Part shown: piece after piece, positions 1 to 64,000 of the stretch
Layout: each line of letters begins with the position of its first letter
How positions within the stretch are numbered: the stretch's first letter is position 1
DNA from: Candidatus Tayloriibacteriota bacterium
GTDB taxonomy: Bacteria > Patescibacteriota > Minisyncoccia > Phycocordibacterales > HO2-43-120
Direction: 5' to 3'
Length of the DNA stretch: 64,000 bases
Assembly (NCBI GenBank): GCA_039934295.1
Contig: JBDTMN010000003.1
Coordinates: 10,625-74,624 of the forward strand
Translations under genes and position numbers: made by a program
The notes under the pieces: generated by a model
What the model was told of the DNA's origin: nothing
The model's database searches: none
The model's input: only the letters and a program-made list of their open reading frames with translations

Positions 1-818
1 CAATATCTGACAGCCGTCTCTCGGTCTGTTGAATGGTCATTACCAATAATTATTGCCGTTGTGTCTGGATGATATTTAAGAGCCGTAGCCAGTACTGCGG
101 TACTATCTATTCCGCCACTCAAATAAACGGCAACGGGTAAATCGGTTTGCGTTCTGATTTTTATCGAATGGTCAAAAAGTTCTCGAATTTTATCAACGGC
201 GATTTTCTCTGTAATATTTTCATCAATTTTTGCGTCAATCGAGAAATATTTTTTCAATTTTCCATTGTCCATCAAATGTCCGGCCGGAAAAAGATTGGCA
301 GTTTTTAGTTCCTCAAAGTCCACCAGCGATTTTATTTCAGAGGCAAAATAATAATTTTCGTTTCCATCTATTGCCCAATATAAAGGTTTCACTCCGAACG
401 AGTCTCGGGCGGCAAAGAATGTTCCATCTTTGCTGTCATAAATAAAAAACGCAAACATCCCGCTTATTTTCTCTAAAAGTTTTTCTTTCCATTCCGCGTA
501 GCCGTTCACTAGCACCTCAGTATCTGAATCAGTAGAGAACGAATAGCCTATTTCTTTTAGCTCTTTTTGTAAATCCTTAAAGTTATAAATCTCTCCATTA
601 AAAACAATGTGGTATCTACCGTCCGACGAAGAAATCGGTTGTTTCCCTTTTTCCCGATCAACAATAGCGAGGCGATTCATTCCGAGAACGCAGACTCCAA
701 AATCCGCACTTTCGTTGAAGTATTTTTGTTCTCCGCGATGAGCAATTGGCGCCAGCATTGCTTTAAGCCGACCACTCTCCTGCTTTTTTTTTCCGATGAT
801 TGCTGCTATTCCGCACAT
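1..818 (-). CDS. asnB: Asparagine synthase (glutamine-hydrolysing), N-terminal part; gene continues beyond the window start
   Basis: Minus-strand translation from ATG at 818 begins MCGIAAIIGKK (N-terminal Cys glutaminase) and contains the SGGIDSTAV PP-loop motif. Not in the ORF track because it runs off the edge. Confidence 0.8.
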   Translation of the reverse strand, partial: MCGIAAIIGKKKQESGRLKAMLAPIAHRGEQKYFNESADFGVCVLGMNRLAIVDREKGKQPISSSDGRYHIVFNGEIYNFKDLQKELKEIGYSFSTDSDTEVLVNGYAEWKEKLLEKISGMFAFFIYDSKDGTFFAARDSFGVKPLYWAIDGNENYYFASEIKSLVDFEELKTANLFPAGHLMDNGKLKKYFSIDAKIDENITEKIAVDKIRELFDHSIKIRTQTDLPVAVYLSGGIDSTAVLATALKYHPDTTAIIIGNDHSTDRETAVRY

Positions 819-846
819 AAATGATTTCAGTTGGTTTTTATTGCTG

Positions 847-881
847 TGGGCGTGGAGAGACTCGAACTCTCAAGAAAAGTG
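847..881 (-). pseudogene. tRNA 3' fragment (T-arm GAGAG-TTCGAGT-CTCTC plus acceptor strand CACGCCC-A) with no cognate 5' half adjacent
   Basis: Revcomp of 847-871 folds as a canonical T-arm plus a 7-nt acceptor 3' strand. That strand is exactly complementary to GGGCGTG at 1675-1681. Confidence 0.5.
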
Positions 882-882
882 T

Positions 883-965
883 GTCGGAGGGGGGACTTGA
901 ACCCCCATGAGCGTGAGCTCACAGCGCCCTGAACGCTGCGTGTCTGCCAATTTCACCACTCCGAC
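883..965 (-). tRNA. tRNA-Leu(CAG), type II with long variable arm
   Basis: Revcomp GTCGGAG..CTCCGACA has a perfect 7-bp acceptor and a D-arm with GG. Anticodon stem CAGCG/CGCTG, loop TTCAGGG (anticodon CAG), variable stem-loop GAGC-TCAC-GCTC, T-arm GGGGG-TTCAAGT-CCCCC. Confidence 0.85.
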
Positions 966-1617
966 GAAACTTTATCTCCTCCAAAGACCTCATTATTTTA
1001 AGTCTTTTTCGTTCTAAACATACTACTGCTTTACGATAATACATCTTTTTTGCGATAATTTCTGCCTCTCGTTTGGAAAACTTAAGTTGAACATTTGTAG
1101 AATCTCGTTTTCTACTTATGAAGCCGTGCAAACTTGCATATGTATTCAATCGCCCTCTTAACCAGCAAAAATATTTTTCGCTGCCAGAGGCAAATGAAAT
1201 ATAGAAGCGAAAGCTATCTTTCCATACTGGATCATAATATGAGTAACTACATCCGTCCCCATCAAAATAGCCACGGAGGAAATCAAAAAAATATTTCTTA
1301 GGAACCAGTATAGCAGATAAAATCTTCGACTTTGCGGGCATCAGACCAATTTTCAAAAGAAATCTATAGAATAAGACGTCACTAAATTGTATATAATAGG
1401 ACAAGTTTCCTTCCCCAGACAATTTTTTGCAAATCTTCATTTTAATTCCAAGACAGGCATTGAAAGCTGAGAGCAGTTCCTTGTCTTTAGAAGTTAGTAC
1501 AATATGCCTGCCATCTTTTGAAAGACATCCATCAGAAACTATTAACCCTATCGCGTAGGCAAAATTAGAGGACCATTTGATAAAAACACTACCTTTAGGT
1601 TTTGGTCCACTTTTCAT
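919..1617 (-). CDS. LAGLIDADG-family homing endonuclease (two-motif type); C-terminal ~15 codons overlap the tRNA-Leu and are probably not real
   Basis: Two LAGLIDADG-type motifs: AIGLIVSDGCL and LRGYFDGDGC, with the right spacing for a single-chain LAGLIDADG enzyme. Confidence 0.75.
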   Translation of the reverse strand: MKSGPKPKGSVFIKWSSNFAYAIGLIVSDGCLSKDGRHIVLTSKDKELLSAFNACLGIKMKICKKLSGEGNLSYYIQFSDVLFYRFLLKIGLMPAKSKILSAILVPKKYFFDFLRGYFDGDGCSYSYYDPVWKDSFRFYISFASGSEKYFCWLRGRLNTYASLHGFISRKRDSTNVQLKFSKREAEIIAKKMYYRKAVVCLERKRLKIMRSLEEIKFRRSGEIGRHAAFRAL

Positions 1618-1643
1618 TCATTCAATTATAGCAACTAAATAAC

Positions 1644-1681
1644 ACTGAAACAATAGCGTATACCAATTCCGCCACACGCCC
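1644..1681 (-). pseudogene. tRNA-Leu-like 5' half (acceptor GGGCGTG, D-arm GGCGGAATTGGTATACGC, loop TTCAG..) with a degenerate anticodon stem, truncated by the downstream HEG insertion
   Basis: Revcomp GGGCGTGTGGCGGAATTGGTATACGC.. closely resembles the bacterial tRNA-Leu 5' half. Its acceptor pairs with the fragment at 848-854. Confidence 0.45.
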
Positions 1682-1690
1682 AAAATATTT

Positions 1691-2251
1691 TCACTTCAAC
1701 CCCTTACAATTCGCCGCGGGGGTATAGCCGGCTTTCCGAGCCTCTTCGACGGACGCAAACCAGATTTTATTTTCTTCTTTGATTCTCTGCGCTCCCGAGC
1801 ACCAAGGGAAATGGTATTTGTCCCCGCTCTTCGCTCCCACGAGCATGCCCGCTTGGGGCACTGCTTTGGGTATTGCCGAGACAACCGCCGCACTCAAATT
1901 TGCATTCACCACTCCCTGGGGAGATGCGACAGGAGAAGACGCGGGTGCCTCCGGAGAGGGTTGCGGTGAAGGAGTTGCGACGGCTGTTTCGGAATTGAGA
2001 ATACGAACCGGCGCTCTCCCGCTTTCAATTTTAGAAAGCTGGCCTAAGCCATACGAGCCCGTGCCCACCAAAAAAATAATCCCGATAGTTAAAATATCTT
2101 TCCTGTTCTCGCTCCAAAATTTCCCTCCCGCATTCACGCCTCGGGAAGCCCCGTCTTTAGGGTAATACTTCTCGACTTCATCATACGAAATCTCCTCAAA
2201 TTCAGTATCTGACTCGGACTTGTTTTTTTCTCGCTCTTTTGATATGCTCAT
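1691..2251 (-). CDS. Membrane-anchored protein with Pro/Ala-rich linker and C-terminal Ada-like Zn-binding-type domain
   Basis: N-terminal TM segment, then APxxP linker. C-terminus YHFPWCSGAQRIKEENKIWFASVEEARKAGYTPAANCKG resembles the Ada_Zn_binding pattern (C..F.S..EA..AGY.P...C). Confidence 0.4.
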   Translation of the reverse strand: MSISKEREKNKSESDTEFEEISYDEVEKYYPKDGASRGVNAGGKFWSENRKDILTIGIIFLVGTGSYGLGQLSKIESGRAPVRILNSETAVATPSPQPSPEAPASSPVASPQGVVNANLSAAVVSAIPKAVPQAGMLVGAKSGDKYHFPWCSGAQRIKEENKIWFASVEEARKAGYTPAANCKGLK

Positions 2252-2352
2252 TGTTCACAGTATAGATGGAATGTCTCAAGATTTCAATCGATTTCATATC
2301 TTGTCTTTCCTAGCACCTGACACCTTAAACCTAACACCTTACACCTACCCAT

Positions 2353-2625
2353 ATGGCCACCAAAAAAGCCGGCGGATCAGCCAAAAACCTAACAGATTCA
2401 AATGCTCAATATCTGGGCATCAAGCTCTATGGAGGCGAAGTCGCCCAAATAGGCTCTATCATCGTGCGCCAGCGCGGGACTCGAATCATGCCAGGTAAAA
2501 ACGTCGGCATAGGAAAAGACCATACTCTTTTTGCCCTTAAAGAAGGAAAAGTTGAATTCGGCTCAAAAAGAAAAGTGGGATTCAATAACAAGACTCAAGT
2601 CAAGAAAGTCGTTCATGTAAAATAA
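2353..2625 (+). CDS. rpmA: 50S ribosomal protein L27
   Basis: GGSAKN.. / [23 protein letters not shown] are L27 signature motifs. Confidence 0.9.
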
Positions 2626-2732
2626 CGCCCTCCTAAATCATCCGCTCAAAGCGGATGATCGGACGAACAAAATCCCGTTTCTACGGGATTTTGTTTTAGA
2701 CAAGGCTTTTTCCCGAGAGATACTCACTCTAA

Positions 2733-2775
2733 CGTCAAAAGAATCGTCCGCCTAGGCGGACGATTCTTTTTTTTG
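2733..2775. terminator. Bidirectional rho-independent terminator between convergent rpmA and rplI
   Basis: agaatcgtccgcc-tag-gcggacgattct hairpin followed by a T-run (and an A-run on the other strand). Confidence 0.6.
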
Positions 2776-2776
2776 A

Positions 2777-3220
2777 TTACTCTGCGACAACCTTTAGATT
2801 TATCTTAATATTTTTCTCTCCCGCCTTCACTTCAATCGTATGATCCCCCAGCTCTTTGATGGGCTTGTCATAGATGAGGCGCTCGGGGACAATCTCTACT
2901 CCCGCGCGCTCTTTGAGAAGCAAGACGATTTCGTCTTTGTGAATCGATGCGAACAGATGTCCTTTTTCACTCGCCTTTCGTTTCATTTCTAACGTCATTC
3001 CTTGAATCGCTTCCAAACTTCCCGCAATTTTCTCTTCCGTTTTCTTTTTTCTCTCCGTGTCTTCCGCTTTTTCTTTCTCAATTTTTTTAATTGCGGAAGG
3101 GGTCGCCACTTGAACAAACCCTTTCGGAATCAGAAAATTCAAAGCGTGCCCCGAAGACACCTCTTTTATATCAAATTTTTTACCGAGCTTCGGAACATCC
3201 GATAGTAGAATTACTTTCAT
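2777..3220 (-). CDS. rplI: 50S ribosomal protein L9
   Basis: MKVILLSDVPKLGKKFDIKEVSSGHALNFLIPKGFV is the L9 N-domain. Likely start at the internal Met (ORF track begins 3235). Confidence 0.85.
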   Translation of the reverse strand: MKVILLSDVPKLGKKFDIKEVSSGHALNFLIPKGFVQVATPSAIKKIEKEKAEDTERKKKTEEKIAGSLEAIQGMTLEMKRKASEKGHLFASIHKDEIVLLLKERAGVEIVPERLIYDKPIKELGDHTIEVKAGEKNIKINLKVVAE

Positions 3221-3314
3221 TTTTGTGCGATGCAAATCAACGAATACATGCGAATCTGCGAATGAGAAATTTCATTCGTATCATTCGCACAATTCGTATA
3301 TTCGCATCGTGTTG

Positions 3315-4529
3315 TTATTTCAATAGTTCCACCGCCTTATCCATCTGCAGATCTTTGTCCGCCTTGATATCGTCTTCAGACATTTTCACTTCATAGTCCG
3401 GCGTGAGTCCTCCCTCTGAAATCGATTTTCCGTTAGGGGTAAGCCACTTGGCAATCGTAATCTTCAAATTTGTGTCGGGAGTAATTTTGACCAGCTCCTG
3501 CACAGAGCCTTTGCCGAACGTTTTCGTGCCTACAAGCTTGGCAATGCCATGTTCCTGTAGCGCTCCTGCGAGAATCTCCGAGGCCGAAGCCGAACCCTCA
3601 TCGACAAGCACAATCATCTTGAATGTGTTCCCGAACGTGTACCTGCCGTCGCTTCGGTATATATTTTCTTCCTGCTTTCCGCCAAAATCTTCTCTCACTA
3701 TCACCTTGCCTTTCGGCACAAACCAGCTTGCCATATCCACCGAAGCATCCAAATATCCGCCGGGATTTCCCCGAAGATCAAGAATGAGCTTGTTACTTTT
3801 CGTTTTAACAAAATCAGAAATTGCCTTATTGAACAAATTCGGCGAGACTGCGGAGAAATTGTAGAGCTGTATCACATAGATGCCGTCCTTGCGCAATTCC
3901 TTATCAATCGTTGGAATGGTAATCACATCCCGCATTACTTTCACCTCAAATGAGCCACTCTTGCCTTCGCGGATAAGGGTGAGCGTCACAGCTGTTCCCT
4001 TCGGCCCCCGAATCAATAGCACTGCTTTGTCCACGCTCAAGTCCGAAGCGACGGTATCATCGATTTTGATAATTTTGTCTCCAGCTTTTATTCCAGCTTT
4101 TTCAGCAGGGTTGCCTTTCAGAGGAGCGATGACGGTGAGCATTTCGTCTCGGATTCCGACTTCCATTCCCACTCCTTCAAAATTTCCGCTAATTTCGGTC
4201 TCGAAAGATTTTGCCTCTTCGGGTGGCATGAAAACAGTGTACGGGTCTCCCAAAGATTTCGCCAAGCCGGAAATCGCTCCCCAGACTTTTTCCTGGTCGG
4301 TGACTTTGTTCGGGGTCACATATTTCTCATTGATTACGTCCCACACTTTCCAAAAAGGCGCAAAATCAGCGGAAGTGGTGGAGGCAAGAGCTTGTTTTCC
4401 TGATAGTGAAAATAGGGAGTCTATTGGGGAATAATTGGCATGTCCAGCATACACCCCGCCCATAAAAGCGGCGCCGGTCAAAACCGCTACCGAAATAATG
4501 AGATACCGTGTCTGCTTAAATAGGTTCAT
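3315..4529 (-). CDS. ctpA: Carboxyl-terminal processing protease (S41 peptidase with PDZ domain)
   Basis: N-terminal TM, PDZ-like region, and S41 catalytic motif LDLRGNPGGYLDASV. Confidence 0.8.
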   Translation of the reverse strand: MNLFKQTRYLIISVAVLTGAAFMGGVYAGHANYSPIDSLFSLSGKQALASTTSADFAPFWKVWDVINEKYVTPNKVTDQEKVWGAISGLAKSLGDPYTVFMPPEEAKSFETEISGNFEGVGMEVGIRDEMLTVIAPLKGNPAEKAGIKAGDKIIKIDDTVASDLSVDKAVLLIRGPKGTAVTLTLIREGKSGSFEVKVMRDVITIPTIDKELRKDGIYVIQLYNFSAVSPNLFNKAISDFVKTKSNKLILDLRGNPGGYLDASVDMASWFVPKGKVIVREDFGGKQEENIYRSDGRYTFGNTFKMIVLVDEGSASASEILAGALQEHGIAKLVGTKTFGKGSVQELVKITPDTNLKITIAKWLTPNGKSISEGGLTPDYEVKMSEDDIKADKDLQMDKAVELLK

Positions 4530-4838
4530 GTCGTCATTATTGCAAAAATAAGTCTGGCGGTCAAATATCGTTCGAATTTTCTTTTTAAAAGCACGTATAA
4601 AATTCTGCTGAATTTTTACTCCGCTCGGCTCGTGCCGATGGGATAGGCATCGGCACCTGTAGACGGCACCCTGCGCAAGGCTTTAAAAAAGAAAATTCTC
4701 ACTCTTACGGTTGGGTCAAACTTGCAAGAAAGGAGTGAGCGCTTGGCAGGTAACGCGTATAGTAAGAGGGAGGAATATTTTCAGACGTTACACGTTACAC
4801 GTTTTGCGTTATACTTTGACATACTTTACACTTTCCCT

Positions 4839-6323
4839 ATGTCCCTCTATCTCCACAACACTTTATCGGGAAAAAAAGAGCTATTCTCGCCAATAAAAAA
4901 AGGAGCGGTTTCTTTGTACTCCTGTGGGCCGACCGTCTACAACTTCGCGCACATTGGCAATCTGCGTTCGTATGTTTTTGCAGACACCTTGAGAAGAGTT
5001 TTGGAATATAACGGAAACAAGGTAAAACACGTGATGAACATAACCGACGTCGGACATCTCACGGGAGACGGAGACGACGGTGATGACAAAATGGTGAAAG
5101 CCCTGAAGCGCGAAGGCAAACCCTTCACGTTAGTGGCGATGCGAGAGATTGCCGATTTTTATGCTGAAGCGTTCAAGCAAGATCTTACGAAACTAAACAT
5201 TCAAATTCCGAAAACCTTGGAGTTTGCGAGCGACCACATCAAAGAAGATATTGAGCTCGTGAAAAAACTTGAAGAAAAAGGGTTCGCCTACAAAACAAAG
5301 GATGGAATATATTTTGACACCGGCAAATTTCCTTCCTACGGCAAGCTCGGCAACATCAATCTCGAGGGACAGAAAGCCGGCGCGCGAGTTGCCGTCAATC
5401 CGGAAAAGAAAAATCCTGCCGATTTTTCTCTTTGGAAATTCGGCACGCACGGAATTGGGACTATTCCAAACAATAAGAACGTCTTAGGCTGGGAGAGCCC
5501 TTGGGGCGTGGGTTTTCCCGGTTGGCATATCGAGTGCTCCGCCATGTCTAGTCACTATTTTGGTCAACCTTTTGATATCCATACTGGAGGTATCGACCAT
5601 ATTCCAGTTCACCACAACAACGAGATTGCCCAATCAGAAGCCGCGTATGGTGTGCCCCTCGCTCATTATTGGCTTCACAATGCTTTCTTGAATGTCACAT
5701 CGGGCCCGGCCGTCGCCAAAAGCTCTGGCGAGGTAAAAAAAATGGCGAAATCTGGGGAAAATTTTTTGACCCTGAAAAAAATGCAAGATGAGCACGATAT
5801 TAGTCCGCTCGCCTATCGCTTCTGGTTGCTTACCGCTCATTACCGAAAAGGAATAGAGTGGAGCGCGGAAGCGGTCAAGGCCTCGCAGGTTTTTTATGAA
5901 AAAATTCTTAATTTTTATCTTTCATTACAAGCCATCAAAAAAGGAAAAGCTGACGCTGATTTGCAAAAGAAATTTGAGACAGCGATAAATGACGACATGA
6001 ATACCGCAGAAGCAATCGCGCTTATCCCAAAATTGATTTCTTCGACCTCAATCGCGCCAGAAGACAAAAAAGCCACACTCGAAGATTTCGACAGGGTGCT
6101 CGGACTCAATTTAAAAAATGAGATGCGTAAGGAAGTGGTTCTTCCGTCAGATGTCGAGAAGCTGAAAGAGGAAAGAGAGCTCGCCAGAAAAAACAAAGAT
6201 TGGAAAAACGCCGATATGTTGAGGGGAAAAATTGAGGCGTTAGGATTTTCCGTAATCGATGTCGAAGAAGGTTCGATAATGAAAAAGAAAGCTACTTCCT
6301 CGAAACCAAAATTGATTCGGTAA
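4839..6323 (+). CDS. cysS: Cysteine--tRNA ligase
   Basis: HIGN (HIGH) and KMAKSGENF (KMSKS) motifs. The N-terminus MSLYLHNTLSGKKELF matches the CysRS start. The ORF-track start at 4722 lies in a probable leader. Confidence 0.9.
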   Translation: MSLYLHNTLSGKKELFSPIKKGAVSLYSCGPTVYNFAHIGNLRSYVFADTLRRVLEYNGNKVKHVMNITDVGHLTGDGDDGDDKMVKALKREGKPFTLVAMREIADFYAEAFKQDLTKLNIQIPKTLEFASDHIKEDIELVKKLEEKGFAYKTKDGIYFDTGKFPSYGKLGNINLEGQKAGARVAVNPEKKNPADFSLWKFGTHGIGTIPNNKNVLGWESPWGVGFPGWHIECSAMSSHYFGQPFDIHTGGIDHIPVHHNNEIAQSEAAYGVPLAHYWLHNAFLNVTSGPAVAKSSGEVKKMAKSGENFLTLKKMQDEHDISPLAYRFWLLTAHYRKGIEWSAEAVKASQVFYEKILNFYLSLQAIKKGKADADLQKKFETAINDDMNTAEAIALIPKLISSTSIAPEDKKATLEDFDRVLGLNLKNEMRKEVVLPSDVEKLKEERELARKNKDWKNADMLRGKIEALGFSVIDVEEGSIMKKKATSSKPKLIR

Positions 6324-6996
6324 TAATAAGATCTGCGGGCGAAGTTACAGGAATCCAAAAATCAGTTTCGACAATTTGGACAGGAAACTTCTTCGCAAGA
6401 AGTGCGACAGTTTGTGGCAGTCCCCATTCCGACCGCCCGGGCAACTTCACGAGCTTATATTCAAAAAAGGGCCGAGAAAGCACGTAGACGCCGGCATTAA
6501 TGAGATTCAACTTCCTGTCTTCGGTCGTTTGATTGCTGTCCTCGATGATATTTTTTAGCTTCCCTTCGGCATTTAAAACAATTCTTGCTCCCTGCTCGTT
6601 TTTCGATTTTCTCCTTTTTGCCAGCAATGCCCAGTCGTATAAAAGACATTTTTCCAAATCTTCCTTCGCGTATATATCATCTCCGTTCATCACCATAAAT
6701 TTTTTCTGGAGCAGATTTTTTGCTTCCCATAAAGCCCTCCCCGTTCCTTCCAATTTTTCCTGCACAACATATTGAATTTTTCTACCTAGAAACGAGTCGC
6801 CAAAATGCGCTCGAATCTGGTCTCCTTTGTAGCCGATGACAAAAATAATCTCCGTTACAGAATCGGGCAGTCTTTCAATTTTGTACTCGAGCAAATTTTT
6901 ATCACCGATTTTGAGCATCGGTTTCGGCGTTCCTTCCGTCAAATGATTCATCCTTGTGCCTCTGCCCGCAGCTAGTATTACAACTTGCATAATCAC
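6292..6996 (-). CDS. Sugar-phosphate nucleotidyltransferase (NTP_transferase family)
   Basis: N-terminal VVILAAGRGTRM G-x-G-T-R motif typical of glucose/mannose-1-phosphate nucleotidyltransferases. Confidence 0.6.
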   Translation of the reverse strand: MIMQVVILAAGRGTRMNHLTEGTPKPMLKIGDKNLLEYKIERLPDSVTEIIFVIGYKGDQIRAHFGDSFLGRKIQYVVQEKLEGTGRALWEAKNLLQKKFMVMNGDDIYAKEDLEKCLLYDWALLAKRRKSKNEQGARIVLNAEGKLKNIIEDSNQTTEDRKLNLINAGVYVLSRPFFEYKLVKLPGRSEWGLPQTVALLAKKFPVQIVETDFWIPVTSPADLIITESILVSRK

Positions 6997-7027
6997 AAAT
7001 AGTAGCAGAAAAAAAAGCTGTTAGCTA

Positions 7028-7103
7028 TTAGCTTTTAGCTTTGCTTGAATCGGCAGGAAGCTGACACCTAACACCTAACAGCTAACAGCTTCCCCTATCC
7101 CCA
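7028..7103. repeat. Family-3 AGCT-rich hairpin repeat (units agctgttagct / agctaacagct), copy between nucleotidyltransferase and dnaB
   Basis: Other copies at 46813-46890, 47070-47149 and 48299-48390. Confidence 0.6.
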
Positions 7104-7169
7104 CCTTACACACAGCTTATAAAGGTTTCCAAATTGTGGCACCTCGCGTGGCTGTGTTAAAATGCGTGA

Positions 7170-8552
7170 ATGGCGAACAGAAATGTAAAATCTCCTCTTC
7201 GAATTCCGCCTCAAAATATTGATTCCGAAAAAGCTCTTTTGGGTTCGATTATGTTGCGCCCTGAATCGATCAATGAAATTATTGACTTCATTCAGGACAG
7301 TTGTTTTTACGCCGAAAAGCATCGCATCATATTTCAAACAATGTTCGATCTCTTCCAGAAAAGCATACCGATTGACCTTCTCTCCATGTCTGCGCGATTG
7401 GGAGAAAACGGGAGACTCGAGAGCATCGGCGGAGCGAGCTACCTCGGAGAGCTCGTGAACTTCGTCCCCTCTTCGGCAAACATAAAGCATTACGCCGACA
7501 TCGTCCGCACCAAGTACATGATGCGCAATCTTATAGAGGCTTCCGACTACATTTCTTATTTGGGCTACGATGAAGCAACAGACCTCGAAGAGCTTCTTGA
7601 AAAAGCCGAGAAAAAGATTTATGAAGTCACCAATTATAGCGGAGCAAACAAATTCATCGCCTTGAAAGACGCCCTCGGAGAAGCGTGGGAGAGGCTTGAC
7701 CGTCTGCACAAATCGAAAGACGAGATGCGGGGAATCCCTACCGGATTCAAAGAGCTCGACAACAAGCTCGCGGGCTTTCAAAAATCCGATTTGATTATTC
7801 TTGCGGCACGGCCTAGTATGGGAAAGACTTCGCTCGCCCTAGACATTGCGAGACAAACAGCGATTTTACACAATACTCCAGTGTGTATCTTCTCTCTCGA
7901 GATGAGCTCGCAACAGCTCGTGGACCGAATGCTTGCCGCGGAGAGCCGGGTGGACGCGTGGAAGCTTCGCACGGGGAAACTCAACATCGAGTCTGAATTC
8001 GATAAAATCCGCGACTCGCTCGAGAAACTTTCCAAAGCGCCGATTTACATTGACGACCTTCCCGGCAATAACATTTTGAAGATGCGCTCGGTGGCAAGAC
8101 GCCTGAAAGCAGAGAAAGGTCTCGGGCTCGTGGTAGTCGATTATCTTCAACTCATGATGCCTACGAATTCGAGAAACAGTGACAACCTCGTCCAGCAGGT
8201 TACAGAAATTTCGAGGTCTTTGAAAAACATGGCGCGAGAACTTGATGTTCCCGTCCTTGCTCTCTCCCAGCTCTCCCGCGCGGTGGAACAAAGGGGCGGG
8301 TCGGGTCGGCCGAAACTTTCCGACCTTCGTGATTCGGGATCCATCGAACAAGATGCCGACGTCGTCATGTTCATTCACCGCGAAGATAAATACAACGAAA
8401 ATTCCGGAAAGCCCAATATCGCGCAGATACACATCGAAAAGCACCGAAATGGCCCGACGGGCTCGGTCGAGCTGTATTTCGACGATAAAAAAGCGACATT
8501 CTTGAGCATCGAGAAAGCGGAATTTGGAGAATTGTCGAATGATACGTTTTAA
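7170..8552 (+). CDS. dnaB: Replicative DNA helicase DnaB
   Basis: N-terminal DnaB domain (EKALLGSIM), Walker A ARPSMGKTSLAL, and RecA-like C-domain. No intein. Confidence 0.95.
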   Translation: MANRNVKSPLRIPPQNIDSEKALLGSIMLRPESINEIIDFIQDSCFYAEKHRIIFQTMFDLFQKSIPIDLLSMSARLGENGRLESIGGASYLGELVNFVPSSANIKHYADIVRTKYMMRNLIEASDYISYLGYDEATDLEELLEKAEKKIYEVTNYSGANKFIALKDALGEAWERLDRLHKSKDEMRGIPTGFKELDNKLAGFQKSDLIILAARPSMGKTSLALDIARQTAILHNTPVCIFSLEMSSQQLVDRMLAAESRVDAWKLRTGKLNIESEFDKIRDSLEKLSKAPIYIDDLPGNNILKMRSVARRLKAEKGLGLVVVDYLQLMMPTNSRNSDNLVQQVTEISRSLKNMARELDVPVLALSQLSRAVEQRGGSGRPKLSDLRDSGSIEQDADVVMFIHREDKYNENSGKPNIAQIHIEKHRNGPTGSVELYFDDKKATFLSIEKAEFGELSNDTF

Positions 8553-8688
8553 GTAAGCACGAAATTCGAATAGCGAAATTCGAAAAAATCCAAAAAATGA
8601 AAATGAAGAAATAATGAAATCCTCCTTGTTTTTTTAAATTTAGCTATTTTTCGGATTTCGGATTTCGTGCTTCGAATTTATTTAATCT

Positions 8689-9312
8689 ATGGACAGTCTA
8701 AACAAACTCATCGAACTTTTTAGACAATTTCCCGGCATTGGGCCTCGGCAGGCGCGCCGTTTTGTGTATTTTCTCCTTTCGCAGACCAATGCTTACCGAG
8801 ATCTCTTGGTCAAAAATATCCAAGAACTAAAAGATACGATTGAGATTTGCAAATCATGCTATCGGTACTTTCCTGTCGGTAAAATCCAATCCAATGAGTG
8901 CTCTATCTGCCGTGACAAGAATCGGGAAAATGGAATGCTCCTTGTTGTAAGCCGTGACGTGGACTATGAAAATATTGAAAAAAGTCGAAGTTTCGTAGGA
9001 AAATATTTTGTGTTGGGCGGTAATATTCCCATCCTTGAAAAAGAGCCAGAATCAAAAATCCGTTCTCGTGAGCTTGTCGCGCTTGTTGAAGCTCGGGCAA
9101 AAAACAAGACGCTGAAAGAGGTCATTCTTGCCCTGAATGTCACGCCGGAAGGAGAAAATACCGAAATGTTCCTGAAAAAAAGTCTCACACCTCTTTCGGA
9201 AAAATACGCTTTCAAAATATCCGAGCTCGGCCGTGGACTCTCCACAGGCCTCGAACTTGAATACTCCGACGCGGAAACCATAAAAAACGCGCTCTTAAAC
9301 AGACACTCATGA
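8689..9312 (+). CDS. recR: Recombination protein RecR
   Basis: LIELFRQFPGIGPRQARR helix-hairpin-helix, C4 zinc finger CKSC..CSICRD, and Toprim region. Confidence 0.9.
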   Translation: MDSLNKLIELFRQFPGIGPRQARRFVYFLLSQTNAYRDLLVKNIQELKDTIEICKSCYRYFPVGKIQSNECSICRDKNRENGMLLVVSRDVDYENIEKSRSFVGKYFVLGGNIPILEKEPESKIRSRELVALVEARAKNKTLKEVILALNVTPEGENTEMFLKKSLTPLSEKYAFKISELGRGLSTGLELEYSDAETIKNALLNRHS

Positions 9313-9860
9313 AGCTTCTCATACTATTCGGCCCTCCCGCAGTCGGTAAAACCACTGTTGGAAAAATTATCGAGGAAAAGTCTGATTTCAAACTGTTCCA
9401 CAACCACATGATTATGGACGGTGTCATGCAACTGTTCGGTGTTGGAACTCCTATCGAAGACAAGCTAAGCCGTGAATTTCGCACGAGAATTATTGAAGAA
9501 GCAGCAGAAAATGGATTCAATCTCATTTTTACCTATGTTTGGAATTTTGATAAGGAAAAAGGTAAAATCAATATTGACCGATATAAAAGCATCTACGAAT
9601 CGCGAGGAGGGTCAGTTATCTTTGCCGAATTGTCTGCTCCACTCATCACTCGAATTGAGAGAGCAAAGAGTCTTCAAAGAAAAGAAATTAAAGCTCACGC
9701 ACCCGACTCCGAGCGCGTAGGAAGACTCGAAAAGACTCACAATTTCACTCCTCCATCAGCTTTTTACTATCCCAATTTGCATAAAAAATTCGAGACAGAC
9801 AACAAGACTCCGGAGCAAATCGCTACGGAAGTTATAACATTCATCGGAACGTTTTCCTAG
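9309..9860 (+). CDS. P-loop NTPase/kinase-family protein
   Basis: Walker A FGPPAVGKTT at the N-terminus, small kinase-like size. Start overlaps the recR stop (ATGA). Confidence 0.5.
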   Translation: MKLLILFGPPAVGKTTVGKIIEEKSDFKLFHNHMIMDGVMQLFGVGTPIEDKLSREFRTRIIEEAAENGFNLIFTYVWNFDKEKGKINIDRYKSIYESRGGSVIFAELSAPLITRIERAKSLQRKEIKAHAPDSERVGRLEKTHNFTPPSAFYYPNLHKKFETDNKTPEQIATEVITFIGTFS

Positions 9861-9908
9861 GTCATTTCTTGATATACTAAAATCACTAATAACTAATTAC
9901 TAGCAACT

Positions 9909-10301
9909 ATGAGCATCTTATTTCTCATCGGGCGGATACTTTTCGGAGGTTTTTTCTTGAAAATGGGCATTAGTCACTTTAAAAATCGGACTGCGATGGC
10001 GGGATATTCAGCTTCAAAAGGAGTGCCCTCGCCTATGTTGGCTGTTGTCGGCTCGGGCGCGCTTATTTTCCTCGGGGGCTTGGGAGTCATTTTGGGAGTG
10101 TATGTCAGACTCTCACTCATTTTCATTATCCTCTTTCTCATTCCGGTCACATTCACCATGCACCGCTACTGGAGCGTCGCCGACCCTGACAGAAAAATGA
10201 TTGAGGCAATCAATTTCAACAAAAACATTGCTCTTTTGGGAGCCACTTGTATGCTTCTCATGCTTCCACTTACTCTTTGGACTTTTAGTCTCTGGCCATA
10301 G
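9909..10301 (+). CDS. DoxX-family membrane protein
   Basis: Four predicted TM helices with DoxX-like spacing. Confidence 0.55.
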   Translation: MSILFLIGRILFGGFFLKMGISHFKNRTAMAGYSASKGVPSPMLAVVGSGALIFLGGLGVILGVYVRLSLIFIILFLIPVTFTMHRYWSVADPDRKMIEAINFNKNIALLGATCMLLMLPLTLWTFSLWP

Positions 10302-10329
10302 GGCATAGGACATAATCTGCCAAAATTTT

Positions 10330-10371
10330 TTCTTTCGTCTCACTTAGCAAAATGACGCGATAGCGTCATTT
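10330..10371. terminator. Perfect 18-bp hairpin between convergent genes, followed by an ataagcg/ataagta tandem repeat tract
   Basis: cacttagcaaaatgacgc-gata-gcgtcattttgctaagtg. Confidence 0.5.
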
Positions 10372-10441
10372 TGCTAAGTGGTAGTAGATAAGCGATAAGC
10401 GAAAAGTAATAAGCGATAAGTAATAAGTGATACGGAAATTA

Positions 10442-10996
10442 TTATCTATTGAGAAGAGATTCGGCAAATTCAAAAAGATGCGTGCCAACAAGAACCGCTT
10501 GGGCGCCCTTCTTCACGTCTCGTATTGTTTTTATGTTGCTTGCCTGACAGAGCCAGCCGGGGAAAACGGCCCGCGCTTCTTCAAATGTTTCCTTTTTTAA
10601 ACCCCCAGTTTTGAGATCCCTGCTGTTCCACACGGCGCGGAGAGTATCGGGCAGTCGCTCGAGCTCCGACAAAGTGTCGGGCTCGATTAGACACTTGTTC
10701 AAATGAATTTTTGGAATTCTTCCCACGACCAACACGAAATCTGCGCCTGCGGAAATCGCTTCCTGAATTTCCCTATCCGTCGCATGAATTCCCTTCGCCA
10801 AGATGGGCTTCAGGGTCATGGACTTCGCTTTCTTCACAAGCTCGAATGACCCATGCCACCTCGGGTCGGTATGAACTGAAATAATATCCCCTATCTCATT
10901 TGCAACCTGAAACAATTCATCCCAGCTACTCTCTGACACAAACCCAAACGGCGAGTGCGTTTTCACCTCTGCAATAATTTGAATTTTGTTTTTCAT
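10442..10996 (-). CDS. Indole-3-glycerol-phosphate synthase-like (TrpC-fold) protein
   Basis: IIAEVKTHSPFG and AGADFVLV motifs resemble IGPS. Confidence 0.45.
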   Translation of the reverse strand: MKNKIQIIAEVKTHSPFGFVSESSWDELFQVANEIGDIISVHTDPRWHGSFELVKKAKSMTLKPILAKGIHATDREIQEAISAGADFVLVVGRIPKIHLNKCLIEPDTLSELERLPDTLRAVWNSRDLKTGGLKKETFEEARAVFPGWLCQASNIKTIRDVKKGAQAVLVGTHLFEFAESLLNR

Positions 10997-11119
10997 TCGA
11001 AAGTGCGTTTTATTTTGGGGAAAAAACGAGGTTAGTCACAATTTTTTTAAATAATGTTTCAATAAATGGTGGCGGACCCAGGTATCCAGACTCGTCCGCA
11101 GACTGCATAGTTTACTAGG

Positions 11120-11158
11120 GTTTAAAAAATCCCCTCAAGATTTTATTTGGGGATTTTT
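11120..11158 (-). terminator. Rho-independent terminator downstream of the 11187-11798 gene
   Basis: Minus sense: aaaatcccc-loop-ggggatttttt. Confidence 0.55.
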
Positions 11159-11186
11159 CATTTACAAAAATAGAAAAGCGTAATGA

Positions 11187-11798
11187 TTATTTTGCTTTTT
11201 CAAGTCGGAGAGCTTTTCTTGTCTCATCAGTTTCAGCACCGCTACCACAACACAAATTCACCAGCCCCTCTACTCCACGCAAAGTCGCTTGTGCTTGTGT
11301 GGCTGAATGGCCATATGATTCCCAATCATCTTGCGTCAATGATTCCTTGCATGCTTCGAGCAAGTATTTTACATAGTTGAGGGTTTTTGATTGGTGAACA
11401 TTTTCGAATATGGTAATTGTCTCTAAATACTTATCCATAGTTTTTGTTGATTCGATTTTTATCTCCTTGAGCTTTTGCTGAAGTGCGGTATTCAATTCTT
11501 CAGGAAGAATTTCCTTCTGGGAAGAAGAATCAAAGCCTAAACTACTATATGCATACATTTTCGGATCCCTTATGAGATCAACTGGCCAGTCAGCAGTGTT
11601 CGATGTACGCAGTGGCCCATCTTCTGAGTGTAAATCGCGAATAATTATTTTTAATTTAAGCAATTCTTGAAACCCTTGCTCTGCACTAAACGCCCTCTCT
11701 CTTTTTTTTATTTCAATATTCACCGGCGTCTCGAGTTCATCTTCTGGTCGGTCAAATTGACCCATATCTTTAAAATGTGTATATCCTTCTAGTGGCAT
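11187..11798 (-). CDS. Hypothetical protein
   Basis: 203-aa ORF with no recognisable motif; last gene of the RHS-downstream cluster. Confidence 0.4.
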   Translation of the reverse strand: MPLEGYTHFKDMGQFDRPEDELETPVNIEIKKRERAFSAEQGFQELLKLKIIIRDLHSEDGPLRTSNTADWPVDLIRDPKMYAYSSLGFDSSSQKEILPEELNTALQQKLKEIKIESTKTMDKYLETITIFENVHQSKTLNYVKYLLEACKESLTQDDWESYGHSATQAQATLRGVEGLVNLCCGSGAETDETRKALRLEKAK

Positions 11799-11808
11799 AA
11801 TAGAATGA

Positions 11809-12311
11809 CTAATTGGTAATTGTTACAGTATATCTCTTATACACTGACTTGCAACATGTCCCGCCAAAGTGAAATTCCAAAGTTTTTTTGCCAGTCAGTA
11901 AATGGAACCAGTCACCATTCTCCTTTTTAATATTTGAGATAAATGTTTGATTATCGCAAATTCTGGCGGACCACGCTATTTCGACGTTCAGTCCGCCATA
12001 CAATTTTTTTTGACCAAAGCATTATCTATGAGTTCGAAACTTATTCCTAATTCAGTTTTGATACCTCCAGTAAAATAAAGTAACTTAGTTTCGCCATTCT
12101 CAGTAAAGTTGCGGTCAGGTTTTCCCATAATATTTGCTATTTCATCAAAAGATGCCCCAATTTTAACGTCATTGCAATTCGCAATATATTCTTTAGATTG
12201 ATCAGCAAACCAATCCCTCCCATTGTGAATAAAAGATAAACGAAATAAAATAATTATCACCAAGGAAATTGTGAGCAAAATTGCGAGAAAAATAATTATT
12301 CGTTTTCTCAT
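11809..12311 (-). CDS. Hypothetical secreted/membrane-anchored protein, possibly split by a frameshift (ORFs 11988-12311 and 11809-12003 overlap)
   Basis: 107-aa ORF with N-terminal TM, followed by an overlapping 64-aa ORF in another frame. Confidence 0.3.
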
Positions 12312-12350
12312 ACATTTATAGTTATGAATTTCTCAAAAAAAGCAATTTTG

Positions 12351-12998
12351 TTATTTATGATACTCAGAAATGGTTTTACCTGGTGCAATGGACATTATAT
12401 ATATTTTTGAGTCTTTTTCAGTCAAAACCATAAGGAAAGTTTTTTTATTGCCGTTTTGTGTCTCAAAAGTTTCTTGAAAGAACACCCCTTCATCAGCGTA
12501 TTTATCCGGAAAATATAAAGAAACGCCTCCGTCGTCCTCATTCATAGATTTGAAATCTGTGAAAAATGGAATGTAGCGATCCTGATAGGCTTTTCGAATG
12601 ACGCTATCGCCATTCTCTTGAATTGCAAGCGGATTAGTCATAGCTATTAACGCATCAATATTTGCACTGCGTAGCAAACCAATCGCGATGCGCATGCTTG
12701 GTCCATATTTGTTTGCTAGATTTTTTGTTTTTTCCACTAATACTTGTTGCTCATCAGTCAATTTCTCCGGATTGACTGAGCTATTTCCGCTTCTATAATC
12801 TATTGTGGAATCATCATTGTTCGTGTCGGGTGCAGTATAATCAAAAGGAAGAATGGGCTCTGATTTTTCCATTTTAGAATTGTTAGCTAATTTTCCTCCT
12901 AGCCAGACAACAACAATACCTATTACTAGTACGGCAATTATACCTAATAAGATTTTTCCGTATCGCCTAGACAGTTGATTAAAATAAAATATCTTCAA
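12351..12998 (-). CDS. Membrane-anchored hypothetical protein
   Basis: N-terminal TM helix, 215 aa. Confidence 0.4.
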   Translation of the reverse strand: MKIFYFNQLSRRYGKILLGIIAVLVIGIVVVWLGGKLANNSKMEKSEPILPFDYTAPDTNNDDSTIDYRSGNSSVNPEKLTDEQQVLVEKTKNLANKYGPSMRIAIGLLRSANIDALIAMTNPLAIQENGDSVIRKAYQDRYIPFFTDFKSMNEDDGGVSLYFPDKYADEGVFFQETFETQNGNKKTFLMVLTEKDSKIYIMSIAPGKTISEYHK

Positions 12999-13010
12999 AG
13001 ATTTAAAAGA

Positions 13011-13289
13011 TTATCGTATAATATCCCTGGCAAAAATTAAAACATTCACTATAAGAATAATCGCGCTCATGTATATTCCAATTGTACCAAATATTTTTTG
13101 CCAACCAATACTATTCATCATAAATGATAAAGAAAAATAAAATAGGAGCAGGAGAAAGGGTAAAAGTAGAAAAATAAACGGAATCAGAAATTCATATGAA
13201 TTTCTTACCGTTAAAAGACTGACTGTCCCAAATAAACACCAAATAATAAGAATTAAACTCGCGCAAGTTTTGAATATAACCCTGTTCAT
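13011..13289 (-). CDS. Small integral membrane protein (3 TM); candidate immunity protein for the upstream RHS toxin
   Basis: 92 aa, hydrophobic, immediately 3' of the RHS toxin gene. Confidence 0.45.
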   Translation of the reverse strand: MNRVIFKTCASLILIIWCLFGTVSLLTVRNSYEFLIPFIFLLLPFLLLLFYFSLSFMMNSIGWQKIFGTIGIYMSAIILIVNVLIFARDIIR

Positions 13290-13302
13290 GTCAATTGAAT
13301 AA

Positions 13303-16300
13303 TTATTTATTTATTTTTTTATCAACTTTCGACCACACTGATTTTGTCATATATTTGCCGTGAGCATTAAAAGGATTAAGCGCTTGAAAAGTTACATTGA
13401 TATTAGTCGCGCCATTTACTTTTCTTCCTCCATAACCAAACTGACCCCAACCTAAAAGACTTCCTGCTACTCCTCCAATACCTGCACCGATTGGTCCTCC
13501 TATTGCTCCTCCTCCAGCAAAACCGGCAACACCAGTCGCTGATAGTTGATTTCCGCCCAGTTTTTGTATTGGATCGAGCACTGAATACGCATTCACTTGA
13601 TTCTTCACATTATCTCTGTCCGCACTATAGCCATTAATTACAGGAGTACCGAGCGTCACTAAATTATCTACACTGTGATTAATTTCCCCAGTAATCAGAT
13701 TTGCTACATTACCACCATGACTATGACCTACGATATTTAATTTCTCGCCGTCGGCGAAATGGTACTCATTGATTTGTTTAGCGATGGCATCCGCAGCACT
13801 TTGTCTGGCTGCATCATTATCTCCACCAGACCAAACGCTTTTGTTATTTTCAACAATCATTGTATCATTGAACGTATTTTGCACTTCAGAAAGGAACCCA
13901 GCCAGACTGCCGTTAGTGCTCCACTCATTTGTATTATATCGAGTCCCGGGGATAACTATCGTGAGTAATCCAGATGGATCACTTCCAAGTATTGGATTGT
14001 TTCTTCCGTAAGAGTAACTATTCAGACTCTGCGGGTCATTCAGGATTTTTTCGAAACCTACCCAGAACACCGGGTCCTCGCTCAAGAACCTTCCAATCTT
14101 AGAATAGTAATATCTCGCGTTCAGATAATCAAGGTCTGTGTCTTTATCATACATCTGCCCTATGTATTGCCTTTGCTCGGTATGACTGCCGGAGGAAATT
14201 CTTTGCGCTCCGAATGGATAGTAGTCGAGGGTTTCGACTGGAGCGCCTAAGCTGTCGGAAACAACAGTAGTTGAATTCAAGTGGTCGGTGTGAACATAGA
14301 ACGGCGTTACCACGCTACCGACTGTTTCTACTGTCGCTACCAGTTGGTCTCCTGCATAGATTTGCTTGGTTTTTTTAGTGCCTTCAACATTGTAGAAATT
14401 GTTTGGATAGAACGTTGCCGTCGAGCCCTTGGCGTATTTTACTCGGTTGCCTTCGTGGTCATAGAGATAGTACAAATAGTTCGTCGCTGTGCCACCTTCC
14501 ACTGCTTTTAGCGACATTTTATTTGTATCAATGCCCGAGCTGGTTACAGTTCCTTTCGTTACCGCGTTGCCGTTCTTGTCATATGAATCGGACGGGTTTT
14601 TTACCGAATTAGCTCCGACTACAGTTTGCGTAATTTGATTTTTATAATTCCACGTGTTCGTCAATGTGCCATTCCCAATCAGGTTGCCGTTACTATCATA
14701 CGTGTAGATGACATTGTTTATTGAAGTTACAGCGTGCGGATTCGCCTTGAGCGCGCCGGAATTGCCCTGATAGAGATAGACGCCCCCCGGACCAGTCAAA
14801 ATATTGCCCAACGCGTCATAGGAGTAAGAATACGTGTATGAACTCTGGCCCGCCGGAGTTCCCGAAATAGTGGCTGAAGTTAAACGATAGAGGTCATCGT
14901 AGGTATAATTTGCCGTCTTCGCTCCTTGAGTATTCGACGCGTCTACAATTTTGGTAATGTTGCCGACGGGGTCGTAAGTGTAAGTAAAGTTCTGCAAGTC
15001 AATAATGCCGGGAGACCCATTCCCACCGCTTGACTTCCCGACATCGGGAGCACTGTCGGACTTGAGACCAGCTGTGGCGACTCCTGACAAAACCGTAAAC
15101 GTTTTGTCTTTCGTAAGCGAAGTAAATGTGTGAATCGTGTTTCCGCCCGAAGTTGTAATCATTCCCCCTATCGCGTCTACGGAGCCAGTTGGGTAACTTA
15201 TTATCACAATACCGGAGCCACCGGAGCCGCCATTGTCATTATTAAGATGCCAACCTCCGCCACCGCCTCCGCCACCTGTATTTGGAGCCCCATCACCTGC
15301 CCCAGAAAAATTTGAAGCATTTCCTCCTCCTCCATCGCCTCCCGCCCCTGGAGAGCTTGCCGCGCCTCCCCCTCCGCCTCCTCTCATGACAGGTGAACCA
15401 CTGATGCTCGATTCTCTGCCTACTCCTCCTACTCCCCCTTTTCTACTCGTTCCATTTCCCCCGCTAGCTCCCATACCTCCGCCTCCGCCACCTTGTCTAT
15501 TGTCATATGTGGAGTTTCCTTCTCCCGCTCCTCCACTATTTCCTTGTCCCACGACACCGGTTCCTCCTGCTCCACTAACTCCTGCTCTACCTGAAAAACC
15601 ACCTCCACCCGAACCTCCATTGTTCCCGATTCCACCGTCGTAAGAATTATTCCTCGCCCCTGCTCCTCCACCTCCGCCGATAGCTGTTATATCGAAAGCA
15701 GAGCTGTCGTTTCCATTTTCTCCTTTTGCTCCAACATTATAGCTTCCCACCGCCCCAACACCACCTGCTCCAACCATAATAGAATATGTTCCGAGCAAAA
15801 CTCCCACAGCATTATTTTCTATATACCCTCCCGCACCTCCTCCACCACCCTGAAGTTCTGGGCCTTTACCGCCTCCGCCTCCGCCACCTATAATCAAGAC
15901 CTTTACAAACTTAGGAGCGGGAGCGGTGCCCACCGTTACTGTTCTTATCTTTTCAGTTGCGGGCATTCCTCCCGAATCGGAAACATTGTAATTAAGTTTA
16001 TACGTTCCAGCCACTGAAGTTTTCACGCTTCCCGTCACTTTGACAGATGACGTAAGGTTTCCGTCTTCAACATCTGTTGCAGAATATCCCGGTTCGGTGA
16101 AGGTATCGCCAATAAGCAAATTAATTGCACTTGAGCCTGTAAGAGTAATGGAGGGAACATTGTTGGCAGTTGGAACATAGCCGACCGAAGTTTTCTTGTT
16201 GATTAAGCGATATAGATTTGCGACATCATAGGTGTTTTTCGTTGTCGCCCCATTTGCGTCTACTTGCGTCGCAATTTGCCCTAACGGATTGTAGTCAAAA

Positions 16301-19300
16301 TTATAAACTACATTTGTAAACCCCCCGCCGTTTTCTTTTCTCATAATTTTATCAAGTTGACCTGCGGAGTTATAGGTATATTTGGTCTGCGCGTTGTCGG
16401 GATAGGTAATGGTAAGAAGATTACCCAGTCGGTTATAGGTATACGAAGTGGTATACGTCGTGCCGGCAATGTTCTTTGCTTCACTTGCTATATTACCGTT
16501 TGAGTCGTAGGTATAGTCAGTATTTGCTCCTGCCGTCATAATTGCGGAACAGAGCCTTCCCTTGCCGTTTGCGCAACCGCCGAAGAAATATGTAATTTCA
16601 GTTCCTGGACCCCCCGTGTAATCTTCGGTCAAGGGATGACTCATGCTGTCGTAGGTATAATTTGTTGTCTGAGAATTTGGGCTCACTGATTGCAGGACAT
16701 TTCCAGCGTCGTCGTAGCTATTCGTCCATGTTCCGAACGTGCTGTCCCCAGATACGTGCAAGTCCTGCGCAGTTAAGAGCCGTCCGAGACCGTCGTAAGT
16801 GAAGTTGCGGATATTGCTTAATGCGTCGGTAATCTTCAATAGTTTGCCGGAAAGATTCCATTCGTAATACGTCGCGTATGTTGACCCGCCGTTTATTTCT
16901 TCAACTTTTATTAAGTTGCCGTACGCGTCTTTGTAATAATTCTTTACCTTGCCATTTTTGTCGGTAACTTTTGTTTTCCAATCGTCGTAGCTATATTTTG
17001 TCGCGCCTGTGGCGTCCACTATGGAGAGTGGCCGACCGAGAGCATCGTAGGTATTTGTCGAGTAGAGGGAAGCAATTCCTGTTGGAGAGGATTTAGAACC
17101 ACCGCCTACATAAGGAAGCGACTGCTTCACTACTAACCCTACATTGTTATAGACAGTATCTTTTACATTGTAACTGCCAGAAGCTTCGGCTTCTTTACTC
17201 TCTTGAACCAGGCGTCCAAGACCGTCGAAGAATTGAAATGTTAAGACTTCAGTAATACTGTCGGGATAATCCTTTTGCACTATTCTTAACTCTCCCGGGA
17301 TATCGCTATATGCATAAGTTGTTTTTGTGACCGGGAAATATGGAATTGAGAAATTTGGAATTTTTTGTTCAATGACGCGATCTAACCCGTCGTAGACGGT
17401 CTCGTAAGTATTACCGTTCTCGTCATTTATTTGCCGAGGTTTTCCAAGCGAGTAATCGTAATTGTATTGAACCGTCAGATTCAGTGGGGTGGTAACGGAT
17501 GCAGGATAAAGGCTATAGGTATCGTAAGTATACGAGGTTACCTTTCCGCGCGGGTCAATCGAGGTCGTGACTAAACCTAAATTGTTATAGGTTTTTTGGC
17601 TGTTCACGAAGCTGTCGCCCGATTTCCACTGTTCTACTTTGGTTTGATTGCCCTTATCTACTGAACCCAAGGGAAGAGTATCGTAATAATATTTTGATTC
17701 GCCTACTCTTGCCGAAGAGGCATCCGTAACCTTTTCGCTTGAAAGGACATTCACCTTGGTTGCGCCATTTATCGAATAGGTGTAGGTAGTAACGCGCTTA
17801 TCCGAACCAGTGTCAGTAAATGTTCCGTCCGCGCTTGCCGTCACCTGTCCCCATTCAGTTTTCGTAAGAAGGTTGCCGTTTGCATTGTCATACGTATATT
17901 CGACAGCAGTATCTTTGTGACTGCTGTTTCCGTCGTAGGTGAGTACCGTTTGACGGGAGAGTTTTACAAAATCATGATTTTCGCCGAAGTTATTTCTATC
18001 CCACTTGTTGACTGTTAATCGAAACAAATGTCTCGCATTGTCATATTCTTCAATCCTGTATATTTTTCCCGCCTTTGAAATATGGTCATCGTATTCTCCG
18101 AGCGAAGCATTGGTCGTATTGCCCTGATGATAGTACGTCTTTGTCACATTGCCCGCAGCGTCGGAGGATGTTACTAATTCGAAACCTGCAAATTTTCTGT
18201 CAAAAGCATTATTGTAGTAATAATATCCGTTCGCGTAGGTGTTCGTAAGCGATTGCTCATTGGATTGCCCGGGGTCGGTTTTGATAGACGAAACGGTGTA
18301 GACAATTTGAGAAAGTTTCGGGTTCAGCAAATTATCATAGTCGTCTCGATAACCGGTTGATGGTTTGTAAGTGATGTTCGATTGAGAACCGGTGGAAGCA
18401 ATAATTGTTTTAAGAAGTTGTGATTTGATTCCTTGGTTTATGGAAACTTCGCTACTTTCAGTACCGTCGTCCGCTCTAAATCCTAAAACTATATCGCTCA
18501 ATCCATCACCATTCATGTCCATGAGGTAAGCAATATTAATACGCGCACCTGATTTATTATCCCTAGTCACAAAAGATGGGAGACCCAAAGAAGAGGCATC
18601 TTTGGAAGTAAAGCCATAGCCATTATTAATATATAACAATTGATTCATCCTTAAGCTCTGCGTTTGACTTAAATTTTCGCACTCTTTGTCACTGCTATTA
18701 CCGCCAGTGTTACTACATACAATATCGGTAAGACCGTCTCCGTTCACATCTCCAAATTGAAATACGTTAGGATAAAAGGAAGCGAGAAGAGGAGCAGTAG
18801 AATAGGTAGGATCATTAATCCAGTCCTTACCGTTATTCATATAAAACAGATTTGAGTTTGTCTGTGTTGAAGGACCACTAATTACATCAGCAAGTTGATC
18901 GCCATTTAAATCTGCCAATCTCACTCCAGTTTCATGCTGTTCTCCGCTAGATGTCTTATAGTCAAAACTAAAAGGAAAATTATTAGTAATTGTCCACCCC
19001 GAGCCATTATTTCGATATTGCGTGCCCGAGCAGGTTCCCACAGATGTTGCGCAAACTACATCCAATAATCCATCACCATTTATATCGTCAAACTGGTGGT
19101 TGCCAAAATCATATCTGCTACCGCCATTAAACATAGGCGTATTGCCGTCATAAGAAGTATTCTGCGTCCAAGCAGTGCCATCAACGTTAAGGAACGTCTG
19201 TGAATAAGTTGTTTTAGGAGCGGCACCTCTGTAATGACCAAAAAGAATATCCGCAAGCCCGTCTCCGTTCACGTCCTGCAAGCGAACACCATAATCTTTT

Positions 19301-20817
19301 TGCGTCTCGTCGGTATAAGGATTTACAAATGGAACGGGAATGAGTGGTCCTGAAGTGTTCGTGTTCCATGATTTGCCGGTATTGAGAAAAAATGTGGTAG
19401 GTGTAACAGCGTCTGGGAAACCATCCCCGTTGACATCTCCAAATTTGGTATTGATGCTGGCATAGGACCGACCAGAAGAATATTCAGAAAAAATTGGTCC
19501 ATTATGCCATGCTGGATCCGAGGCCCAGCTTGATGACCCGTTGTTCGTCGTATAGGAAAATGATGTAGCGGGCAGTGTGATAATTGCTCCACCGTCCGCT
19601 TTTCCGCTTTCTATAACTGTCGCGAGAAGAGAGCGATTGTTTTCCGCAGTGGTCGTATATGTCAATGCGTATTTTTTTACCCAATCGGAATTTATCTTCG
19701 CGGTAATCGTTTTGATGCGATACTTGGTTTCGACAACGAATGCAGGCGAGGCAATTTTTGTCGGAAAGGGTTGGGCTTCGCGCTCGAATTCAACCTTAAA
19801 AACGCCGGCAGTTCCGCCGTTTGAAGTGTAGTCGATAGTTCCAGGATAAATCTGCCCGATATCTTTAAAGTAATTATAGGTGACCGTGTTTCCGTTCGTG
19901 TCGGTAACGCTTTCGAGCATCCACTTGAATACATGAGACGCGTCCGACGGGTCGTCTTGACGCGACTGCGCCGTCTGGCCAAAGACATAGGTCGTGCCGT
20001 TTTTGTCTTTTACCGTCCACACATTTCCGCTGTAATCGTAATTGAGAAAATCGGAATCCTCTGACCGAGGCGCCCATGTCGAGCCAGTGACCAAGCTTAG
20101 CTCGCCAGAAAGTGAAGAGGCATAATTATTCGTCGTGTATAAATTTTCTGTTCCGGTTTTATTGAGGCGTTCGATAAAGGGAATTCCTACGTTCCATCCG
20201 AATCCGACGATTGAGTCGTTCTCCTGGCGGGCACTATTGTATGAAAGTGAAATCTCCGGAGTAACATTGTTTCTGCCCGGAGGCAACGAGATGGGGTAGG
20301 TGTAATTGAGACTTCCGTTTGTTTTATCAATTTCAGGAGAGAGTGTTTGTTTATTTTGGTTCGCGGGGTAGGTTATCGGGTTGACATCAGTGGTTTCCAC
20401 GCTCAACTCGGCCTGCGGGTCAGGAGGAGCATCTTTTGCAGGACCCCCATCTTTTTTGGGGTTCTCGTTATCTTGATTTTTCTTGTCGCCTGGTGAAGTT
20501 CCGGGAGGTGGAGTAGGTTGATTTCCCGGCACCCCGTCGGGAGTGCCTGGGAGAACGGGTCCAGGTGTTTCTTCTGGATTACTTGAAGGAGAGGGAGCGG
20601 GGCTAGAATCAGGTGTGGGAAGAGGTGTGGGTGCGACTTCAGGTGCTGGGGTGAAAGTTGGAGAATTGTCGATATATTGAGCAAAAGCCAGTTCTACCTG
20701 CACTAAGGGGCCAAAAACCATTGAAAACACTAAGAACAGTGGAAAACCCTTAAACAACAGGCGTCTAGGGAAACTGGAAACCCTTGGGTATCCATATATT
20801 TTTTTCACAATACTCAC
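13303..20817 (-). CDS. RHS/YD-repeat polymorphic toxin (2504 aa) with C-terminal alpha/beta-hydrolase (GHSHG) toxin domain
   Basis: Order: signal peptide, Pro-rich linker, FG-GAP-like DVNGDGLADI repeats, many YD repeats (YTYDANGN, YDGLGRL), DUF5011-like Ig domain, glycine-rich insert, more YD repeats. RHS core end motif ...DPSGL, then NIVGHSHGG (GxSxG) and a Gly-zipper tail. Confidence 0.85.
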   Translation of the reverse strand: MSIVKKIYGYPRVSSFPRRLLFKGFPLFLVFSMVFGPLVQVELAFAQYIDNSPTFTPAPEVAPTPLPTPDSSPAPSPSSNPEETPGPVLPGTPDGVPGNQPTPPPGTSPGDKKNQDNENPKKDGGPAKDAPPDPQAELSVETTDVNPITYPANQNKQTLSPEIDKTNGSLNYTYPISLPPGRNNVTPEISLSYNSARQENDSIVGFGWNVGIPFIERLNKTGTENLYTTNNYASSLSGELSLVTGSTWAPRSEDSDFLNYDYSGNVWTVKDKNGTTYVFGQTAQSRQDDPSDASHVFKWMLESVTDTNGNTVTYNYFKDIGQIYPGTIDYTSNGGTAGVFKVEFEREAQPFPTKIASPAFVVETKYRIKTITAKINSDWVKKYALTYTTTAENNRSLLATVIESGKADGGAIITLPATSFSYTTNNGSSSWASDPAWHNGPIFSEYSSGRSYASINTKFGDVNGDGFPDAVTPTTFFLNTGKSWNTNTSGPLIPVPFVNPYTDETQKDYGVRLQDVNGDGLADILFGHYRGAAPKTTYSQTFLNVDGTAWTQNTSYDGNTPMFNGGSRYDFGNHQFDDINGDGLLDVVCATSVGTCSGTQYRNNGSGWTITNNFPFSFDYKTSSGEQHETGVRLADLNGDQLADVISGPSTQTNSNLFYMNNGKDWINDPTYSTAPLLASFYPNVFQFGDVNGDGLTDIVCSNTGGNSSDKECENLSQTQSLRMNQLLYINNGYGFTSKDASSLGLPSFVTRDNKSGARINIAYLMDMNGDGLSDIVLGFRADDGTESSEVSINQGIKSQLLKTIIASTGSQSNITYKPSTGYRDDYDNLLNPKLSQIVYTVSSIKTDPGQSNEQSLTNTYANGYYYYNNAFDRKFAGFELVTSSDAAGNVTKTYYHQGNTTNASLGEYDDHISKAGKIYRIEEYDNARHLFRLTVNKWDRNNFGENHDFVKLSRQTVLTYDGNSSHKDTAVEYTYDNANGNLLTKTEWGQVTASADGTFTDTGSDKRVTTYTYSINGATKVNVLSSEKVTDASSARVGESKYYYDTLPLGSVDKGNQTKVEQWKSGDSFVNSQKTYNNLGLVTTSIDPRGKVTSYTYDTYSLYPASVTTPLNLTVQYNYDYSLGKPRQINDENGNTYETVYDGLDRVIEQKIPNFSIPYFPVTKTTYAYSDIPGELRIVQKDYPDSITEVLTFQFFDGLGRLVQESKEAEASGSYNVKDTVYNNVGLVVKQSLPYVGGGSKSSPTGIASLYSTNTYDALGRPLSIVDATGATKYSYDDWKTKVTDKNGKVKNYYKDAYGNLIKVEEINGGSTYATYYEWNLSGKLLKITDALSNIRNFTYDGLGRLLTAQDLHVSGDSTFGTWTNSYDDAGNVLQSVSPNSQTTNYTYDSMSHPLTEDYTGGPGTEITYFFGGCANGKGRLCSAIMTAGANTDYTYDSNGNIASEAKNIAGTTYTTSYTYNRLGNLLTITYPDNAQTKYTYNSAGQLDKIMRKENGGGFTNVVYNFDYNPLGQIATQVDANGATTKNTYDVANLYRLINKKTSVGYVPTANNVPSITLTGSSAINLLIGDTFTEPGYSATDVEDGNLTSSVKVTGSVKTSVAGTYKLNYNVSDSGGMPATEKIRTVTVGTAPAPKFVKVLIIGGGGGGGKGPELQGGGGGAGGYIENNAVGVLLGTYSIMVGAGGVGAVGSYNVGAKGENGNDSSAFDITAIGGGGGAGARNNSYDGGIGNNGGSGGGGFSGRAGVSGAGGTGVVGQGNSGGAGEGNSTYDNRQGGGGGGMGASGGNGTSRKGGVGGVGRESSISGSPVMRGGGGGGAASSPGAGGDGGGGNASNFSGAGDGAPNTGGGGGGGGWHLNNDNGGSGGSGIVIISYPTGSVDAIGGMITTSGGNTIHTFTSLTKDKTFTVLSGVATAGLKSDSAPDVGKSSGGNGSPGIIDLQNFTYTYDPVGNITKIVDASNTQGAKTANYTYDDLYRLTSATISGTPAGQSSYTYSYSYDALGNILTGPGGVYLYQGNSGALKANPHAVTSINNVIYTYDSNGNLIGNGTLTNTWNYKNQITQTVVGANSVKNPSDSYDKNGNAVTKGTVTSSGIDTNKMSLKAVEGGTATNYLYYLYDHEGNRVKYAKGSTATFYPNNFYNVEGTKKTKQIYAGDQLVATVETVGSVVTPFYVHTDHLNSTTVVSDSLGAPVETLDYYPFGAQRISSGSHTEQRQYIGQMYDKDTDLDYLNARYYYSKIGRFLSEDPVFWVGFEKILNDPQSLNSYSYGRNNPILGSDPSGLLTIVIPGTRYNTNEWSTNGSLAGFLSEVQNTFNDTMIVENNKSVWSGGDNDAARQSAADAIAKQINEYHFADGEKLNIVGHSHGGNVANLITGEINHSVDNLVTLGTPVINGYSADRDNVKNQVNAYSVLDPIQKLGGNQLSATGVAGFAGGGAIGGPIGAGIGGVAGSLLGWGQFGYGGRKVNGATNINVTFQALNPFNAHGKYMTKSVWSKVDKKINK

Positions 20818-20912
20818 ACCCTAACAGAGATTCCAAGCAAAATATCATTCGGAGACATATCTCAAGTATTGTCAATTTTTTGAGTAGTCTGCGCGTCGAG
20901 GCACACCTTGCC

Positions 20913-21671
20913 TTACGAAGGAGTGCCTTGATTCGGAACAAAAATGCGTTCAACTGGAGAATACGATTCAGATTTCTTTAGCTTGCGTAATATAAAATAA
21001 ACAACAAGAAGAGAGACGATGAATTCCAATGCTAATCCATATAAATTAAAATAAACAAGCATCAAATTGGAGAACCCATGAAGAAGAGAGGCTAATACTA
21101 GTCCCACGATGATATACTTTTTTGCTCCACCGGATAATTTTGCCCTTGCCAGATACCATCCGCAAATTGAGGCGGCCGAAACGTGAATAAGGGTGCTCGC
21201 GATCGCTCTTACTACTCCCTGAATGAGATAATATATTTCCGGACTGGTCGCAACTGCCTGAAAAAAATAGGAGGTGTTTTCCAAAAATGAAAATCCGAGC
21301 GCGCACATGATTGCATAGATGACACCATCTTTTATCCGGTCAAATTCTTTCCGATGATAAATAACCTCATACACAAGAAAAAGCTTGAGCGATTCTTCAA
21401 TCGGACCGGCCAAAAAGAAGGTGGCGGGCGAACGATTATCCGAGATATTAAAAAAGATTGAAAGTGTACTATCTGCCTTTGGGTCAAACAAAAAAGAGGC
21501 GACCCCATTGACCCACATTGCCAAAAACGCGGCGCCAATTCCCAACCCAAATGTAAGCAAAAGAAGCTTTACCGGTTCGGTGTTATCGCTGTCCACCCTC
21601 TTCACAATCAGACTCCAAAATAAAAGAGGAAAAACGACGCATGCAATATAAACAATAATAATGAGGAACAT
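20913..21671 (-). CDS. PrsW-family intramembrane metalloprotease
   Basis: Multi-TM protein with EESLK, FSFLEN and LLHGFSN motifs (PrsW EExxK / FxxxE / HxxxN). Confidence 0.6.
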   Translation of the reverse strand: MFLIIIVYIACVVFPLLFWSLIVKRVDSDNTEPVKLLLLTFGLGIGAAFLAMWVNGVASFLFDPKADSTLSIFFNISDNRSPATFFLAGPIEESLKLFLVYEVIYHRKEFDRIKDGVIYAIMCALGFSFLENTSYFFQAVATSPEIYYLIQGVVRAIASTLIHVSAASICGWYLARAKLSGGAKKYIIVGLVLASLLHGFSNLMLVYFNLYGLALEFIVSLLVVYFILRKLKKSESYSPVERIFVPNQGTPS

Positions 21672-21701
21672 GCTTATTTTGGTCGCACTATTTTAGTCGC
21701 A

Positions 21702-22022
21702 CTATTTTAAAAGAGTATGCAAAGCATTCACGGCGCTTGCGCTTCCAAGATTCTTTAGCTGTTGTTCATTAAGCCCGTAACTTATATACAAGCCGAATCC
21801 CATGATAACTATAAAAAAGATAATAGACAGTATGATTGCAGTTAAACCGAGCGCTTTCTCCCCTTTCACGTAAGCCAAAATAGCAAACACTAAAGCAGGA
21901 AAAGCTATCAAACCCTGAAAGAGGCTGACAAGAATAAGAACAAGAGAAATAATTCCGAACAGCAGTCCTTTCTTGCTAAAATATGTTGTCGCAGGAGCGC
22001 TATTTGCTAATACCTGTTCCAT
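21702..22022 (-). CDS. Small membrane protein
   Basis: 106 aa, two TM helices. Confidence 0.4.
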   Translation of the reverse strand: MEQVLANSAPATTYFSKKGLLFGIISLVLILVSLFQGLIAFPALVFAILAYVKGEKALGLTAIILSIIFFIVIMGFGLYISYGLNEQQLKNLGSASAVNALHTLLK

Positions 22023-22028
22023 AGTAGT

Positions 22029-22811
22029 TTAATTACTCCAATAATTTTCAGCCAAGCTCATCCTGACCATAGTATCACGAATTTCGTTTTTGTCACTATT
22101 ATTGATAAACTCCAGTGCCTTTCTTCCCGCTTCTTCCATAGTTTCCCCATCAATATTAATCGAATACGTGTCGGAGAGCACTTGTTTTCCTCTTATGTAG
22201 AACTTCTGAAAATCTACTTCGACAGACTTCTTCTCCGGATTTTTTAGTGTATATACGAGAAAATTTTGCGCCAGATTGCTCACATCATCTGCTTTTGTAA
22301 AAGCGTCAATAATCAATCCTCCACTCGATTCTACGCTTCCCTTTACGGCTTCGGCATACCTATCGAGCTCCGGGAGAACCCCTGAAGCATTGATGTATCT
22401 CATAATGGTTATGAGTTCCGTCCATGAATCGGAACTTTCCCCTTTTTGGAGAAATTCGTAAAGCTCTATATTGTCATCTTTAGCGTGATATGATTGGCTG
22501 AAAATTTTACCTTGGAATGTGATGTCCGGTTTTTTAGGAGAAGCGGAGAATGTTCCTGAATTTCCGTCCGTGCCAGATTCAGCTCCTTTTGTGGCGTCTG
22601 GAATAGTATCTTTTTTAAGATTTATACCGATTATCGCAAGAGAGCAGAAGATAATGAGTACGAAGAGATACACAACTCCGATAATTACGGCGGACGAAAT
22701 TCTTACCGGTCCTCTCGGTTTCTTCTGCATGGGAGAAATAGGAGGTTGCGGAGTCGCTAAAGGTGCTGAAGAAGGAGGGGTGCTAACAGGATTTTGAGAA
22801 AGATTATCCAT
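22029..22811 (-). CDS. Membrane-anchored hypothetical protein with Pro-rich N-terminus
   Basis: 260 aa, a single TM after a Pro/Ser-rich N-terminal region. Confidence 0.4.
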   Translation of the reverse strand: MDNLSQNPVSTPPSSAPLATPQPPISPMQKKPRGPVRISSAVIIGVVYLFVLIIFCSLAIIGINLKKDTIPDATKGAESGTDGNSGTFSASPKKPDITFQGKIFSQSYHAKDDNIELYEFLQKGESSDSWTELITIMRYINASGVLPELDRYAEAVKGSVESSGGLIIDAFTKADDVSNLAQNFLVYTLKNPEKKSVEVDFQKFYIRGKQVLSDTYSINIDGETMEEAGRKALEFINNSDKNEIRDTMVRMSLAENYWSN

Positions 22812-22906
22812 TTGTGTTAATCATACTAGAAATCTGTGAATGGCGCTCGCACACCTGTGGATAAAAAGGGCCTTCCAGCTACTCTCCGACACAAAACCAA
22901 CAGGCT

Positions 22907-23281
22907 CTACGCCTTCTTTGCAAACACCGCTTTAATCGAGTCAACAATAGTCTCAAATGTTTCGCCTGATTTTATAATATACCCTCGAATGCCGAGCTCT
23001 AAGCCTTCGCTGATTTTCTTCATAGTGGACATATTTGACGTGATAAGAACAGGGACTTTTCCTTTACCATACTTTAGATTAAACTGTTTTAGAAATTCCA
23101 TTCCATTCATTTTAGGCATCATAATATCGAGAAGTATCAAATCAGGAAGCGCTTCTTCCGCTTTTTTTAAACCCTCTTCGCCATTTTCAGCGGATAGTAC
23201 TGTATATGCATCGGCAGGAAGAGCCTCACCAATATGAGTTGCAAAAAATGGATCATCATCTATCACGAGTATTTTTTTCAT
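22907..23281 (-). CDS. Response regulator receiver-domain protein (CheY-like, stand-alone)
   Basis: ILVIDDD, phospho-acceptor context LILLDIMMP, conserved Lys. Confidence 0.8.
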   Translation of the reverse strand: MKKILVIDDDPFFATHIGEALPADAYTVLSAENGEEGLKKAEEALPDLILLDIMMPKMNGMEFLKQFNLKYGKGKVPVLITSNMSTMKKISEGLELGIRGYIIKSGETFETIVDSIKAVFAKKA

Positions 23282-23299
23282 ATAATTTCTTTCTATTTG

Positions 23300-25060
23300 C
23301 TATTTACCTTGTGGAGACAATGGTAGCACAAAATAAAACGCGCTTCCAGCTCCTACGGATGATATCACACCGATTTTTCCCTTATGTTCCTCGACAATCC
23401 CCTTTGCAATCGCGAGTCCCAGGCCCGTGCCCTTCACAGTAGAAACAAATTCTTTGTTGTTGAGTTGCTTGAATTTATTGAAAAGTTCTCCGATTTGCTC
23501 TTGCGGAATTCCTCCTCCGGTATCTCGAACAATTACTACAAGAGATGGGGATAACGATTTAAAAATTTCATCGGGAAGCGCGGTGGGGAGATGAACTTTT
23601 AGCTTGCTTATCTCGCTTTCAATAGAAAGCGTGGGGTTATGGGTAAACGCTATGATTGATATTTCACCGTCTTCCTTCGTAAATTTCAGGGCGTTCGAAA
23701 TTAGATTGTTCAATACTTCCTTGATCCGCTGGACATCAAATAATACAATTTTCGGAATCCCCTCTCCTGTCATTTTTTCAAGATGAATTTTTTTATCCTG
23801 CGCGGAAAGTTGAAAAAACTTAATCCGATTATCTATCACATCTGCGATATCGGCCGGCTCTGGACTGATTTCAAATTTGCCCGCCTGAAGCTTCGCGATG
23901 TCCAAAATGTCATTCACCAAATCAAGCATTGCCGAAGAATTCTGATATATCATTTTTATATACTCTTTATAGGATTCGGCATTCTTTTTCTTGCCCGGAG
24001 TTTTGAGTATCTCGCTAAATTTTTTGATAACATCGAGGGGAGTTCGAAGTTCATGCACAATCATTGACGTAAAATCTTCTCTCACTCTTTCCAATTCCAT
24101 TTCCCGAGTAACGTCATGGAAAATGACCACCCCGCCCAGAATATCATCACCGCTCAACGTTGAGTTCGTTTTCACTGGGAAAACGAATGCTTGATAAAAT
24201 TTGTCTCGTATCAAGAATTTTTCTGACACATACGATTTTTTTAACTTAACGCTTTCTTCCAGTCTGCCGCGTATATCTACCTTGCCCCCAAGATTGTCTA
24301 TAAAATCAAAAATAGTTATTTCTTTTTTCTCGGGAAGGCCAATAACCCTTTTGGCGGCAGGATTGATGACTAGAATGCGGTAATCAGCGTCGGTCATGAC
24401 CACGCCATCCTCCATGCTTTCTACCATGGCATTCACCTTGGCTTGTTCAGTCTTTACCACTCCCTGAAGTCGCGTTACTGCTTTTGAAGCCTGCTGAATA
24501 ATCTTATACAGAATGGTCATCTCCTCTTCTTTGTAGAGACCGGCTTTGGTATCTGCCACGGTCAAAATTCCCACCACTTTTTCATCAATCACGAGCGGAA
24601 TGTTGAAGAAAGAGCGCACAGGCTCGTCCAATTCTTCAATAATGATTGCGCCGGAAAGAATCTCCTTAACAACATTCTTGTCAAATTCCCTGTCAAGAAG
24701 AGCCGAGAGAGAGCCGAGCATCCTATCTCGGATGTCGGTTACAAAGCGTCGGTGCACGGACTTTTCAAGATGGATTTTGAAGATTACTTTCTCCGGCTCA
24801 AGAAGCATGTAGGAAACAGCGCAATATTCGATAAACTGATGGAGAGAACTCGTAATGATATCGATAATCTGTTGGACATCAAGAGAGTAACCGATCCTGT
24901 CTCCCAATTCTTTCAAGATTGCAAGCTCATACATCCTGCGGTTTATATCCCGCTCACGCTTTTCGAGAACTTCTTTAGCTTTGCTATCTTTAATTAAAAA
25001 ATAGACGGTAGAAGCAATGCCACCGAGAGCCAGAATGATTGATATTACAGTGAGTATCAT
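23300..25060 (-). CDS. Sensor histidine kinase (TM, GAF/PAS-like, HisKA, HATPase_c)
   Basis: H-box HELRTPL, N/G boxes NLISNALKFT and GTGLGLAIAKGIVEEHKG. Confidence 0.85.
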   Translation of the reverse strand: MILTVISIILALGGIASTVYFLIKDSKAKEVLEKRERDINRRMYELAILKELGDRIGYSLDVQQIIDIITSSLHQFIEYCAVSYMLLEPEKVIFKIHLEKSVHRRFVTDIRDRMLGSLSALLDREFDKNVVKEILSGAIIIEELDEPVRSFFNIPLVIDEKVVGILTVADTKAGLYKEEEMTILYKIIQQASKAVTRLQGVVKTEQAKVNAMVESMEDGVVMTDADYRILVINPAAKRVIGLPEKKEITIFDFIDNLGGKVDIRGRLEESVKLKKSYVSEKFLIRDKFYQAFVFPVKTNSTLSGDDILGGVVIFHDVTREMELERVREDFTSMIVHELRTPLDVIKKFSEILKTPGKKKNAESYKEYIKMIYQNSSAMLDLVNDILDIAKLQAGKFEISPEPADIADVIDNRIKFFQLSAQDKKIHLEKMTGEGIPKIVLFDVQRIKEVLNNLISNALKFTKEDGEISIIAFTHNPTLSIESEISKLKVHLPTALPDEIFKSLSPSLVVIVRDTGGGIPQEQIGELFNKFKQLNNKEFVSTVKGTGLGLAIAKGIVEEHKGKIGVISSVGAGSAFYFVLPLSPQGK

Positions 25061-25261
25061 TGGTTAAAAAATACCAAACTAGGACTTGCGCAGTCGGCGC
25101 ATTTCTTCGTTGCCTCCTCCTTGCTCCTGCGGTGTAGCATCTAACTACACCTTAGTCACAAGCCTCTCTTGCGCCTCGAACTGCACTCAACTGCGCAAGT
25201 CCTACAGACGCTATTCGATAGAGAGAGCTGTCCACTGTTCTTATGCCTAGGAAAGACCTGC

Positions 25262-25531
25262 CTACTTATTGATATTGAGATCAGGATACTTGGCAAAAAT
25301 CGAGCCAAGCGCGTTTTTCACAATCTGACCAGAAAGTTCGACATATTGATCCACCAAATTTTGTAATGTCTCTTTTGGATTATCTCCAACTCCCGTAACC
25401 TTGCCATCATTGTCAACCATAAGACCGGAAACACTGCGGGCCTTGAGTATCGCTATTTCAGGACCGAGAATGACAATTTGTTTTTTAATTATCTCGCTAA
25501 TGAGAGCGCTATATTGTTCTTTTTCGTTCAT
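25262..25531 (-). CDS. Hypothetical small protein
   Basis: 89-aa ORF, no recognisable motif. Confidence 0.3.
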   Translation of the reverse strand: MNEKEQYSALISEIIKKQIVILGPEIAILKARSVSGLMVDNDGKVTGVGDNPKETLQNLVDQYVELSGQIVKNALGSIFAKYPDLNINK

Positions 25532-25566
25532 AGGTTTATTTGAGTTAACGTTAAATAAAAATTATC

Positions 25567-26397
25567 TTACATTGCTTTTTTTGAGAAAGATATCAAGCAC
25601 CATGCCGCGTAGCTTAAACCAATTGCGGAAATAACTAGGAAGATTTTCTCAATTCCCTCGCCTGTTGCGCTTGTAACATCTACTACTTTCCAGCTTTCAA
25701 AGAGTAACTCCCAAACATGTTGAAGGCCGAATGCCCAAATAGCAACAATCATCGGATTTGCGATTGCGCGCCCTATCATACCGAGCTTCTTTTTTGCGCT
25801 CAACAGGTATGACCCCACAGCGAACGCGAAGACAAATGCAATAAAATGATGCAGTCCAAAAACCCCAAAAACAGAAGAGTCGTAGGCAACAACGATGGAA
25901 TCAGCCGATTTTGGAATGATGAAGAGAACCGCAAAGACCAGCACCGCGACTACTGCCCATGTTTTCTCAGCGCCTATCTTCACACCCTGATTCGGCGACG
26001 TTTCAACATTTCCAAGACCGACAAGCAACTTGAGACCGTGAAAGTAGAAGATAAAGGCCATATAAAACATCAGGTGCCACCAGATATCCATTGACGCGCT
26101 TCCGATGCCAAAAAATTCTCCTCCTAATTTTTGAAAAATCGTAATAACAAAGAATATTCCCGTTCCAATAAATATGTAAGAAAAAATGGATCCAAGTGTG
26201 GATTTTCCAAATCTTTTGACCGCAAAAAACATAGTGATTGAAGCGACGAGAAAACCGATTGATGAAATATAATATCCGAGAGTGATGAGAGATTCGAGAG
26301 TGCTCGACCCCTCTCCGTCAGCCGCGAACGCAACTATAGGGAAAGTTGCGAGCGCCGAAACTGCCCCGACGATAATTTTATTCAATGATATTTTCAT
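25567..26397 (-). CDS. Integral membrane protein with N-terminal signal peptide
   Basis: 276 aa, about 7 TM segments. Confidence 0.45.
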   Translation of the reverse strand: MKISLNKIIVGAVSALATFPIVAFAADGEGSSTLESLITLGYYISSIGFLVASITMFFAVKRFGKSTLGSIFSYIFIGTGIFFVITIFQKLGGEFFGIGSASMDIWWHLMFYMAFIFYFHGLKLLVGLGNVETSPNQGVKIGAEKTWAVVAVLVFAVLFIIPKSADSIVVAYDSSVFGVFGLHHFIAFVFAFAVGSYLLSAKKKLGMIGRAIANPMIVAIWAFGLQHVWELLFESWKVVDVTSATGEGIEKIFLVISAIGLSYAAWCLISFSKKAM

Positions 26398-26517
26398 ATG
26401 TAAAGTTCAAAAAAACTTAGATTTATCTTCTAGTAATTCCATTTATATTATACCACACCCCTTACTAGCGAAAATCAGCAGATACTAAGGGTTATCCACA
26501 CCCCAAACGAAATGAGT

Positions 26518-27117
26518 TTACAATCTCTTTCCTATGCGTTTTCGGTATACGGAAAAAATAAGAAGTACGTTAACAATCAGAAGACAAATTTGAAAAGCCG
26601 AGTTTTCGATATTCCAAACAGGTATTGAGGGAAGAACTAGGAGAACTGCTACTAGACTTGCGATGTAGGTGAGCCCCGTTTCGGTTTCGGGATTTACCCA
26701 TGCTTTTCGGATTGTTGGGAGCGCCGCCAATCCATCGCCCAGTGCCGCAAGTAAAATTGCTATGCGAGGAGAATCAATTCCTAGCCAGAGGGCAAATGCG
26801 AGAAGCGAGCACACCCCGCACAAAATATCGAAAATTGCTAATTTCCAATAACTTTTCGGATTGAAAAAAGAAGAAACAAAAACTATGAGCGGGATAAAAC
26901 CTGCAAGAAAAATTCGGCTCGTTGCCCAAGGATCCGCATGGGCGGAGAGCGCTGCCACAGTGCCGACAAGCGGGGCAAGCGCCCACATGAACCATGTCAC
27001 CCGATTCGGTTTAGTCTTCCCCCGAATGGTGTCGCGGATGTACGCAGTCGCACCTGCAAGACTCACAAGGACGCTTAGCACTACGAGCCAGTGGACAAAT
27101 GAGATTTCAATTATCAT
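26518..27117 (-). CDS. Integral membrane protein (6 TM)
   Basis: Hydrophobic 199-aa ORF, preceded by conserved leader element L1. Confidence 0.45.
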   Translation of the reverse strand: MIIEISFVHWLVVLSVLVSLAGATAYIRDTIRGKTKPNRVTWFMWALAPLVGTVAALSAHADPWATSRIFLAGFIPLIVFVSSFFNPKSYWKLAIFDILCGVCSLLAFALWLGIDSPRIAILLAALGDGLAALPTIRKAWVNPETETGLTYIASLVAVLLVLPSIPVWNIENSAFQICLLIVNVLLIFSVYRKRIGKRL

Positions 27118-27224
27118 GGTAAAGTAGTGTGAAAGTTTTTAAGCTACTCCCTATTTTCATATGCGCGAACTAGTGGACGAAGCGGGAACTGCTATCCAAA
27201 CCCACAATGATTATATTTATCTAC
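27118..27224 (-). promoter_or_regulatory. Conserved promoter/leader element, copy 1 (TTAGGTAGATAAATATAAT .. GATAGCAGTTCCCGCTTCGTCCACTAGTTCGCGC .. AAATAGG)
   Basis: Shares a ~60-nt core with the regions 28476-28640 and 29774-29943, all directly 5' of minus-strand genes. Confidence 0.45.
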
Positions 27225-34731: not shown

Positions 34732-35193
34732 TTATTTTAATTCAAACAAAGAAACTCTTTTTTCGAGTCCAACAAATTCCTTGCGGTCAACTTTAGTTTT
34801 CAGAGATTCTTTGATTGTTTTTACATCACTCTTCACGATGGTCATGTCTATTGCTAAATTGCCGATCATTTCCGTATGAGATTTATGAGTTTTAGAATCG
34901 TTGCCGAGAATTTCAGAATGTTTAGCGAGAGTTTCAGAATGCTTGTCAAGAGTTTTAGTATGGTTATCGAGAATTTCAGAATGTTTATCAAGAATTTTTG
35001 TATGCTTACCAAGAGTTTGCATAATATCAGTATACTGCTCCGCAACGACTTTCACTTTGTCCTGAAAATCTTCCGTAAGCGATCCCACATACCGTCTCAT
35101 ATCTTCATCTGACCTCTTATTTAGAGTATCAATATGTTGCTTTATCTCATCATTATATGGTTTTAAGATTTTTTCAATTTCAGAATTTTTCAT
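34732..35193 (-). CDS. Coiled-coil protein with tandem heptad-like DKHSEIL repeats
   Basis: KHTKILDKHSEILDNHTKTLDKHSETLAKHSEILGN. Confidence 0.4.
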   Translation of the reverse strand: MKNSEIEKILKPYNDEIKQHIDTLNKRSDEDMRRYVGSLTEDFQDKVKVVAEQYTDIMQTLGKHTKILDKHSEILDNHTKTLDKHSETLAKHSEILGNDSKTHKSHTEMIGNLAIDMTIVKSDVKTIKESLKTKVDRKEFVGLEKRVSLFELK

Positions 35194-35294
35194 GCGTTTT
35201 ATTATATCCTCACGTATCTTTAATGCAAGATAGCTACCACAGGCAGATTTTTTTGCATTTCCTTTTTTTCTTTTTTTCTCTTTTTCTCTTTTTT

Positions 35295-35335
35295 TTGATT
35301 CTCATTATTTGCATATGACTTATACGGCCGCATAA
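35295..35335. promoter_or_regulatory. Near-perfect 32-bp palindrome catatgacttatacggccgcataagtcatatg downstream of the giant gene and upstream of the 34732-35193 gene
   Basis: Inverted repeat seen directly; preceded by a long T/C-rich tract. Confidence 0.4.
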
Positions 35336-35435
35336 GTCATATGTATGTAACATTTCTAGAGATAATCTGGCGATAACTACAAGCAGAGCCCGGCTTAGAA
35401 AGGAGAGCCCTGCCTAGATTCTCGAAATCTTTTAA

Positions 35436-38400
35436 TTACTGACCGGGCACCGCATCCGAGGACATTTCCGATTCTGGAGGCACATCTACACTTGGAAGAA
35501 GAGGTGTTTCTCCTTCCAAATCTTCCGGAGAAGTAGAGGGAATATCCGTTTCTGGTTCCGGCTCTGGCACCCCTAATGTTGACGGAGTAGATGACGAAAT
35601 GACCGATGTATCATCGGGTGCTTCCGAATCGGAAGAAGGAGTGCTTGAAGCTGTAGAAGTGCTCGTTGGAGACAGGGCTGGAACATGTATCTCCAAAGAA
35701 GTGGTGCTTGATGCTGTAGGCGTGGTAGGTAAAGATGGGACGGATATGTCCGAAGGAGACGTTTCTACCGGTATTTCTGGAGCAGTCGTTACCATGCTCT
35801 CACACTGTCCTTCGGAAGTTTTCGTTTCTCCGTGCACAATTTTCAAACAGTAAGGGTCACCAGTCGCTTCATCGAAAAGAGTAATGCCCGAAGGTTTCTC
35901 CTTGCTTCCAACCTGTATCTCATCCGTCTCCAGTCTTCCGAAGATGCCCAAAGCGGATGTCACTTTTGCCACCACCCACTCCCCCGCCGACTGCACAAGC
36001 TCTTGCACAGCGGAAGCAACTCGAGTGATGAATGATGGAGATGATGAAGCAAGGGTATCGGCAGTTGAGGAAGCAATAAGGAGAGCGGTTGAGGAAGCGA
36101 TGGATGTTATGAATTTTTTATCAGAGGTGAGCTTGGATGCAAGAGTGGAGTCGAGAGTGAGGAGTGAAGACTGGAGGTCGCTCGTAGAACTTGCGATATC
36201 GGCAATCTTAGAGTCAAGAGAGCTGAAGTTTTCGTTCACTTTCTTGTCAGTTGCGTCAAGAGCTAGAGCTAGACTAGAAACTGTCTGGAGAGAGGAAGAA
36301 AGAGAAGAATTCAAAAGTCCAACGTTCGTCGAAAGTGACTCTGCGGTTGTGGAAGCGAGAGAAGCGAGGGAGGCATTGTGTTCTCCGAGCTCGGCTGTCG
36401 AACTTGCGAGCGAGCCGATTTGACCTTGCTGTTCCTGTATAGCTTTGGTAAGGATAGAGGTGAGGTCTTCGTAGCGAACTCCGCGAGGGGTAACTCCATC
36501 TGTGTCGGTGAAGACGAGTCGGGGGTCAACTTTGACAACGTCTTCGGCAATGAGACCGACATGTTGGTCGTTGCTTCCAATGTAGCTGAAGGAGACGGGA
36601 CGGAGAGCATTCACCATGTCGAGAGCGCTTAGGGAGAGCGTGCTGATGTCGTGCTTGAACCGCTCCGATGATGTGGTGCAGGTTTGGGCTCCCGTGTTGA
36701 CTTGGACTTCATTTTGAGCACTCAAACAGAGAGCTGAACCTGATGTGGTTTCCGCGGTCAGGCCGTCAAAGGCGACGGTGCCGGTGACGGAGAGTTTACG
36801 CCAAGGGGAGGTAGTGGCGATGCCAACGTTGCCAGTTGGAAATAGTACATTTCCAGCTGATGTTTGATTTATATCAATGTAAGAAACTGTTCCTGCAGCG
36901 TTTCTGACTAGGAATCCACCACTATCAAATGCAAAGGCACCAGAGGTAACCAATTTTCCATTTGCCCCACCTGTGCTCATAAGTTGTGGCCCACCATCAA
37001 TAAGAAACCCTTGATTGTTAACTGCGGGCATATTGATACTTCCATTCACAGTTAACTTTTGGGTTGGAGTTGTCGTGCCGATGCCGACACTGCCTGTATT
37101 TCTTATTACAAAATCAGATGAGGCGGCAAAACCTGTATTATCCATGGTGCCAGTAGTTTGAATTTTGAAACCAACGAAATTTCTTTGGTATCCCAACTGA
37201 ACTGACCCTTGATCTACCGTAAACTTTGCTAACGCTGCAGTAACTGAACTCCCTCCTGTCCCTTGGATTAAAGCCTGAGGAGTTGATCCTATATTATTTA
37301 AATGCAAAAGAGCTGAGGGAGTTGTCGTTCCAATCCCGACGTTACCAGAGGTATCTATTCGCATTCTTTCTCCATTCACTCCTGAAAATATATACCCATT
37401 CGCTCCACTTTGATTACCAAAAAATTCCAAATAACCTGTATTTGCTATTCTACTAATATCGTAGGTAAATGTGGGGCCACCACCTCCGTTTCCGACTCTT
37501 AATTGCTTTCTGTCAAAGCTGGCATTCGAAAGTGGTCCGATCTCAAGCATGGTCTGTGGATTTGTCGTCCCCACCCCCACATTCCCACTATCCAAAATCG
37601 TGAACAAAGGACTGTTGCTGGAATTCGTCGTCTGGAAATTTATGCCTGTGGTCAAACCCGCACCTTTCACGGAAAGTTTCGCGAATGGTGAAGTGGTCCC
37701 GATTCCTACATTGCCTCCATTCAATACAACTAATTTAGAATCTGCATACAAATAATCATCACTTGAATTTAAGGCGGCCATCACTAAATTAGCATTGCCT
37801 GCAGCATTGAGAGATTGGTACTGTTGCGTGTTTGGTACTCGAATACTTCCTCCGAATAGGACTCTGCCGTCGACTGACGTGGTAATAGTGTTTTGTGGAG
37901 TTCCATCTTGAAGAACGAACATCGAAGTGTTGGCTCCAACACCCATAGCTAACCCAGAAGTTCCCGCAAACATAGTAAACGACTTCCCACCCACTCCCGT
38001 ATTGGTAATCTTAAGGGCTGGAGAGACAGTGCCAGAAATTTCTAAAAGTTGGGTAGGATTGCTTGTTCCAATGCCGACTCTGCCTAAATTATTTATTTTC
38101 ATCATGGGGCCTGTTGCATTCGCAATGCTCAAAAGATCGCCCCCGTTTCCATTCGACCAGGCACTAAGCATACTTAATGAAGTGAACCCGACAGCGGGAG
38201 AGTTGTTAATGCTGATTGCTCCCTTATTTACACTGCCCGGACCAGTATCGATGTTAAGTACGTTTACCCCCGCAGGACCTCCAATCCCCACATTCCCCGA
38301 TGTCGCCAAAAAGATTGACGATGTCGCGGTCAAGGTTGTTCCGTTCGCCGAGTAGTAAGGAATTTGTCCTGTCGTTCCGCTTCCAACTGCACCACCCAAA

Positions 38401-41400
38401 CAACTCGTGCCGTCGATTGAGAAGCAAGGTGACGTTATTCCTCCCGCAAAAGTTGAAGTGGCATTTGAAGAAGTGGCGGTAAACGAACCCGCAAGAGCAT
38501 TTGTGCCCAAGTCTGACGAGCCGTTGACGGACAATTTTCTCCACGGTGAAGTGGTGCCAATCCCGACGTTGCCTGTGAAATTAACACGCATGACTTCGGA
38601 AGATGAAGTTGCATTATTTGCCGTGTTGAAAGTTAGAGCTCCTGAAATACCACTTGCGCCTCCTACAATTTTGGTGGCAATTATTGAAGCAAGTTCAGTT
38701 TGCACGCCGCCAGTATCAAGAAGGCCCCCAAAAGAAATCCTTACACCGCTTCCGAGCGAGGTGGAGTTGTTCGCCAAAATAAGAGGCGTTGTCGGCACTA
38801 ATGCGACAGAGTTAAATATCGAAACAGTGTCACTGACAACTCCATTTGACGACCCAAAGTTAACAGCTTTGTTTGAATTTGCAGTGTTTGGTGAAGAAAT
38901 CGAGAAGGTATCCGAGGAATCTCCCACTTGCCGTATCCCAAATGCTCCTAAACCATTAAATCCAAATTGATAGGAAGCATTCGCTGCGTTCGCTCTCTGG
39001 AACGCCATATATCCAGTAGCCCCACCGCTTGAGCCAATCCTAAGCCTCATAAGTTCTCCTTGTGCAGCGGTATCAATAGTTTTCCCGATACCCAAACTGC
39101 CATTGATATCCGTGAGGAAACTCGGGTTAGTCAAGCCAATCCCTACATTCCCTCCTCCTGTGGCAAATGTTGCGCCCCCCGCAAAAGTCGAGGTCGCCGT
39201 TGTTGAAGTGGCATTGAAATATTCTGCAACTACAGGACCGACGACGGAAAGTTTTGCGAAAGGCGAAGTGGTGCCAATGCCGACGTTGCCATTCGATAAT
39301 ATTCTCATCCTTTCTGTGTTGTTGGTTGCAAAAAGCATTGGGTTCGCCCCGTTTGTTTTAAGAATCAGATTATTGGTTGCGGCCACTTGGGCAGTATCAA
39401 AGTTACTAAGGCCAAAAATCGTGCCGGAATTTGTCGCTGACCCCTGTAAAATAGACACGCTCGCATTACCACCTCCACTAGAATTATAAAGCGATAGTGC
39501 TGAATATCCACCAGCTCCCGCGTTATACACCTCAATGCCTCCGAAACTCGTGTTGTTGGCTTTTATAACAACTGCCGTTCCTGAAAACACAGGACCTCCA
39601 TAACCGCCTACATCAAGAAGAGCTTGAGGACTCACCGTTCCAATCCCAACTCTCCCATTCTGCGCCAAAAAGATTGACGATGTCGCTGTCAACGTCGTTC
39701 CGTTCGCCGCGTAGTAAGGAAACTGTCCCGTCGTTCCGCTTCCAACCGCGCCACCCAAGCAACTCGTGCCGTCGATTGAGAAACATGATGCTCTTATGCC
39801 TCCGGCAAAAGTCGAGGTCGCCGTTGTCGAAGTGGCATTGAAATATTCTGCAACTACAGGACCGACGACAGAAAGTTTCGCGAAAGGCGAAGTGGTGCCG
39901 ATCCCGACGTTGCCATTATTAAGAATAGTGAGGAGTGCTGTTCCATCAATATTTACACGTCCAGTTGAAGATCCTTTAGCAATCTGGAATATACCAGTTC
40001 CATCATTGTCACTGTCTATTGCAATTTGCAGGTTGCTCACCGCTGAGATGTTTTGTCCTCCCGTAAATGTTTGGCCCACGCGCATTTTCGATACTCCAGT
40101 TTCTAATGATTCAAAATATGCGGACTGCCCAGACATCGAATCAACGACTATGCGTGGACCTCCCAACGAGTCGAACTGTGCTCGTATCTGACCTAGACCT
40201 GTATCCAGGGAACGGAAAACAGCAGCGGCACCGCCAGAGAGATTTGTATTGGTAAAGCGAGCAACCCCCCCCGCACCTCCGTCTGCCTCAACGTCCAACT
40301 TAAAAGTAGGAGACGTCGTTCCAATCCCCACACTCCCACTATCCAAAATAGTAAACAGCGGACTGTCGCTGGAATTCGTCGTCTGGAAATTTACTCCTGT
40401 CGTCAAACCCGCACCTTTCACGGAAAGTTTTGCCAGTGGAGAAGTAGAGCCGATACCAACATTCCCATTCTGCGCCAGAAAGATTGACGAAGTCGCGGTC
40501 AACGTCGTTCCGTTCGCCGCGTAGTAAGGAAACTGTCCCGTCGTTCCGCTTCCAACTGCGCCACCCAAACAACTCGTGCCGTCGATTGAGAAACATGAGG
40601 CTCTTATGCCTCCAGCAAAAGTTGAAGTGGCATTTGAAGAAGTTGCGGTAAATGAACCCGCAAGAGCGTTCGTGCCCAAGTCTGATGAGCCTTTTACGGA
40701 GAGCGTGCGCCATGGAGAAGTGGTCCCGATACCGACGTTGCCATCATTCCTCACTGTAAACAGATTGGTGTTTGCGCTGTTGTCCACGCGAAAGGCGTTG
40801 GTTGCCGATGTCGCTCCCGTTCCTCGAATGTGAAGTCGCGCAGAAGGAGCTATGGTGCCAAAACCATGTAATGTCGCGCCACCATTTGCGCCATCAGTAT
40901 CAAATCCATATACGTATGAGTCACTTGCTGAAATCGCAGTGTTCGATCCAAATACTGCAGATCGAGCGCCGGATACATTAAGAGCCGCTCCAAATCCTAT
41001 CGAGTCTGCGTTAGAGATAATCGAATTTCTCCCTACGACTACCGCACTTGAGCTACTTGCAGTTGCTTGTGCGCCCGACCCTATGACAACTGATCGAAAT
41101 CCTCGTGATTGAGCGGCATATCCAACAAGCACTGTATCGGATTCAGCACTAACTGCTGTCGCACCGATAACAATATTTTTAGGCTGGTCAGCTAGAGATT
41201 TTACACCATAGCCTATCAATACATTGAAATATGAGTTGCCCGTCGCCACAGTTTCAATATTATTCCCTAACAGTACTGATACTCCTAAACCTGTTCCCGT
41301 AATTATATTATTACCGATGACGAGATTATCGTCACCAGGGTGGGAGGGATAAGGTTGATTAGATATTACTATTGAATTATCAACGCTCGAAGCTTGAAGA

Positions 41401-43880
41401 CTCTGTTGACCGACAATACTTAGTTGTTGGGTCGGCGTCGTCGTCCCAATCCCCACATTCCCCGATGTCGCCAAAAAGATTGACGATGTCGCTGTCAACG
41501 TCGTGCCGTTCCCCGCGTAGTAAGGAAACTGTCCCGTCGTTCCGCTTCCAACTGCGCCACCCAAACAACTCGTGCCGTCGATTGAGAAACAAGGTGACGT
41601 TATTCCTCCCGCAAACGTCGAGGTCGCCGTTGTCGAAGTGGCATTAAAATATTCTGCAACAACTGCACCGACTACAGAAAGTTTGGCGAAAGGTGAGGTG
41701 GTGCCAATGCCAACATTGCCCGCATTGTAAAATATGTTTGAGCCGGAAGTCGTCCACTGGCTTCCAATAAAGGGCGAACCGTTCTGGAGAAATGTTCCAT
41801 TGAAGTTGAGATTTCCTCCGACGGACAGATTGCCTGCGAATGTTGAAGTGGCAGCTGTAGAGGTCGCCGTCAAGTATGCAACGGTCGGAGAAGACGAAGC
41901 TAAGAGCGCTCCTGTGCCTCCGCTTGAAAACAGCCAACCCTGTCCGAATGAAGTCGCGCCGGTGCCACCGTTAGCAATACCGAGAGTTCCGGAGACGCTA
42001 GCGAGATTCGAGGTAATGTTCAGCGATGAAGTCGCTACAAGGTCATATCCTCCGGATGCATTTCCAAGAAGAAGCTGTCCGAGTGAGGGAGGAGTAGAAG
42101 TTCCAGTGCCTCCATAGAGCACTCCGATTGATGTGGTGGCAGAGACTGTGCCGTTATTGGCTTGAAGAGGTCCGTTCAATGCATCAATGGAGAGTCCTCC
42201 GTTCATTGTTTGCAGAGCAGTGAAGGTGTTGGCCGTGTACGTCTTGGGAATAGTAGTTGAGCCGTTCACGAAAGAATTGACGAGAGTATTGGAAAAGAAA
42301 AGATTGGTGGAACCTTGGACGAGATTGTCAGAATTAATGTTGAGAGAAGAAGTTGCAACAGCTCCCACGAGACCGTTCGTGCCAAAGAGAAGTCCGTTCA
42401 ATGTGTCCAAGGTAGTATTCCCTGTTACGGCAAAGTCTCCACCGATGGTCTGGCCACCTGTCACAAGAGAGCCGAAGCGAGCAGTGCCATCTACATCAAG
42501 GTCAAATTGGGGAGTAGTGGTGCCAATGCCTACGCGGTGGTTCACTGAATCAATGAAGAGCGTATCGGTGTCGAAGGTGGAATTTCCTGCAAAGGTGGAT
42601 GTTCCGTTGATAGTGAGCTCGCTTCCGGAAAAAGTGGAGTTGGTGATGGTGGCTCCGGTGATTGTGGGATTGGTGAAGGTGCCATTGTTTGAATTTGAAT
42701 TTGAGTCAGAGCTTGAGTTTGATCGTCTGATACTGTCAAAAATTCGGTCGGTCTGGAGGGATTCGTGGAGAGCAAGACCGTAGAGTTGGTTCTGGAGATT
42801 CGTGAAAAGAGCGTCGACGTAGGATTGTGGGACACCTTGCGTAGTGTAGGTGGTGTAGTAGGTAGGGTTTTGGGTGATGTTTGTGGTAGACGGGTTGTTC
42901 TGAAAAAGAGAAAAGAGAGGAGAAGGCGTGGGGGAAGAGATGGGCGCAGGCGTGATTTGCACGGTTGGTTTCGGACAATATGCAGGTGTGGCTCCGGGCA
43001 TGAAGGGGTCGACGAAACATCGAAGTTTCTGCCACCAGTTCAACAGGGTGAGCGAGAGAGAGTCGGTAACTGTAGCGACAGAGTTTGTGACTGAAGCTAC
43101 GGAGTTCGTGATTGTAGTAATGGAGACATTGGGCTCGCTCTTTTTGGGACAATAGGAGGGAGTGGCCCAGGGAACAAAGGGGTCAATGACGCATCGAAAC
43201 TTCTGCCACCAGGATAAGCGTGCGGGTTGTGAAGCGGTGTCGGAAAGTGAGATGTCTGCGAGAGCAAGAGGGACAGATGCGAGTGAAGCGTCTGCAAGGG
43301 GAAGAGATGCGAGTGAAGAATCGGCAGGAATGTCTTCGGAGAGGACGGTGGAGTTAATTTTTTCTCTCGGATTGTCGAAAGTGCTCACGAAGCTTGCGAC
43401 AGGAGCTGTTTCGATGATTGCGAGGTGGGAGAGAGTAGTGAATTGATTTTGAAGAGAGACGTAGAGCGCGTTGAGATAGGTTGCGTAAGACTCGGTGACT
43501 TCTTCAAGATTGAATTGGGGAACGTAGATTGGGTTTTGGGTGATGGGAGGAGAGGAGAGCGAGAGAGATTGCGGGGAGAGGGCCGCGTCCGCAACGGACG
43601 CGGCATAATTACCTTCCCCATTCGCTACATGAATGCCAAGAGGAGAAGGAAGAGCGGTGAGAACACTTGTTAGGTATCCTTCTTGGAGAGAGTAAGAGAA
43701 GAGAGAAATACAACAGGTGGCTCCGAATACTAAAAAAGAAAAAATAGTTGAAAAACCCCCGGCCGTATTTTGTAATCGCCTTCGCATAAGCCATATTTTA
43801 TCATAGAAGCATTGGCAATACTTAAAAAAAAGTGGGGATAAACTAGGGTCGTCGATTCTTGCAAAAAAAATCCCGTCCAC
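35436..43880 (-). CDS. Giant (about 2800 aa) tail-fibre-like repeat surface protein with C-terminal phage S74 intramolecular-chaperone (autoproteolytic) domain; likely true start at the internal Met near 43787
   Basis: N-terminal TM/signal, then many ~70-aa repeats (NVGIGTTSPFAKLSV .. ATSTFAGGI .. CFSIDGTSCLGGAVGSGTTGQFPYYAANGTTLTATSSIFLA). The SSERFKHDISTL..LRPVSFSY segment matches the tail-spike S74 chaperone motif SDxRxK..I. A coiled coil and an S/T/P-rich tail follow. Confidence 0.8.
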   Translation of the reverse strand: MDGIFFARIDDPSLSPLFFKYCQCFYDKIWLMRRRLQNTAGGFSTIFSFLVFGATCCISLFSYSLQEGYLTSVLTALPSPLGIHVANGEGNYAASVADAALSPQSLSLSSPPITQNPIYVPQFNLEEVTESYATYLNALYVSLQNQFTTLSHLAIIETAPVASFVSTFDNPREKINSTVLSEDIPADSSLASLPLADASLASVPLALADISLSDTASQPARLSWWQKFRCVIDPFVPWATPSYCPKKSEPNVSITTITNSVASVTNSVATVTDSLSLTLLNWWQKLRCFVDPFMPGATPAYCPKPTVQITPAPISSPTPSPLFSLFQNNPSTTNITQNPTYYTTYTTQGVPQSYVDALFTNLQNQLYGLALHESLQTDRIFDSIRRSNSSSDSNSNSNNGTFTNPTITGATITNSTFSGSELTINGTSTFAGNSTFDTDTLFIDSVNHRVGIGTTTPQFDLDVDGTARFGSLVTGGQTIGGDFAVTGNTTLDTLNGLLFGTNGLVGAVATSSLNINSDNLVQGSTNLFFSNTLVNSFVNGSTTIPKTYTANTFTALQTMNGGLSIDALNGPLQANNGTVSATTSIGVLYGGTGTSTPPSLGQLLLGNASGGYDLVATSSLNITSNLASVSGTLGIANGGTGATSFGQGWLFSSGGTGALLASSSPTVAYLTATSTAATSTFAGNLSVGGNLNFNGTFLQNGSPFIGSQWTTSGSNIFYNAGNVGIGTTSPFAKLSVVGAVVAEYFNATSTTATSTFAGGITSPCFSIDGTSCLGGAVGSGTTGQFPYYAGNGTTLTATSSIFLATSGNVGIGTTTPTQQLSIVGQQSLQASSVDNSIVISNQPYPSHPGDDNLVIGNNIITGTGLGVSVLLGNNIETVATGNSYFNVLIGYGVKSLADQPKNIVIGATAVSAESDTVLVGYAAQSRGFRSVVIGSGAQATASSSSAVVVGRNSIISNADSIGFGAALNVSGARSAVFGSNTAISASDSYVYGFDTDGANGGATLHGFGTIAPSARLHIRGTGATSATNAFRVDNSANTNLFTVRNDGNVGIGTTSPWRTLSVKGSSDLGTNALAGSFTATSSNATSTFAGGIRASCFSIDGTSCLGGAVGSGTTGQFPYYAANGTTLTATSSIFLAQNGNVGIGSTSPLAKLSVKGAGLTTGVNFQTTNSSDSPLFTILDSGSVGIGTTSPTFKLDVEADGGAGGVARFTNTNLSGGAAAVFRSLDTGLGQIRAQFDSLGGPRIVVDSMSGQSAYFESLETGVSKMRVGQTFTGGQNISAVSNLQIAIDSDNDGTGIFQIAKGSSTGRVNIDGTALLTILNNGNVGIGTTSPFAKLSVVGPVVAEYFNATSTTATSTFAGGIRASCFSIDGTSCLGGAVGSGTTGQFPYYAANGTTLTATSSIFLAQNGRVGIGTVSPQALLDVGGYGGPVFSGTAVVIKANNTSFGGIEVYNAGAGGYSALSLYNSSGGGNASVSILQGSATNSGTIFGLSNFDTAQVAATNNLILKTNGANPMLFATNNTERMRILSNGNVGIGTTSPFAKLSVVGPVVAEYFNATSTTATSTFAGGATFATGGGNVGIGLTNPSFLTDINGSLGIGKTIDTAAQGELMRLRIGSSGGATGYMAFQRANAANASYQFGFNGLGAFGIRQVGDSSDTFSISSPNTANSNKAVNFGSSNGVVSDTVSIFNSVALVPTTPLILANNSTSLGSGVRISFGGLLDTGGVQTELASIIATKIVGGASGISGALTFNTANNATSSSEVMRVNFTGNVGIGTTSPWRKLSVNGSSDLGTNALAGSFTATSSNATSTFAGGITSPCFSIDGTSCLGGAVGSGTTGQIPYYSANGTTLTATSSIFLATSGNVGIGGPAGVNVLNIDTGPGSVNKGAISINNSPAVGFTSLSMLSAWSNGNGGDLLSIANATGPMMKINNLGRVGIGTSNPTQLLEISGTVSPALKITNTGVGGKSFTMFAGTSGLAMGVGANTSMFVLQDGTPQNTITTSVDGRVLFGGSIRVPNTQQYQSLNAAGNANLVMAALNSSDDYLYADSKLVVLNGGNVGIGTTSPFAKLSVKGAGLTTGINFQTTNSSNSPLFTILDSGNVGVGTTNPQTMLEIGPLSNASFDRKQLRVGNGGGGPTFTYDISRIANTGYLEFFGNQSGANGYIFSGVNGERMRIDTSGNVGIGTTTPSALLHLNNIGSTPQALIQGTGGSSVTAALAKFTVDQGSVQLGYQRNFVGFKIQTTGTMDNTGFAASSDFVIRNTGSVGIGTTTPTQKLTVNGSINMPAVNNQGFLIDGGPQLMSTGGANGKLVTSGAFAFDSGGFLVRNAAGTVSYIDINQTSAGNVLFPTGNVGIATTSPWRKLSVTGTVAFDGLTAETTSGSALCLSAQNEVQVNTGAQTCTTSSERFKHDISTLSLSALDMVNALRPVSFSYIGSNDQHVGLIAEDVVKVDPRLVFTDTDGVTPRGVRYEDLTSILTKAIQEQQGQIGSLASSTAELGEHNASLASLASTTAESLSTNVGLLNSSLSSSLQTVSSLALALDATDKKVNENFSSLDSKIADIASSTSDLQSSLLTLDSTLASKLTSDKKFITSIASSTALLIASSTADTLASSSPSFITRVASAVQELVQSAGEWVVAKVTSALGIFGRLETDEIQVGSKEKPSGITLFDEATGDPYCLKIVHGETKTSEGQCESMVTTAPEIPVETSPSDISVPSLPTTPTASSTTSLEIHVPALSPTSTSTASSTPSSDSEAPDDTSVISSSTPSTLGVPEPEPETDIPSTSPEDLEGETPLLPSVDVPPESEMSSDAVPGQ

Positions 43881-43907
43881 AACAAAGTCGTGGACGGAGA
43901 TGGGGAA

Positions 43908-44450
43908 TCACCAGTTCCAAAATATTGGATGCCGATGCCCAAAAGATTTGAGCTCCGGTGGCTTCACAGCATAGTCCAGCTTGCAGACTAAGCAGGTGTA
44001 ATGAAAATGGCACTGGTGCACTATTTTCCCCGGATCCTCACTTTCTCTTTTGGGAAAATCATCCCACCAGCCGGGACGACTAGCCGAGTGTCTTTTAAAT
44101 TTCCAGGGAGGAACTTCTCGCCAATAGTTCCTCCGAACAAACCATCCCCCAAAAAGATTTCTTTTCTTTTTGACCGAACCATCCTTTTGTGTAACTTCCC
44201 TGATTGAACAGCGGGGACAACGGCGATGAGCTCGGCGCACTATCCGAAATCCCACAACGCACGCCACGACGAGAACCGGAAAAACAGTCCAGAAAGCGCG
44301 GTACTTCCACGCAAAAATGAGCGAGATAAGCGTCACGAGAACAGCAGTCGTCTCCCATGCGATAAAAAGCCACCTTTTCAGGGACTCGATTTCTGATTTT
44401 GTGCGGTGAACATCTCGTACATGAGCCAATCCGTTTCCAAAAATTTTCAT
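43908..44450 (-). CDS. Membrane protein with Cys/His-rich C-terminal region
   Basis: Two TM helices; CPRC..C.FHYTCLVC cluster. Confidence 0.4.
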   Translation of the reverse strand: MKIFGNGLAHVRDVHRTKSEIESLKRWLFIAWETTAVLVTLISLIFAWKYRAFWTVFPVLVVACVVGFRIVRRAHRRCPRCSIREVTQKDGSVKKKRNLFGGWFVRRNYWREVPPWKFKRHSASRPGWWDDFPKRESEDPGKIVHQCHFHYTCLVCKLDYAVKPPELKSFGHRHPIFWNW

Positions 44451-44668
44451 ACGTTCCTTGTCTTTTCATTCGGTCAGAAGTTGCGGTTAAGAGTAAAAGT
44501 CTGGAAAAACAATTTCCAATTCAGATTCTAACATATTTACTCGATTCTCAATAACGAAATGCCGAGACTTGTCCTAAAGTAGCCATATTTCTCCAGTGTA
44601 TGCTATGATTTAAAAAAGTTTGCATTTTTTTACTATATAGCTTTTAGAAAGTCCGCATTTTCATAAAC

Positions 44669-46087
44669 TTGAGACACGTGACCGCCCATACCGCGACAAA
44701 ATATCATCCTCACGTAAAACTGATTTTCATCGGCAGTTTTCTTTTTCTTGTTTTCGCTTCCGCGGCTGCGATGGGCTTCAATACGAAGTTAAAATATGGC
44801 CAAGGCAGAAATGCATCCACTCTCCTTTACGCTCTCGATAGATATACAGAAAACTCGGAACTCTTGCAGGGAAAAATCCAGGCGGAAAAATATTTAAAAA
44901 CAAGAACAATCGCCGATGATACGATTGAAGCCCATATACCATCGGTGGGAAAATTTATTTCGGCTGACCTCGACCACATGGAGCTCGCGCTCTACGAAAA
45001 TCATCTGCTCTTGAAAAAGTACCCCATTATCGCCAAAGGAAAGCCGGGCTCATTTTGGGAAACTCCGAGCGGAGACTATCAGATTCTTGCCAAAGTGGGA
45101 ACACACTTCTCATCGGTGGGAGAGGTGTACATGCCGTGGAGCATGCAGTTCAACGGCAATTTTTTCATCCATGGCTGGCCCTACTATCCCGACGGAAGAG
45201 ATGTTGCGCTTGGATATTCAGGAGGATGCATTCGCATGAAAACAGATGACGCCAAAGAAATTTACGAATTTTCAAAAACAAGCACTCCCATTTTCGTCTA
45301 CGAAAAAAGCGACGAGATGGCAGAAACTCGCGCACTGTTTTCTTTGAAGAATATTCCTCCCCCGGAGATTTCAGCCCAAGCCTACATCGTCGCCGATGTG
45401 AACACGGGAGAGGTTTTTCTTGACAAGAACATCGACACTCCCATGCCCATCGCCTCTTTGACCAAACTCATGACGGCAATCGTAGCCAATGAAGTAATCA
45501 TGTTCGACCGAAAAATCACTATCACTCCGGAAGTTGTCGAAACACTGGGTGAAAGCGGAAACCTGAAGGCGGGAGAAGTGATGACCGCAAACGACGTCCT
45601 CTATCCCCTTTTGATGGAATCATCGAACGACGCCGCACGGGCGTTTTCAGCATACTATGGCGAAAGCAGTTTTATTTCGCACATGAACAAAAAAGCCAAG
45701 GCGATTGGAATGAAAAACACCACCTACGCGGACTCGTCTGGAATCTTGAGTGGCAATACTTCCACCGTGTATGACCTCTACATCCTCTCCAAATATCTGA
45801 AAAATAATAAATCATTCATACTCAACATCACCCGCCTCCCGACGAAAAAAATCACATCGTCTTTCCAAGTGCACAACTTCGGCAATTTCAATGTATTTTC
45901 AGCAGAGAAAAATTTCCTCGGAGGGAAAACCGGTTACACCAGAGCGGCCAACGGAACGATGATTTCGCTTTTCGAAATTCCCATCGGCAACGAAAAAAGG
46001 AATATTGCTTTCATCGTTCTCTCATCCCAAAATCAGGAAAAGGACGTGCGCGCACTTCTTACGTGGTTTGAAGAAGCGGCAAGCTGA
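44669..46087 (+). CDS. Fusion protein: L,D-transpeptidase (YkuD) domain plus D-alanyl-D-alanine carboxypeptidase (S11) domain
   Basis: YkuD catalytic HGW..YSGGCIRM; S11 motifs ASLTKLMTA (SxxK), ESSND (SxN), GGKTGYT (KTG). Confidence 0.75.
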   Translation: MRHVTAHTATKYHPHVKLIFIGSFLFLVFASAAAMGFNTKLKYGQGRNASTLLYALDRYTENSELLQGKIQAEKYLKTRTIADDTIEAHIPSVGKFISADLDHMELALYENHLLLKKYPIIAKGKPGSFWETPSGDYQILAKVGTHFSSVGEVYMPWSMQFNGNFFIHGWPYYPDGRDVALGYSGGCIRMKTDDAKEIYEFSKTSTPIFVYEKSDEMAETRALFSLKNIPPPEISAQAYIVADVNTGEVFLDKNIDTPMPIASLTKLMTAIVANEVIMFDRKITITPEVVETLGESGNLKAGEVMTANDVLYPLLMESSNDAARAFSAYYGESSFISHMNKKAKAIGMKNTTYADSSGILSGNTSTVYDLYILSKYLKNNKSFILNITRLPTKKITSSFQVHNFGNFNVFSAEKNFLGGKTGYTRAANGTMISLFEIPIGNEKRNIAFIVLSSQNQEKDVRALLTWFEEAAS

Positions 46088-46299
46088 CAAAATTCTGATT
46101 TTGTCTCCCGCGGAGGCGGGGATCCAGATTAATCTACTACCCCGCCTCAATCGGACGAGGTAAGTTAAGAATCTACAAATAAATGGAGAAAAGTCCTATT
46201 CGTTGCATTCGCTGACTTATTCGTATATTCGCATCGTGTAGTGCTTGAACAATCAAGAAAATCATGCTAGTGTGTATTTTCCACTAACTACACGCCATA

Positions 46300-46809
46300 T
46301 TGAACACACGAACCAGAATCAATCATCAAATCAGGGCCGCGGAGCTCCGCGTCATCGGGAGCGAGGGCGAAAACCTTGGAGTTATTTCGCTTCAAGAGGC
46401 CCTCAAGAAAGCGGACGAAGTCGGGCTCGATCTTATTGAAATATCGCCGAATGCCACTCCGCCAGTTGCAAAAATCATGGATTATGGTAAATTCCAGTAT
46501 ACCGAGAACAAGAAATTAAAAGTGGCCCGTGCCAAGTCCCCCTCCGTAGAAACCAAGACAATTCAGGTAAAAATTGGCACAGGAGAGCACGATTTAGAGC
46601 TCAAAGCCAAGAAAGCCGGAGAATGGCTCAAGGAGGGCCATAGGGTAAAAATCGATCTTTTTTTAATTGGTAGAAGCAAATACATGGATTTCCAATTCTT
46701 GAAAGAGAGAATGGGGAGAGTGCTGAAATTGATTACCGAAGAATATAAAATTGCCGACTCGCCGAAGAAAAGCCCGAAAGGATTGTCGGTAGTTATTGAG
46801 AAAGCATAA
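46300..46809 (+). CDS. infC: Translation initiation factor IF-3 (true start may be an upstream non-ATG codon)
   Basis: RINHQIRAAELRVIGSEGENLGVIS..ALKKA.E.GLDLIEISP..PVAKIMDYGKF. Confidence 0.9.
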   Translation: MNTRTRINHQIRAAELRVIGSEGENLGVISLQEALKKADEVGLDLIEISPNATPPVAKIMDYGKFQYTENKKLKVARAKSPSVETKTIQVKIGTGEHDLELKAKKAGEWLKEGHRVKIDLFLIGRSKYMDFQFLKERMGRVLKLITEEYKIADSPKKSPKGLSVVIEKA

Positions 46810-46812
46810 AAT

Positions 46813-46890
46813 CAGCTGTTAGCTATTAGGTGTTAGCTTTTAGGAAAGAATCTTAAAGCTGACAGCTAATAGCTTACAGCTAATAGCTAT
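46813..46890. repeat. Family-3 AGCT-rich hairpin repeat between infC and rpmI
   Basis: cagctgttagctattaggtgttagcttttagg .. agctgacagctaatagcttacagctaatagct. Confidence 0.6.
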
Positions 46891-46892
46891 TT

Positions 46893-47078
46893 ATGAAGAC
46901 AAACAAATCCTATTCAAAGCGCCTCAAGGTAAGCAAGAACGGAAAAATCCGCGCTCGAAAGCCAGGCCAAAACCATTTTAATGCAAAGGAAAGCGGACGA
47001 AGTCAGCTTCGCAAAAGCCGCACAATACCTTTTGTAATGACCGGCAAGTCGAGATCCCGATTCATAAGTCAGCTATAA
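46893..47078 (+). CDS. rpmI: 50S ribosomal protein L35
   Basis: Basic 61-aa protein MKTNKSYSKRLKVSKNGKI.. in the canonical infC-rpmI-rplT position. Confidence 0.8.
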   Translation: MKTNKSYSKRLKVSKNGKIRARKPGQNHFNAKESGRSQLRKSRTIPFVMTGKSRSRFISQL

Positions 47079-47149
47079 GCTTTTAGCTATTAGCTTTTAG
47101 CTTTTTTAATTAAAGCTGAAAACTAATAGCTAGTAGCTAACAGCTAATC
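47070..47149. repeat. Family-3 AGCT-rich hairpin repeat between rpmI and rplT
   Basis: agctataagcttttagctattagcttttagc .. gctgaaaactaatagctagtagctaacagctaatcc. Confidence 0.6.
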
Positions 47150-47153
47150 CACC

Positions 47154-47498
47154 ATGACCCGCGTAAAAAAAGGCACGAATGCCTTAAAAACCAGAAAAAA
47201 TGTCCTTAGAAAAACCAAAGGCTACCGCTTTGGAAGAAGCACTAAGGAGAGACAGGCTCAGGAAGCTATTTTTCATGCCGGCTCCTATGCCTTTGCCCAC
47301 CGAAAAGATAAAAAAGGAGATGCTCGAAGACTCTGGACAGTAAGAATCAACGCCGCCTTAGCAAAAGAAGGTCTCTCATACAGCAAGTTTATGGGAGCGC
47401 TCAAAAAGAAAAATATCGCAATTGATAGAAAAATTCTCTCGGGACTCGCGGAGAAAAACCCGGAGACATTCACGAGACTCGTGAAGCAGGTCGTCTAA
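47154..47498 (+). CDS. rplT: 50S ribosomal protein L20
   Basis: MTRVKKGTNALKTRKNVLRKTKGYRFGRS..RLWTVRINAA. Confidence 0.9.
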   Translation: MTRVKKGTNALKTRKNVLRKTKGYRFGRSTKERQAQEAIFHAGSYAFAHRKDKKGDARRLWTVRINAALAKEGLSYSKFMGALKKKNIAIDRKILSGLAEKNPETFTRLVKQVV

Positions 47499-47544
47499 GA
47501 AGAATTTCGAATTTGGATTACAGATTATGGAATAAGAAAGATGC

Positions 47545-47582
47545 AAAAAATCGCTCGTAATCTCGAGCGGTTTTTTGTATTC
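47545..47582 (+). terminator. Rho-independent terminator after rplT
   Basis: aaaatcgctcg-taatct-cgagcggtttttt. Confidence 0.55.
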
Positions 47583-47659
47583 GGACAATACACTAATAAT
47601 GACAATATACTAATAATCCAAATCTATTCTCTTATTCTCACGATAGGAGAACAGACCGG

Positions 47660-48214
47660 TTACATATTTCTTGCAAGCCGAAGTGTTTTCCGCAGTTTTT
47701 TATAATCGGGACAGGCAAGGACGACTAAGTCCCAGAATTTTTGCGAGTGGTTAAGCTCGAGAAGATGGCAGAGTTCATGGACGACGAGATAGTCGGCGAG
47801 ATTCGGCGGCAAAAAAACAATTTTATAATTAAAATGTAAATTCCCGTTCTTTGAACAGCTTCCCCATCTGGACTTTTGATTTCTCACTCGCACATTTTTC
47901 CAGGCAAATCTGCCATCGTAAAAAGCCCTGTTAAAAAATTCAAGTCTTTCTTGGACAAGTGTCCCGGCAGTGCCCTTGTGCCAGTTATAGTCGCTCAAAC
48001 TGCTTTTCGGAAATTTCAACGCTCCTTCATATTTCTTTTCCCTCTTCCGAAATTTTTCGAGGGTTTCATCTATCCAATCTTTTTTTTCCTCCGCAAATAT
48101 CCTTGCTCTTTCCTCTAGAAACCCTAGTGGCATCTTGACCACAACCTCCTCGCTCGAGCCGATGCAAATAGAAACTCTCCGCACCCTCGCGCTTTTTTTA
48201 AAAATTAAATTCAT
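47660..48214 (-). CDS. YgjP-like (DUF45) zinc metallopeptidase
   Basis: HExxH motif in YLVVHELCHLLELNHSQKFW, and SRWGSC motif. Confidence 0.7.
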   Translation of the reverse strand: MNLIFKKSARVRRVSICIGSSEEVVVKMPLGFLEERARIFAEEKKDWIDETLEKFRKREKKYEGALKFPKSSLSDYNWHKGTAGTLVQERLEFFNRAFYDGRFAWKNVRVRNQKSRWGSCSKNGNLHFNYKIVFLPPNLADYLVVHELCHLLELNHSQKFWDLVVLACPDYKKLRKTLRLARNM

Positions 48215-48298
48215 CTTCAGTTAGTTCTTGCCTATATTCAGAAATATATGCATCCTCAATTTTATTATCACAAATATGTATTTGCGAATAAAATTGGG

Positions 48299-48390
48299 AG
48301 CTGTTCGCTATTTGGTGTTGGCTGTTAGGGATTCATTTCTGAATTTTGAGTCCCGAAGCTAAAAGCTAACAACTAGCAGCTAAAAGCTAT
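48299..48390. repeat. Family-3-related hairpin repeat between the YgjP-like and MBL-fold genes
   Basis: gctgttcgctatttggtgttggctgttagg .. agctaaaagctaacaactagcagctaaaagct. Confidence 0.5.
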
Positions 48391-49775
48391 TCCAGTTCAT
48401 ACTTTATTCCTTTTTCAGGAAAGATCGCGTTGACTCCGACATAATCCCGCAGACGTTGAACGAGAAAAAGAGACGACTTCGGCTCTCCCATCACAACGAA
48501 AACCTCTTTGAGGTTGTCTCGAGTTTTCTCCACAAATTCGATGAGGTGGTCAGAATCCTTGTGCGCAGAATATCCGCTTACCCGCTCAATGGTCGCACGT
48601 ACGGGGATTCTCTCGCCTCCAATCACTATTTCTTTCGCGCCATCCTGGATTGCTCGACCCAAACTTCCCGCGACCTGATACCCGATTAAAAGAAGGGTGC
48701 TTTTTGGATCGCTCAAATAATGTCTTTCATGACTCACTACTCTCCCTCCCACTGACATCCCCGACCCGGCAATAATGATTTTTGGATTCGCGACTTTAGC
48801 AATCTCGTCATGGTCGCGGGCAGAGACGCTGAATTTCAATTTTGGAAAATTAAAAATATTGTCTCCGCCTTTTATTTCTTCCTGCACAGTTTGATTAAAA
48901 TGCTCCGTCCCCTTTCTGTAAATATCCGTGACAGCAATTGCGAGTGGCGAATCGAGAAAAACCGGCACCGAAGAAATCTTGCCTTCCTCCACCAAATTAT
49001 TGATTTCATACAGAATTACTTGGGAACGTTCCAGAGAAAAAGCAGGAATTACCAAAGTTCCCCCTCGCGCTATTGCATCGGAAATAATCTCCCTCAACCG
49101 GCTTCGCCTCTCGTCCAAGGGCTCATGATTGCGGTCGCCATAAACTGAATCCATCACCAAATAGTTTGCATCAGTCAGTTCTTCGGTATCCTTCAACAAT
49201 GGCGAGGGAGAATTGCCCAAGTCGCCGGTGAAGACAAGTTTTCTCCATTCATTGCTCTCGTTGGAAGTTTTAAACGAAAATTCAACCATGGAAGAACCCA
49301 AAACATGCCCAGCGTCTTTCAAATAAAATGAGAGACCGGGAATTATTTCCGTCTTTGTGTGATACGGAATTACATTCCAGAGGGAGAGCGCGTGGGTAAT
49401 ATCTTCTTCAGTATAAAGAACCTCTGTATTTCTTTGTTCCGCCTCTTTTTGAAGAAGGCGCAAAGCGTCGGGAAACATCACTTCGGAAAGACTCTTCGTC
49501 TCGGGAGTAGAATAAATTACACCTGTAAATCCATCACGGACGAGCTTCGGAATTTTCCCTATGTGATCCATGTGAGCATGAGTGACAAAAAGATACTGAA
49601 TGGAAGACGGGTCGTAGGGAAACGGTTTTGCGTTTTGGTCCTCGGAAAATTTATCCCCTTGAAGAAGCCCGCAATCAACGAGTATCCGCAGATTTTCAAA
49701 CTCAAACAGAAAATTCGAGCCCGTCACTGTGCCAACGCCGGAGTAAAATGTGATGGAAGGATTATTCATTTGCAT
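48387..49775 (-). CDS. Metallo-beta-lactamase-fold hydrolase, probably beta-CASP RNA-processing nuclease (RNase J/CPSF-like)
   Basis: THAHMDHIG MBL motif, about 460 aa with a beta-CASP-sized C-terminal region. Confidence 0.55.
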   Translation of the reverse strand: MQMNNPSITFYSGVGTVTGSNFLFEFENLRILVDCGLLQGDKFSEDQNAKPFPYDPSSIQYLFVTHAHMDHIGKIPKLVRDGFTGVIYSTPETKSLSEVMFPDALRLLQKEAEQRNTEVLYTEEDITHALSLWNVIPYHTKTEIIPGLSFYLKDAGHVLGSSMVEFSFKTSNESNEWRKLVFTGDLGNSPSPLLKDTEELTDANYLVMDSVYGDRNHEPLDERRSRLREIISDAIARGGTLVIPAFSLERSQVILYEINNLVEEGKISSVPVFLDSPLAIAVTDIYRKGTEHFNQTVQEEIKGGDNIFNFPKLKFSVSARDHDEIAKVANPKIIIAGSGMSVGGRVVSHERHYLSDPKSTLLLIGYQVAGSLGRAIQDGAKEIVIGGERIPVRATIERVSGYSAHKDSDHLIEFVEKTRDNLKEVFVVMGEPKSSLFLVQRLRDYVGVNAIFPEKGIKYELE

Positions 49776-49841
49776 TTAACATGTGACCGTTGACATGTGA
49801 CTTGAAAAATTGGATCCTGGTCAAATGTCACATGTTAATTG

Positions 49842-50258
49842 TCAATTGTTTTCAATTAAAATTTTCTCGTATTTCCTAAACACAAAATACAGATACCCTG
49901 AAAGTCCGCCAGCTATATCCATGAGGAGGTCAGATAGAGTATCAATTTCGTAATTTGAAACAATGAAGCTCTCCCCGAAAAGAAACTCGAAGAGTTCCCA
50001 GAGCACCCCAATTGTGAGAGCAAAAATCACAACCATGGCGAGGATTTGCGCAGACCGATTCGCCTTGAGATGAACATAGCCGGAAAAAAAGAAGAGCCAG
50101 AGAGAAGCAAGTGCTATCCAAACCCCGCCGAGATAGTGTACTACCTCATCATACCACCAAATTGACCAGTAAAGATAAAAAACTAAAGCCGAAAAATGCA
50201 ATACCACGATGCAAACAATCAGAACAAAAATCTGCTTCAATAACGTTTCTCGAATCAT
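49842..50258 (-). CDS. Small integral membrane protein
   Basis: 138 aa, four TM helices. Confidence 0.4.
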   Translation of the reverse strand: MIRETLLKQIFVLIVCIVVLHFSALVFYLYWSIWWYDEVVHYLGGVWIALASLWLFFFSGYVHLKANRSAQILAMVVIFALTIGVLWELFEFLFGESFIVSNYEIDTLSDLLMDIAGGLSGYLYFVFRKYEKILIENN

Positions 50259-50682
50259 TGATATATAGTAGCAGAAAATAGTATAGCGTGTAACCTGCCT
50301 ACCCCGTTGAGCCTCTCCACTACTGGGTAACTCGTACCATCAGAAAAGATGTATAGAAGCTAAAAAATCCTCCATGAGGATTTTTTAGTAGGGTCATTTG
50401 AAAGTATTGCCCTAGTCAAAAACTAGGTGGATGCCCTCAATTGCACTAATCAGATGGCGTTTTACGGTCTTCATCATGGCGCAACAATTTGAGCTTCCTA
50501 AATATGCTTTAATCTAGATAATACTCCAAATAACCCTGCTCTCATTATAGACTCGTAAGAATGGAATGCAAGCTAAAATAGGTGTAAGGTTTTAGGTTTA
50601 AGGTGTAAGTAAATAAAATGAAAAAAATTAAAAATCCCAAGGGTAACCCTTGGGATTTTTAACCTAAAACCTAATTAATTCA

Positions 50683-50860
50683 TGCCGACATTAAGAAATG
50701 TCGGCATCTCCCAATCTTGCCCACGAGTTCTCGAGTGGGTGCAAGATTGAGGATCCCGAGCGTGGCGAGGGACAGAAATTGTGCGCCGACATTAAGAAAT
50801 GTCGGCATCCTCAATTTTTCATCCACGAATTAAAAATTCGTGGGAAAAATTGGGACCTAC
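50683..50860. repeat. Structured intergenic region: two identical hairpins gccgacatt-aagaa-atgtcggc flanking an imperfect 16-bp hairpin, then catccacgaatt-aaaa-attcgtggg
   Basis: Inverted repeats at 50683-50706 and 50786-50808; central caatcttgcccacgag/ctcgagtgggtgcaagattg. Confidence 0.5.
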
Positions 50861-51459
50861 TTAAATATCCCCTTCAAATCCGTATCGTAGAGAATACTTT
50901 CTGGAGAGAGATGGTAATCAATGACTTCATCTTTGGAAAACCAGTGTTTGATTTCGTCCTCCGCTTCTTTGACCGAACCAGATGCGTGAATGAGGTTTCT
51001 TATTGCCCGGCCGTCTCTGTCCGCCATTTCGTACGAGTCCAAAACAAAGTCCCCACGGATTGTCCCGACATCAGACGAAAGAGGTTCAGTTCCTCCGGTG
51101 ATTTTTCGGACAATTTTTACAGCGTGTGCTCCCTGCCAGACCATTGCGATGACAGGTCCAGAACTCATGTACTTTTTGAGTACGCTAATTACCTGCTCCG
51201 CAATCACTAAAGGATCTTCCGAAGGCGGTTTCAGGCCCTTATCCTTGTATCCTTTGATGGATTTCACTCCGACATTCATTTTCCATTGCGGGTCGAGATT
51301 GTAGTGCTTGTCTATATGCTCTCCCGATGGGGCAAGCATTTTAACAGCCACGAGCTTGAGTCCAATCTGCTCGTAGCGCTTAATTATTTCTCCGACCAAA
51401 GTTCTTTGGATTCCGTCGGGCTTGATGATTACTAGGGTTTTTTCGTTTTTGGGATGCAT
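50857..51459 (-). CDS. ndk: Nucleoside diphosphate kinase (long form)
   Basis: TLVIIKPDGIQRTLVGEIIKRYEQIGLKLVAVK and NIIHGSD-like active-site region. The ORF-track N-terminus (to 51495) overlaps the upstream repeat, so an internal Met start is likelier. Confidence 0.8.
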   Translation of the reverse strand: MHPKNEKTLVIIKPDGIQRTLVGEIIKRYEQIGLKLVAVKMLAPSGEHIDKHYNLDPQWKMNVGVKSIKGYKDKGLKPPSEDPLVIAEQVISVLKKYMSSGPVIAMVWQGAHAVKIVRKITGGTEPLSSDVGTIRGDFVLDSYEMADRDGRAIRNLIHASGSVKEAEDEIKHWFSKDEVIDYHLSPESILYDTDLKGIFK

Positions 51460-51550
51460 TTTTTTTATCGCTGAACTGACTCGGAACTCTAACACGGAAC
51501 TAAACTGAACTTCTGTGACTTTCCGTGTTCTTCGTCCGTGTTGTTCTGTG

Positions 51551-51841
51551 TTAAGCCCGTAGGGCGTTGAATTCCCCGATAACTTCGTCTGCGCAATCGT
51601 CGATAATTTTTTGAAATTGCGGAAGAGCGATTTGGAGGAATGACCGTAGCTTATCCTTGTATTCTCCTTCTGTCATCTTCTCAAGTTCCGCCTTCTCCTC
51701 GTGCGAAAGCTCGTCCAACACTTTAATAAATATCTTATCCTGAACAATGTTTAGCACGGTGGCAATAAGTTCTTCTCTCTCCTCGGGGGTAAAGCCGGAC
51801 AGATTGAGTCGGGGCTCGATTTTTTGTTTGAGCGGATTCAT
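51551..51841 (-). CDS. Hypothetical protein
   Basis: 96-aa acidic ORF. Confidence 0.35.
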   Translation of the reverse strand: MNPLKQKIEPRLNLSGFTPEEREELIATVLNIVQDKIFIKVLDELSHEEKAELEKMTEGEYKDKLRSFLQIALPQFQKIIDDCADEVIGEFNALRA

Positions 51842-51866
51842 AACGTTAATGATTCGGCAATCAGTT

Positions 51867-52046
51867 TTAAGCCTCTCGCGTCTCTAGTATTTTTTGCAAT
51901 CCTCCTTTCAAATCAGCAAATCGATCATAGCCTTTTTCCAATATCTCCGCATTAACTCCTCCTTGCATTTCCTTGACCCGCTCTAAAAGTGCTTTCGAAG
52001 ATTCACCGCGCATCGCCCACTCTGGTTTAATTTGTCTCTCAAACAT
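51867..52046 (-). CDS. Hypothetical small protein (59 aa, below the ORF-track cutoff)
   Basis: Translation MFERQIKPEWAMRGESSKALLERVKEMQGG.. read from the sequence. Confidence 0.25.
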   Translation of the reverse strand: MFERQIKPEWAMRGESSKALLERVKEMQGGVNAEILEKGYDRFADLKGGLQKILETREA

Positions 52047-52118
52047 TATATAAATAATTACTTTCTACTTTGGTACAGTATACTATTCATCCTCAAGTTG
52101 TCCATTTGCCTTAAGCGA

Positions 52119-52316
52119 TCATTTATCTTTTCCCCATATTGGAATGCCGAGATCTTTGCATATTTTCTTAGCTAAGAAAGTATTTATTTCGCTATGGCGA
52201 GGCAACGTTGAGGTCTTTTGATTTTTCGGATTCCAATATTATGAGTGGCGTTTTCCTTCGCGGAGTAAACGACAGCCACAGAACACAGCATAAGAAATCA
52301 AATCGCGACGTTTCAT
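52119..52316 (-). pseudogene. hicA: hicA-like mRNA-interferase toxin with an in-frame TAA stop after codon 25
   Basis: MKRRDLISYAVFCGCRLLREGKRHS* then, in frame, YWNPKNQKTSTLPRHSEINTFLAKKICKDLGIP, matching HicA (G.xH..........PRH..EI.....ILKQLGI). Confidence 0.45.
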
Positions 52317-52321
52317 TGTGA

Positions 52322-52549
52322 CTATGCCGGAACTTTCACATTCAAAAGTTCGCGGGAAATACCGCGCTTATTTCCGTTGTTTCCAATCTCTCTATTGGCT
52401 ACCAACGTCAAAATCAGAGCCTCTTTCAAGTTATCATGCGCTTCCTTTCGTGTTTTGCCTTGAGTGTTAACACCCGGAATCTCCTCAATCCAAGCGCTAA
52501 CCCACTTGCCCGTTTTTTTATACGCCGCTGTAAATTTTAAATCCACCAT
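52322..52549 (-). CDS. hicB: HicB-family antitoxin
   Basis: WVSAWIEEIPGVNTQGKTRKEAHDNLKEALIL matches the HicB/UPF0150 pattern (..PG..t.G.T.EEA..n..EAl). Confidence 0.65.
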   Translation of the reverse strand: MVDLKFTAAYKKTGKWVSAWIEEIPGVNTQGKTRKEAHDNLKEALILTLVANREIGNNGNKRGISRELLNVKVPA

Positions 52550-52631
52550 AATAGGGTCATTATATCAAATCAGACCAGAAAATCAACAAATACCAGAATT
52601 CTTTGTACAATAAACAGAGTGGGGTAAGAGA

Positions 52632-55412
52632 CTACAAACTGCTCTCCGGCGGCTTTTTCTCGTACTTTCTCATAATTTCTTCCTCTACATCTGCCCTCTC
52701 TTTGCCGAACTTCAAGTATGAGAGTTCCTTCAATTTATCGACATTTTCTTTCTTGCCCGTGTCTGGCGACACGGTTTCAATATTAAAGGGCTTCACCGGC
52801 CGACCGTTGCTCAAAAGCTTGAGATAGGCGTTTCGGTTATCTATATTCATAAGGTCCTTCATTGAAAATACCGGAGAAAACTGCTTCTCCAAATATTCCG
52901 CGTCTTCCGCGCCGACACGAAATGCGGCAATGGAGCCCACGTTTCCAAAAACGGAATCTCGAATGCTCTCCTCAAGCTGGGCGATAAACTGATGCGCGAT
53001 AATGAGCCCAAGCTTGTATTTCCTCGCCTCGGAGAGAATCGTCGAAATCGAATTTGTCGTAACATTCTGAAATTCATCAATGTAGAGATAAAAAGGAGGC
53101 AGATTTTTGTGGAACGAATCAACCCGAGAGAGCGCCGCCATCAAAATTTTGCCGACCAAAATGAGCCCCAAAAGATTGGCGTTGATTTCCCCTAAACGAC
53201 CCTTTGCAAGGTTGACCAACAGAATTTTTTTCTCGTCCATTATCTGCCTGAAGTTAAAACTGGACTTTTCTTGAGCGATAATCGGCCGCATGATGTCATT
53301 CGAGAGAAACACGTCGAATTTCGAAGTGATGTACGGCACGATATTGGCGAGCGAGGCTTCCCCACCGGCTTTCTCCGCCACCTCTCTCCAAAATTGAACG
53401 ACAATCGGATTCTTGCACCGCGAGAGCTTCAATTCCCTGAAACTTTTTTGCGCCAATACTCTCGAGACATCGAGAAGGGTGTTCCCGCTCTCCGGGTCTT
53501 CCATCGAAAGCAGAACTGCGTTTCTGAAATATTGTTCGAACATAGGACCTCCCGCCGTTTTCATATCGAAGAGCTTGTTGAAGATGGAGAGCATCTCGTT
53601 CACCACAAATGTTTTTTGCTCCGGAAATCTAATGTCGTACTCGAGCATGTTTAAAGCCATCGGGCGGGCGGTGTAGCTTGGGTCAAAATAGATGATGTCC
53701 TCGTATCTCTCTTTTGGCACCATGGCTAAGACATCCTGAATGTCGGAGCCGTGTGGGTCGATGAGGCAGACCCCCTCGCCATTCGCGATATCCTGGGCAA
53801 TCATGTTTTTCAAGAGCGTCGTTTTTCCCGTACCAGTCTGGCCGATAGTATAGAAGTGCCGGAGACGGTCATCGGGTCCAATATAAATCGGAGTTTCTGT
53901 GTTCCTGTTTTTGTTTATCCCAAGAAGAATTCCGGTAGATGCGAGACCGATTGGAGCGGGAGCGCTCGCCGCTTTCGAGATTTTCAACTGTGGAGCCGAT
54001 TTGATTTCAGTCGATGGCAAATGCATCATGGTGGTAAGCTCCTTCAGACTCAACGGAATTTTTTCATCCTCGTTATAGAGTCTGAAAGAAAAATCTTTAA
54101 GCAGTTTATTCAGTTTCCCCTTTTTGAGTTCTGTAAATGCAAGCCTGTTGCCGTGGCTGTTTTCAAACTGGTTGAACGCGGACTGCACGTCGCGCAAAAT
54201 AGACAGCGCCCTCGATTCCTCTTTTGCGGAAGCGACGATACGAATGTTCGTAGCGACGATTGGACTTGCAATCTTGAGTTTGATATCTTCCACCACTAGT
54301 TCGTCTACATTTCTGAGTTCTTTCTGCTTTTCTTTCTCCTCCTTTTCCTTCTTATTGGTGAGATCTCTCGCAACCTCCTTGCCAAATTTAAAGACGTGCC
54401 CAAAGACTGTTTCAGGAAAATCTATGGCTTCTTTCACCTTAACGCCTTTCCCGATTCGCTCAAGCGCGTACTTGTATTTGGAAGTATACTCGTCCCCGAC
54501 AGGCTTAAAGACAATCTGAATTGCCGCTCCCTCGCCGTCCCGCTCGATTTTAGAAAAGCTATTCAGAACCACGTTCAGAGGATCGTGGTCAAACTGGTCA
54601 TATGTTTTGAGAGAAAAAATAGGATTCTTCGCTGACTCGGCGGACGAGCCGAGAGAGACCCCTCGACTGTCGAAAATGTTGTAGTCATCCTTTCGCTCGG
54701 AAATCCTAGCATTATGGAAAATAGAGAGAACCTGTTTTTCAAAAAGATCGCGCTTGGAGTCCGGCACCGCCGCGAAGAAAATAAATTCGTTACTGTGGTT
54801 TTCAACCGCGAGCTCAATGGTAAAGTAGTTTGGCCCCCTGTCACTTCTGTCGGACACGGAGAGCATACCTGCGTAAAATTGCTCCATTGAGGACACGAGC
54901 TCCTTGAGCGTCTTTGGATTTTCTTCCTTTGCCTTCTCCGGCAGAGTGATTTCGTAAAGAGTCATTTCGAGAGCGCGAAACAGCGGGTCTTTTTCTTTTA
55001 TTCCTTTCACTTCAAATCCGGCCTTAATATATTGAACCAAAAAACGCTCGAAATCATCTTCAAGATGGGGACTCCCGAGCTCTTCGATGATTGAAAGAGT
55101 ATTTTTAATGCCCTTTTCCTCGAGTATTCCGAGAAATTCACTCATCTTCTGGTCGTGCTCTTCGGGCGTGAGGTCAAGTACAATTTTCCCGCGCTCCTCC
55201 TTTGACATTTCAAATTGAGGGTGGAGAACCTCGCCTCCCGGAACTTGTTTATACTTTTGGACCTCTTCAGAAATGACCTGCTCCTTTGGTTTCTCGATGC
55301 CTTTTTCTTTGAGCTCTGATTCTCTTTTCGCTACTTCCCCGCGCAAAAAAGAAAGCTCCTCCTCGGGAGTGCTGAATTTCTTCTCAACGGCAGGGAAAGT
55401 AGATTCACTCAT
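52632..55412 (-). CDS. VirB4/VirD4(TraG/TraD)-like type IV secretion / conjugative-type ATPase (AAA_10-like C-terminal domain)
   Basis: Walker A TIGQTGTGKTTLL, Walker B LYIDEFQNV; about 480-aa N-terminal domain without a TM helix. Confidence 0.55.
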   Translation of the reverse strand: MSESTFPAVEKKFSTPEEELSFLRGEVAKRESELKEKGIEKPKEQVISEEVQKYKQVPGGEVLHPQFEMSKEERGKIVLDLTPEEHDQKMSEFLGILEEKGIKNTLSIIEELGSPHLEDDFERFLVQYIKAGFEVKGIKEKDPLFRALEMTLYEITLPEKAKEENPKTLKELVSSMEQFYAGMLSVSDRSDRGPNYFTIELAVENHSNEFIFFAAVPDSKRDLFEKQVLSIFHNARISERKDDYNIFDSRGVSLGSSAESAKNPIFSLKTYDQFDHDPLNVVLNSFSKIERDGEGAAIQIVFKPVGDEYTSKYKYALERIGKGVKVKEAIDFPETVFGHVFKFGKEVARDLTNKKEKEEKEKQKELRNVDELVVEDIKLKIASPIVATNIRIVASAKEESRALSILRDVQSAFNQFENSHGNRLAFTELKKGKLNKLLKDFSFRLYNEDEKIPLSLKELTTMMHLPSTEIKSAPQLKISKAASAPAPIGLASTGILLGINKNRNTETPIYIGPDDRLRHFYTIGQTGTGKTTLLKNMIAQDIANGEGVCLIDPHGSDIQDVLAMVPKERYEDIIYFDPSYTARPMALNMLEYDIRFPEQKTFVVNEMLSIFNKLFDMKTAGGPMFEQYFRNAVLLSMEDPESGNTLLDVSRVLAQKSFRELKLSRCKNPIVVQFWREVAEKAGGEASLANIVPYITSKFDVFLSNDIMRPIIAQEKSSFNFRQIMDEKKILLVNLAKGRLGEINANLLGLILVGKILMAALSRVDSFHKNLPPFYLYIDEFQNVTTNSISTILSEARKYKLGLIIAHQFIAQLEESIRDSVFGNVGSIAAFRVGAEDAEYLEKQFSPVFSMKDLMNIDNRNAYLKLLSNGRPVKPFNIETVSPDTGKKENVDKLKELSYLKFGKERADVEEEIMRKYEKKPPESSL

Positions 55413-55548
55413 GTTGACTCCATTATATAGAGTTTAGCAAAAACCTACAATTCATCGGCAAATAAAAAGTGTAGCGTTTAACTTGTAACGTAAGAGGAGC
55501 AAATTCTTTTTTCTGACGCTACACGTTACACGTTTTACGTTACACATC

Positions 55549-55833
55549 TTAAAGCGACGTCCTCACTTCTTCGAGATTGAGTTTGTCTTTTTCCCTCTTC
55601 TCAAAAGCTGTTACTTCCTCAAGATTTTTCCTAATCTGCTTCAAGGCTTCGTTGTATCTCCCGCTAATTCCCGCCATAACTTCAAGATACAACCCCGCGT
55701 ATGCAAGGTAAAAAGAAGCTTTCTCTTTTTTTGTCATTTCTCTGCCGAAAAATTCCGCCATCAAAGAAGCTGCCTCATCGTATTTTTCCTCCTCCAAGAG
55801 AGATTCAATTTTTTTTGTATCAAGCTCGTTCAT
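55549..55833 (-). CDS. Hypothetical small protein
   Basis: 94-aa ORF between the ATPase and the giant acidic protein. Confidence 0.35.
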   Translation of the reverse strand: MNELDTKKIESLLEEEKYDEAASLMAEFFGREMTKKEKASFYLAYAGLYLEVMAGISGRYNEALKQIRKNLEEVTAFEKREKDKLNLEEVRTSL

Positions 55834-55837
55834 AGAT

Positions 55838-58800
55838 TTATTCTGGCAGGCCTTTTAATATAGTAATAATAAATCCTCTTTTTGCTTTACCTTCAAGAGT
55901 GCCGGGCAAATCTTTACCCACTTTCACGAGCAAATCCCTCACAGCTTTTCTTGCTTGGTCTCCTTTTCTTGATCCGGCCTTATTTCTTTCCAAATGACTC
56001 TTAAGAGCTTTTTGCAACTCTTCGACACTATTCGCCCCAAACGAGAAGTTTTTTAAAGCTTTGGTTATTTCGCCAGAAACTTTTCCGTCGACCGCATCGT
56101 CATTTCTCTTCTGCATCTCATCTTCATTTAATCCCTCAAGGAAATCGACACCCTCTTCGTCTTCCATTCTCTTCAACTCATCAAATTTCTCTTGAGCTTT
56201 GTCAGGGTCCATACCCGGACTCATGAGTTCCGCCAATTGGCTTTGGGCTTTCTCTATCGATATTTCCGAAATCCGCTTCCAAGAATCCAGACTCTCCAAT
56301 AACGATATCCTAATCTGTTTTGTTTGGTTTTCAAATTCTGTCCTTATCTTTGCAAAATTTTCACCTTTCGCGAGAGCCGCGAGACTCGCGGTAATGTTGT
56401 CGCTCACCGTCTTCAATTTTGCAACAGTTTCATCATGCGAGGAAACCTCGTTTTGAAATTTGCCCCCGAAGCCGGGAATCCACTCGCGAAGAAACTTTTT
56501 GAATCCGACATATTTAAATTCTCCTTTTTTCTTTGTAAGCGACTCCTTTTCTCCCTGCAATAGTCCTATTTTGGCTGCAAGGTCGTCAACACTCTTATTG
56601 CCGACAAGCTGTATTATTGCGGCCTCGTTGGCTTTAATTTCGGCTTGATTCTTCTTAATAGTGTCGAGAATATCCGCAAGTCGAATAATCTCTTCTGGAC
56701 TGTTTATGGACTTCGCATCAATTTCACCCTGAATCGCCTCGAGTTCTTCCGGAGTAAACTTACCTGAAACATTTTCAAAAAAGCCCTGAAATTCGCTCTT
56801 AAGCCCGCTTATAACTTTTTCTTTCTTGGTATACACCTCGAAAACTGACCGAATCTTGTCCGCGTCATCGTTTTCAATCCACTCCTCGCTTTCCGGATAT
56901 TGAGCGAGGAAAAGTGGAAATTTGGCGTCATAATTTTGCATCTGCCGAATGCTCATCGCCAGTATTTCCGCGTTCGTAACGCGTGATAGTGTTGCTCCCC
57001 TCATCACTGCCTCGGGCTCTCGCGTTGGTTCAGTTTTCGGCGGCTCAGCTTTAGGCACAGGTTCAGTTTTCAGTGGCTCTTCGGCTTTTGACACAACTGG
57101 TTCTACCGGCTTTTCGACAGGTTTTGGTTCTTCAGGAGGTTCGGTCATCAATAGAGCCTCTCCCGCTGATGGAATTTCCTCATCGGCAGGTTTCAAAGCT
57201 TCAGCATCATTTTTTGGCTCTCCCTTTCCTTCAAGAATTCTCCATGCCTCCTCTGGTTTGAGAGAGTCAATCTCACTTTGTGTTTTACCCATTCCTATTA
57301 GTCGTTCCTGCATATCTCGAGTAATCATAAAGGGTATACCTGCGTCCGCAGAGGATACCTCTCTCTTTGCTGTGGAATTAGAAGACTCTGACGTCAACGC
57401 TTCAGGTTGAGCGGGTAGCTTTTCTTCAGAAGGTGACGCTGGCGGCTTTGGAGCTAGGCCCAGCTCTAGAATTAATTGCTCTTCTTGAGCCAATTCTTCG
57501 GGCGACTTCTGAGGCAACTTTTCTTCAGGCGGTTTTTGTTCCGCAACACCTTCCTCGCCTGGTGGCTTTAAAATGACTGGAGGGGTCACTTCGGGGACAA
57601 CAGGAGCTGTGTCTTCAGGATTTGAAAGTGGAGCAATAGGTTCTGGTTTTTTAACACTTAGTTCGAGAGGTGTCAGATATTTGGCTTTCATGTATGCCTC
57701 TTCAAGCATGGAATATAAAGTTGGATTTTCTTCAATAATCCTTGCCGCTCTTTCCATAGTTTTATGAACATAGTCGTCAATATTTTCTTTTTTTTCTTTT
57801 GAGTCAGCTACTCCTGGTATGCTTTTTATTTCTTGAAAATTTTTATTTACTTCTGCCAAATTTCCTACCTCCTGGTCAGACTCCACAAATAACCTGCGAA
57901 GATAGCCTTTAACATTCCGATCAGAAAATAGCTTTATAAATGCGTCGAACGCGGAATATCTATACACTGGAGAAGTAGTTGATTTAACCTCTTCGAGTTT
58001 ATCTTTGATACGTTCTACCGCAACACTGCCCGCAAGCTCAACATTGTTAAAGACAATAGACGGTTCTTTCTCAAGTCGTTCGTATAAGTCCTCAAAATTT
58101 CTAACAGGTTTAGAAGATTCTGTTCGAGCGGGCTCGACATTTGCGGGTTTAGATTCAGAAGCGCCTATGGGATTTGGAGGGATTTCCTCTTTTTTTGGAG
58201 GAGGCTCAGCTTTTGCCGTTGTCTCTGGCGGTAGTCCTCCGGCTATTTTTCCTCTCTTTTTTCCTCCTTTTTTCTTTTCTCCTTCCCCTTCTTCCCCTTC
58301 TTCCCCCTTGAATCTAGTTTGATTCTTCCCTTTTCTCTCTTTTTTCTCTTTTTTCTCATCTCCAGATTCTGCATCATTTTTCAACAAAGGGGCATCGGGC
58401 TTTTTCGGCGCCCCAAAAGATTCATCGGCAAGATGAGTAACAAGAGGAGCTTCGCCTCCCTTTTTTTCTTCTGTCCCTATTTTAGGTGTTGCCTTCGATA
58501 CTTTTTCTCCCAAAAGTCTAAGCGAGTCAGATAAAGTGGTTTCTTTTTTTCCTTCGACAGGAATAGCTGAATCTTCAATCACACTCTTCTTAAATATCTC
58601 GTGCAATTCATTAGATGCCTTAATCAAACCTTCGTCCCCAGATTCAACTGCGATTTTAGCTCGCTTTTCAAAGAGGGCATCTGTATTTTCAATAACTGTT
58701 TTCCTTGGGTCTCCTACTTTTTTAGAAATTTCTGCCAACCGTTTAAGTATTTTCTCGTCCACTTTTCCAATATCTTTTTTTTGCGCTAGAGAGGCTTCCT

Positions 58801-58897
58801 TCTTTTCTTCAGGAGGTTTTTTGTCTTTGAATTTCGCCTCAAGCGCGTCTAGACCTTGAATTTTTTCAAACCCCGCATTTTCTTTGTCTTCTGCCAT
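55838..58897 (-). CDS. Giant (1019 aa) acidic, Glu/Lys/Pro-rich low-complexity coiled-coil protein
   Basis: Long EK- and P-rich tracts and a KKERKGK basic stretch; no recognisable catalytic motif. Confidence 0.5.
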   Translation of the reverse strand: MAEDKENAGFEKIQGLDALEAKFKDKKPPEEKKEASLAQKKDIGKVDEKILKRLAEISKKVGDPRKTVIENTDALFEKRAKIAVESGDEGLIKASNELHEIFKKSVIEDSAIPVEGKKETTLSDSLRLLGEKVSKATPKIGTEEKKGGEAPLVTHLADESFGAPKKPDAPLLKNDAESGDEKKEKKERKGKNQTRFKGEEGEEGEGEKKKGGKKRGKIAGGLPPETTAKAEPPPKKEEIPPNPIGASESKPANVEPARTESSKPVRNFEDLYERLEKEPSIVFNNVELAGSVAVERIKDKLEEVKSTTSPVYRYSAFDAFIKLFSDRNVKGYLRRLFVESDQEVGNLAEVNKNFQEIKSIPGVADSKEKKENIDDYVHKTMERAARIIEENPTLYSMLEEAYMKAKYLTPLELSVKKPEPIAPLSNPEDTAPVVPEVTPPVILKPPGEEGVAEQKPPEEKLPQKSPEELAQEEQLILELGLAPKPPASPSEEKLPAQPEALTSESSNSTAKREVSSADAGIPFMITRDMQERLIGMGKTQSEIDSLKPEEAWRILEGKGEPKNDAEALKPADEEIPSAGEALLMTEPPEEPKPVEKPVEPVVSKAEEPLKTEPVPKAEPPKTEPTREPEAVMRGATLSRVTNAEILAMSIRQMQNYDAKFPLFLAQYPESEEWIENDDADKIRSVFEVYTKKEKVISGLKSEFQGFFENVSGKFTPEELEAIQGEIDAKSINSPEEIIRLADILDTIKKNQAEIKANEAAIIQLVGNKSVDDLAAKIGLLQGEKESLTKKKGEFKYVGFKKFLREWIPGFGGKFQNEVSSHDETVAKLKTVSDNITASLAALAKGENFAKIRTEFENQTKQIRISLLESLDSWKRISEISIEKAQSQLAELMSPGMDPDKAQEKFDELKRMEDEEGVDFLEGLNEDEMQKRNDDAVDGKVSGEITKALKNFSFGANSVEELQKALKSHLERNKAGSRKGDQARKAVRDLLVKVGKDLPGTLEGKAKRGFIITILKGLPE

Positions 58898-59001
58898 AGT
58901 AGTATCTATTTTACCTTTATTGTAGATAGTTTGTCCACCAATCGCTTCGAGCCTGTTTATACTCTACAGGTAGATTGCAAGCAGGCTCTTAGAATTTTGC
59001 G

Positions 59002-59772
59002 TTAGGGCTTTGTCAAAATTTCCGCATCGCCTTCCGTTATCAAAACTGTGTGCTCGAAGTGCGCGCTTCGGCTCCCATCGCGAGTGCGATAGGTGAAGCC
59101 GTCGTCATCGAGCATAATTTTTTCGCTCCCCATATTCACCATGGGTTCGATAGCAATCACCATGCCGGGAACTAATTCCTCTCCCTTTCCTTTTTCTCCA
59201 AAATTCGGCACATACGGGTCTTCATGCACTTTGTGTCCAACTCCGTGGCCGGAAAGCTCACGAACAATTCCAAAACCATAGGGCAGAATCGCAGATTGCA
59301 CGGCAAAACCGATGTCGCCCACATGATTGCCCCTCTTCGCGGCTTTTATACCTGCATCGAGCGACTTTTTTGTAACAGTGAGAAGTTTTTTACTCTCCTT
59401 GCCGATTTTCCCGACGGCAATAGTTACTGCCATATCCGTAATGAGTCCATTGTGCATGAGTCCCAGGTCCAAGCTCACGATGTCACCCTCTTTTAAAATT
59501 TTAGGTTTTTCGTTTGGTATTCCGTGGACAATTTCATCATTTATTGAGACGCAGAGACTCGCGGGGTAGGGACGCTTTGCACCGTAGGGCTTAAATTGTA
59601 AAAAAGCGGGAGTATCCCCGCCTTCTGCAATCAATGTGTTTGCCAAATCATTGAGCTCGTTTGTCGCAATTCCCGAAGTAACACGGTTCGCGATTTCATT
59701 CAAAATAAGTGCGTGTCTTTTCCCGCCTTCTCGGAGTATCTCGATATCTTTTTTTGTTTTGATGGAAACCAT
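59002..59772 (-). CDS. map: Methionine aminopeptidase, type I
   Basis: Metal-ligand regions DIVSLDLG, ELSGHGVGHKVHE, GMVIAIEPMV. Confidence 0.9.
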   Translation of the reverse strand: MVSIKTKKDIEILREGGKRHALILNEIANRVTSGIATNELNDLANTLIAEGGDTPAFLQFKPYGAKRPYPASLCVSINDEIVHGIPNEKPKILKEGDIVSLDLGLMHNGLITDMAVTIAVGKIGKESKKLLTVTKKSLDAGIKAAKRGNHVGDIGFAVQSAILPYGFGIVRELSGHGVGHKVHEDPYVPNFGEKGKGEELVPGMVIAIEPMVNMGSEKIMLDDDGFTYRTRDGSRSAHFEHTVLITEGDAEILTKP

Positions 59773-59789
59773 TTTTAGAATAGATGAGG

Positions 59790-59900
59790 TATGTTAGTTA
59801 GTAAGTAAGTTAGTAAGTTAGTAAGTTAGTAAGTTAGTAAGTTAGTAAGTTAGTAAGTTAGTATACTAGCGAATCGATTTTAATTTACTAACTCACTAAT
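59790..59900. repeat. Tandem octamer repeat (gttagtaa x ~8) followed by its inverted complement (ttactaac..), forming a long intergenic hairpin
   Basis: Direct reading of the sequence between map and adk. Confidence 0.7.
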
Positions 59901-60502
59901 TTACTATTTATCTTTTGCACAACCTCCCTATGTACCTCCTCAATCGACTGCTTACCGTCAATGGAAAAGAAATTATACGCAACATTTGTCTTAAAAAAGT
60001 TCACTGACTCCATCACATTTTTATCAAACCACTGAAGTCGTGCGGTGATAGATTTTTTGTCGTCATCATTGCGTCCTCGCTCAAGAAGACGGTTTTGTGC
60101 CTCTTCATTTGGAATATCAATAAGAAATATGTAGGGCTTAGCCACTTTATAAAATTTGAGAGCAGAATCAAGCATGAAAGCTTCGTGCAACCTTCGGCAT
60201 ACTCCATCAAGAATAATATGCTCTTCCCCGGTAAAATTTTTTATCAAATAGTCACTCCACAGCCATATAGGAAAAAACTCAGGCCAAAGCCCTCCCTGCG
60301 CCATAACTTCTTTAATAATTTTACTCGTGGAAGTGGATGAAGAATCCACAAACTCACGGCCCATTCTACCCGTCTCAATATAAAGAACGTCGCGATTATC
60401 TTTTTCTTTAAAATACTTCGCGAGAAGTTGAGCTTGAGTTCCTTTTCCCGAACCTGCTCTTCCGAAAAAGAGAACTGTTTTTTGTGAAGTCATTTTATTC
60501 AC
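59888..60502 (-). CDS. adk: Adenylate kinase family protein
   Basis: P-loop FFGRAGSGKGTQA, in the secY-adk-map position. Confidence 0.75.
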   Translation of the reverse strand: MNKMTSQKTVLFFGRAGSGKGTQAQLLAKYFKEKDNRDVLYIETGRMGREFVDSSSTSTSKIIKEVMAQGGLWPEFFPIWLWSDYLIKNFTGEEHIILDGVCRRLHEAFMLDSALKFYKVAKPYIFLIDIPNEEAQNRLLERGRNDDDKKSITARLQWFDKNVMESVNFFKTNVAYNFFSIDGKQSIEEVHREVVQKINSKLVS

Positions 60503-60506
60503 GTAT

Positions 60507-60572
60507 CTTGTAACGTGTAACGTCTGAGAAAGAGATTTCTTTTTCTTACGTTACACGTTTTGCGTTACATGT
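60507..60572. repeat. Family-1 palindromic intergenic element (TGTAACGTGTAACG .. AGAAAGA|TCTTTCT .. CGTTACACGTT..CGTTACA), copy immediately 5' of adk
   Basis: Other copies at 4749-4813 (diverged), 55469-55547, 62403-62485 and 63514-63624. Confidence 0.7.
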
Positions 60573-60578
60573 CTTTAT

Positions 60579-61859
60579 CTAGTACTCGCGCATCGAGACC
60601 TGCCCTTCGATTTTCTTTACGAAATCCAAGACCACCGAAACGGCAATCAAAAGCGCGGTACCTCCGATAGCTAATGTTGGGTCTCCACTTGCGCCCTGCA
60701 TAATAAAAGGCATGACAGCGATAACTGCGAGGAAAAGAGCGCCGACCAACGTGATTCTGGTAACCACTTTTCCGATGTATTCCGATGTCGACCCTCCCGG
60801 CCTTACTCCCGGAACAAAAGCTCCGTTTTTTTGCAGGTTCGTTGAAATGGTAACTGGGTCAAAAGTGACTGCAGTGTAAAAGTAGGTAAAAATAAATACC
60901 AAAATGAAATAGATACTATTATGAAACCAAGGATTTTCCAAGAACGCTAATCCGGATTTGGCAAAAGAAATTATTTGTTCATTTTTCACACCACTCGCAA
61001 AAAAATTTAAAATCATCTGCGGGAAAAGCAAAATGGAAAGCGCGAAGATGATTGGGATCACCCCTGCCTGATTGACTCGCAAAGGCAAGTAAGTGGAAAT
61101 ACCGCCATATACTTTCATCCCTCGAACTCGTTTAGCATATGTTACAGGAATAGGACGTTCGGCTTCTGTGATAGCAACGACAGCAACAACAACTAAAATT
61201 GCAACAATTAAAAAACCGAGTAATTTAGGAATAACTGACGGATCGAGAGTAGGATAAACATACTTAAAAATCAGTTGGCTCGCAACCTGGGGCACTCGCG
61301 CAACAATTCCCGCGAAGATGATGAGCGATGTGCCGTTCCCTATGCCGTATTCCGTAATGAGCTCCCCAATCCACATCAAGAGCACCGACCCGCCGGTAAT
61401 GACGAAGATGTTGATAACGAAATCAAATGTAGCCAGAGGATCTATCACCCCTTGCTTTTGTAACAGGACGAGAAATCCGTACGCCTGAATCGCGGCTAAA
61501 ACGACGCTCATCCTTCTTGATAATTGCGCGAACTTCATCCTTCCTGCTTCCCCCTCCTCGTGGTAAAGTGCCTTCAATTTCGGTGACATCATGGTCAAAA
61601 GTTGCATGATAATCGAGGCGGTGATGTAAGGACCCACTCCGAGCATGACAATAGAGAGTGTCGCGAGACCAGAACCCGAGAAAACGTTCAAAAGGCCGAA
61701 GAATTGATTATTGGAAAAAAAACCTTCTAGTCGCAGAGGATCCACTCCGGGAATTGGTATCGCCGCGAGCAATCGGAAAATCACCAAACCAAAAAGCACG
61801 AACAGAAGTTTCTTCCGCAACATCTTGTCATGTAATAAGAGTAGGATTTTTTCTTTCAT
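60579..61859 (-). CDS. secY: Protein translocase subunit SecY
   Basis: 10-TM protein with SecY signature segments (GVDPL.., IFALSILLFPQ..). Confidence 0.9.
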   Translation of the reverse strand: MKEKILLLLHDKMLRKKLLFVLFGLVIFRLLAAIPIPGVDPLRLEGFFSNNQFFGLLNVFSGSGLATLSIVMLGVGPYITASIIMQLLTMMSPKLKALYHEEGEAGRMKFAQLSRRMSVVLAAIQAYGFLVLLQKQGVIDPLATFDFVINIFVITGGSVLLMWIGELITEYGIGNGTSLIIFAGIVARVPQVASQLIFKYVYPTLDPSVIPKLLGFLIVAILVVVAVVAITEAERPIPVTYAKRVRGMKVYGGISTYLPLRVNQAGVIPIIFALSILLFPQMILNFFASGVKNEQIISFAKSGLAFLENPWFHNSIYFILVFIFTYFYTAVTFDPVTISTNLQKNGAFVPGVRPGGSTSEYIGKVVTRITLVGALFLAVIAVMPFIMQGASGDPTLAIGGTALLIAVSVVLDFVKKIEGQVSMREY

Positions 61860-61866
61860 TTTGTTT

Positions 61867-61951
61867 CACTGAACTGACTCGGAACCTTGACACGGAACTA
61901 AACTGAACTTTCTGTGTGTTTTCCGTGTTCTTCGTCCGTGCTATTCCGTGT
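61867..61951. repeat. Family-2 intergenic element (CACTGAACTGACTCGGAAC..GACACGGAACTAAACTGAACTT..TTCCGTGTTCTTCGTCCGTG..TTCCGTGTT), copy 5' of secY
   Basis: Other copies at 51469-51552 (5' of ndk) and 63075-63159 (5' of rpsE); about 85-90% identity. Confidence 0.7.
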
Positions 61952-62391
61952 TATTTTATCGTTCCGCCGGCTTTCTCAATCTTCGCCTTCGCGCTCGCGG
62001 ACACTGCGCAACCGATTACCATAATTTTCTTTGTAAGTTCCCCATCGCCTAGAATTTTGAAAGACGAGCTCAATCCTTTTTCAGCGCTCACTATGCCCGA
62101 GGATGCAAGGCTCGCCGGAGTCACTTCGCTTCCGTCTGCAAAATACTTCTCAATCGTCTCGAGATTGACTGGGATAGATTTAGGACGGAAACTCTTGCCC
62201 CCTCCCACTCCTCGACCGCGAAGTTTGGGAAGTTTTTTAATGAGATCCCGAAGCTCTGGACGTTTTTTTCTTCCCGCCCTCGCGTTCTGACCTTTCGTCC
62301 CCCTTCCGGAAGTCTTGCCTCTCTTTCCTCCGCGTCCAACGGACATCTTTCTTTTTTGCTGGGTATTTCTTTGTAAGGTGTTTGATTGCAT
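61951..62391 (-). CDS. rplO: 50S ribosomal protein L15
   Basis: GRGTKGQNARAG..RGRGVGGGKS. Confidence 0.9.
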   Translation of the reverse strand: MQSNTLQRNTQQKRKMSVGRGGKRGKTSGRGTKGQNARAGRKKRPELRDLIKKLPKLRGRGVGGGKSFRPKSIPVNLETIEKYFADGSEVTPASLASSGIVSAEKGLSSSFKILGDGELTKKIMVIGCAVSASAKAKIEKAGGTIK

Positions 62392-62402
62392 GTTATTAAA
62401 TC

Positions 62403-62485
62403 ATGTAACGTGTAGCATGTAACGTGTAACGTAAGAAAGAAAATTCTTTTTCTTACTTTACATGTTAAACGTTTTGCGTTACACC
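62403..62485. repeat. Family-1 palindromic element, copy 5' of rplO (occupies the position where rpmD/L30 would normally lie)
   Basis: atgtaacgtgtagcatgtaacgtgtaacgtaagaaagaaaattctttttcttactttacatgttaaacgttttgcgttacacc. Confidence 0.7.
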
Positions 62486-63066
62486 TTCTTTATATTCTCT
62501 CTAAGTTTCCCGAGCGCACGTATTGCCACTTCAGCATTGTTGAGCTTGTTCTTGCTTCTCGAGAAAATCTTAGCCGTCACGTCGGTTACTCCACCAAGCT
62601 CAAGCACATTACGAACCGAGCTTCCGGCAATCAGTCCCTTTCCCGGAGCAGGTCTTATCTCAACTCTTGAACTCGTAAATTTGGCATCCACTTCATGCGC
62701 GATTGACCGAGAAGTGGTGAGGGGAATCTGTATCATATTTTTCTTTGCATTCTTCAATGCTTTGTCGATTGCAATCGAGGTGTCTCCTGCCTTGCCGGTT
62801 CCAACTCCCACTCGGCCTTTACGGTCGCCCGCAACCAAGGCCACGCTAAAGCTGAAGCGCCTTCCCCCCGAAGCCACTCTCGTGACACGGCGAATACTCA
62901 CGATTTGTTGGTCAAATTCGGGCTTAACTCTCGGAGCGCGCTCAAAACCCCTTCTCGGGTTCTTTTTTTGGTCGCGATTGCCCATCCTCGGCCGTCTCTC
63001 ATCAGTCGCATGAACTGGCACGGCTGGCGCAACAGAGTTGGTATTTTTTTGTGTAGTAGTATCCAT
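62479..63066 (-). CDS. rpsE: 30S ribosomal protein S5 (start at internal Met MDTTTQ; the ORF-track N-terminal 20 codons are translated family-2 repeat)
   Basis: dsRBD-like and S5 C-terminal motifs (VTRVASGGRRFSF, GVGTGKAGD). Confidence 0.85.
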   Translation of the reverse strand: MDTTTQKNTNSVAPAVPVHATDERRPRMGNRDQKKNPRRGFERAPRVKPEFDQQIVSIRRVTRVASGGRRFSFSVALVAGDRKGRVGVGTGKAGDTSIAIDKALKNAKKNMIQIPLTTSRSIAHEVDAKFTSSRVEIRPAPGKGLIAGSSVRNVLELGGVTDVTAKIFSRSKNKLNNAEVAIRALGKLRENIKKV

Positions 63067-63074
63067 ATTTTTAT

Positions 63075-63159
63075 CACTGAACCGATTCGGAACCTCGACA
63101 CGGAACTCCACTGAACTTCTGTGCATTTCCGTGTTCTTCGTCCGTGTGGCTTCCGTGTT
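63075..63159. repeat. Family-2 element, copy between rplR and rpsE
   Basis: cactgaaccgattcggaacctcgacacggaactccactgaacttctgtgcatttccgtgttcttcgtccgtgtggcttccgtgtt. Confidence 0.7.
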
Positions 63160-63510
63160 TTAAAATTTAAGTCCCCCTTCCCTCGCTCCTTCCGCAACCG
63201 CTTTTACTTTCCCTGTATAAATAAAACCTGCCCGATCAAACACCGCTTTTCCGATTTTCTTCTCCTTGGCCTTCTTTGCGATTGTCTTCCCTACTTCTTT
63301 TGCCTTTTCCAACGTTGTGCCCTTTCCTATTTCTCCCGAGTTCGATTGGGCTAGTGTCGCTCCTTTGTCATCATCCACAAGCTGGGCATAGATATATTTG
63401 TTGGAGCGGTACACGACAAGCCGAGGAGCTTCCCCCGTTCCTTTGACCTTTGCGCGGATTCTTCGGTGTCGTCGTATTCTTTTGTCTTGTTTGGTATTCA
63501 TATTCATCAT
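63160..63510 (-). CDS. rplR: 50S ribosomal protein L18
   Basis: KRIRRHRRIRAKVKGT..RLVVYRSNKYIYAQLVDD. Confidence 0.9.
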   Translation of the reverse strand: MMNMNTKQDKRIRRHRRIRAKVKGTGEAPRLVVYRSNKYIYAQLVDDDKGATLAQSNSGEIGKGTTLEKAKEVGKTIAKKAKEKKIGKAVFDRAGFIYTGKVKAVAEGAREGGLKF

Positions 63511-63513
63511 ATA

Positions 63514-63624
63514 ACATGTAGCCTGTAACCTGTCCTAAACCCGTCCGACGTGTCGGACTAGGGTAACGTCTGAGAAAGATCTTTCTTTTTCTTACGTTAC
63601 ACGTTACACGTTTTGCGTTACATG
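63514..63624. repeat. Family-1 palindromic element (with an internal extra hairpin insertion), copy 5' of rplR
   Basis: ..gtaacgtctgagaaagatctttctttttcttacgttacacgttacacgttttgcgttacatg. Confidence 0.7.
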
Positions 63625-63627
63625 CCC

Positions 63628-64000
63628 CTACGCCGCTTTCTTCCCCTGCTTTCTCCGAATCACTTCATCGAACCCTCGTATGCCCTTTCCCTTATAGGGC
63701 TCCGGCAATTTCTGCGCTCTGACTTTCGCAACAAACTGGCCGACCAATTCTTTATCGATACCGGAAACAGTAATTATATTCTTTTCGGCCGTAACTTTTA
63801 AGCCCTGTGGGATTTTCAATGTTACCTGATGAGAGAAACCGAGACTCATGACTAAATCGCTCCCCTTGACCTCCGATTTGAACCCGATGCCCTCCACGAT
63901 AAGTTTTTTTTGAAACTCCTTATTCACTCCCTCAATCATACTCACGATTTCGGAGGCATACGTTCCCCAAAGCTTTAATGACTCTGTATCCTGCTCTCGG
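63628..64000 (-). CDS. rplF: 50S ribosomal protein L6, C-terminal part (gene continues beyond the window end)
   Basis: GFSHQVTLKIPQGLKVT..ITVSGIDKELVGQ..AKVRA. Confidence 0.85.
   Translation of the reverse strand, partial: REQDTESLKLWGTYASEIVSMIEGVNKEFQKKLIVEGIGFKSEVKGSDLVMSLGFSHQVTLKIPQGLKVTAEKNIITVSGIDKELVGQFVAKVRAQKLPEPYKGKGIRGFDEVIRRKQGKKAA

Follow-up and report, generated by a model that had tools for sequence, protein, structure and literature searches.

A LAGLIDADG homing endonuclease gene (HEG) and a complete tRNA-Leu(CAG) gene lie between the two ends of another tRNA-Leu(CAG) gene in the DNA analysed here, a stretch of 64,000 nt (the window). We regard it as probable (about 0.7) that a cassette, made up of the HEG and a replacement tRNA of different sequence, entered the resident tRNA-Leu(CAG) gene at its anticodon loop in a homing process like that of the WHO elements of yeasts. 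The evidence that argues for this reading comprises intact genes of the resident sequence type (type R), the distinctness of the inner, replacement tRNA (type I), the recurrence of the arrangement in relatives, and the lack of a group I core. It bears out the preliminary description of the locus, which had proposed that a HEG cassette with its own replacement tRNA invaded a tRNA-Leu gene.

Structure of the locus

All coordinates are positions in the window. The cassette region occupies 1681-847 on the minus strand, and its anatomy is established directly.

1681-1645 (-): 5' relic of the resident type-R tRNA-Leu(CAG), GGGCGTG-TG-GCG-GAATTGGTATA-CGC-T-ATTGT-TTCAG (read directly and aligned to the intact gene L038); it contains the acceptor 5' strand GGGCGTG, U8-G9, the Leu-type D-arm GCG-GAATTGGTATA-CGC, and the anticodon-stem 5' strand and loop through the anticodon (TTCAG, with G36 at 1645)
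1644-1618 (-): spacer from the 5' relic to the HEG start (read directly)
1630-1625 (-): TATAAT box, 7 nt ahead of the HEG ATG
1617-919 (-): free-standing two-motif LAGLIDADG HEG, 232 aa plus stop codon (Pfam, PDB, AF2/Foldseek)
965-881 (-): intact inner type-I tRNA-Leu(CAG) (ARAGORN 881-965; Rfam 882-965)
880-847 (-): 3' relic of the type-R tRNA-Leu(CAG), 34 nt (aligned to L038)
880-872 (-): variable-arm end of the 3' relic, ACTTTTCTT
871-855 (-): T-arm of the 3' relic, GAGAG-TTCGAGT-CTCTC
854-848 (-): acceptor 3' strand of the 3' relic, CACGCCC, followed by the discriminator A at 847

The cassette proper is 764 bp long (1644-881). The HEG ORF shares its final 47 nt (965-919) with the 5' part of the inner tRNA. 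The 3' relic directly abuts this tRNA, with 0 nt in between. Judged from the ORFs around the pieces, the locus is flanked by asnB and a small membrane protein, and there is no integrase nearby. The acceptor strands of the two relics (1681-1675 and 854-848) form Watson-Crick pairs at 7 of 7 positions; with both segments placed by the D-arm and T-arm, this has a chance of 4^-7 (~6e-5). The 5' half, the two-motif ORF and the complete tRNA-Leu(CAG) are thus present as first described. For the 3' piece, placed earlier at 871-847, the sequence and the acceptor pairing hold but the length does not, for the remnant is 34 nt (880-847) rather than 25.

The TATAAT box points to a promoter from which the HEG mRNA would start with no leader or almost none, and a TATAAT/TATACT-like box stands 6-8 nt ahead of the start codon in most relatives of the HEG. 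A generic promoter scan did not list the TATAAT site, because a good -35 element is missing there.

The outer pieces as two ends of one tRNA gene

An uninterrupted tRNA-Leu(CAG) gene in another CPR genome (L038, 692-776) aligns to both outer pieces. The 5' relic is identical to columns 1-37 of this gene at 32 of 37 positions, with the mismatches clustered at positions 26-31, on the HEG side, and the 3' relic is identical to columns 51-84 at 31 of 34, including all of its last 25 nt (25/25). Compared with L038, the pieces in the window lack about 13 nt (positions ~37-47), which comprise the anticodon-stem 3' strand and most of the variable arm. A second intact type-R counterpart was found at L023 (175-257). 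Since intact type-R genes exist at L038 and L023, the outer pieces are the ends of one ordinary gene, minus these ~13 nt. The alignment places the insertion point just 3' of the anticodon of the resident gene, and it indicates that the cassette replaced the ~13 nt at positions ~37-47 and left the 5' half (positions 1-36) and the 3' part as relics.

Programs that search for whole tRNAs do not recover the interrupted gene. ARAGORN with intron and pseudogene settings (601-2000) did not call the outer tRNA, and in the E-value mode of Rfam (600-2000) neither half-tRNA scored by itself. The relatedness of the two segments, which the preliminary description had claimed, therefore stands on the alignment of both to the one intact tRNA of L038, but not on the Rfam covariance model. 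ARAGORN does call a tRNA-Leu(CAG) in a hybrid of outer positions 1-26, inner positions 27-48 and outer positions 49-73; the control with a shuffled acceptor was uninformative, since 169 of 200 shuffled hybrids were still called.

The inner tRNA

With the Rfam tRNA model the inner tRNA-Leu(CAG) scores 48.4 bits (gathering score 29). Its cloverleaf, as drawn by ARAGORN, has a 7-bp acceptor stem, a 3-bp D-stem, a long D-loop, a long variable arm and a CAG anticodon, and these are the features of a bacterial class II tRNA-Leu. The stems of type I are GTCGGAG/CTCCGAC (acceptor), GTG/CAC (D-stem) and CAGCG/CGCTG (anticodon stem), its T-arm is GGGGG-TTCAAGT-CCCCC, and CCA is not encoded. Type I differs from type R in the acceptor (GTCGGAG vs GGGCGTG), in the D-stem (GTG/CAC vs GCG/CGC) and in the anticodon stem, and the T-arm/acceptor segments of the inner tRNA and of the 3' relic are identical at only about 15 of 25 positions.

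In relatives, the type-I sequence type follows the HEG. We collected 33 HEG-linked tRNA-Leu(CAG) genes (30 on the same strand as the HEG and 3 inverted), and 32 of them have an acceptor of the form G(C/T)(C/T)G..., not GGGC; most of the 33 have the D-stem GTG/CAC. The loci also contain three tRNA-Leu(CAG) genes without a HEG, of which two have the acceptor GGGCATG and all three the D-stem GCG/CGC. The HEG-linked tRNA-Leu(CAG) is a distinct sequence type.

The endonuclease

The HEG protein matches Pfam LAGLIDADG_3 with E=1.3e-10 (41.9 bits; cut-off 22.5) and, in PDB, the sequence of 2DCH with E=2.9e-7. Motif 1 reads ...AYAIGLIVSDG (D29-G30) and motif 2 ...LRGYFDGDG (D119-G120-D121-G122), and all of these numbered residues are invariant among 33 homologues. 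The AF2 model (pLDDT 87.2, pTM 0.84) consists of two alpha-beta-beta-alpha-beta-beta-alpha halves, and residues 220-232, the tail encoded by the overlap with the tRNA, have pLDDT below 50. Foldseek found 2dch (I-Tsp061I) as the best match (E=3e-12), followed by intein endonucleases, I-AniI, I-DmoI and I-SceI, with a probability of 1.00 throughout the top matches. Zinc-finger and Hint domains are absent by both Pfam and the model. From family membership (Pfam, PDB, AF2/Foldseek) and the invariant acidic motif residues, the endonuclease looks active. LAGLIDADG homing endonucleases make a site-specific cut in a target of 14-22 bp or longer (~20 bp is typical) that lacks the element. In type-R tRNA-Leu(CAG) genes such as that at L038:692-776, the region of the anticodon stem-loop is a candidate target.

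A family of HEG-tRNA loci

At 50% identity, the family of the endonuclease comprises at least 900 clusters. It is found in ultra-small (CPR) bacteria, and the nearest homologue from a different genome is 72% identical. A neighbour-joining tree of 95 distinct homologues has clades that follow the same-strand tRNA directly on the downstream side of the HEG: a Leu(CAG) clade, which nests within the Leu(GAG) clade, and clades for Leu(TAG), Leu(TAA), Leu(CAA), Asp(GTC) and Phe(GAA). A homologue search, which the preliminary description had suggested, thus shows that a position next to a tRNA, along with a 5'-half remnant, recurs across the family. A relic of the cognate tRNA 5' half lies upstream of the HEG in Leu(CAG), many Leu(GAG) and several Asp loci, and it ends directly after the cognate anticodon (...TCAG in the CAG clade, ...CTTGAG in the GAG clade and ...CCTGTCA in several loci of the Asp clade). 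The order of 5' relic, HEG and complete cognate tRNA is found in dozens of unrelated genomic contexts. In some Asp-clade relatives, the tRNA-Asp downstream of the HEG is interrupted by a group I intron, whose insertion site is 35/36 (L071, L076, L078, L082 and L085).

A local alignment of the 5' half of each inner tRNA with its own upstream region gave p<=0.005 in 14 of 71 loci (p=0.15 for the window), but this test is weak because the relics are short and of another sequence type, and a motif census was used instead. In the 83 non-redundant loci found via the HEG protein (410 kb, both strands), the motif GGTA[TG]ACGCT occurs 23 times, of which 21 are just upstream of a HEG start, 2 are within intact tRNA-Leu genes and 0 are elsewhere. 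We also scanned metagenomes with TTGGTATACGCTANNNNNYTCAG and found 33 contigs, about 24 with the match ahead of a HEG and 0 with the match inside an intact tRNA; the spacing of this pattern is 1 nt more than that of a real tRNA, so intact genes are undetectable by it and the scan shows only the HEG specificity of that relic class. The correctly spaced relic pattern had 0 matches in viral contigs.

Compared with tRNA geometry, most relics have 1 extra nucleotide between the D-stem and the anticodon. This nucleotide is common to the CAG and GAG clades, and that part of the relic was therefore inherited with the element and not freshly captured; its conservation may imply selection. An intact orphan T-arm after the inner tRNA exists in just 2 of 80 non-redundant loci (the window genome and L011), so two-armed homing is not the general mode.

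Other loci differ in their state of preservation. The HEG is reduced to its last 50 codons in L099/L104, and an IS200-like insertion separates the relic from the HEG in L091; these appear to be stages in the life cycle of a homing element. Two HEGs in one locus, each beside a different tRNA, were found in 2 of ~130 loci, and WHO-like tandem clusters of successive invaders in none of the ~130.

As a separate observation, the relic and the HEG are inverted relative to the tRNA in 3 loci. A 16-20 bp inverted repeat is present in 3 loci, and our model does not account for it.

Search for empty sites

No occupied/unoccupied polymorphism was found at the window locus, where the closest relatives of the flanking genes are non-syntenic. 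An HTH gene, and neither a tRNA nor a HEG, precedes the genes for the closest asnB proteins (81, 70 and 68% identity). Exact matches of the 186-aa flank protein come from the same genome, and its best relatives are at most 58% identical. Taylorbacteria loci with S41-L9-L27 synteny have, in the corresponding place, a tRNA-Val(CAC) on the opposite strand. No recent transfer is documented, the nearest HEG from another genome being the one at 72% identity.

Alternative explanations

The element could instead be domesticated and immobile, a reading that we consider unlikely. The LAGLIDADG protein would then be a host DNA-binding or regulatory factor (like WhiA) with vertical inheritance, and the 5' relic the operator or promoter of a HEG-tRNA unit. 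WhiA is indeed among the Foldseek matches of the HEG model; however, the acidic ends of both motifs are invariant in the 33 homologues, and this would not be expected of a protein that only binds DNA. A great many reduced genomes have the ORF intact, and the transfer record given above would also fit vertical inheritance, but degenerate and IS-disrupted copies exist, and the specificity clades switch between tRNAs, as selfish endonucleases do. Also in favour of this reading is the relic core (TTGGTATACGCTA...TCAG), which sits at a promoter-like box and is conserved far beyond neutral DNA while the HEGs are just 53-72% identical. Yet the relic lies either ~5 or ~14 nt from the -10-like box, not at a fixed -35 spacing. 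The relic as a -35 element was rejected, given this varying distance and a promoter scan without a site.

The preliminary description had offered a rearranged tandem tRNA locus as its second choice: tandem tRNA-Leu genes would have been scrambled by deletion or illegitimate recombination, with an unrelated HEG in the gap by chance. Such an origin is improbable and is not needed to explain the locus. It is true that tRNA genes are often clustered in these genomes and that relatives show inversions and inverted duplications of tRNA ends. But the recurrence of the relic/HEG/cognate tRNA order in dozens of contexts, with the relic anticodon matching that of the downstream tRNA, stands against it, and chance does not predict HEG clades that track tRNA identity.

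We give very little credence to a very large intron (group I, group II or bulge-helix-bulge) that is removed as RNA to leave a functional outer tRNA. The insertion does lie in the anticodon loop, which is the site of bacterial tRNA introns (PMC13011429). Group I introns are abundant in Patescibacteria, and some Asp-clade relatives carry one in the tRNA after the HEG. However, Rfam gave no match to an intron family at E<=10 in 600-2000, nor to Intron_gpI at the gathering score in the whole window, and the same search does find the group I introns in the tRNA-Asp genes of relatives. The only noncoding sequence is 27 nt 5' of the ORF, with 0 nt between the inner tRNA and the 3' relic, in keeping with the first impression that there was no room for a group I core. 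The product of excision would still be without the anticodon-stem 3' strand and most of the variable arm, the relic pieces joined directly are not recognised as a tRNA by ARAGORN, and the relics decay in relatives. An intron of this kind is effectively refuted by the missing exon sequence, and a group I catalytic core (P3-P9) is lacking.

Partial tRNA copies beside an intact tRNA are the usual signature of an att-site scar, left by an integrase-type island or prophage that duplicates part of a tRNA, but this is the least credible explanation here: there is no recombinase ORF between or beside the pieces, which are flanked by asnB and the small membrane protein, the duplicated parts are the 5' half and the 3' part of a different tRNA sequence rather than direct 3'-end repeats, the two 3' segments differ in sequence (about 15/25 identical) and adjoin each other, and the whole insert is just 764 bp.

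Proposed mechanism and meaning

In the preferred reading, invasion of the tRNA-Leu(CAG) gene by a homing cassette, the endonuclease would cut an unoccupied type-R gene in or near the anticodon stem-loop, and an occupied copy would serve as the template for repair. The pieces of the displaced tRNA probably act as short homology arms that could be used in any genome context. The essential tRNA function would pass to the type-I tRNA, which moves along with the endonuclease and presumably escapes cleavage, and the window copy may be mobile at present. A whole tRNA is expected to be carried on this model, because the acceptor and anticodon stems pair across both halves.

There is about an even chance that the same holds widely, and that CPR and some other uncultivated bacteria contain a large undescribed class of replacement-type tRNA-gene homing elements, a prokaryotic counterpart of WHO. 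In this broader reading, a free-standing LAGLIDADG enzyme would cut the anticodon region of a specific tRNA gene while a substitute tRNA is carried along. The tRNA halves would be portable arms, with which the element could move between genomes that share only the tRNA. The occupied locus would be protected in the Leu clades by a diverged replacement tRNA and, in part of the Asp clade, by a replacement tRNA with a group I intron in its anticodon.

If such elements are widespread, they would be an added way for selfish endonucleases to occupy essential RNA genes without splicing. They would explain orphan tRNA halves in CPR genomes, as well as CPR LAGLIDADG genes annotated just as 'intein-containing' or hypothetical, and would suggest horizontal replacement of tRNA isoacceptor genes, together with the element, in reduced genomes. 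The Asp arrangement would tie free-standing endonucleases to the tRNA introns of Patescibacteria, and a HEG ahead of an intron-split tRNA bears on the origin of the association between endonucleases and group I introns. Studies of specificity switching may also profit from this set of compact natural endonucleases, with clades that follow 7 different tRNA genes.

Comparison with known systems

The homing elements usually described are introns, inteins or free-standing genes of phages, and to our knowledge elements that replace part of a host gene have so far come from one yeast gene only. A full-text literature search found no description of bacterial LAGLIDADG genes paired with tRNA halves, and the family of tRNA-targeting mobile cassettes is apparently undescribed.

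Free-standing HEGs of phages include SegB of T4, in a tRNA gene region, SegF/SegG, the nickases of the T5 tRNA region, and F-CphI beside the psbA intron. Like the gene in the window, they lie in neither an intron nor an intein; they are co-inherited with adjacent markers via double-strand-break repair, as the gene here would be; SegB and the T5 enzymes share the association with tRNA gene clusters, and the Asp-clade HEG upstream of the intron-split tRNA-Asp resembles collaborative homing. However, the phage enzymes are GIY-YIG or HNH, not LAGLIDADG, and they act between co-infecting phages via long flanking homology. We know of no phage HEG described with a displaced half-gene relic or a carried replacement tRNA.

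HEG-containing group I introns in tRNA anticodon loops are known from cyanobacterial tRNA-fMet (I-Ssp6803I), from tRNA-Arg(CCU) with a LAGLIDADG gene and from tRNA-Asn of Patescibacteria with an HNH gene (PMC13011429). They share with the window element the anticodon-loop target, homing-type endonucleases and, for the last, the phylum. The tRNA introns reported from Patescibacteria have no LAGLIDADG genes and are mostly without endonuclease genes (PMC13011429). The difference is that these introns restore the tRNA by self-splicing, whereas here there is no ribozyme and a second tRNA gene substitutes.

By sequence and fold, the closest solved relatives of the endonuclease are I-Tsp061I and I-DmoI (PDB 2DCH, 2VS7), which are likewise monomeric two-motif enzymes of ~200 aa. 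In contrast to the HEG described here, they lie inside archaeal bulge-helix-bulge introns of rRNA and have rRNA targets, and the identity is only about 21%.

Integrase islands also target tRNA genes, bring a substitute sequence that keeps the function and leave a partial tRNA copy. They use a tyrosine or serine recombinase and att sites rather than a double-strand break and repair, they duplicate an identical 3' end whereas the relic here is the 5' half of a different sequence type, and they measure tens of kb as against 0.76 kb.

The WHO elements were described in the yeasts Torulaspora and Lachancea (Coughlan et al. 2020, PMC7282813; Osborne et al. 2026 preprint, 10.64898/2026.08.13.744650). 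The authors proposed that the piece of the host gene displaced to the side of the endonuclease gene serves as a recombination site that the element cannot do without (PMC7282813). In both systems a LAGLIDADG-type endonuclease gene stands beside an essential host gene, the element carries a replacement gene part, without splicing, and a non-functional displaced fragment is retained next to the endonuclease gene. The full-length gene differs from the displaced fragment and from unoccupied alleles (here type I vs type R, as in L038 and L023). The order of fragment, endonuclease and full gene is the same, with a 3' relic in addition in the window, and it recurs in relatives; in both, old copies decay. 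WHO elements differ in being eukaryotic and nuclear with a protein-coding target (FBA1), whereas the proposed target here is a bacterial tRNA gene. Their proteins are intein-derived, of the HO family, with a C-terminal zinc finger, unlike the compact 232-aa protein here, which is closest to archaeal intron endonucleases. The element described here also has a 5'-half relic (plus the 3' part in the window) and supplies a whole tRNA. By analogy, the window element would work like a WHO element while not being a member of the WHO family.

Structure of the locus

Direct reading of the minus strand confirms the coordinates and layout given in the preliminary description, except that the 3' remnant, present as stated, is 34 nt long rather than 25 nt. 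The features of the locus are as follows.

Features of the locus and its flanks (window positions)
2251-1691: flanking gene, membrane protein of 186 aa, Ada-like at its C-terminus
1681-1645 (-): 5' half of a class II (Leu-type) tRNA through anticodon CAG, read directly as GGGCGTG-TG-GCG-GAATTGGTATA-CGC-T-ATTGT-TTCAG
1644-1618 (-): 27-nt spacer; TATAAT box (1630-1625) located 7 nt 5' of the ATG
1617-919 (-): ORF of 232 aa, LAGLIDADG endonuclease
965-881 (-): complete (inner) tRNA-Leu(CAG), called by ARAGORN, Rfam 48.4 bits
880-847 (-): 3' remnant, ACTTTTCTT-GAGAG-TTCGAGT-CTCTC-CACGCCC-A
1-818 (-): flanking gene asnB, from 818 leftwards

The ORF and the inner tRNA overlap by 47 nt, the 3' remnant abuts the inner tRNA with zero gap, and the acceptor strands of the outer tRNA pair at 7 of 7 positions. 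The contig belongs to a ‘Candidatus Taylorbacteria’ MAG according to NCBI names of identical proteins. The closest relatives of asnB (68–81% identity) sit in different gene neighbourhoods (loci L123-L129), and it also matches proteins annotated as Micrarchaeota (DPANN archaea; 44–45% identical), which hints at past horizontal movement of this gene. Elsewhere, the ‘tRNA-???’ with a 2-nt anticodon called by ARAGORN at 50641-50731 (-) is a false positive: Rfam finds no tRNA there, and the segment is a terminator-like hairpin (AAAAATCCCAAGGG...CCCTTGGGATTTTT, then Ts) between converging ORFs.

The outer pieces as the ends of one tRNA gene

Neither ARAGORN (intron mode) nor Rfam recognises the outer pieces; support for their relatedness comes from joint alignment to one intact gene. 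Among the tRNA genes of the fetched loci, uninterrupted tRNA-Leu(CAG) genes with no adjoining endonuclease were found at L038:692-776 (GGGCATGTGGCGGAATTGGTATACGCGTATGCTTCAGGAGCATATGAGAGAAATCTCTTGAGAGTTCGAGTCTCTCCACGCCCAC) and L023:175-257. In a MAFFT alignment, the 5' piece corresponds to columns 1–37 of the L038 gene (32 of 37 identical) and the 3' piece to columns 51–84 (31 of 34; the final 25 nt 25 of 25). The five mismatches of the 5' piece lie at position 5 and within positions 26–31, the latter adjoining the ORF. Since both pieces align to the intact gene, only some 13 nt of the outer tRNA are missing: position 37/38, the anticodon stem's 3' strand and the initial part of the variable arm. 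Their place is taken by 764 bp (1644-881). Joining the two pieces directly gives no normal tRNA fold, and a hybrid (outer 1–26, inner 27–48, outer 49–73) folds as a normal tRNA-Leu(CAG). On this sequence comparison, the outer pieces are the opposite ends of a single ordinary tRNA gene.

The endonuclease

The ORF matches Pfam LAGLIDADG_3 (E=1.3e-10) and has one PDB relative by sequence, 2DCH. Its AlphaFold2 model (pLDDT 87) contains two alpha-beta-beta-alpha-beta-beta-alpha halves, with top structural matches to I-Tsp061I (an archaeal intron enzyme), intein endonucleases, I-AniI, I-DmoI and I-SceI. The motif-closing acidic residues D29 and D119/D121 are invariant in 33 homologues. Judged by sequence and predicted fold, it is a bona fide member of the LAGLIDADG endonuclease family. 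It has many relatives: a word-indexed search returned 1,882 clusters at 90% identity, and an exhaustive search of 50%-identity representatives returned 6,101 at E<=1e-3, of which 900 score <=1e-10 and 76 <=1e-30.

Positions 1–47 of the inner tRNA (919-965, minus strand) encode the last 15 codons and stop of the ORF, in the same frame throughout the Leu(CAG) clade. If both were transcribed together, maturation of the tRNA by RNase P would strip the stop codon from the mRNA. Residues 220–232, which are tRNA-encoded, are predicted to be disordered; the overlap seems to be a side effect of compaction.

Recurrence of the arrangement

Two locus sets were collected, one (80 loci) by scanning GTDB species genomes with a homologue alignment and one from exact-protein look-ups. 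In both, a complete, co-oriented tRNA almost always lies no more than about 100 nt 3' of the endonuclease gene. Most hosts are CPR lineages of the Parcubacteria type; some are Omnitrophota or belong to other groups. In a neighbour-joining tree of 95 distinct endonuclease proteins, clades sort by the downstream tRNA: Leu(CAG) (53–72% identity to the window protein) is nested in Leu(GAG), followed by Leu(TAG), Leu(TAA) and Leu(CAA), together with a Phe(GAA) subclade and a distant Asp(GTC) clade. Two paralogous endonuclease genes beside different tRNAs occur per genome at L031:2501-4074, L063:1273-3058 and L046/L047; the layouts are Leu(GAG) plus a second copy past tRNA-Val(TAC), or a copy each in front of tRNA-Val(GAC) and Leu(TAA). 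Within the family, the tRNA target appears to have changed repeatedly.

Upstream of the start codon lies a remnant of the 5' half of the cognate tRNA: AATTGGTATACGCTA-N5-YTCAG in the CAG clade, AATTGGTAGACGCTATTACCTTGAG in the GAG clade and GGTTAGAGTAATGTCCTGTCA in several Asp-clade loci. Because these relics end directly after the anticodon, the insertion point is placed at anticodon-loop position 36/37 to 37/38. In an unbiased D-arm census of 83 non-redundant loci found via the protein (410 kb), GGTA[TG]ACGCT occurs 23 times: 21 just 5' of an endonuclease start, 2 in intact tRNA-Leu and none elsewhere. The orphan T-arm is intact in 2 of 80 non-redundant loci (the window genome and L011) and decayed in L097, L091, L110 and L015. 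The relic core beside the endonuclease gene is strongly conserved, and the distal acceptor part has decayed in most loci. This fits selection for recombination competence; the conservation could instead be due to endonuclease binding or regulation.

Some copies are damaged. L099:1705-1931 and L104:123-349 retain the relic and tRNA-Leu(CAG), but the endonuclease gene is cut down to its final ~50 codons. In L091 (reoriented, ~80-640), an IS200/IS605-like transposase ORF (…GGEFWTKGYYINTVG…) with flanking palindromes has the relic and promoter box on one side and the endonuclease gene on the other.

Two tRNA types and the alternative explanations

Endonuclease-linked tRNA-Leu(CAG) genes (30 same-strand and 3 inverted) begin with acceptor G(C/T)(C/T)G in all but L014, and most have D-stem GTG/CAC; the inner tRNA of the window belongs to this type. 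Acceptor GGGCNNG is found in the relics and in 2 of 3 endonuclease-free tRNA-Leu(CAG) genes, and D-stem GCG/CGC with D-loop GGAATTGGTA(T/G)A in the relics and all three. Therefore, the tRNA behind the endonuclease is of another allele class than the displaced one, as a ‘replacement’ element predicts.

The protein may be domesticated, with the relic as its operator, but the invariant catalytic residues and the degenerate copies speak against this. A chance rearrangement, including the rearranged tandem tRNA locus once considered, is very unlikely because the arrangement recurs across the family. An intron is excluded by the absence of both exon sequence and a ribozyme, in agreement with the earlier remark that there is no group I core, and an integrase scar by content and repeat structure. 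The proposal of a tRNA-Leu gene invaded by an endonuclease cassette with its own replacement tRNA holds, given the intact counterpart of the resident type, the recurrence and the two types. The locus is a well-preserved copy of a widespread and probably mobile homing cassette directed at tRNA genes. Full-text literature searches found no published description of such a cassette, no unoccupied syntenic site was found among the closest relatives of the flanking genes (synteny is not shared), and no recent transfer is documented.

Atypical loci and the Asp clade

Most relics of the CAG and GAG clades carry an extra nucleotide between D-stem and anticodon (CGC-TA-N5 versus CGC-N-N5), whereas the window relic has normal spacing. 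As it is common to both clades, the proximal relic was inherited with the element. In L009 (~2420-2450), L011 (~215-245) and L097/L106, the 3' end of the outer tRNA is also present in inverted form (GTGGGTGCGGGGAGACTCGA...) ahead of the 5' relic. L011 has a further copy after the inner tRNA (~1030-1060); the inverted copy and the direct copy behind the inner tRNA bracket the relic–endonuclease–tRNA unit as a 16–20 bp inverted repeat, which exceeds what acceptor-stem complementarity can explain. In L018 (851-1602), L096 and L103, the adjacent tRNA-Leu(CAG) is part of a Val-Leu-Arg tRNA cluster and lies on the strand opposite the relic and endonuclease gene, yet L013, with the same Arg neighbour, has the usual same-strand order. 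This is indicative of a local inversion, either of ~85 bp or of the cassette.

In five Asp-clade loci ARAGORN calls no tRNA 3' of the endonuclease gene, and in all five a group I intron follows it.

Group I introns in Asp-clade loci
L076:3166-3384, at gathering score
L071:3148-3392, E ~1e-8
L078:3266-3456, E ~1e-8
L082:3173-3403, E ~1e-8
L085:3279-3474, E ~1e-8

In L076, the intron interrupts tRNA-Asp(GTC) in the anticodon, behind GT (position 35/36), and CTGTCA is still uninterrupted in the relic before the endonuclease gene. Position 35/36 is the reported insertion site of Patescibacteria tRNA-Asp introns, said to be mostly without endonuclease genes (PMC13011429). A free-standing endonuclease just upstream of an intron-split tRNA may represent a ‘collaborative homing’ arrangement, in which the intron would protect the occupied tRNA; the observation is of possible importance.

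Comparison with known homing elements

The closest conceptual precedent is the WHO elements of Torulaspora, which combine a LAGLIDADG-type endonuclease gene with a resistant form of one FBA1 half that moves along with it (PMC7282813; preprint 10.64898/2026.08.13.744650). The displaced half stays alongside, proposed by the authors as repair homology (PMC7282813). The window cassette has the mirror-image layout, applied to a tRNA. A half-tRNA swap between diverged alleles would usually break the tRNA, because the acceptor and anticodon stems are each formed by strands from both halves; carrying the whole tRNA would avoid this and leave the two ends of the former gene behind as relics, as in the window. 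The window copy would then be the most complete configuration: its left and right arms, 37 and 34 nt long, match the unoccupied target L038 almost perfectly. The window cassette probably functions like a WHO element, from outside the WHO family.

Follow-up and report, generated by a model that had tools for sequence, protein, structure and literature searches.

A giant gene in the DNA analyzed here (the window, a 64,000-nucleotide stretch of a Candidatus Tayloriibacteriota genome; contig JBDTMN010000003.1, positions 10,625 to 74,624) encodes what is, fairly probably, an N-terminally anchored, trimeric cell-surface fibre of chromosomal origin, whose S74 domain would cut off a C-terminal piece and thereby expose an adhesive tip. 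Judged by its sequence relationships, the protein belongs to the same kind as the S74-bearing tail fibres of phages and the mosaic adhesive trimer (MAT) fibres of Bdellovibrio bacteriovorus (Caulton et al. 2024; PMC10769870), and is not new in kind. Nor is a new principle at stake: the existing annotation already calls the protein tail-fibre-like, and the proposed mechanism is a known one on a larger scale. What the locus provides is a tie between the giant surface proteins of CPR bacteria and the experimentally characterized phage S74 and Bdellovibrio MAT fibres. A recent preprint (bioRxiv 10.1101/2024.11.25.624915) describes host finding and attachment in CPR/Patescibacteria as largely unknown beyond type IV pili. 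The link yields testable predictions, namely that the chain is cleaved at Ser2404, that a tip module is exposed, that the fibre is a trimeric β-helix and that proteins with a shared base exchange cassettes. The analysis further draws attention to a conserved and widespread C-terminal element for which current domain libraries have no model.

Gene model and start codon

The fibre gene is a real gene, which is present as a single unbroken ORF of 2814 codons on the minus strand (35436-43880). The original prediction of a protein of about 2800 aa across this interval holds with respect to the intact ORF, but the likely start lies further in: as most likely expressed, the gene spans 35436..43787 (minus strand), beginning with an ATG and specifying 2783 aa plus a stop, with a predicted mass of 282 kDa for the fibre protein. 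The ATG at 43787 is almost certainly the true start, being favoured because NCBI begins an identical protein there (MEO8637517.1, from Candidatus Taylorbacteria, which bears the name “tail fiber domain-containing protein”). The GTG at 43880 is disfavoured because it lies inside a terminator-like hairpin with a T-run (43872..43898, minus strand; 12 bp, of which 7 are GC) that belongs to, and ends, the upstream gene. Residue numbers below are those of the 2814-codon ORF; the numbering of the annotated MEO8637517.1 is obtained by subtracting 31. None of the NCBIfam models matches the fibre protein.

Domain architecture of the predicted fibre

The sole strongly hydrophobic segment detected in the protein by a Kyte-Doolittle scan (ORF aa 40-65; 43686..43763, minus strand) is immediately preceded by MRRR and would, from its sequence, form an N-terminal signal-anchor or signal-peptide helix. 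It lies in a lineage-specific base (ORF aa 32-470; 42471..43787, minus strand); in homologue searches, the N-terminal 439-689 aa had matches in Taylorbacteria proteins only. The base displays two WWQKxRC...YC Cys-pair repeats (Cys230/244 and Cys288/302), a helical YVDALFTNLQNQ motif and S/N linkers, and the protein as a whole has eight Cys pairs spaced i/i+8 to 16. The base gives way to a Gly/Thr/Ser-rich pre-body region (ORF aa 471-720; 41721..42470, minus strand), just upstream of which, at aa 450, lies the first, weaker copy of the capping-loop motif that characterizes the body. This pre-body region is near-identical in P0002, another protein in the submission that contains the fibre protein.

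The fibre body (ORF aa 721-2403; 36672..41720, minus strand) comprises 17 modules, each opened by GNVGIGTTxPxxxLxV and ranging from 43 to 240 aa in length. The pattern G[NSR]VG[IV][GA]TTxPxxxL recovers 17 strict copies at a spacing of 43-240 aa, in addition to the weaker one at aa 450; these modules replace the dozens of ~70-aa repeats that the body was first thought to contain. Tandem Repeats Finder reports no array within the body, on account of which a regular tandem-repeat protein was rejected. Interspersed among the modules are four near-identical Big_15 Cys cassettes of 86-92 aa, all on the minus strand: copy 1 in module m1 (aa 721-806, Cys764/772; 41463..41720), copy 2 in module m3 (aa 1047-1138, Cys1096/1104; 40467..40742), copy 3 in module m6 (aa 1323-1408, Cys1366/1374; 39657..39914), with 94% identity to copy 1, and copy 4 in module m10 (aa 1770-1861, Cys1819/1827; 38298..38573), with 92% identity to copy 2. 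The best Big_15 stretch in Pfam (aa 739-795) overlaps copy 1, and module m2 (aa 807-1046) contains YadA-head-like xxVxIGxxA repeats. The highly similar DNA-level repeats noted at the outset do exist; however, they are dispersed and of moderate similarity, with four 293-nt copies sharing 65-85% identity, three 120-nt copies sharing 85-94%, and exact repeats within the gene reaching at most 79 nt. The three longest exact repeat pairs have spacings of 996, 810 and 3165 nt, all of which are multiples of three.

Sequence comparisons bear out the suggestion that the body is typical of trimeric β-helical fibres, in that it is homologous to crystallized Bdellovibrio MAT fibres and to tail-fibre PHROGs. 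The only PDB sequences that match aa 721-2404 are MAT fibres, namely Bd2133 (E=1.6e-8, ~180 aligned residues) and Bd3182. The capping-loop motif and ~180 flanking residues align with the crystal-structure sequences of both, such that SERMRIDTSGNLGLGTAAPTSALHV of Bd2133 is aligned with GERMRIDTSGNVGIGTTTPSALLHL of the present protein, and the motif is one residue longer here than in the published MAT consensus (V-G-G/N-pi-x-x-P-x-x-x-L). Phage tail-fibre PHROG families match the body at E=8e-47 and 4e-32. A single-chain AlphaFold2 model of the body (mean pLDDT 58) is confident only in the motif hairpins; when this low-confidence monomer model was compared with the PDB using Foldseek, MAT fibres occupied all of the top eight ranks, none of them significant (E=0.01-0.4, TM <0.2).

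Immediately downstream of the body is the Peptidase_S74 core (PF13884 in Pfam; aa 2404-2456; 36513..36671, minus strand), with E=1.8e-10 and a score of 41.3 bits, the gathering cut-off being 22. The HMM search thus upholds the S74 intramolecular-chaperone domain of the original prediction, and the strings quoted there (SSERFKHDISTL, LRPVSFSY and HVGLIAED) are all present in the translation. The catalytic motif S-[DS]-x-x-x-K occurs as S2404-S-E-R-F-K2409, with Ser2404 (codon 36669-36671) as the predicted nucleophile and Lys2409 (codon 36654-36656) as the predicted base, and both the Ser-x4-Lys dyad and GxIA are invariant across 13 aligned relatives. A profile of the region matches the solved chaperones 8JOV (5.7e-16), 6F45 (4e-13), MYRF 7DC3 (1.7e-12) and phi29 gp12 3GUD (1.4e-3). 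A Foldseek search of the PDB with a single-chain AlphaFold2 model (mean pLDDT 53) gave no match at E<=0.001; 3GW6 was retrieved at E=1.5-3.3. With these residues in place, we infer autoproteolysis at Ser2404/Lys2409 from the behaviour of the family; the predicted cut at Ser2404 would yield a C-terminal piece of 411 aa and 42.5 kDa. The domain had been described as C-terminal, which does not hold, as 358 residues lie after the Pfam match.

The first part of this extension is an S/L/A/T-rich helical region (aa 2457-2615; 36036..36512, minus strand), recognized from the AlphaFold2 model and its periodicity. Coiled-coil analysis, which had been proposed along with the original prediction, points in the same direction: the single-chain model has a continuous helix behind the S74 domain at aa 2470-2583 (pLDDT 62-76), whose hydrophobic periodicity is 3.55 residues, with 0.5-1.7% of shuffles reaching its power at a period of 3.5. 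This heptad-like stretch of ~160 aa is probably a trimeric coiled coil, and the helix is far longer than the coiled-coil segment of canonical S74 chaperones. Next comes a conserved element containing Cys2678 and Cys2693 (aa 2616-2696; 35793..36035, minus strand), defined by alignment and lacking a Pfam model, with the consensus SFIxRVAxAV..GEW..K.TA...G....D..TG..YC..I..G.....G.C. The chain ends in an acidic, low-complexity tail rich in Ser, Pro, Thr and Glu (aa 2697-2814; 35439..35792, minus strand), with neither LPxTG nor a hydrophobic anchor. A sortase-anchored Gram-positive surface protein was ruled out as a candidate, given that the LPxTG-type motif [LIV]Px[TSA]G is absent across the whole protein and that there is no C-terminal hydrophobic segment.

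Relationship to known fibres and surface proteins

Structures of MAT fibres are available for the S74-subgroup member Bd3182 (PDB 8OJN/8ONB/8ONC) and for Bd2133 (8OND) (PMC10769870). The present protein resembles them as a cellular, non-phage and apparently secreted fibre built of β-helix modules with a V-G-x-G-x-x-x-P-x-x-x-L capping loop, in bearing, at the end of the fibre, an S74 chaperone whose dyad is S-x4-K, and in belonging to a multi-gene family in which a conserved base is combined with swapped tips (here, P0002). It differs in being approximately three times longer (2783 aa vs about 1000 aa), in coming from a CPR lineage, which is monoderm, as opposed to a Gram-negative predator, and in its interspersed Big_15 Cys cassettes. 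Further, the predicted post-cleavage fragment of 411 aa carries an extra Cys element and S/T/P tail, and is roughly three times longer than canonical chaperones, such as the 141-aa one of Bd3182 and that of endoNF, with about 150 aa. The 141-aa figure refers to the chaperone released from Bd3182, in which S782 offers an example of S74 cleavage in a cellular fibre (PMC10769870). All 21 MATs of strain HD100 have a conserved β-rich N-terminal domain of ~130 aa behind the signal peptide (PMC10769870), in place of which the present protein has a hydrophobic anchor and a Taylorbacteria-specific base. The MAT N-terminal domain was not found in a comparison made through a Pseudobdellovibrio S74 fibre rather than directly with the HD100 N-termini, where the N-terminus aligns only at VGIGTT.

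The S74 catalytic motif is likewise common to a range of phage fibres (K1F endosialidase 3GW6, T5 pb1 4UW8, S16 gp37 6F45, 8JOV and phi29 gp12 3GUD), with which the protein also shares the capping-loop module ahead of the S74 domain and a body that matches PHROG tail-fibre families. Unlike these, the gene lies outside a phage genome, and its far longer product has a putative N-terminal membrane anchor in lieu of baseplate attachment, with alignments extending over at most 35% of its length at 25-30% identity. MYRF (7DC3) offers a parallel for an internal S74/ICA domain that comes after the same GRVGIxTxxPxxxLxV loop and has further protein behind it. However, it is a membrane-bound transcription factor of eukaryotes, what its cleavage sets free on the N-terminal side is a DNA-binding domain instead of a fibre, and there is no similarity beyond a region of roughly 150 aa.

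With YadA-like trimeric autotransporter adhesins, the protein shares the character of a long trimeric adhesive fibre, if its predicted assembly is correct, and the YadA-head-like repeats of module m2; the polarity is nevertheless opposite, the present protein being anchored, as predicted, at its N-terminus. A trimeric autotransporter adhesin was rejected as a candidate, as the protein is without a C-terminal β-barrel anchor and its only hydrophobic segment is N-terminal. Neither YadA_anchor nor any other Pfam domain occurs in the region behind the S74 domain, and no YadA model of Pfam matches the fibre protein. Among the relatives, one from Pseudobdellovibrio has a Pfam YadA_head match, and some are named YadA-like by their sources.

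Two accounts of CPR epibionts (Vampirococcus lugosii and the Absconditicoccaceae; PMC8080830, PMC13059738) describe proteins of >1,500 aa with an N-terminal TM helix or signal peptide, for which a part in host recognition has been proposed. The fibre protein is similar to these in size, in the nature of its N-terminus and in its CPR source; theirs, in contrast, are reported to contain fibronectin III, integrin, concanavalin A, fibrinogen C and adhesin-repeat domains, and term searches of the two papers brought up neither S74 nor tail fibre nor modules of the MAT type. In a full-text literature search, no paper was found that joins Patescibacteria/CPR with the S74 intramolecular chaperone, and broader queries returned general statements on giant CPR surface proteins.

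Homologue searches recovered 144 relatives; where a source name is given, it is that of a Patescibacteria lineage or of unclassified bacteria, save for one Omnitrophota protein. Those listed measure 1.5-4.8 kaa, and about 70 have the S74 domain near the C-terminus. P0002, which is placed in the same MAG by accession proximity only, has a 360-aa base that is 100% identical to that of the fibre protein, combined with a different body and tip. Exact blocks are shared at annotated residues 1-360, 419-523 and 529-628 and within the coil; the last body modules, the S74 domain and the remaining C-terminal region are ~40% identical overall, with the coil near-identical.

Proposed mechanism and alternative explanations

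As we envisage it, the MRRR stretch and the 25-residue hydrophobic helix, itself directly visible in the sequence, would direct Sec export and could hold the N-terminus at the membrane, from where the ~440-aa Taylorbacteria-specific base, with its disulfide-type Cys pairs, and then the Gly/Thr/Ser-rich region would lead outward. Three chains would trimerise, with the S74 chaperone and the long coiled coil that follows it serving as the nucleus at the C-terminal end, and the ~17 β-helical modules would zip up, each capped by its GNVGIGTTxPxxxL loop, a trimeric arrangement suggested by the homologous crystal structures. The predicted cut at Ser2404/Lys2409 would then free the 42.5-kDa fragment, in which the chaperone is followed by the coil, the Cys element and the S/T/P tail, and the last module would be left exposed as the tip at the far end. 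Scaling from the 550-angstrom model of Bd3182 would give the mature 2372-aa trimer a length of roughly 0.1-0.15 micrometres. By analogy, it might bind glycans or proteins on the surface of a host or partner cell. Variation could arise by cassette shuffling, of the kind suggested by P0002 with its identical base and near-identical coil and its different body and tip. A role in host attachment is reasonable by analogy with the characterized fibres, and the protein is a good candidate for host recognition by these tiny, probably symbiotic bacteria; we know of no cultured Taylorbacteria and no host that would back such a role.

It is unlikely, if conceivable, that the surface fibre is structural or self-directed and does not serve host recognition, acting instead in an envelope or S-layer-like coat, in cohesion between cells, in the biofilm matrix or in attachment to mineral or organic surfaces. 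Such a role would be in keeping with the fibrous look that giant membrane proteins lend the CPR cell surface, according to one account (PMC8080830). It would also fit with the lack of a receptor-binding domain of known specificity in Pfam and NCBIfam, and with that of conserved partner genes across 39 related loci, which were searched by tblastn with two flanking small proteins, two other small ORFs, a PBP and the N-terminal base. However, the characterized homologues with the same set of modules, i.e., phage tail fibres and MATs, recognize foreign cell surfaces, and the conserved base with a variable tip, as seen relative to P0002, is the pattern of diversifying recognition proteins.

Similarly, we consider it quite unlikely that the S74 domain is a trimerisation and folding nucleus that does not cut, with the coil, Cys element and S/T/P tail staying in place as the functional distal end. 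Several features of the post-S74 region would be accommodated by this: it is unusually long (the median from the predicted Ser to the C-terminus is 308 aa in 70 relatives), its Cys element matches at least 1,832 representative clusters in a HMMER profile scan, the coil/Cys element is kept also in relatives with no detectable S74 domain, some of which have another pre-coil domain in its place, and the coil is near-identical between the fibre protein and P0002 despite their differing S74 cores. Against it, none of the 13 aligned relatives departs from the catalytic Ser and Lys, all experimentally tested S74 domains cleave, that of the cellular fibre Bd3182 included (PMC10769870), and the acidic, low-complexity tail would make an improbable receptor-binding tip. 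Returning to the cleaved, N-anchored fibre, the occurrence of the coil/Cys element in S74-less relatives means that its role may go beyond being discarded. The coil, two-Cys element and S/T/P tail could constitute a C-terminal registration device that lets multi-thousand-residue trimers fold; alternatively, the released 42-kDa product could be trimeric and have a role of its own. More speculatively, and only as a tentative generalization, giant fibre families of the S74/MAT type might be the main recombination-diversified determinants of host range in Patescibacteria, with the post-S74 region as a distinct functional module. If so, fibres would serve the host range of these bacteria much as tail fibres serve that of phages, and each family would consist of an identical membrane base on which bodies and tips are shuffled via in-frame repeats.

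That part of the gene model is an assembly artefact, with a chimeric join or miscounted modules, or that the fibre gene and that of P0002 are alleles of co-binned strains, appears very improbable. The suspected cause would be the internal repeats together with 1-1.9 kb of identity with the P0002 gene, as the wholly identical residues 1-360 and the further exact blocks would be enough to confuse short-read assembly. Yet the longest internal exact repeat, at 79 nt, is below typical read length, the frame stays open for 8.4 kb, and all parts of the fibre have homologues in the same order across many independent assemblies.

The neighbouring genes are cellular (CysRS, DnaB, RecR, IF-3, SecY, Adk, Map and tRNAs), and a PHROGs search of 10 neighbours found no capsid, portal, terminase, tail tube, baseplate or integrase. 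The original prediction thus stands in placing a tail-fibre-like surface protein with an S74 chaperone in a cellular genome, amid housekeeping genes and tRNAs and with no other phage genes adjacent. The N-terminal signal-anchor helix predicted from the sequence, the paired Cys residues and these neighbours indicate a cell-surface fibre as opposed to a prophage gene. Derivation from an integrated prophage, a tailocin or a remnant is hardly credible: its NCBI name and the matches of the body and S74 region to tail-fibre PHROGs and deposited phage fibres (25-41% identity) are as a phage gene would have them, but its flanks are housekeeping genes devoid of phage structural genes or an integrase, its putative membrane anchor would be needless for a virion fibre, even the best phage matches extend over no more than 35% of its product, at <30% identity, and its closest relatives are giant proteins with mostly Patescibacteria source names where these are given. 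A scan of viral contigs with the C-terminal 454 aa gave one weak, S74-only match and is uninformative on phage exchange. The sole ‘tail’ match in PHROGs among the 10 neighbours is that of a 153-aa coiled-coil protein, which matches a tape-measure family at E=1e-4.

The fibre gene and its modular body

The fibre gene lies at 35436-43880 on the minus strand as an uninterrupted frame of 2814 codons beginning with GTG; an open frame of 8.4 kb is much longer than chance would give at 41-50% G+C, and a whole-protein search recovered many homologues. Translation is unlikely to begin at this GTG (43880), because the codon falls within a GC-rich 12-bp hairpin that, with the T-run after it (43898-43872, minus strand), resembles a terminator of the upstream gene; the first 31 codons are therefore probably untranslated. 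The next ATG, at 43787, yields a 2783-aa protein identical to NCBI MEO8637517.1 (P0001), encoded on a 96-kb contig; positions below follow the 2814-codon frame, the annotated protein being numbered 31 lower. Its N-terminus, MRRRLQNTAGG, is followed by the sole strongly hydrophobic stretch of the whole protein (aa 40-65), a sequence feature that indicates export through Sec, after which the N-terminus would be either kept as a signal anchor or cleaved off. From the ATG onward, and outside the hydrophobic segment, the cysteines fall into eight close pairs (230/244, 288/302, four in the cassettes described below, 2385/2401 and 2678/2693), an arrangement of the kind typical for extracytoplasmic proteins.

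The original prediction of dozens of ~70-aa repeats does not hold, in that Tandem Repeats Finder gives no array in the body. The body is organized around a capping-loop motif, G[NSR]VG[IV][GA]TTxPxxxLxV, which opens each module and occurs in 17 strict copies between aa 721 and 2350, with one weaker copy at aa 450, at spacings of 43-240 aa and often just after a β-strand (e.g., ERMRI, LFTIL). Four of the modules (m1, m3, m6 and m10) are 86-92-aa cassettes with mutual identities of 75-94%, each carrying one pair of cysteines eight residues apart, and the best stretch matching Pfam Big_15 (aa 739-795, E=5e-11) falls inside m1. The remaining modules, though divergent, belong to a single family; with a 146-aa module as query, 114 of the 120 relatives retrieved yielded 673 copies in all. 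In the DNA, the cassettes appear as four dispersed 293-nt copies (65-85% identity), alongside three 120-nt copies (85-94%), and the longest exact repeats in the gene measure 79, 59 and 47 nt at spacings of 996, 810 and 3165 nt, respectively. Since these spacings are multiples of three, unequal recombination could add or remove in-frame blocks; as a typical sequencing read is longer than any of these exact repeats, mis-assembly within the gene is unlikely. The longest module, m2 (240 aa, aa 807-1046; 40743-41462, minus strand), contains short YadA-head-like repeats of the xxVxIGxxA type; Pfam YadA_head has no match in m2 and matches a related Pseudobdellovibrio fibre (14878-20220 of L002, a locus from the Pseudobdellovibrio sp. 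HCB154 chromosome).

The sequence affinities of these modules point to the 'mosaic adhesive trimer' (MAT) fibres, intertwined trimeric β-helices with the capping-loop consensus V-G-G/N-pi-x-x-P-x-x-x-L, a loop that has also been noted in MYRF (Caulton et al., PMC10769870). When compared with all PDB sequences, aa 721-2404 matched two families, both Bdellovibrio MAT fibres, and no others: Bd2133 (8OND, E=1.6e-8), in which chain residues 83-249, a stretch covering two β-helix modules, align with aa ~2128-2306, and Bd3182 (8OJN, E=3.8e-4). Independently of the PDB match, the body matched tail-fibre families in PHROGs (phrog_9942, E=8.4e-47; phrog_18345, E=4.3e-32), and among deposited phages, most of them cyanophages and pelagiphages, alignments show 25-30% identity and cover no more than 35% of the fibre protein. 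Modelled as a single chain, aa 1310-1560 give a poor result (pLDDT 58) in which the motif hairpins alone are confident, as would be expected if one chain of an intertwined trimer were folded by itself. Foldseek with this model ranks MAT fibres first to eighth, followed by the triple β-helices of T4 gp34 and a phage hyaluronidase, none of them significant; as the scores include sequence similarity, these ranks are not independent evidence. By analogy, we infer that the fibre works like a MAT fibre. The supplement of the above study includes MAT-like proteins from other predators and Omnitrophica, and a term search of its supplements returned no Patescibacteria (PMC10769870).

The S74 domain and the region behind it

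The original prediction of an S74 intramolecular chaperone was borne out by the HMM search it had proposed, but its placement of the domain at the C-terminus was not: Peptidase_S74 (PF13884, Pfam) matches aa 2404-2456 at 41.3 bits against a cut-off of 22 (E=1.8e-10), and 358 residues come after it. In an alignment of the C-terminal regions of 13 relatives, S2404 and K2409 (SSERFK, five residues apart) and a GxIA motif are invariant. The profile of this alignment, run against PDB sequences, matches the phage tail fibre 8JOV (5.7e-16), phage S16 gp37 (6F45, 4e-13), MYRF (7DC3, 1.7e-12) and phi29 gp12 (3GUD, 1.4e-3), and also finds three motif sites in Bd2133 and four more MAT entries. The Pfam match, the invariant dyad and the matches to solved chaperones together place the domain in the S74 family at the level of sequence and catalytic motif. 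The single-chain AlphaFold2 model has a mean pLDDT of 53 (67-84 in the S74 core), and with this model Foldseek reaches the endosialidase chaperone 3GW6 at E ~1.5-3 only.

Of the 21 MATs in HD100, 13 terminate in S74 with the motif SDxxxK, and self-cleavage of Bd3182 at S782, releasing a 141-aa fragment, has been demonstrated (PMC10769870). A comparable cut at Ser2404 is predicted to free 411 aa (42.5 kDa, pI 4.2) and leave a mature chain of 2372 aa; the fragments predicted in 70 relatives have a median of 308 aa (range 90-576).

The dozen or so residues immediately after the S74 core belong to the β part of the chaperone. From aa ~2470 there follows a stretch rich in S, L, A and T, modelled by AlphaFold2 as one unbroken helix to aa 2583, with further modelled helices reaching aa ~2642. 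Its hydrophobic periodicity peaks at 3.55 residues, and 0.5-1.7% of shuffles attain the observed power at a period of 3.5, which is consistent with a coiled coil. Next comes a conserved element (aa 2616-2696; 35793-36035, minus strand) with two invariant cysteines and the pattern SFIxRVAxAV..GEW..K.TA...G....D..TG..YC..I..G.....G.C, for which neither Pfam nor NCBIfam has a model. When 1.84 billion representative proteins were scanned in full with HMMER, 1,832 clusters contained it at E<=1e-3, of which 345 also passed E<=1e-10, and it lay 100-250 aa from the C-terminus in nearly every case. Our own S74 HMM detected that domain in 57 of 141 newly listed matches, and some longer carriers have another pre-coil domain in its place; the element occurs both with and without S74. 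Many of the short carriers are probably truncated gene calls, as six of the ten looked up are on contigs under 5 kb. This post-coil element is a candidate new domain family. The protein ends in an acidic tail rich in Ser, Pro, Thr and Glu (aa 2697-2814), in which neither an LPxTG motif nor a hydrophobic anchor was found.

The N-terminal base, relatives and proposed assembly

A conserved ~130-aa N-terminal domain is present in 21 of 21 HD100 MATs (PMC10769870). This defining domain was not found in the fibre protein, which is thus not filed as a strict member of the MAT family. Its own base, the N-terminal ~440 aa, finds no match in GTDB representative genomes or in 118 of the 120 relatives, and resembles a Pseudobdellovibrio S74 fibre in nothing beyond the VGIGTT motif. 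The base recurs within Taylorbacteria in P0273, a partial protein with LVIVD repeats, at 43-66% identity over three common features: the hydrophobic N-terminal helix, a WWQKFRC...YC repeat and the YVDALFTNLQNQLYGLALHESLQTDRIFDSIRRSN helix. Being matched only within Taylorbacteria, it is a lineage-specific module, distinct from the MAT N-terminal domain.

The second Taylorbacteria relative, P0002 (MEO8637952.1, 2073 aa, on a 46-kb contig), is, like P0001, annotated as a "tail fiber domain-containing protein"; its accession is 435 away from that of P0001, and its relation to P0001 is mosaic. Exact blocks cover residues 1-360, 419-523 and 529-628 (annotated-protein numbering), with others scattered in the body and three in the post-S74 coil; counting blocks of 12 aa or longer, 1030 of the 2783 residues are shared exactly, and the last body modules, S74 core and rest of the C-terminal region are ~40% identical overall. 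This pattern of conserved base and variable tip mirrors that of both MAT and phage fibres. P0002 may be a paralogue or a co-binned allele, and there may be assembly ambiguity across the identical 1-2 kb.

The whole-protein search recovered 144 relatives at E<=1e-5, the best 120 of which span 1,541-4,848 aa. Among those listed, the named sources are Patescibacteria lineages (Taylorbacteria, Campbellbacteria, Paceibacterota, Sungbacteria, Kaiserbacteria, Saccharibacteria, Pacebacteria, Minisyncoccia and Parcubacteria) or unclassified bacteria, save one Omnitrophota protein. S74 is found near the C-terminus in ~70 relatives, with two tandem copies in a few. A genome scan found capping-loop modules also in Pseudobdellovibrio, Armatimonadota, Phycisphaerae and others, and the best match in the genome collection was a pair of fibre genes in tandem, each ending in S74 (1864 and 1780 aa; L002 9173-20220), in the predatory Pseudobdellovibrio sp. 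HCB154.

The best-supported mechanism would begin with Sec export and anchoring at the N-terminus, after which S74 and the coiled coil would nucleate a homotrimer from the C-terminal end and the ~17 capped β-helix modules would zip up. Autoproteolysis by Ser2404/Lys2409 would then free the 42.5-kDa fragment, exposing the last module on the surface as an adhesive, putatively host-binding tip of a fibre ~0.1-0.15 micrometres long, a rough figure obtained by scaling up Bd3182, whose 922 aa were modelled at a length of 550 angstrom. Giant CPR surface proteins have been described as likely host-attachment factors (PMC8080830, PMC13059738); S74 and tail fibres go unmentioned in the literature on them that we examined, including these two papers, and we found none joining Patescibacteria with 'intramolecular chaperone' or 'Candidate Phyla Radiation' with Peptidase_S74. 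What sets this protein apart from known fibres is its giant size, CPR lineage, different base and extended, partly unannotated C-terminal module, and it turns a vague notion of such surface proteins into specific testable predictions.

Genomic neighbourhood

The fibre gene has a cellular chromosomal context, with a peptidoglycan enzyme, IF-3, a beta-CASP RNase and a YgjP-like peptidase as neighbours, and DnaB, RecR, CysRS, SecY, Adk, Map and tRNAs farther away. PHROGs searches with 10 neighbours returned zero virion genes, in agreement with the original observation that no phage genes are adjacent. The gene is flanked upstream by a 180-aa transmembrane, Cys-rich protein with a hydrophobic hairpin and CxxC...CxxC motifs (43908-44450, minus strand) and downstream by a 153-aa coiled-coil protein with KHSEIL/KHTKTL repeats (34732-35193, minus strand); neither has a Pfam family or homologues in 39 related loci. 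The peptidoglycan enzyme (472 aa, 44669-46087, plus strand), divergent from the fibre region, fuses YkuD L,D-transpeptidase and S11 D,D-carboxypeptidase domains.

A second giant ORF (13303-20817, minus strand, 2504 aa) combines SpvB, FG-GAP, seven RHS repeats, a Bact_surface_Ig-like domain, Gly_rich_2 and a C-terminal PGAP1-like α/β-hydrolase. Encoded in the same small genome as the fibre, it has the look of an RHS-type polymorphic toxin whose tip is lipase-like. Next to a 1019-aa protein without a Pfam match (55838-58897, minus strand) is a VirD4/TraG-like coupling ATPase of 926 aa (DUF87, TrwB_AAD_bind, TraG-D_C; 52632-55412, minus strand), and the pair may belong to the type IV secretion system that PMC12102498 describes for Patescibacteria. 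A 184-aa ORF (10442-10996, minus strand) matches indole-3-glycerol-phosphate synthase in part (profile positions 45-243 of 254) and reads as a tryptophan-pathway remnant or truncated gene, unexpected in a CPR genome. ARAGORN calls a 91-nt tRNA-like gene at 50641-50731 (minus strand) with an undetermined two-base anticodon 'ct', which may be an intron-containing tRNA, an aberrant tRNA or a false call. Finally, a LAGLIDADG_3 homing-endonuclease-like ORF (919-1617, minus strand) overlaps the 3' part of tRNA-Leu(CAG) (881-965, minus strand) by ~47 nt on the same strand.

Follow-up and report, generated by a model that had tools for sequence, protein, structure and literature searches.

In the window (the whole 64 kb stretch of DNA analysed here, from a Candidatus Taylorbacteria MAG of the Parcubacteria, CPR, with a very small genome), three intercistronic spacers are occupied by copies of one repeat, family 2. 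This repeat is multi-copy, dispersed and always found on the gene strand, and, with confidence about evenly balanced, we regard it as a duplicative, non-coding palindromic intercistronic cassette of MITE- or REPIN-like behaviour that would be co-transcribed with the housekeeping operon. The copies lie at 51460–51550, 61860–61950 and 63067–63159 of the minus strand, which is also the strand of the adjacent genes (a correction to the preliminary description of this DNA). As had been described, they lie immediately ahead of ndk, secY and rpsE; they are 81–85% identical over the whole spacer and 86% identical in BLAST local alignments, rather than the 85–90% given previously. The window contains exactly three occurrences of the 21-mer CACGGACGAAGAACACGGAAA, all of them on the minus strand (0.01 matches with up to three mismatches would be expected by chance), and a profile search of the 64 kb recovered only these three copies of family 2 (E ~1e-20). 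A public assembly made independently (Logan SRR26386571; loci L001 and L025) reproduces the elements, and its contigs break within them.

Each copy occupies the entire 91–93 nt spacer between the stop codon of one gene and the start codon of the next (all features listed here are on the minus strand). Copy A starts immediately 3' of the TAA of a conserved 96-aa gene (51551–51841), the orthologue of a 97-aa gene that precedes ndk in the related locus L021; its core hairpin (51469–51550; 5' arm, 51510–51550; 3' arm, 51469–51509) is separated from the ATG of ndk (200 aa, 50857–51459) by an A-rich 9-nt leader, ATAAAAAAA (51460–51468). Copy B starts immediately 3' of the TAA of rplO (L15, 61951–62391), and the 7-nt leader AAACAAA (61860–61866) lies between its core hairpin (61867–61950; 5' arm, 61908–61950; 3' arm, 61867–61907) and the ATG of secY (426 aa, 60579–61859). 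Copy C starts 2 nt past the TAA of rplR (L18, 63160–63510); here the core hairpin (63075–63157; 5' arm, ~63116–63157; 3' arm, 63075–63115) and an 8-nt leader, ATAAAAAT (63067–63074), precede the ATG of rpsE (S5, 195 aa, 62479–63066). Since the leader is similar in all three copies, it probably belongs to the repeated unit. The copies start 0–2 nt past the upstream stop codon and the last conserved word, GTTCAGYG, ends 7–9 nt before the ATG, so that the whole spacer is filled; this corrects the earlier statement that the repeat ends 3–10 nt before the start codon.

Two open reading frames, 62479–63126 and 50857–51495, stay open across the repeat and could be taken to encode N-terminal extensions of S5 and Ndk, an explanation that deserves practically no credence. 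In relatives, S5 begins with M-A-D-A-Q-T-Q-K-N, which aligns with M-D-T-T-T-Q-K-N at ATG 63066 of the window, and Ndk aligns from ATG 51459. The true starts are therefore these downstream codons and not 63126 or the GTG at 51495, and both longer frames are artefacts, their N-termini being translated repeat as was originally suspected. The preliminary description had named conserved N-terminal extensions in relatives as what would speak against an intergenic repeat; the comparison with relatives refutes such extensions. In addition, the upstream ATG or GTG differs among the copies and the secY copy does not lie in an open frame. Family 2 is non-coding.

Each arm of the element consists of four units of ~11 nt (spacing 10–13 nt) that carry the word CACGGAA(C) or its complement. 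The 5' arm, rich in A, C and G and nearly T-free, has the words CACGGAA(C), CACGGAC, CACGGAA(C) and CACAGAA(C); the 3' arm has the complement words GTTCAGT, GTTCCGTG, GTTCCGA and GTTCAGTG, followed by the A-rich leader of 7–9 nt and the ATG. With four such units per arm, the spacer can fold as one long interrupted hairpin, predicted to contain four short helices and to place the stop codon next to the start codon. The complementarity claimed earlier was borne out (77.5% of cells pair, vs 21–42% in slid controls), whereas the multi-stem structure was not, the fold being a single interrupted hairpin. The sense-strand MFE of the three copies is −21.6 to −27.3 kcal/mol (z −2.1 to −3.0), and z-scores on both strands range from −2.1 to −3.4.

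Such a hairpin might be a selected cis-acting intercistronic RNA module whose spread is secondary; it could be cleaved by RNase III or otherwise processed so that internal cistrons receive a short leader or none, form a stability barrier or mediate translational coupling. This appears rather unlikely. The strict orientation of ~15 family-2 copies and their fixed placement with respect to the codons on either side would fit an RNA role, as would the Shine-Dalgarno-poor host, which is rich in leaderless-type genes and encodes a beta-CASP RNase J-like protein. In other families, orthologous elements that have been retained are conserved to a much higher degree than four-fold degenerate sites (see below), and among 38 intercistronic hairpins from the window and five related loci, which are not fully independent, the 5' arm is A-rich in 27 and T-rich in 11 (p = 0.014). 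However, there is no evidence for selection on RNA structure. Only one compensatory change was found in the family-2 helices and the covariation score is below those of shuffles (485 of 500 at least as high); the copies retain mismatches, G.A in the outer word being one example; the sense-strand G-U advantage looked for in the hairpins was not found; and sense RNA is no more stable than antisense (18 vs 20 of 38 hairpins, p = 0.96). Further, the element has no match in Rfam, its carrier genes differ from genome to genome, half-elements occur that have no pairing partner, and it is dispensable, as a relative with 77% SecY identity lacks all three copies.

The host is nearly devoid of Shine-Dalgarno sequences and has many leaderless-type promoters: among 56 genes, an SD-like 4-mer was seen before 6 only, and at least 12 have a −10-like hexamer 6–10 nt before the ATG. 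An intergenic position and a stable hairpin would also be expected of a promoter or intrinsic terminator set between genes, but for family 2 this is highly improbable. No sigma-70-like hexamer pair and no stem-plus-T-run is present in any family-2 copy, and the hairpin is followed by an A-run rather than a T-run. The ordinary terminators of this genome, in contrast, combine a GC-rich stem with a T run at convergent junctions, and its real promoters lie 6–10 nt from the ATG.

Outside the window, at least five further Parcubacteria-like contigs carry family 2, in front of rpsM, rpsK, nusG, folD, typA and a tRNA gene. Copies are located at the rpmJ–rpsM and rpsM–rpsK junctions of L005 (Greene0416_79), at secE–nusG in L010 and L011, before folD in L010 and before typA in L013. 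Copies that consist of the 5' arm only precede tRNA-Thr (L018) and a promoter-like site (L020), and also occur in L010, L014 and L017; the hairpin is thus not obligatory. All ~15 copies are on the gene strand, although the gene flanking the L015 copy is unclear and some copies are orthologous and thus not independent. Family 2 always starts 0–9 nt (mostly 0–5 nt) past a stop codon, even where only the 5' arm is present and a tRNA or promoter follows. The mean column identity over 10 copies is 70%, in hosts with 44–57% GC, and smaller palindromes are nested within family-2 elements at 2012–2192 of L005 and 1314–1390 of L010. The 'genome-wide system' proposed previously is right in that several families occupy such positions, but the phenomenon is lineage-wide in related Parcubacteria rather than specific to this genome.

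Presence/absence polymorphism, suggested earlier as a check, exists among relatives. L021, whose SecY is 77% identical, has no element at the L15–SecY, L18–S5 and 97aa–Ndk junctions, where the spacers are 29, 42 and 43 nt long, and in L022, L023, L026 and L027 other word-hairpin families replace the element at orthologous junctions. Different families are found at the folD junction in L010 and L011, and the L15–SecY junction carries different word families of similar total length (78–93 nt) in five genomes. Where orthologous elements of other families are retained, they are 64–77% identical, compared with 31–34% at the four-fold degenerate sites of secY, a level of conservation higher than expected of an insert that is purely selfish and decaying. 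Family 2 belongs to a larger set of word-hairpin cassettes subject to gain, loss and exchange among relatives.

In the window, seven intergenic repeat families with unrelated words were found, in agreement with the earlier view of family 2 as a further family in the kind of position held by family 1. The family-1 word-hairpin with GTAACG words at 60494–60578 (minus strand) occupies the whole secY–adk spacer; other copies are at 62392–62478, 63511–63627 (with a nested insertion at 63534–63562), 55413–55548 and 4754–4813. From rplF to adk, the two families alternate in the order 1-2-1-2-1 with one element per junction. The next spacer, adk–map, is filled by a pure tandem octamer array, (TTACTAAC)n. 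In the 38 hairpins mentioned above, the median distance is 3 nt from stop codon to hairpin and 7 nt from hairpin to ATG. The term 'start-codon-proximal' used at first captures only half of the pattern: the whole spacer is filled, and the most constant feature is the 5' arm just past the stop codon.

The same words could be an array of DNA-binding sites (CACGGAAC, four direct and four inverted, with a period of ~11 bp) for a sequence-specific regulator, a nucleoid protein or a transposase, with arm complementarity a by-product of inverted sites. The conservation of words and even of mismatches without compensatory change, the spacing of 10–13 nt (close to one helical turn), the direct-only arrays upstream of a promoter-like site and a tRNA, and the similarity of sequence across hosts of 44–57% GC all point in this direction. 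We nevertheless consider it quite unlikely, given that many cognate proteins would be required for at least seven unrelated word families within 64 kb of so small a genome, that other families have periods of 7–9 nt, and that the elements lie inside conserved operons, with no promoter consensus there and no candidate DNA-binding protein linked to them. Growth in place is very doubtful. Under this scheme, slippage would build the word arrays, template switching or quasi-palindrome correction the inverted arm, and gene conversion rather than insertion the likeness between junctions. The tandem organization of the arms, the octamer array before map and the different word families of 78–93 nt at L15–SecY in five genomes are compatible with it. 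But the three copies, at most 11.6 kb apart, share non-word spacers and the loop at 81–86% identity, and we found no flanking homology between the three loci that could drive gene conversion; moreover, family 2 precedes different genes in several other genomes, and nested insertions exist.

If family 2 is a duplicative cassette, it would fill the complete stop-to-start spacer in co-directional housekeeping operons and be transcribed inside the polycistronic mRNA, where it would fold as one interrupted hairpin with the upstream stop and downstream start codons at its base. In an SD-poor, leaderless-rich genome, such a compact fold could let ~90 nt enter a junction without uncoupling the downstream cistron, so that an SD-less gene could tolerate, and perhaps even profit from, the insertion. 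By co-option, the element may now act as an insulator, holding the A-rich start region unpaired, or in translational coupling, the terminating ribosome melting the base of the hairpin and freeing the start region; alternatively, it may be a site of processing or stability. The conservation of its sequence would then reflect recognition of the words by a putative factor that copies or binds the element. Several observations stand against the cassette interpretation: no target-site duplication is visible at any family-2 copy; no transposase, RAYT or integrase domain was detected in the 51 window proteins scanned (five predicted genes, including two giant ORFs, were outside the scan); covariation and a sense-strand stability advantage are lacking, as described above; 5'-arm-only copies exist; the conservation above synonymous sites described earlier exceeds what pure selfishness and decay would leave; and in L027 one other family occurs in both orientations within one operon. 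Among the 51 proteins, the sole hint of a mobility-type gene is an HTH_38 protein encoded at 32013–32696.

We found no description of word-hairpin cassettes in the literature searched, but several known repeats resemble family 2. The REP/BIME elements and REPINs (REP doublets) of Enterobacteria and Pseudomonas are likewise short extragenic palindromes, often in transcribed intercistronic spacers; a REPIN doublet forms a ~100 nt hairpin, singlet remnants exist, and these repeats also show strand bias, lineage-wide sequence conservation and no target duplication. In family 2, however, the arm is an array of direct words and not itself a small palindrome, copies span the whole stop-to-start spacer, a very small genome accommodates many unrelated families, and the 64 kb window showed no RAYT gene. 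Correia/NEMIS (Neisseria), ERIC/IRU (Enterobacteria) and RUP/BOX (Streptococcus) are similar in being MITE-like imperfect palindromes of ~100–150 bp, dispersed between genes and co-transcribed with their neighbours, with strain insertion polymorphism and, in some cases, cleavage by RNase III. TA duplications and known end motifs characterize Correia elements, whereas no duplication was found at family-2 copies; word-array arms and strict stop/start placement in ribosomal-protein operons are not known from those families. Mycobacterial interspersed repetitive units (MIRUs) also lie in intercistronic spacers of operons, with ends directly adjoining the stop codon on one side and the next start codon on the other, and have been proposed to preserve translational coupling, but they are direct tandem units of 46–101 bp with small ORFs and no hairpin. 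The palindromic repeats of reduced genomes, Rickettsia palindromic elements among them, similarly proliferate in small genomes of host-dependent bacteria; the Rickettsia elements often insert in frame into coding genes, in contrast to the strictly intergenic family 2.

Direct repeats of the heptamer TAACTGA in Beggiatoaceae, Cyanobacteria and Bacteroidetes are found, like family 2, within a few nucleotides of the start codon that follows them, in most cases with no Shine-Dalgarno sequence, and also inside ribosomal-protein operons; their phylogenetic distribution is patchy and they have no known mechanism (MacGregor, 2015; PMC4679880). These are direct tandem arrays of a single heptamer with almost no inverted copies (PMC4679880), whereas family 2 has ~11-nt units with the CACGGAA(C) word in two inverted arrays and many word families coexist in its host. 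A related CPR family with CTGAATAAC words (L011, L022 and L023) contains TAACTGA.

A repeat search of the window recovered a family with three members, at 51462, 61860 and 63068, which lie on the minus strand, that of the adjacent genes, begin 0–2 nt past a TAA stop codon and end 7–9 nt before the ATG of ndk, secY and rpsE, respectively; the genes flanking the copies also include rplO, rplR and a conserved 96-aa gene. The preliminary description had correctly placed these copies just 5′ of ndk, secY and rpsE and close to the start codons, but its distances (3–10 nt) and its identity values (85–90%) need to be revised: the copies are 81–85% identical over the whole spacer, with a BLAST local identity of 86%. 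In the window, the invariant 21-mer CACGGACGAAGAACACGGAAA is present three times, always on the minus strand, with 0.01 chance matches expected at up to three mismatches, and the family profile found no copy beyond these three in the 64-kb window. Contigs of an independent public assembly (Logan SRR26386571) contain these sequences as well, with contig ends falling within them; since it reproduces the repeat, the latter is not an artefact of the present assembly.

The open reading frames (ORFs) that extend into the repeat as N-termini of S5 and Ndk are artefacts, as nothing in relatives corresponds to the residues encoded by the repeat. The S5 proteins of relatives start with MADAQTQKN or METTVEQKN and align with the window sequence MDTTTQKN from the ATG at 63066, and the alignment with Ndk of L021 (a Taylorbacteria genome with the same gene order as the window and a 77% identical SecY) begins at the window ATG at 51459. 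Comparison with the S5 and Ndk of relatives, which begin after the repeat, bears out the earlier view that the rpsE and ndk ORFs start with translated repeat, and the copies are not conserved protein N-termini; a coding extension is exceedingly improbable. The 224-aa S5 call in L025, a public-assembly contig that reproduces the elements, runs through the repeat, and the S5 calls of 230–238 aa in the related loci L023, L026 and L027 may contain a similar repeat-derived extension.

In the sense orientation, the 5′ half of the unit is [CACGGAA(C)]-4-[CACGGAC]-6-[CACGGAA(C)]-3/4-[CACAGAA] and the 3′ half is [TTCAGT]-3-[GTTCCGTG]-5-[GTTCCGA]-4-[GTTCAGYG], followed by an A-rich leader of 7–9 nt and the ATG. 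The word array, denoted CACGGAAC, has the ends CACNGAAC and GTTCAGYG, and its words are spaced 10–13 nt apart in inverted arrays. Because each arm consists of four direct words, with just 1–3 T in the 44 nt of the 5′ arm and a correspondingly A-poor 3′ arm, a single arm cannot pair with itself. In place of the multi-stem structure proposed earlier, folding predicts a single interrupted hairpin made up of four short helices. Its minimum free energy is −21.6 to −27.3 kcal/mol on the sense strand (z from −2.1 to −3.0) and −24.1 to −28.2 kcal/mol on the antisense strand, which folds at least as well.

Pair counts for the four helices in an alignment of ten full copies from five sources showed that the arms are truly complementary: 77.5% of the cells pair, compared with 21–42% when the partner is slid. 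Yet there is no positive sign of an RNA helix under selection. Just one compensatory change was found in 30 pairs over the 10 copies, the covariation score was reached or exceeded in 485 of 500 shuffled controls, RNAalifold detected no covariation in family 2, and a search for a sense-strand G-U signature found none; several mismatches are conserved, such as the G.A of the outermost word (8 of 8 copies). Among 38 intercistronic hairpins of the lineage, sense RNA has the greater stability in 18 and antisense RNA in 20 (p = 0.96). Searches of the whole window against Rfam at gathering thresholds matched tRNAs only, and the E-value mode applied to 59700–63700 returned nothing other than spurious miRNA-hairpin matches. 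Family 2 has none of the traits of curated cis-regulatory RNAs, that is, an Rfam model, compensatory pairs and a constant gene association, and we consider a selected cis-acting RNA module to be unlikely.

A promoter or terminator is very improbable. None of the family-2 copies, including those between rplF and map, contains sigma-70-like hexamers (−35/−10) or a GC-rich stem with a T run, and ordinary terminators of the latter type are found elsewhere in the window, at convergent junctions. We therefore infer that the elements are transcribed within polycistronic mRNAs. The SecY of the host is identical to a protein assigned by NCBI to a Candidatus Taylorbacteria metagenome-assembled genome, and L30 is missing from the rpsE-rplO interval. 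A Shine-Dalgarno (SD)-like 4-mer precedes only 6 of the 56 window genes; at least 12 of the 56 have a TATAAT-like −10 hexamer 6–10 nt before the ATG, as in genes of the leaderless type (examples are the genes at 919–1617, 1691–2251, 29944–30486, 34732–35193 and 52322–52549). These patterns suggest frequent use of leaderless mRNAs and of SD-independent initiation by this organism.

Exact-word scans of public collections with the 19-mer ACGGACGAAGAACACGGAA, supplemented with the family profile, placed family 2 in other Parcubacteria-like contigs. The 19-mer gave one true match in the genome collection (Parcubacteria bacterium Greene0416_79, L005) along with seven chance matches inside genes of unrelated organisms, eight true and three chance matches in metagenomes, and no match in viral contigs. 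Full hairpins are found in L005 at rpmJ-rpsM and at rpsM-rpsK, the latter with a GC-rich palindrome nested inside, at the orthologous secE-nusG junction of L011 and L010, before folD in L010, before typA in L013, which has another copy where its contig ends, and in L015. Copies consisting of the 5′ arm only are located 6 nt before tRNA-Thr in L018, before a promoter-like site in L020, downstream of a 106-aa gene in L014/L017, and, with a nested hairpin, in L010. The genes that follow the element thus vary by genome (ndk, secY, rpsE, rpsM, rpsK, nusG, folD, typA and tRNA-Thr), and the GC content of the hosts ranges from 44 to 57%. Growth of such word arrays in place by slippage is improbable; copies of one and the same unit stand before these different genes. 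The distance from the stop codon to the 5′ arm is 0–9 nt, mostly 0–5, in copies with a readable upstream gene, and the pre-ATG leader is common to the copies within one genome (e.g. GTGTATTATC/GTGTATTACC in L005), so that the repeated unit is the whole spacer. Every copy has the orientation of its flanking genes, the flanking gene being ambiguous for L015. A DNA-level array of protein sites, in which the regularly spaced words would be the sites, is distinctly unlikely. A DNA-uptake sequence was set aside: the window contains only 13 occurrences of CACGGAA, where 8.4 are expected, and the word families are many and varied. CsrA-type GGA sites and OmpR/PhoB-type direct repeats came into consideration as conceivable analogues and were also set aside.

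The preliminary description had suggested a check for presence/absence polymorphism across strains; comparison of orthologous junctions in relatives did reveal sites that are filled in one genome and empty or swapped in another. In L021, the corresponding spacers contain no element and are 29 nt (L15-SecY), 42 nt (L18-S5) and 43 nt (97aa-Ndk) long. L022, with a SecY 80% identical to that of the window, carries an unrelated TAGTCTATAG-word hairpin at L15-SecY and, like the window, a family-1 element at SecY-Adk. At L15-SecY, the loci L023, L026 and L027 have further different families, all of 78–93 nt. In the syntenic pair L010 and L011 (~75% nucleotide identity), the pre-folD junction is occupied by family 2 in one member and by an ACGAAT/TTGGTA hairpin in its partner. 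Conservation was assessed for families other than family 2 in genome pairs with SecY proteins ~82% identical, in which four-fold degenerate sites are saturated (31–34% identical). Elements retained at the same junction are 64% identical between the window and L022 at SecY-Adk, with a nearly identical 5′ arm, and 72% (L15-SecY) and 77% (L6-L18) between L026 and L027; junctions occupied by different families show 42–55%, as random sequences do. Because the retained elements are far more similar than the four-fold sites, the sequence itself is constrained, and in these families it is either recognized by something or functional.

Family 2 shares certain features with several known systems. Like miniature inverted-repeat transposable elements (MITEs), it has terminal inverted repeats (the complementary arms), dispersed copies, and filled and empty orthologous sites, but it lacks a target-site duplication: no shared direct duplication was seen in the flanks of 10 full copies, which consist of the stop codon plus 0–9 nt, mostly purines, on the left and a variable leader of 6–10 nt on the right. 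A Pfam scan of 51 window proteins, with five predicted genes including both giant ORFs falling outside it, detected no transposase or RAYT domain. The full and 5′-arm-only copies match the inverted doublets and singlet remnants of REP/REPIN elements; in those elements, however, every unit is by itself a small imperfect palindrome that carries a conserved tetranucleotide at its 5′ end, a build that family 2 lacks. The behaviour of family 2 resembles that of REP/REPIN elements and of MITE-like repeats (Correia, ERIC, BOX), and its position resembles that of MIRUs and of the start-proximal TAACTGA heptamer arrays described by MacGregor (PMC4679880). Those arrays end a few nucleotides before start codons in an SD-poor context, also inside ribosomal-protein operons (PMC4679880), as do the elements in the genome studied here, but they are direct tandem heptamers, whereas family 2 has CACGGAA(C) words with a 10–13 nt period in inverted arrays. 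Having no target duplication, no self-palindromic arms and no direct tandem structure, family 2 misses defining features of each of these systems.

The reading that family 2 is a palindromic cassette that spreads by duplication and is co-transcribed with its neighbours has, in our judgement, about an even chance of being correct. The hairpin would bring the stop and start codons together, and this closeness would make ~90 extra nucleotides compatible with the expression of a downstream cistron that has no SD sequence. Such a cassette could have been co-opted for insulation of the A-rich start region, for translational coupling, with the terminating ribosome melting the base of the hairpin opposite the pre-start segment, or for mRNA processing or stabilization.

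Family 2 is one of seven intergenic repeat families in the window, family 1 being another, as anticipated by the earlier claim of a second family in the same kind of position. About fifteen more spacers are built alike from other words; the words in use include GTAACG, AGCTGTT/AGGTGTT, GCGAAT, TTCGAA and ACATGTGAC, together with a pure (TTACTAAC)n array, and these spacers precede rplI, rpmA, dnaB, recR, rpmI, rplT, adk, rplO, rplR and other genes. Extreme streamlining is considered characteristic of CPR bacteria, and co-directional junctions of this kind are just a few bases long in typical bacteria. By contrast, the co-directional spacers at 124 junctions in the window and five related loci, mostly within ribosomal-protein clusters, have a median length of 92 nt, and the majority of them consist of one hairpin. 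In 38 clear hairpins, the median distances are 3 nt from the stop codon to the hairpin and 7 nt from the hairpin to the ATG, and the 5′ arm is A-rich in 27 and T-rich in 11 (p = 0.014, for observations that are not fully independent).

It is conceivable, though on the unlikely side, that Taylorbacteria-like Parcubacteria possess interchangeable word-hairpin cassettes that replace whole spacers and serve an SD-independent, leaderless-adapted translation, with family 2 as one allele. Each cassette would then supply its own start-proximal leader, fold so that stop and start touch, and provide operon-internal genes with a module for coupling, insulation or processing. A putative factor recognizing the words would explain conservation far above that of synonymous sites without covariation. 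Such a function would bear on how operon-internal genes without SD sequences are translated, which would make the cassettes of greater interest. If they are only selfish, they would represent a very active class of repeats in reduced genomes; in the literature searched for intergenic, palindromic, MITE or REP repeats of CPR, Parcubacteria and Patescibacteria, we came across no account of such elements. Word-hairpin cassettes also cause short-read assemblies to break and induce gene callers to predict false N-terminal extensions.

The five copies of family 1 (GTAACG words) are located at 60494–60578, 62392–62478, 63511–63627, 55413–55548 and 4754–4813, the last of them separating cysS from a divergently oriented gene for a CtpA-like protease. 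Over rplF-rplR-rpsE-rplO-secY-adk, this family and family 2 follow each other in the order 1-2-1-2-1. Small palindromes are nested in both families; in family 1, this is a 29-nt GC-rich mini-hairpin (CCTAGTCCGACACGTCGGACGGGTTTAGG) at 63534–63562 in the rplF-rplR copy, missing from the other copies. The adk-map spacer (59790–59870) consists entirely of some ten octamers in tandem (TTACTAAC / TAACTTAC), in place of which L022 has a CTAGAG-word hairpin. AGCTNNT / AGGTGTN heptamer hairpins and half-arrays are found at 46810–46892, 47079–47153, 6991–7169, 48215–48300 and 2252–2352, and two of these elements separate infC, rpmI and rplT of the classical IF3-L35-L20 operon. Four copies of a further family (GCGCGAACTAGTGGACGAAG… with a CCCTCTTTCG…CAAAGGG hairpin) lie in 27118–29943, near DUF347, histidine-phosphatase and NUDIX genes. 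In L027, one word-hairpin family occurs three times in a single ribosomal operon (722–815, 1590–1682 and 3462–3558), with one copy inverted, so strict orientation fails for some families of the class. In L026, near-identical 96-nt ATACGAAT-word hairpins at 5590–5685 and 5986–6081 differ only in the last few pre-ATG bases and bracket an essential gene, rplX (L24), as direct repeats. GC-rich palindromes (…CATTCCCGCGAAGGCGGGAATG…) in L021 (3939–4017 and 15334–15560) and L027 (9516–9586) are distinct from the word-hairpins and resemble classical REP-like hairpins.

Downstream of ndk, a 598-nt non-coding stretch (50259–50856) includes an aberrant ARAGORN call (tRNA-???, 50641–50731) and 28 nt that match part of the AGGTGT-word array located at 2252–2352. 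The ribosomal cluster is adjoined, within 52632–58897, by a VirD4/TraG-like coupling ATPase (926 aa; DUF87, TrwB, TraG-D_C) and a 1019-aa protein without a Pfam domain; the ATPase adjoins the cluster also in L021 (within 12721–18320) and L026 (18963–21269), and L021 encodes a large unannotated protein at the position matching the 1019-aa protein. Giant ORFs occupy 13303–20817 (about 2500 aa) and 35436–43880 (about 2800 aa), the latter with internal repeats of 120–290 nt and a higher GC content (0.48–0.50). The 153-aa ORF at 34732–35193 has a 21-nt (7-codon) tandem periodicity at 34869–35015, and 160-nt repeated intergenic blocks, 89% identical, lie upstream of this gene and its neighbour (33886–34191 and 34420–34731). 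A LAGLIDADG-domain ORF (919–1617) overlaps or abuts tRNA-Leu(CAG) (881–965) and may encode a homing endonuclease tied to an intron or to an insertion near the tRNA. Finally, a tRNA 3′ end (…TCAAATCCCACCCCCGACA, twice in 31722–32012) occurs once more after tRNA-Met (31906–31981); this second copy adjoins a 227-aa HTH_38-domain protein (region 31722–32696) and looks like the att duplication of an element integrated at the tRNA.

Follow-up and report, generated by a model that had tools for sequence, protein, structure and literature searches.

The locus raises the question of why genes for a VirB4/VirD4-like ATPase and two companions, here called BIG and SMALL, stand in a ribosomal-protein operon, and whether they arrived there with a mobile element or belong to the chromosomal core. 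The window, i.e. the whole stretch of 64,000 nucleotides analysed, contains the block directly downstream of map, in front of which lie adk, secY, rplO, rpsE and the remaining operon genes. The three open reading frames proved to be real and correctly placed in the preliminary description, all of them on the minus strand. BIG and SMALL are separated by a gap of 4 bp. The GC content of the block (0.41-0.48) is similar to that of its flanks. A crude six-frame motif scan detected no infA, rpmJ or rpsM signatures anywhere in the window. The locus is laid out as follows:

50857-51495, minus strand: ndk, conserved downstream neighbor (ORF; relatives' loci)
51551-51841, minus strand: DUF5663-like acidic protein, 96 aa, possibly a further accessory (weak DUF5663 match; DUF5663 recorded for the product)
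52119-52549, minus strand: hicB and hicA pseudogene, small toxin-antitoxin cassette between the ATPase gene and ndk (HMM matches)
52632-55412, minus strand: ATPase, 926 aa, DUF8128 family, long soluble form (ORF, homologues, Pfam)
55476-55545, minus strand: intergenic hairpin repeat between SMALL and the ATPase gene (repeat search)
55549-55833, minus strand: SMALL, acidic partner protein of 94 aa, pI 5.0 (ORF)
55838-58897, minus strand: BIG, 1019 aa (ORF)
59002-59772, minus strand: map, methionine aminopeptidase, conserved upstream neighbor (ORF; relatives' loci)

The ATPase was divided into an N-terminal helical module, a central domain and a motor domain that carries the Walker motifs:

55008-55412, minus strand: helical module, residues 1-135 (predicted helical; homology to separate ORFs)
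53943-54995, minus strand: DUF8128 core, residues ~140-490, alpha/beta, VirB4-N-domain-like fold (AF2 model and Foldseek)
52713-53942, minus strand: T4CP/VirB4/HerA-type P-loop ATPase domain, residues ~491-900 (Pfam, NCBIfam, profile and Foldseek matches)
53820-53843, minus strand: Walker A, GQTGTGKT, residues 524-531 (alignment of homologues)
53064-53090, minus strand: Walker B, YLYIDEFQN, residues 775-783 (alignment of homologues)

The motifs TIGQTGTGKTT (residues 522-532) and LYIDEFQN (residues 776-783), from which a VirB4/VirD4-like ATPase had originally been recognized, were confirmed and are invariant across 49 homologues. In Walker A, Gly524, Gln525, Thr526, Gly527, Gly529, Lys530, and Thr531 were invariant both in these 49 sequences and in a diverse set of 24; in Walker B the same held among the 49 for Tyr775, Leu776, Asp779, Glu780, Phe781, Gln782, and Asn783. 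The classification was borne out by Pfam matches above cut-off to TrwB_AAD_bind (27.6 bits, cut-off 20.5, spanning only 40 residues), TraG-D_C (24.2 bits, cut-off 22) and DUF87, and by structural comparison, in which TrwK/VirB4 ranked first. Significant sequence-profile matches in the PDB were limited to TrwB and DotL. For an AF2 model of residues 1-490 (pLDDT 75.7), the 14 best Foldseek matches in the PDB all fell on R388 TrwK/VirB4 (best E = 5.7e-6), with low TM-scores of just 0.24-0.34. The full-length model, of moderate confidence (pLDDT 69.8, pTM 0.43), matched TrwK/VirB4 best, followed by HerA, Cagbeta and DotL. In it, the stretch between the two Walker motifs contains a helical insertion (residues ~597-712), a position read from the model rather than from residue-level superposition on the TrwB AAD. 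The low TM-scores and the moderate confidence of the full-length model count against the explanation preferred below. The helical module has no Pfam match, and the DUF8128 core is present in 971 clusters at 50% identity.

The ATPase is a member of the Pfam family DUF8128 (PF26449), as given by precomputed annotation of the identical protein and of all listed homologues; DUF8128 is also named on the record for the same gene product in locus L089. It combines a DUF8128 domain at the N terminus with a P-loop domain of the DUF87/T4CP type behind it. Homologues numbered 2358, the best 120 of which are 63-85% identical, about 920 aa long and all assigned to PF26449. As had been noted, an N-terminal transmembrane helix is absent; the lone hydrophobic window (residues 743-761) lies inside the ATPase core, and none of the best 120 homologues has a transmembrane-like segment in its first 80 residues. 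This lack of a membrane anchor in the long form speaks against a role in type IV secretion (T4SS). The short form, a sister subfamily with proteins ~800 aa long, carries a transmembrane helix at the N terminus (115 of 120 members), and what corresponds to the long form's first ~130 aa is encoded there by a separate upstream gene. In loci L093, L094, and L095, separate helical-module ORFs of 116-137 aa overlap the start of the short-form ATPase genes (alignment A6). The family exists in two designs: a membrane-anchored one, in which the helical subunit is separate, and a soluble one, in which it is fused.

The nearest relatives outside Patescibacteria are located on plasmids and phages. A Shouchella plasmid encodes a "DUF87" protein of 883 aa that is 23% identical over ATPase residues 177-896 (E = 8e-34); directly downstream of its gene come a Replic_Relax gene and conjugation genes, among them a separate AAA_10 VirB4. 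The arrangement of this gene next to a relaxase gene recurs on other Bacillaceae plasmids. Homologues also stand alone in temperate phages, one of them at a lysogeny-module position, and in Clostridium botulinum plasmids, without obvious T4SS neighbors; these stand-alone homologues speak against a T4SS role. phrog_5156 was matched over residues 149-916 (E = 4e-86) and gp156 of Bacillus phage G in BFVD (E = 1e-38). In tblastn, plasmid and phage homologues from Bacillota covered 62-78% of the ATPase.

Among 80 species-representative patescibacterial loci, map was found at most three genes upstream of the ATPase gene in 31 and ndk at most three genes downstream in 35; other contexts accounted for 28 of the 63 well-flanked loci. 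The median identity of the ATPase (54%) is close to those of SecY (61%), Map (58%), and RpsE (59%) and exceeds those of Adk and Ndk. The closest relatives (L004, L010, and others) carry the same three genes. The called neighbors in relatives are housekeeping genes, including the spc-operon/ndk/RNase-J-like block, and comprise no VirB3/VirB6/VirB8-type membrane components, integrase, T4SS channel or other mobile-element genes. Across ~83 patescibacterial loci, single-sequence phmmer searches of limited sensitivity revealed neither a relaxase (Replic_Relax) nor a VirB4 (AAA_10) homologue up to ~8 kb away. The absence of T4SS genes from this range speaks against a T4SS role. An integrative conjugative element was rejected, as neither integrase, relaxase or mating-pair genes nor patchiness or compositional deviation were found in the loci searched. 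The idea of an inserted block or of a remnant of such an element was thus abandoned in view of the shared map-ndk position, the SecY-like conservation, the lack of a relaxase or VirB4 gene nearby and the flank-like GC content. The preliminary description had conceded that conserved core genes at this site in relatives, together with a non-T4SS family for the ATPase, would speak against it: the former is largely what we found, but the ATPase stays within the T4SS ATPase clan.

The "family-1 element" reported at the ATPase start is real and consists of a ~75-nt imperfect palindrome built of GTAACGT heptads, with 10 matches in the window as against 0.18 expected. It occurs in five copies, all intergenic, the other four being located near position 4785 and in the gaps secY/adk, rpsE/rplO, and rplF/rplR; no Rfam family was matched at the gathering threshold. 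Because it recurs in these four other gaps, it does not mark a boundary of the ATPase block and is a general intergenic element. The sole recent insertion in the block is the hic cassette downstream of the ATPase gene: hicB (52322-52549) gave a weak UPF0150/HicB-like match below cut-off, and the hicA pseudogene (52119-52316) contains an in-frame TAA and matched HicA_toxin with E = 1e-7 when the stop was masked. In five loci (L054, L073, L082, L085, and L087), homologues of the DUF5663-like protein (~100 aa) occupy the second gene position behind the ATPase. The intervening gene specifies a clustered protein of 738-997 aa without a Pfam match in four of the five and an unclustered ORF of 846 aa in L082.

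BIG had been described as E/K/P-rich and free of known domains. The composition and the lack of Pfam domains were confirmed; the second statement fails in so far as about 370 C-terminal residues are conserved in relatives:

55841-56947, minus strand: conserved C-terminal domain of BIG, residues 651-1019 (alignment and HMM)
56948-58897, minus strand: lineage-specific N-terminal ~650 aa of BIG, E/K/P-rich, low complexity (missing from short orthologues)

The C-terminal domain aligns to the entire partner proteins of 391-492 aa in relatives with 22-32% identity, and its HMM found matches in 10 loci. Proteins with this domain range from 391 to 1645 aa in relatives, some of which carry expansions unlike that of BIG (707 and 1645 aa in total). 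Neither part of BIG gave a Pfam match above cut-off, and no transmembrane segment was present. BIG evolves fast: in L001, L003, and L004 its identity is 22-32%, as against ~67% for the ATPase. SMALL is 28-44% identical to ORFs of ~95 aa adjoining the ATPase gene in relatives (alignment A1) and was found in 10 loci, each time beside BIG and the ATPase. Its Pfam matches were weak, TPR-like and below cut-off; a helical fold is assumed. Searches of Pfam, NCBIfam, PADLOC, and PHROG revealed no similarity of BIG or SMALL to known families. The pair is limited to a subclade and always adjoins the ATPase gene despite permuted gene order, and in L014 it does so outside the map/ndk context.

According to a 2025 survey, VirD4-like coupling protein (T4CP) homologues, which may not be DUF8128 proteins, occur in 2,918 of 3,035 Patescibacteria genomes and VirB4 in 2,417; just 148 of 5,713 T4CP homologues lie near virB4, and thousands of "orphan" ones were noted without characterization (PMC12102498). 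In Southlakia the T4SS genes were reported to be essential and the T4CP homologue, again perhaps not a DUF8128 protein, non-essential (PMC12102498). In one cultivable Saccharimonadia species, growth on the host requires the T4SS, and the Southlakia T4SS cluster has no recognizable coupling protein (PMC10633639). The wider occurrence of T4CP homologues than of VirB4 and the non-essential Southlakia homologue speak against a T4SS role.

The ATPase is most likely a domesticated coupling-type ATPase, possibly serving a patescibacterial T4SS encoded elsewhere. It would be a hexameric-type P-loop ATPase of the T4CP/VirB4/HerA-FtsK clan sharing ancestry with ATPases of conjugative plasmids from monoderm Bacillota, composed of a ~130-aa helical module, a ~350-aa alpha/beta VirB4-N-domain-like domain and a coupling-protein-type ATPase with a helical insertion. 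Acting in the cytoplasm, it may recruit substrates and energize a T4SS encoded elsewhere in the genome. In the sister subfamily its own transmembrane helix would tether the ATPase to the membrane, and the long form may dock through the fused helical module, the partner proteins, or both. BIG and SMALL may be a clade-specific, fast-evolving accessory pair that binds the ATPase as adaptors or regulators, a role which by analogy would resemble that of CagZ on Cagbeta or of IcmS/IcmW/LvgA on DotL. We favor this explanation as a whole (a DUF8128 core ATPase energizing a distant T4SS, with BIG and SMALL as accessories) only tentatively, at somewhat less than an even chance. Judged jointly with the T4SS role, the same near-even estimate applies to the ATPase as a vertically inherited core chromosomal gene of Paceibacteria between map and ndk, predicted from its intact motifs to be active. 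A more far-reaching picture appears doubtful: a conjugation-derived coupling/VirB4-like motor, permanently recruited and near-universal in Paceibacteria, with two interchangeable designs and fast-diversifying helical partners, which would form either a T4SS substrate gate or a new T4SS-independent translocation machine.

A conjugation-derived ATPase might instead have been exapted for a core cytoplasmic task independent of any T4SS, for instance the translocation of DNA or protein during chromosome handling, or some other essential process. Such a role would explain why the ATPase travels with translation and nucleotide housekeeping genes. We regard it as unlikely. Points in its favor are a conservation that equals that of SecY, Map, and RpsE and exceeds that of Adk and Ndk, the stable site in the spc-operon/ndk/RNase-J-like block, the solubility of the long form, the absence of T4SS genes nearby and the stand-alone homologues on phages and plasmids. 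T4CP homologues are moreover found in 96% of genomes versus 80% for VirB4, and exaptation was kept possible by the authors of the survey (PMC12102498). The ATPase is not tied to any particular substrate or to a partner with a known function, however; 28 of the 63 well-flanked loci show other contexts, the sister subfamily has a membrane anchor, as classical coupling proteins do, and neighborhood in tiny genomes is weak functional evidence. Assignment of the block to HerA-type anti-phage defense, with the partners as effectors, is very improbable. PADLOC matched mad8 (E = 3e-12) and HerA models weakly, the fold is similar to HerA of Sir2/DUF4297 defense complexes, and one phage homologue sits at a lysogeny-module position. 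The PADLOC matches are, however, confined to the generic P-loop domain, and no nuclease, Sir2, NurA, DUF4297 or other effector domain was found in BIG or SMALL; defense systems are patchy and fast-evolving, whereas this ATPase is widespread, syntenic and slow.

The partners, rather than the ATPase, are the subject of a further proposal, according to which BIG is a secreted substrate or effector recognized via its conserved C-terminal domain, with the variable N-terminal expansions as payload and SMALL as a chaperone- or immunity-like partner. C-terminal recognition domains are common in T4SS substrates, as exemplified by XVIPCD in Xanthomonas. A variable N terminus (0 to ~1270 extra aa) on a conserved domain, rapid divergence relative to the ATPase, and tight coupling to a small acidic partner (4-bp gap) would fit. 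Most members, however, are the conserved domain alone and therefore carry no payload, and the expansions consist of E/K/P-rich low-complexity sequence devoid of enzymatic domains. We consider the proposal improbable. Least credible of all is the view that the block is what remains of an integrative conjugative or other mobile element that entered behind map. The plasmid- and phage-borne nearest relatives and the lack of infA-rpmJ-rpsM behind map agree with it, but the position is common to many species, the ATPase is conserved at housekeeping level, relatives' loci gave no nearby relaxase or VirB4 homologue, integrase or T4SS channel gene, the GC content matches the flanks, and the hairpin repeat recurs in other intergenic gaps.

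If a domesticated coupling-type ATPase is indeed encoded here, the locus provides a clean case of a mobile-element gene turned core chromosomal gene. As patescibacterial T4SS clusters described so far lack a coupling protein and a relaxase, cargo and substrate selection are a standing question. The locus offers a concrete candidate family that joins a VirB4-like N-domain to a T4CP-type motor, comes in two membrane-attachment designs, is conserved at housekeeping level and has clade-specific partner genes. Together, these features make the T4SS question testable.

Comparison with known systems places the ATPase between several families. With the T4CPs (VirD4/TrwB/TraG/TraD; Pfam T4SS-DNA_transf, TrwB_AAD_bind, TraG-D_C) it appears to share a P-loop domain with Walker A and B and, judging by the model, a helical insertion between them, and its full-length homologues on Bacillaceae plasmids adjoin a relaxase-family gene. 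T4CPs differ in having an N-terminal transmembrane domain, absent from the long form, and in lacking the extra ~490-aa N-terminal region; the ATPase scored far below every NCBIfam T4CP cut-off (46 bits versus 366, and similar) and is a chromosomal core gene of SecY-like conservation without relaxase or T4SS genes nearby. With VirB4 (TrwK of R388; Pfam AAA_10/CagE_TrbE_VirB) it appears to have the two-domain architecture of ~800-900 aa in common, and TrwK is the best structural match for both the N-terminal 490 aa and the full-length model (~900 alignment columns), albeit with low TM-scores. VirB4 HMMs nevertheless miss it (TIGR00929, 17.8 bits, E = 7.5e-4, versus a cut-off of 643; no AAA_10 match at E < 0.1), comparison with a bona fide AAA_10 VirB4 gave nothing significant (BLASTP E = 0.03; no phmmer match), and VirB3, VirB6, and VirB8 neighbors are missing; the published patescibacterial VirB4 is located near dnaA/dnaN (PMC12102498). 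HerA/FtsK translocases belong to the same superfamily, as reflected by DUF87 (the HerA central domain) above cut-off and by HerA among the fold matches, but no NurA, Sir2, DUF4297 partner, FtsK gamma domain or transmembrane segments were found at the locus, and the N-terminal region probably differs from that of HerA because VirB4 matches better. T4CP accessories (CagZ with Cagbeta; IcmS/IcmW/LvgA/DotM/DotN with DotL) have no sequence similarity to BIG or SMALL; the two cases would be alike in that small acidic proteins are encoded alongside a coupling ATPase and bind it, and the Cagbeta-CagZ complex 8dol was among the fold matches. PHROG 5156 and phage proteins (gp156 of Bacillus phage G; Geobacillus phages D6E, gp23, and GBK2) and the "DUF87 domain-containing" proteins of Bacillota plasmids reside on mobile elements, are only ~20-24% identical and lack the first ~150-170 aa, but they are homologous across both ATPase domains and soluble like the long form.

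The genes rplF-rplR-rpsE-rplO-secY-adk-map lie directly upstream of, and on the same (-) strand as, the genes for the 1019-aa E/K/P-rich protein (BIG), the 94-aa acidic protein (SMALL), and the ATPase. The three ORFs, the ATPase motifs quoted in the preliminary description, and the absence of an N-terminal TM segment were all confirmed in the window. The locus is arranged as follows.

55838-58897 (-), BIG, 1019 aa, by ORF call
55549-55833 (-), SMALL, 94 aa, 4-bp gap to BIG
52632-55412 (-), ATPase, 926 aa, 136-bp spacer after SMALL
52322-52549 (-), hicB-like gene downstream of the ATPase gene
52119-52316 (-), hicA gene downstream of the ATPase gene, broken by an in-frame TAA
51867-52046, 59-aa ORF downstream of the ATPase gene
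51551-51841, 96-aa DUF5663-like ORF downstream of the ATPase gene

The DUF5663-like ORF was followed by ndk, a DUF2238 gene, and a beta-CASP RNase gene and then, on the opposite strand, by infC-rpmI-rplT. A crude six-frame motif scan of the window revealed no signature of infA, rpmJ, or rpsM, which had been described as missing after map. A promoter/terminator scan of the locus gave no signal above shuffled expectation. The hicB-like antitoxin and hicA toxin genes (52119-52549; HicA_toxin E = 1e-7 after the stop was masked) apparently represent a small toxin-antitoxin cassette inserted between the ATPase gene and ndk; a hicB-like ORF was also seen near the ATPase gene at a homologous locus, L021. 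Downstream of ndk lies a strong terminator-like hairpin with a 19-bp stem (50625-50731 (-)). ARAGORN read it as an anomalous tRNA whose anticodon has 2 bases; this tRNA call is probably false.

In Pfam, the ATPase passed the cut-offs of DUF87 (the central domain of HerA), TrwB_AAD_bind, and TraG-D_C; the T4CP and VirB4 models of NCBIfam matched it only around the P-loop, with scores far below cut-off. Of 2358 homologues returned by a database search, the top 120 were 63-85% identical, ~920 aa long, and all from Patescibacteria (Taylorbacteria, Paceibacteria, "Parcubacteria group"), and all carried PF26449, termed DUF8128 in gene-call tables. When residues 1-490 were used as query in an exhaustive search, 971 clusters (50% identity) were obtained. 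Even across a diverse 24-sequence alignment, Walker A (G524-T531) and Walker B (D779-E780) did not vary, and, judged by its sequence, the protein is presumably enzymatically active.

In the AF2 model of residues 1-490 (pLDDT 75.7), the N-terminal ~130 aa form a helical module, and an alpha/beta domain comes next. In a Foldseek comparison with the PDB, the model's top 14 matches were all TrwK, the VirB4 of the R388 T4SS (best E = 5.7e-6). The full-length model, of moderate confidence (pLDDT 69.8, pTM 0.43), also had TrwK as its best match (E = 2.8e-11; ~900 columns aligned), followed by HerA, Cagbeta (the VirD4 of H. pylori), and DotL. A sequence-profile search against the PDB gave significant matches to TrwB and DotL only. 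The motor domain looks most coupling-protein-like and the overall layout VirB4-like. The earlier designation as a VirB4/VirD4-like ATPase was thus borne out by both the Pfam matches and the models.

The block had been described as inserted after map, possibly as an ICE remnant. This did not hold. Three long contigs of relatives showed the order secY-adk-map-[ATPase]-ndk-DUF2238-betaCASP-(rplT/infC), with the ATPase gene in the same block. Scanning species-representative genomes gave at least 539 matching stretches. The best 80 of these loci all bore Parcubacteria/Paceibacteria-type names; among them, map lay within three genes upstream of the ATPase gene in 31, ndk within three genes downstream in 35, and both in 24, with the direct order map|ATPase|ndk in 9. 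Another context was found for 28 of the 63 well-flanked loci among these 80. The split of the ribosomal superoperon after map is therefore common to many relatives and not specific to this genome. In the 28 genomes with all markers, median identities to the window proteins were 61% for SecY, 59% for RpsE, 58% for Map, 54% for the ATPase, 51% for RplO, 42% for Ndk, and 37% for Adk, which places the ATPase at the housekeeping level. No relaxase or VirB4 homologue was detected within ~8 kb of the ATPase gene at any locus searched, and the GC content of the block equalled that of its flanks. The preliminary description had set an element of T4SS type against a conserved core gene of another ATPase family; relatives do carry the ATPase at the same position, but its family is still T4SS-related. 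We regard it as firmly supported that this ATPase of the T4CP/VirB4 clan (DUF8128) is catalytically intact and has been inherited vertically, that its ancestry lies in conjugative elements, and that it is fixed as a Paceibacteria core gene rather than being an ICE remnant.

Beyond Patescibacteria, a tblastn search of plasmids gave 591 records, of which Bacillus accounted for 316; identity was ~23%, and coverage reached 78% of the length. An 883-aa "DUF87" homologue encoded on a Shouchella clausii plasmid aligned with residues 177-896 of the window ATPase (pairwise E = 8e-34). Directly downstream of its gene come a Replic_Relax gene and conjugation genes, among them one for a separate, genuine AAA_10 VirB4, which showed no significant similarity to the window ATPase. 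The pairing with a replication-relaxation gene was seen on two further Bacillaceae plasmids, where the homologue thus sits at the position of the coupling protein. The label pLS20-like was dropped for these plasmids because pLS20 itself encodes a T4CP with two TM helices and is arranged differently (PMC8557374). PHROG 5156, of unknown function, matched window residues 149-916 (E = 4e-86), and further homologues came from Bacillus phage G and Geobacillus phages D6E and GBK2, in D6E between a partition gene and an integrase gene. No TM segments were found in the plasmid and phage homologues. Outside Patescibacteria, the ATPase domain is closest (34% identity over residues 494-883, E = 1e-54) to that of a soluble 708-aa T4CP-like protein on a Bradyrhizobium plasmid (L006, NZ_CP064708.1, 6083-8209); its neighbours are CHAT-domain and TPR proteins with no conjugation genes, which points to more non-conjugative uses of the ATPase clade.

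A sister subfamily of ~800 aa (short form) from Parcubacteria-type genomes was 39-46% identical to the window ATPase over residues ~146-916. An N-terminal TM helix was present in 115/120 short-form proteins versus 0/120 of the soluble ~920-aa long form. On three contigs, the short-form ATPase gene is preceded by an overlapping ORF of 116-137 aa, alignable with residues 1 to ~130 of the long form (L093, 7666-8016 and 8001-10388; L094, 7654-8004 and 8001-10439; L095, 4831-5244 and 5241-7607). On alignment grounds, the two arrangements are a split/fused gene pair. The long form thus looks like a fusion in which a helical subunit replaced the membrane anchor.

BIG and SMALL were surveyed in the fetched loci only, i.e. 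five contigs found by exact protein and the 80 scanned loci. Iterated HMM searches found them in only 10 loci, 8 of them distinct: 3/5 exact-protein contigs (L001, L003, and L004; L002 and L005 duplicate two) and 5/80 scanned loci. They always occurred together and beside the ATPase gene, in the order BIG-SMALL-ATPase or ATPase-BIG-SMALL, at one locus (L014) outside the map/ndk context. In L001, L003, and L004, BIG was 22-32% and SMALL 28-44% identical to the window proteins; the corresponding ATPases (P0019, P0083, and P0072) were 67, 67, and 66% identical. BIG and SMALL evolve much faster than the ATPase. Neither contained a TM segment. A known domain, stated earlier to be absent from the giant partner, was found in neither, but the C-terminal ~370 aa of BIG, and only these, proved to be conserved in relatives. 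Versions of 391-492 aa are essentially that domain alone, and others, of 707 and 1645 aa in total, have different N-terminal expansions.

In another Paceibacteria clade, the ATPase gene is followed by one for an unrelated protein of 738-997 aa (L054, 10736-13648; L085, 5863-9059; L087, 10748-14058; L073, 10724-13787) and usually then by one for an acidic DUF5663 protein of ~100 aa. The large proteins lacked Pfam domains, and several had mid-protein hydrophobic segments. By hhalign, BIG showed no relationship to them, SMALL none to DUF5663, and the N-terminal helical module of the ATPase none to either small protein. Thus, the layout of ATPase, large variable protein, and ~100-aa acidic protein recurs from non-homologous parts. 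Comparison ruled out the 59-aa window ORF (51867-52046) as a remnant of the 738-997-aa proteins.

The spacer between SMALL and the ATPase gene contains one of five copies of an intergenic hairpin repeat (5/5), an imperfect palindrome of ~75 nt in which GTAACGT-heptad stems flank a central AGAAAAAGAA..TCTTTCT.

4785-4800, near the start of a cysS-like ORF (4722-6323)
55476-55545, SMALL/ATPase gap
60508-60554, secY/adk gap
62403-62432, rpsE/rplO gap
63563-63609, rplF/rplR gap

Seed matches in the window numbered 10 versus 0.18 expected, and no Rfam family matched at the gathering threshold. Such repeats might serve as hairpins in RNA processing or attenuation, or they might be a REP-like element. 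Elsewhere in the window, giant ORFs of 2504 aa (13303-20817 (-)) and 2814 aa (35436-43880 (-)) coincided with strong local GC-skew and GC excursions, and tRNA-Leu(CAG) (881-965 (-)) overlapped the 3' end of a LAGLIDADG-domain ORF (919-1617 (-)) on the same strand; this ORF may encode a homing endonuclease, its gene abutting the tRNA locus or having invaded it.

DUF8128 is already catalogued in Pfam, and NCBI names such proteins "DUF87 domain-containing" or "TraM recognition domain-containing." A 2025 survey reported orphan T4CP homologues from Patescibacteria (PMC12102498). A full-text literature search for "DUF8128" found no paper. In the searchable literature, no account was found of a VirB4-like N-domain, of a conserved position between map and ndk, of the degree of conservation, of designs either fused or TM-anchored, or of the partner cassettes.

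As to function, we tentatively favour the view that the protein, although encoded apart from the patescibacterial T4SS genes, acts as the coupling ATPase of that system and energises it. This T4SS is of monoderm conjugative ancestry, like the closest outside relatives of the ATPase, and the sister short form is membrane-anchored, as coupling proteins are. Moreover, the published T4SS clusters have neither coupling protein nor relaxase, and T4CP homologues are near-ubiquitous and encoded away from virB4 (PMC12102498, PMC10633639). The main rival, a housekeeping translocase independent of the T4SS, appears somewhat less likely to us. It would accord with the housekeeping-level conservation, with T4CP homologues being commoner than VirB4 (2,918 versus 2,417 of 3,035 genomes), and with the reported non-essentiality of the Southlakia homologue, the homologues in both cases not necessarily being DUF8128 (PMC12102498). 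The same conservation, together with the map/ndk neighbourhood in many loci, speaks against an ICE, which is unlikely. A defence system is likewise unlikely and was rejected, since PADLOC matched the generic P-loop only.

The ATPase is matched by the T4CP models TrwB_AAD_bind and TraG-D_C and resembles TrwB and DotL by profile, but it lacks the N-terminal TM segment of T4CPs. Its modelled N-domain and overall layout look like those of VirB4 (TrwK), although VirB4 HMMs score far below cut-off. DUF87 is common to it and HerA, which ranks after TrwK in fold matches. If the ATPase has the favoured coupling role, BIG and SMALL might act as its adaptors or regulators, for which CagZ-Cagbeta and the adaptor proteins of DotL offer models.
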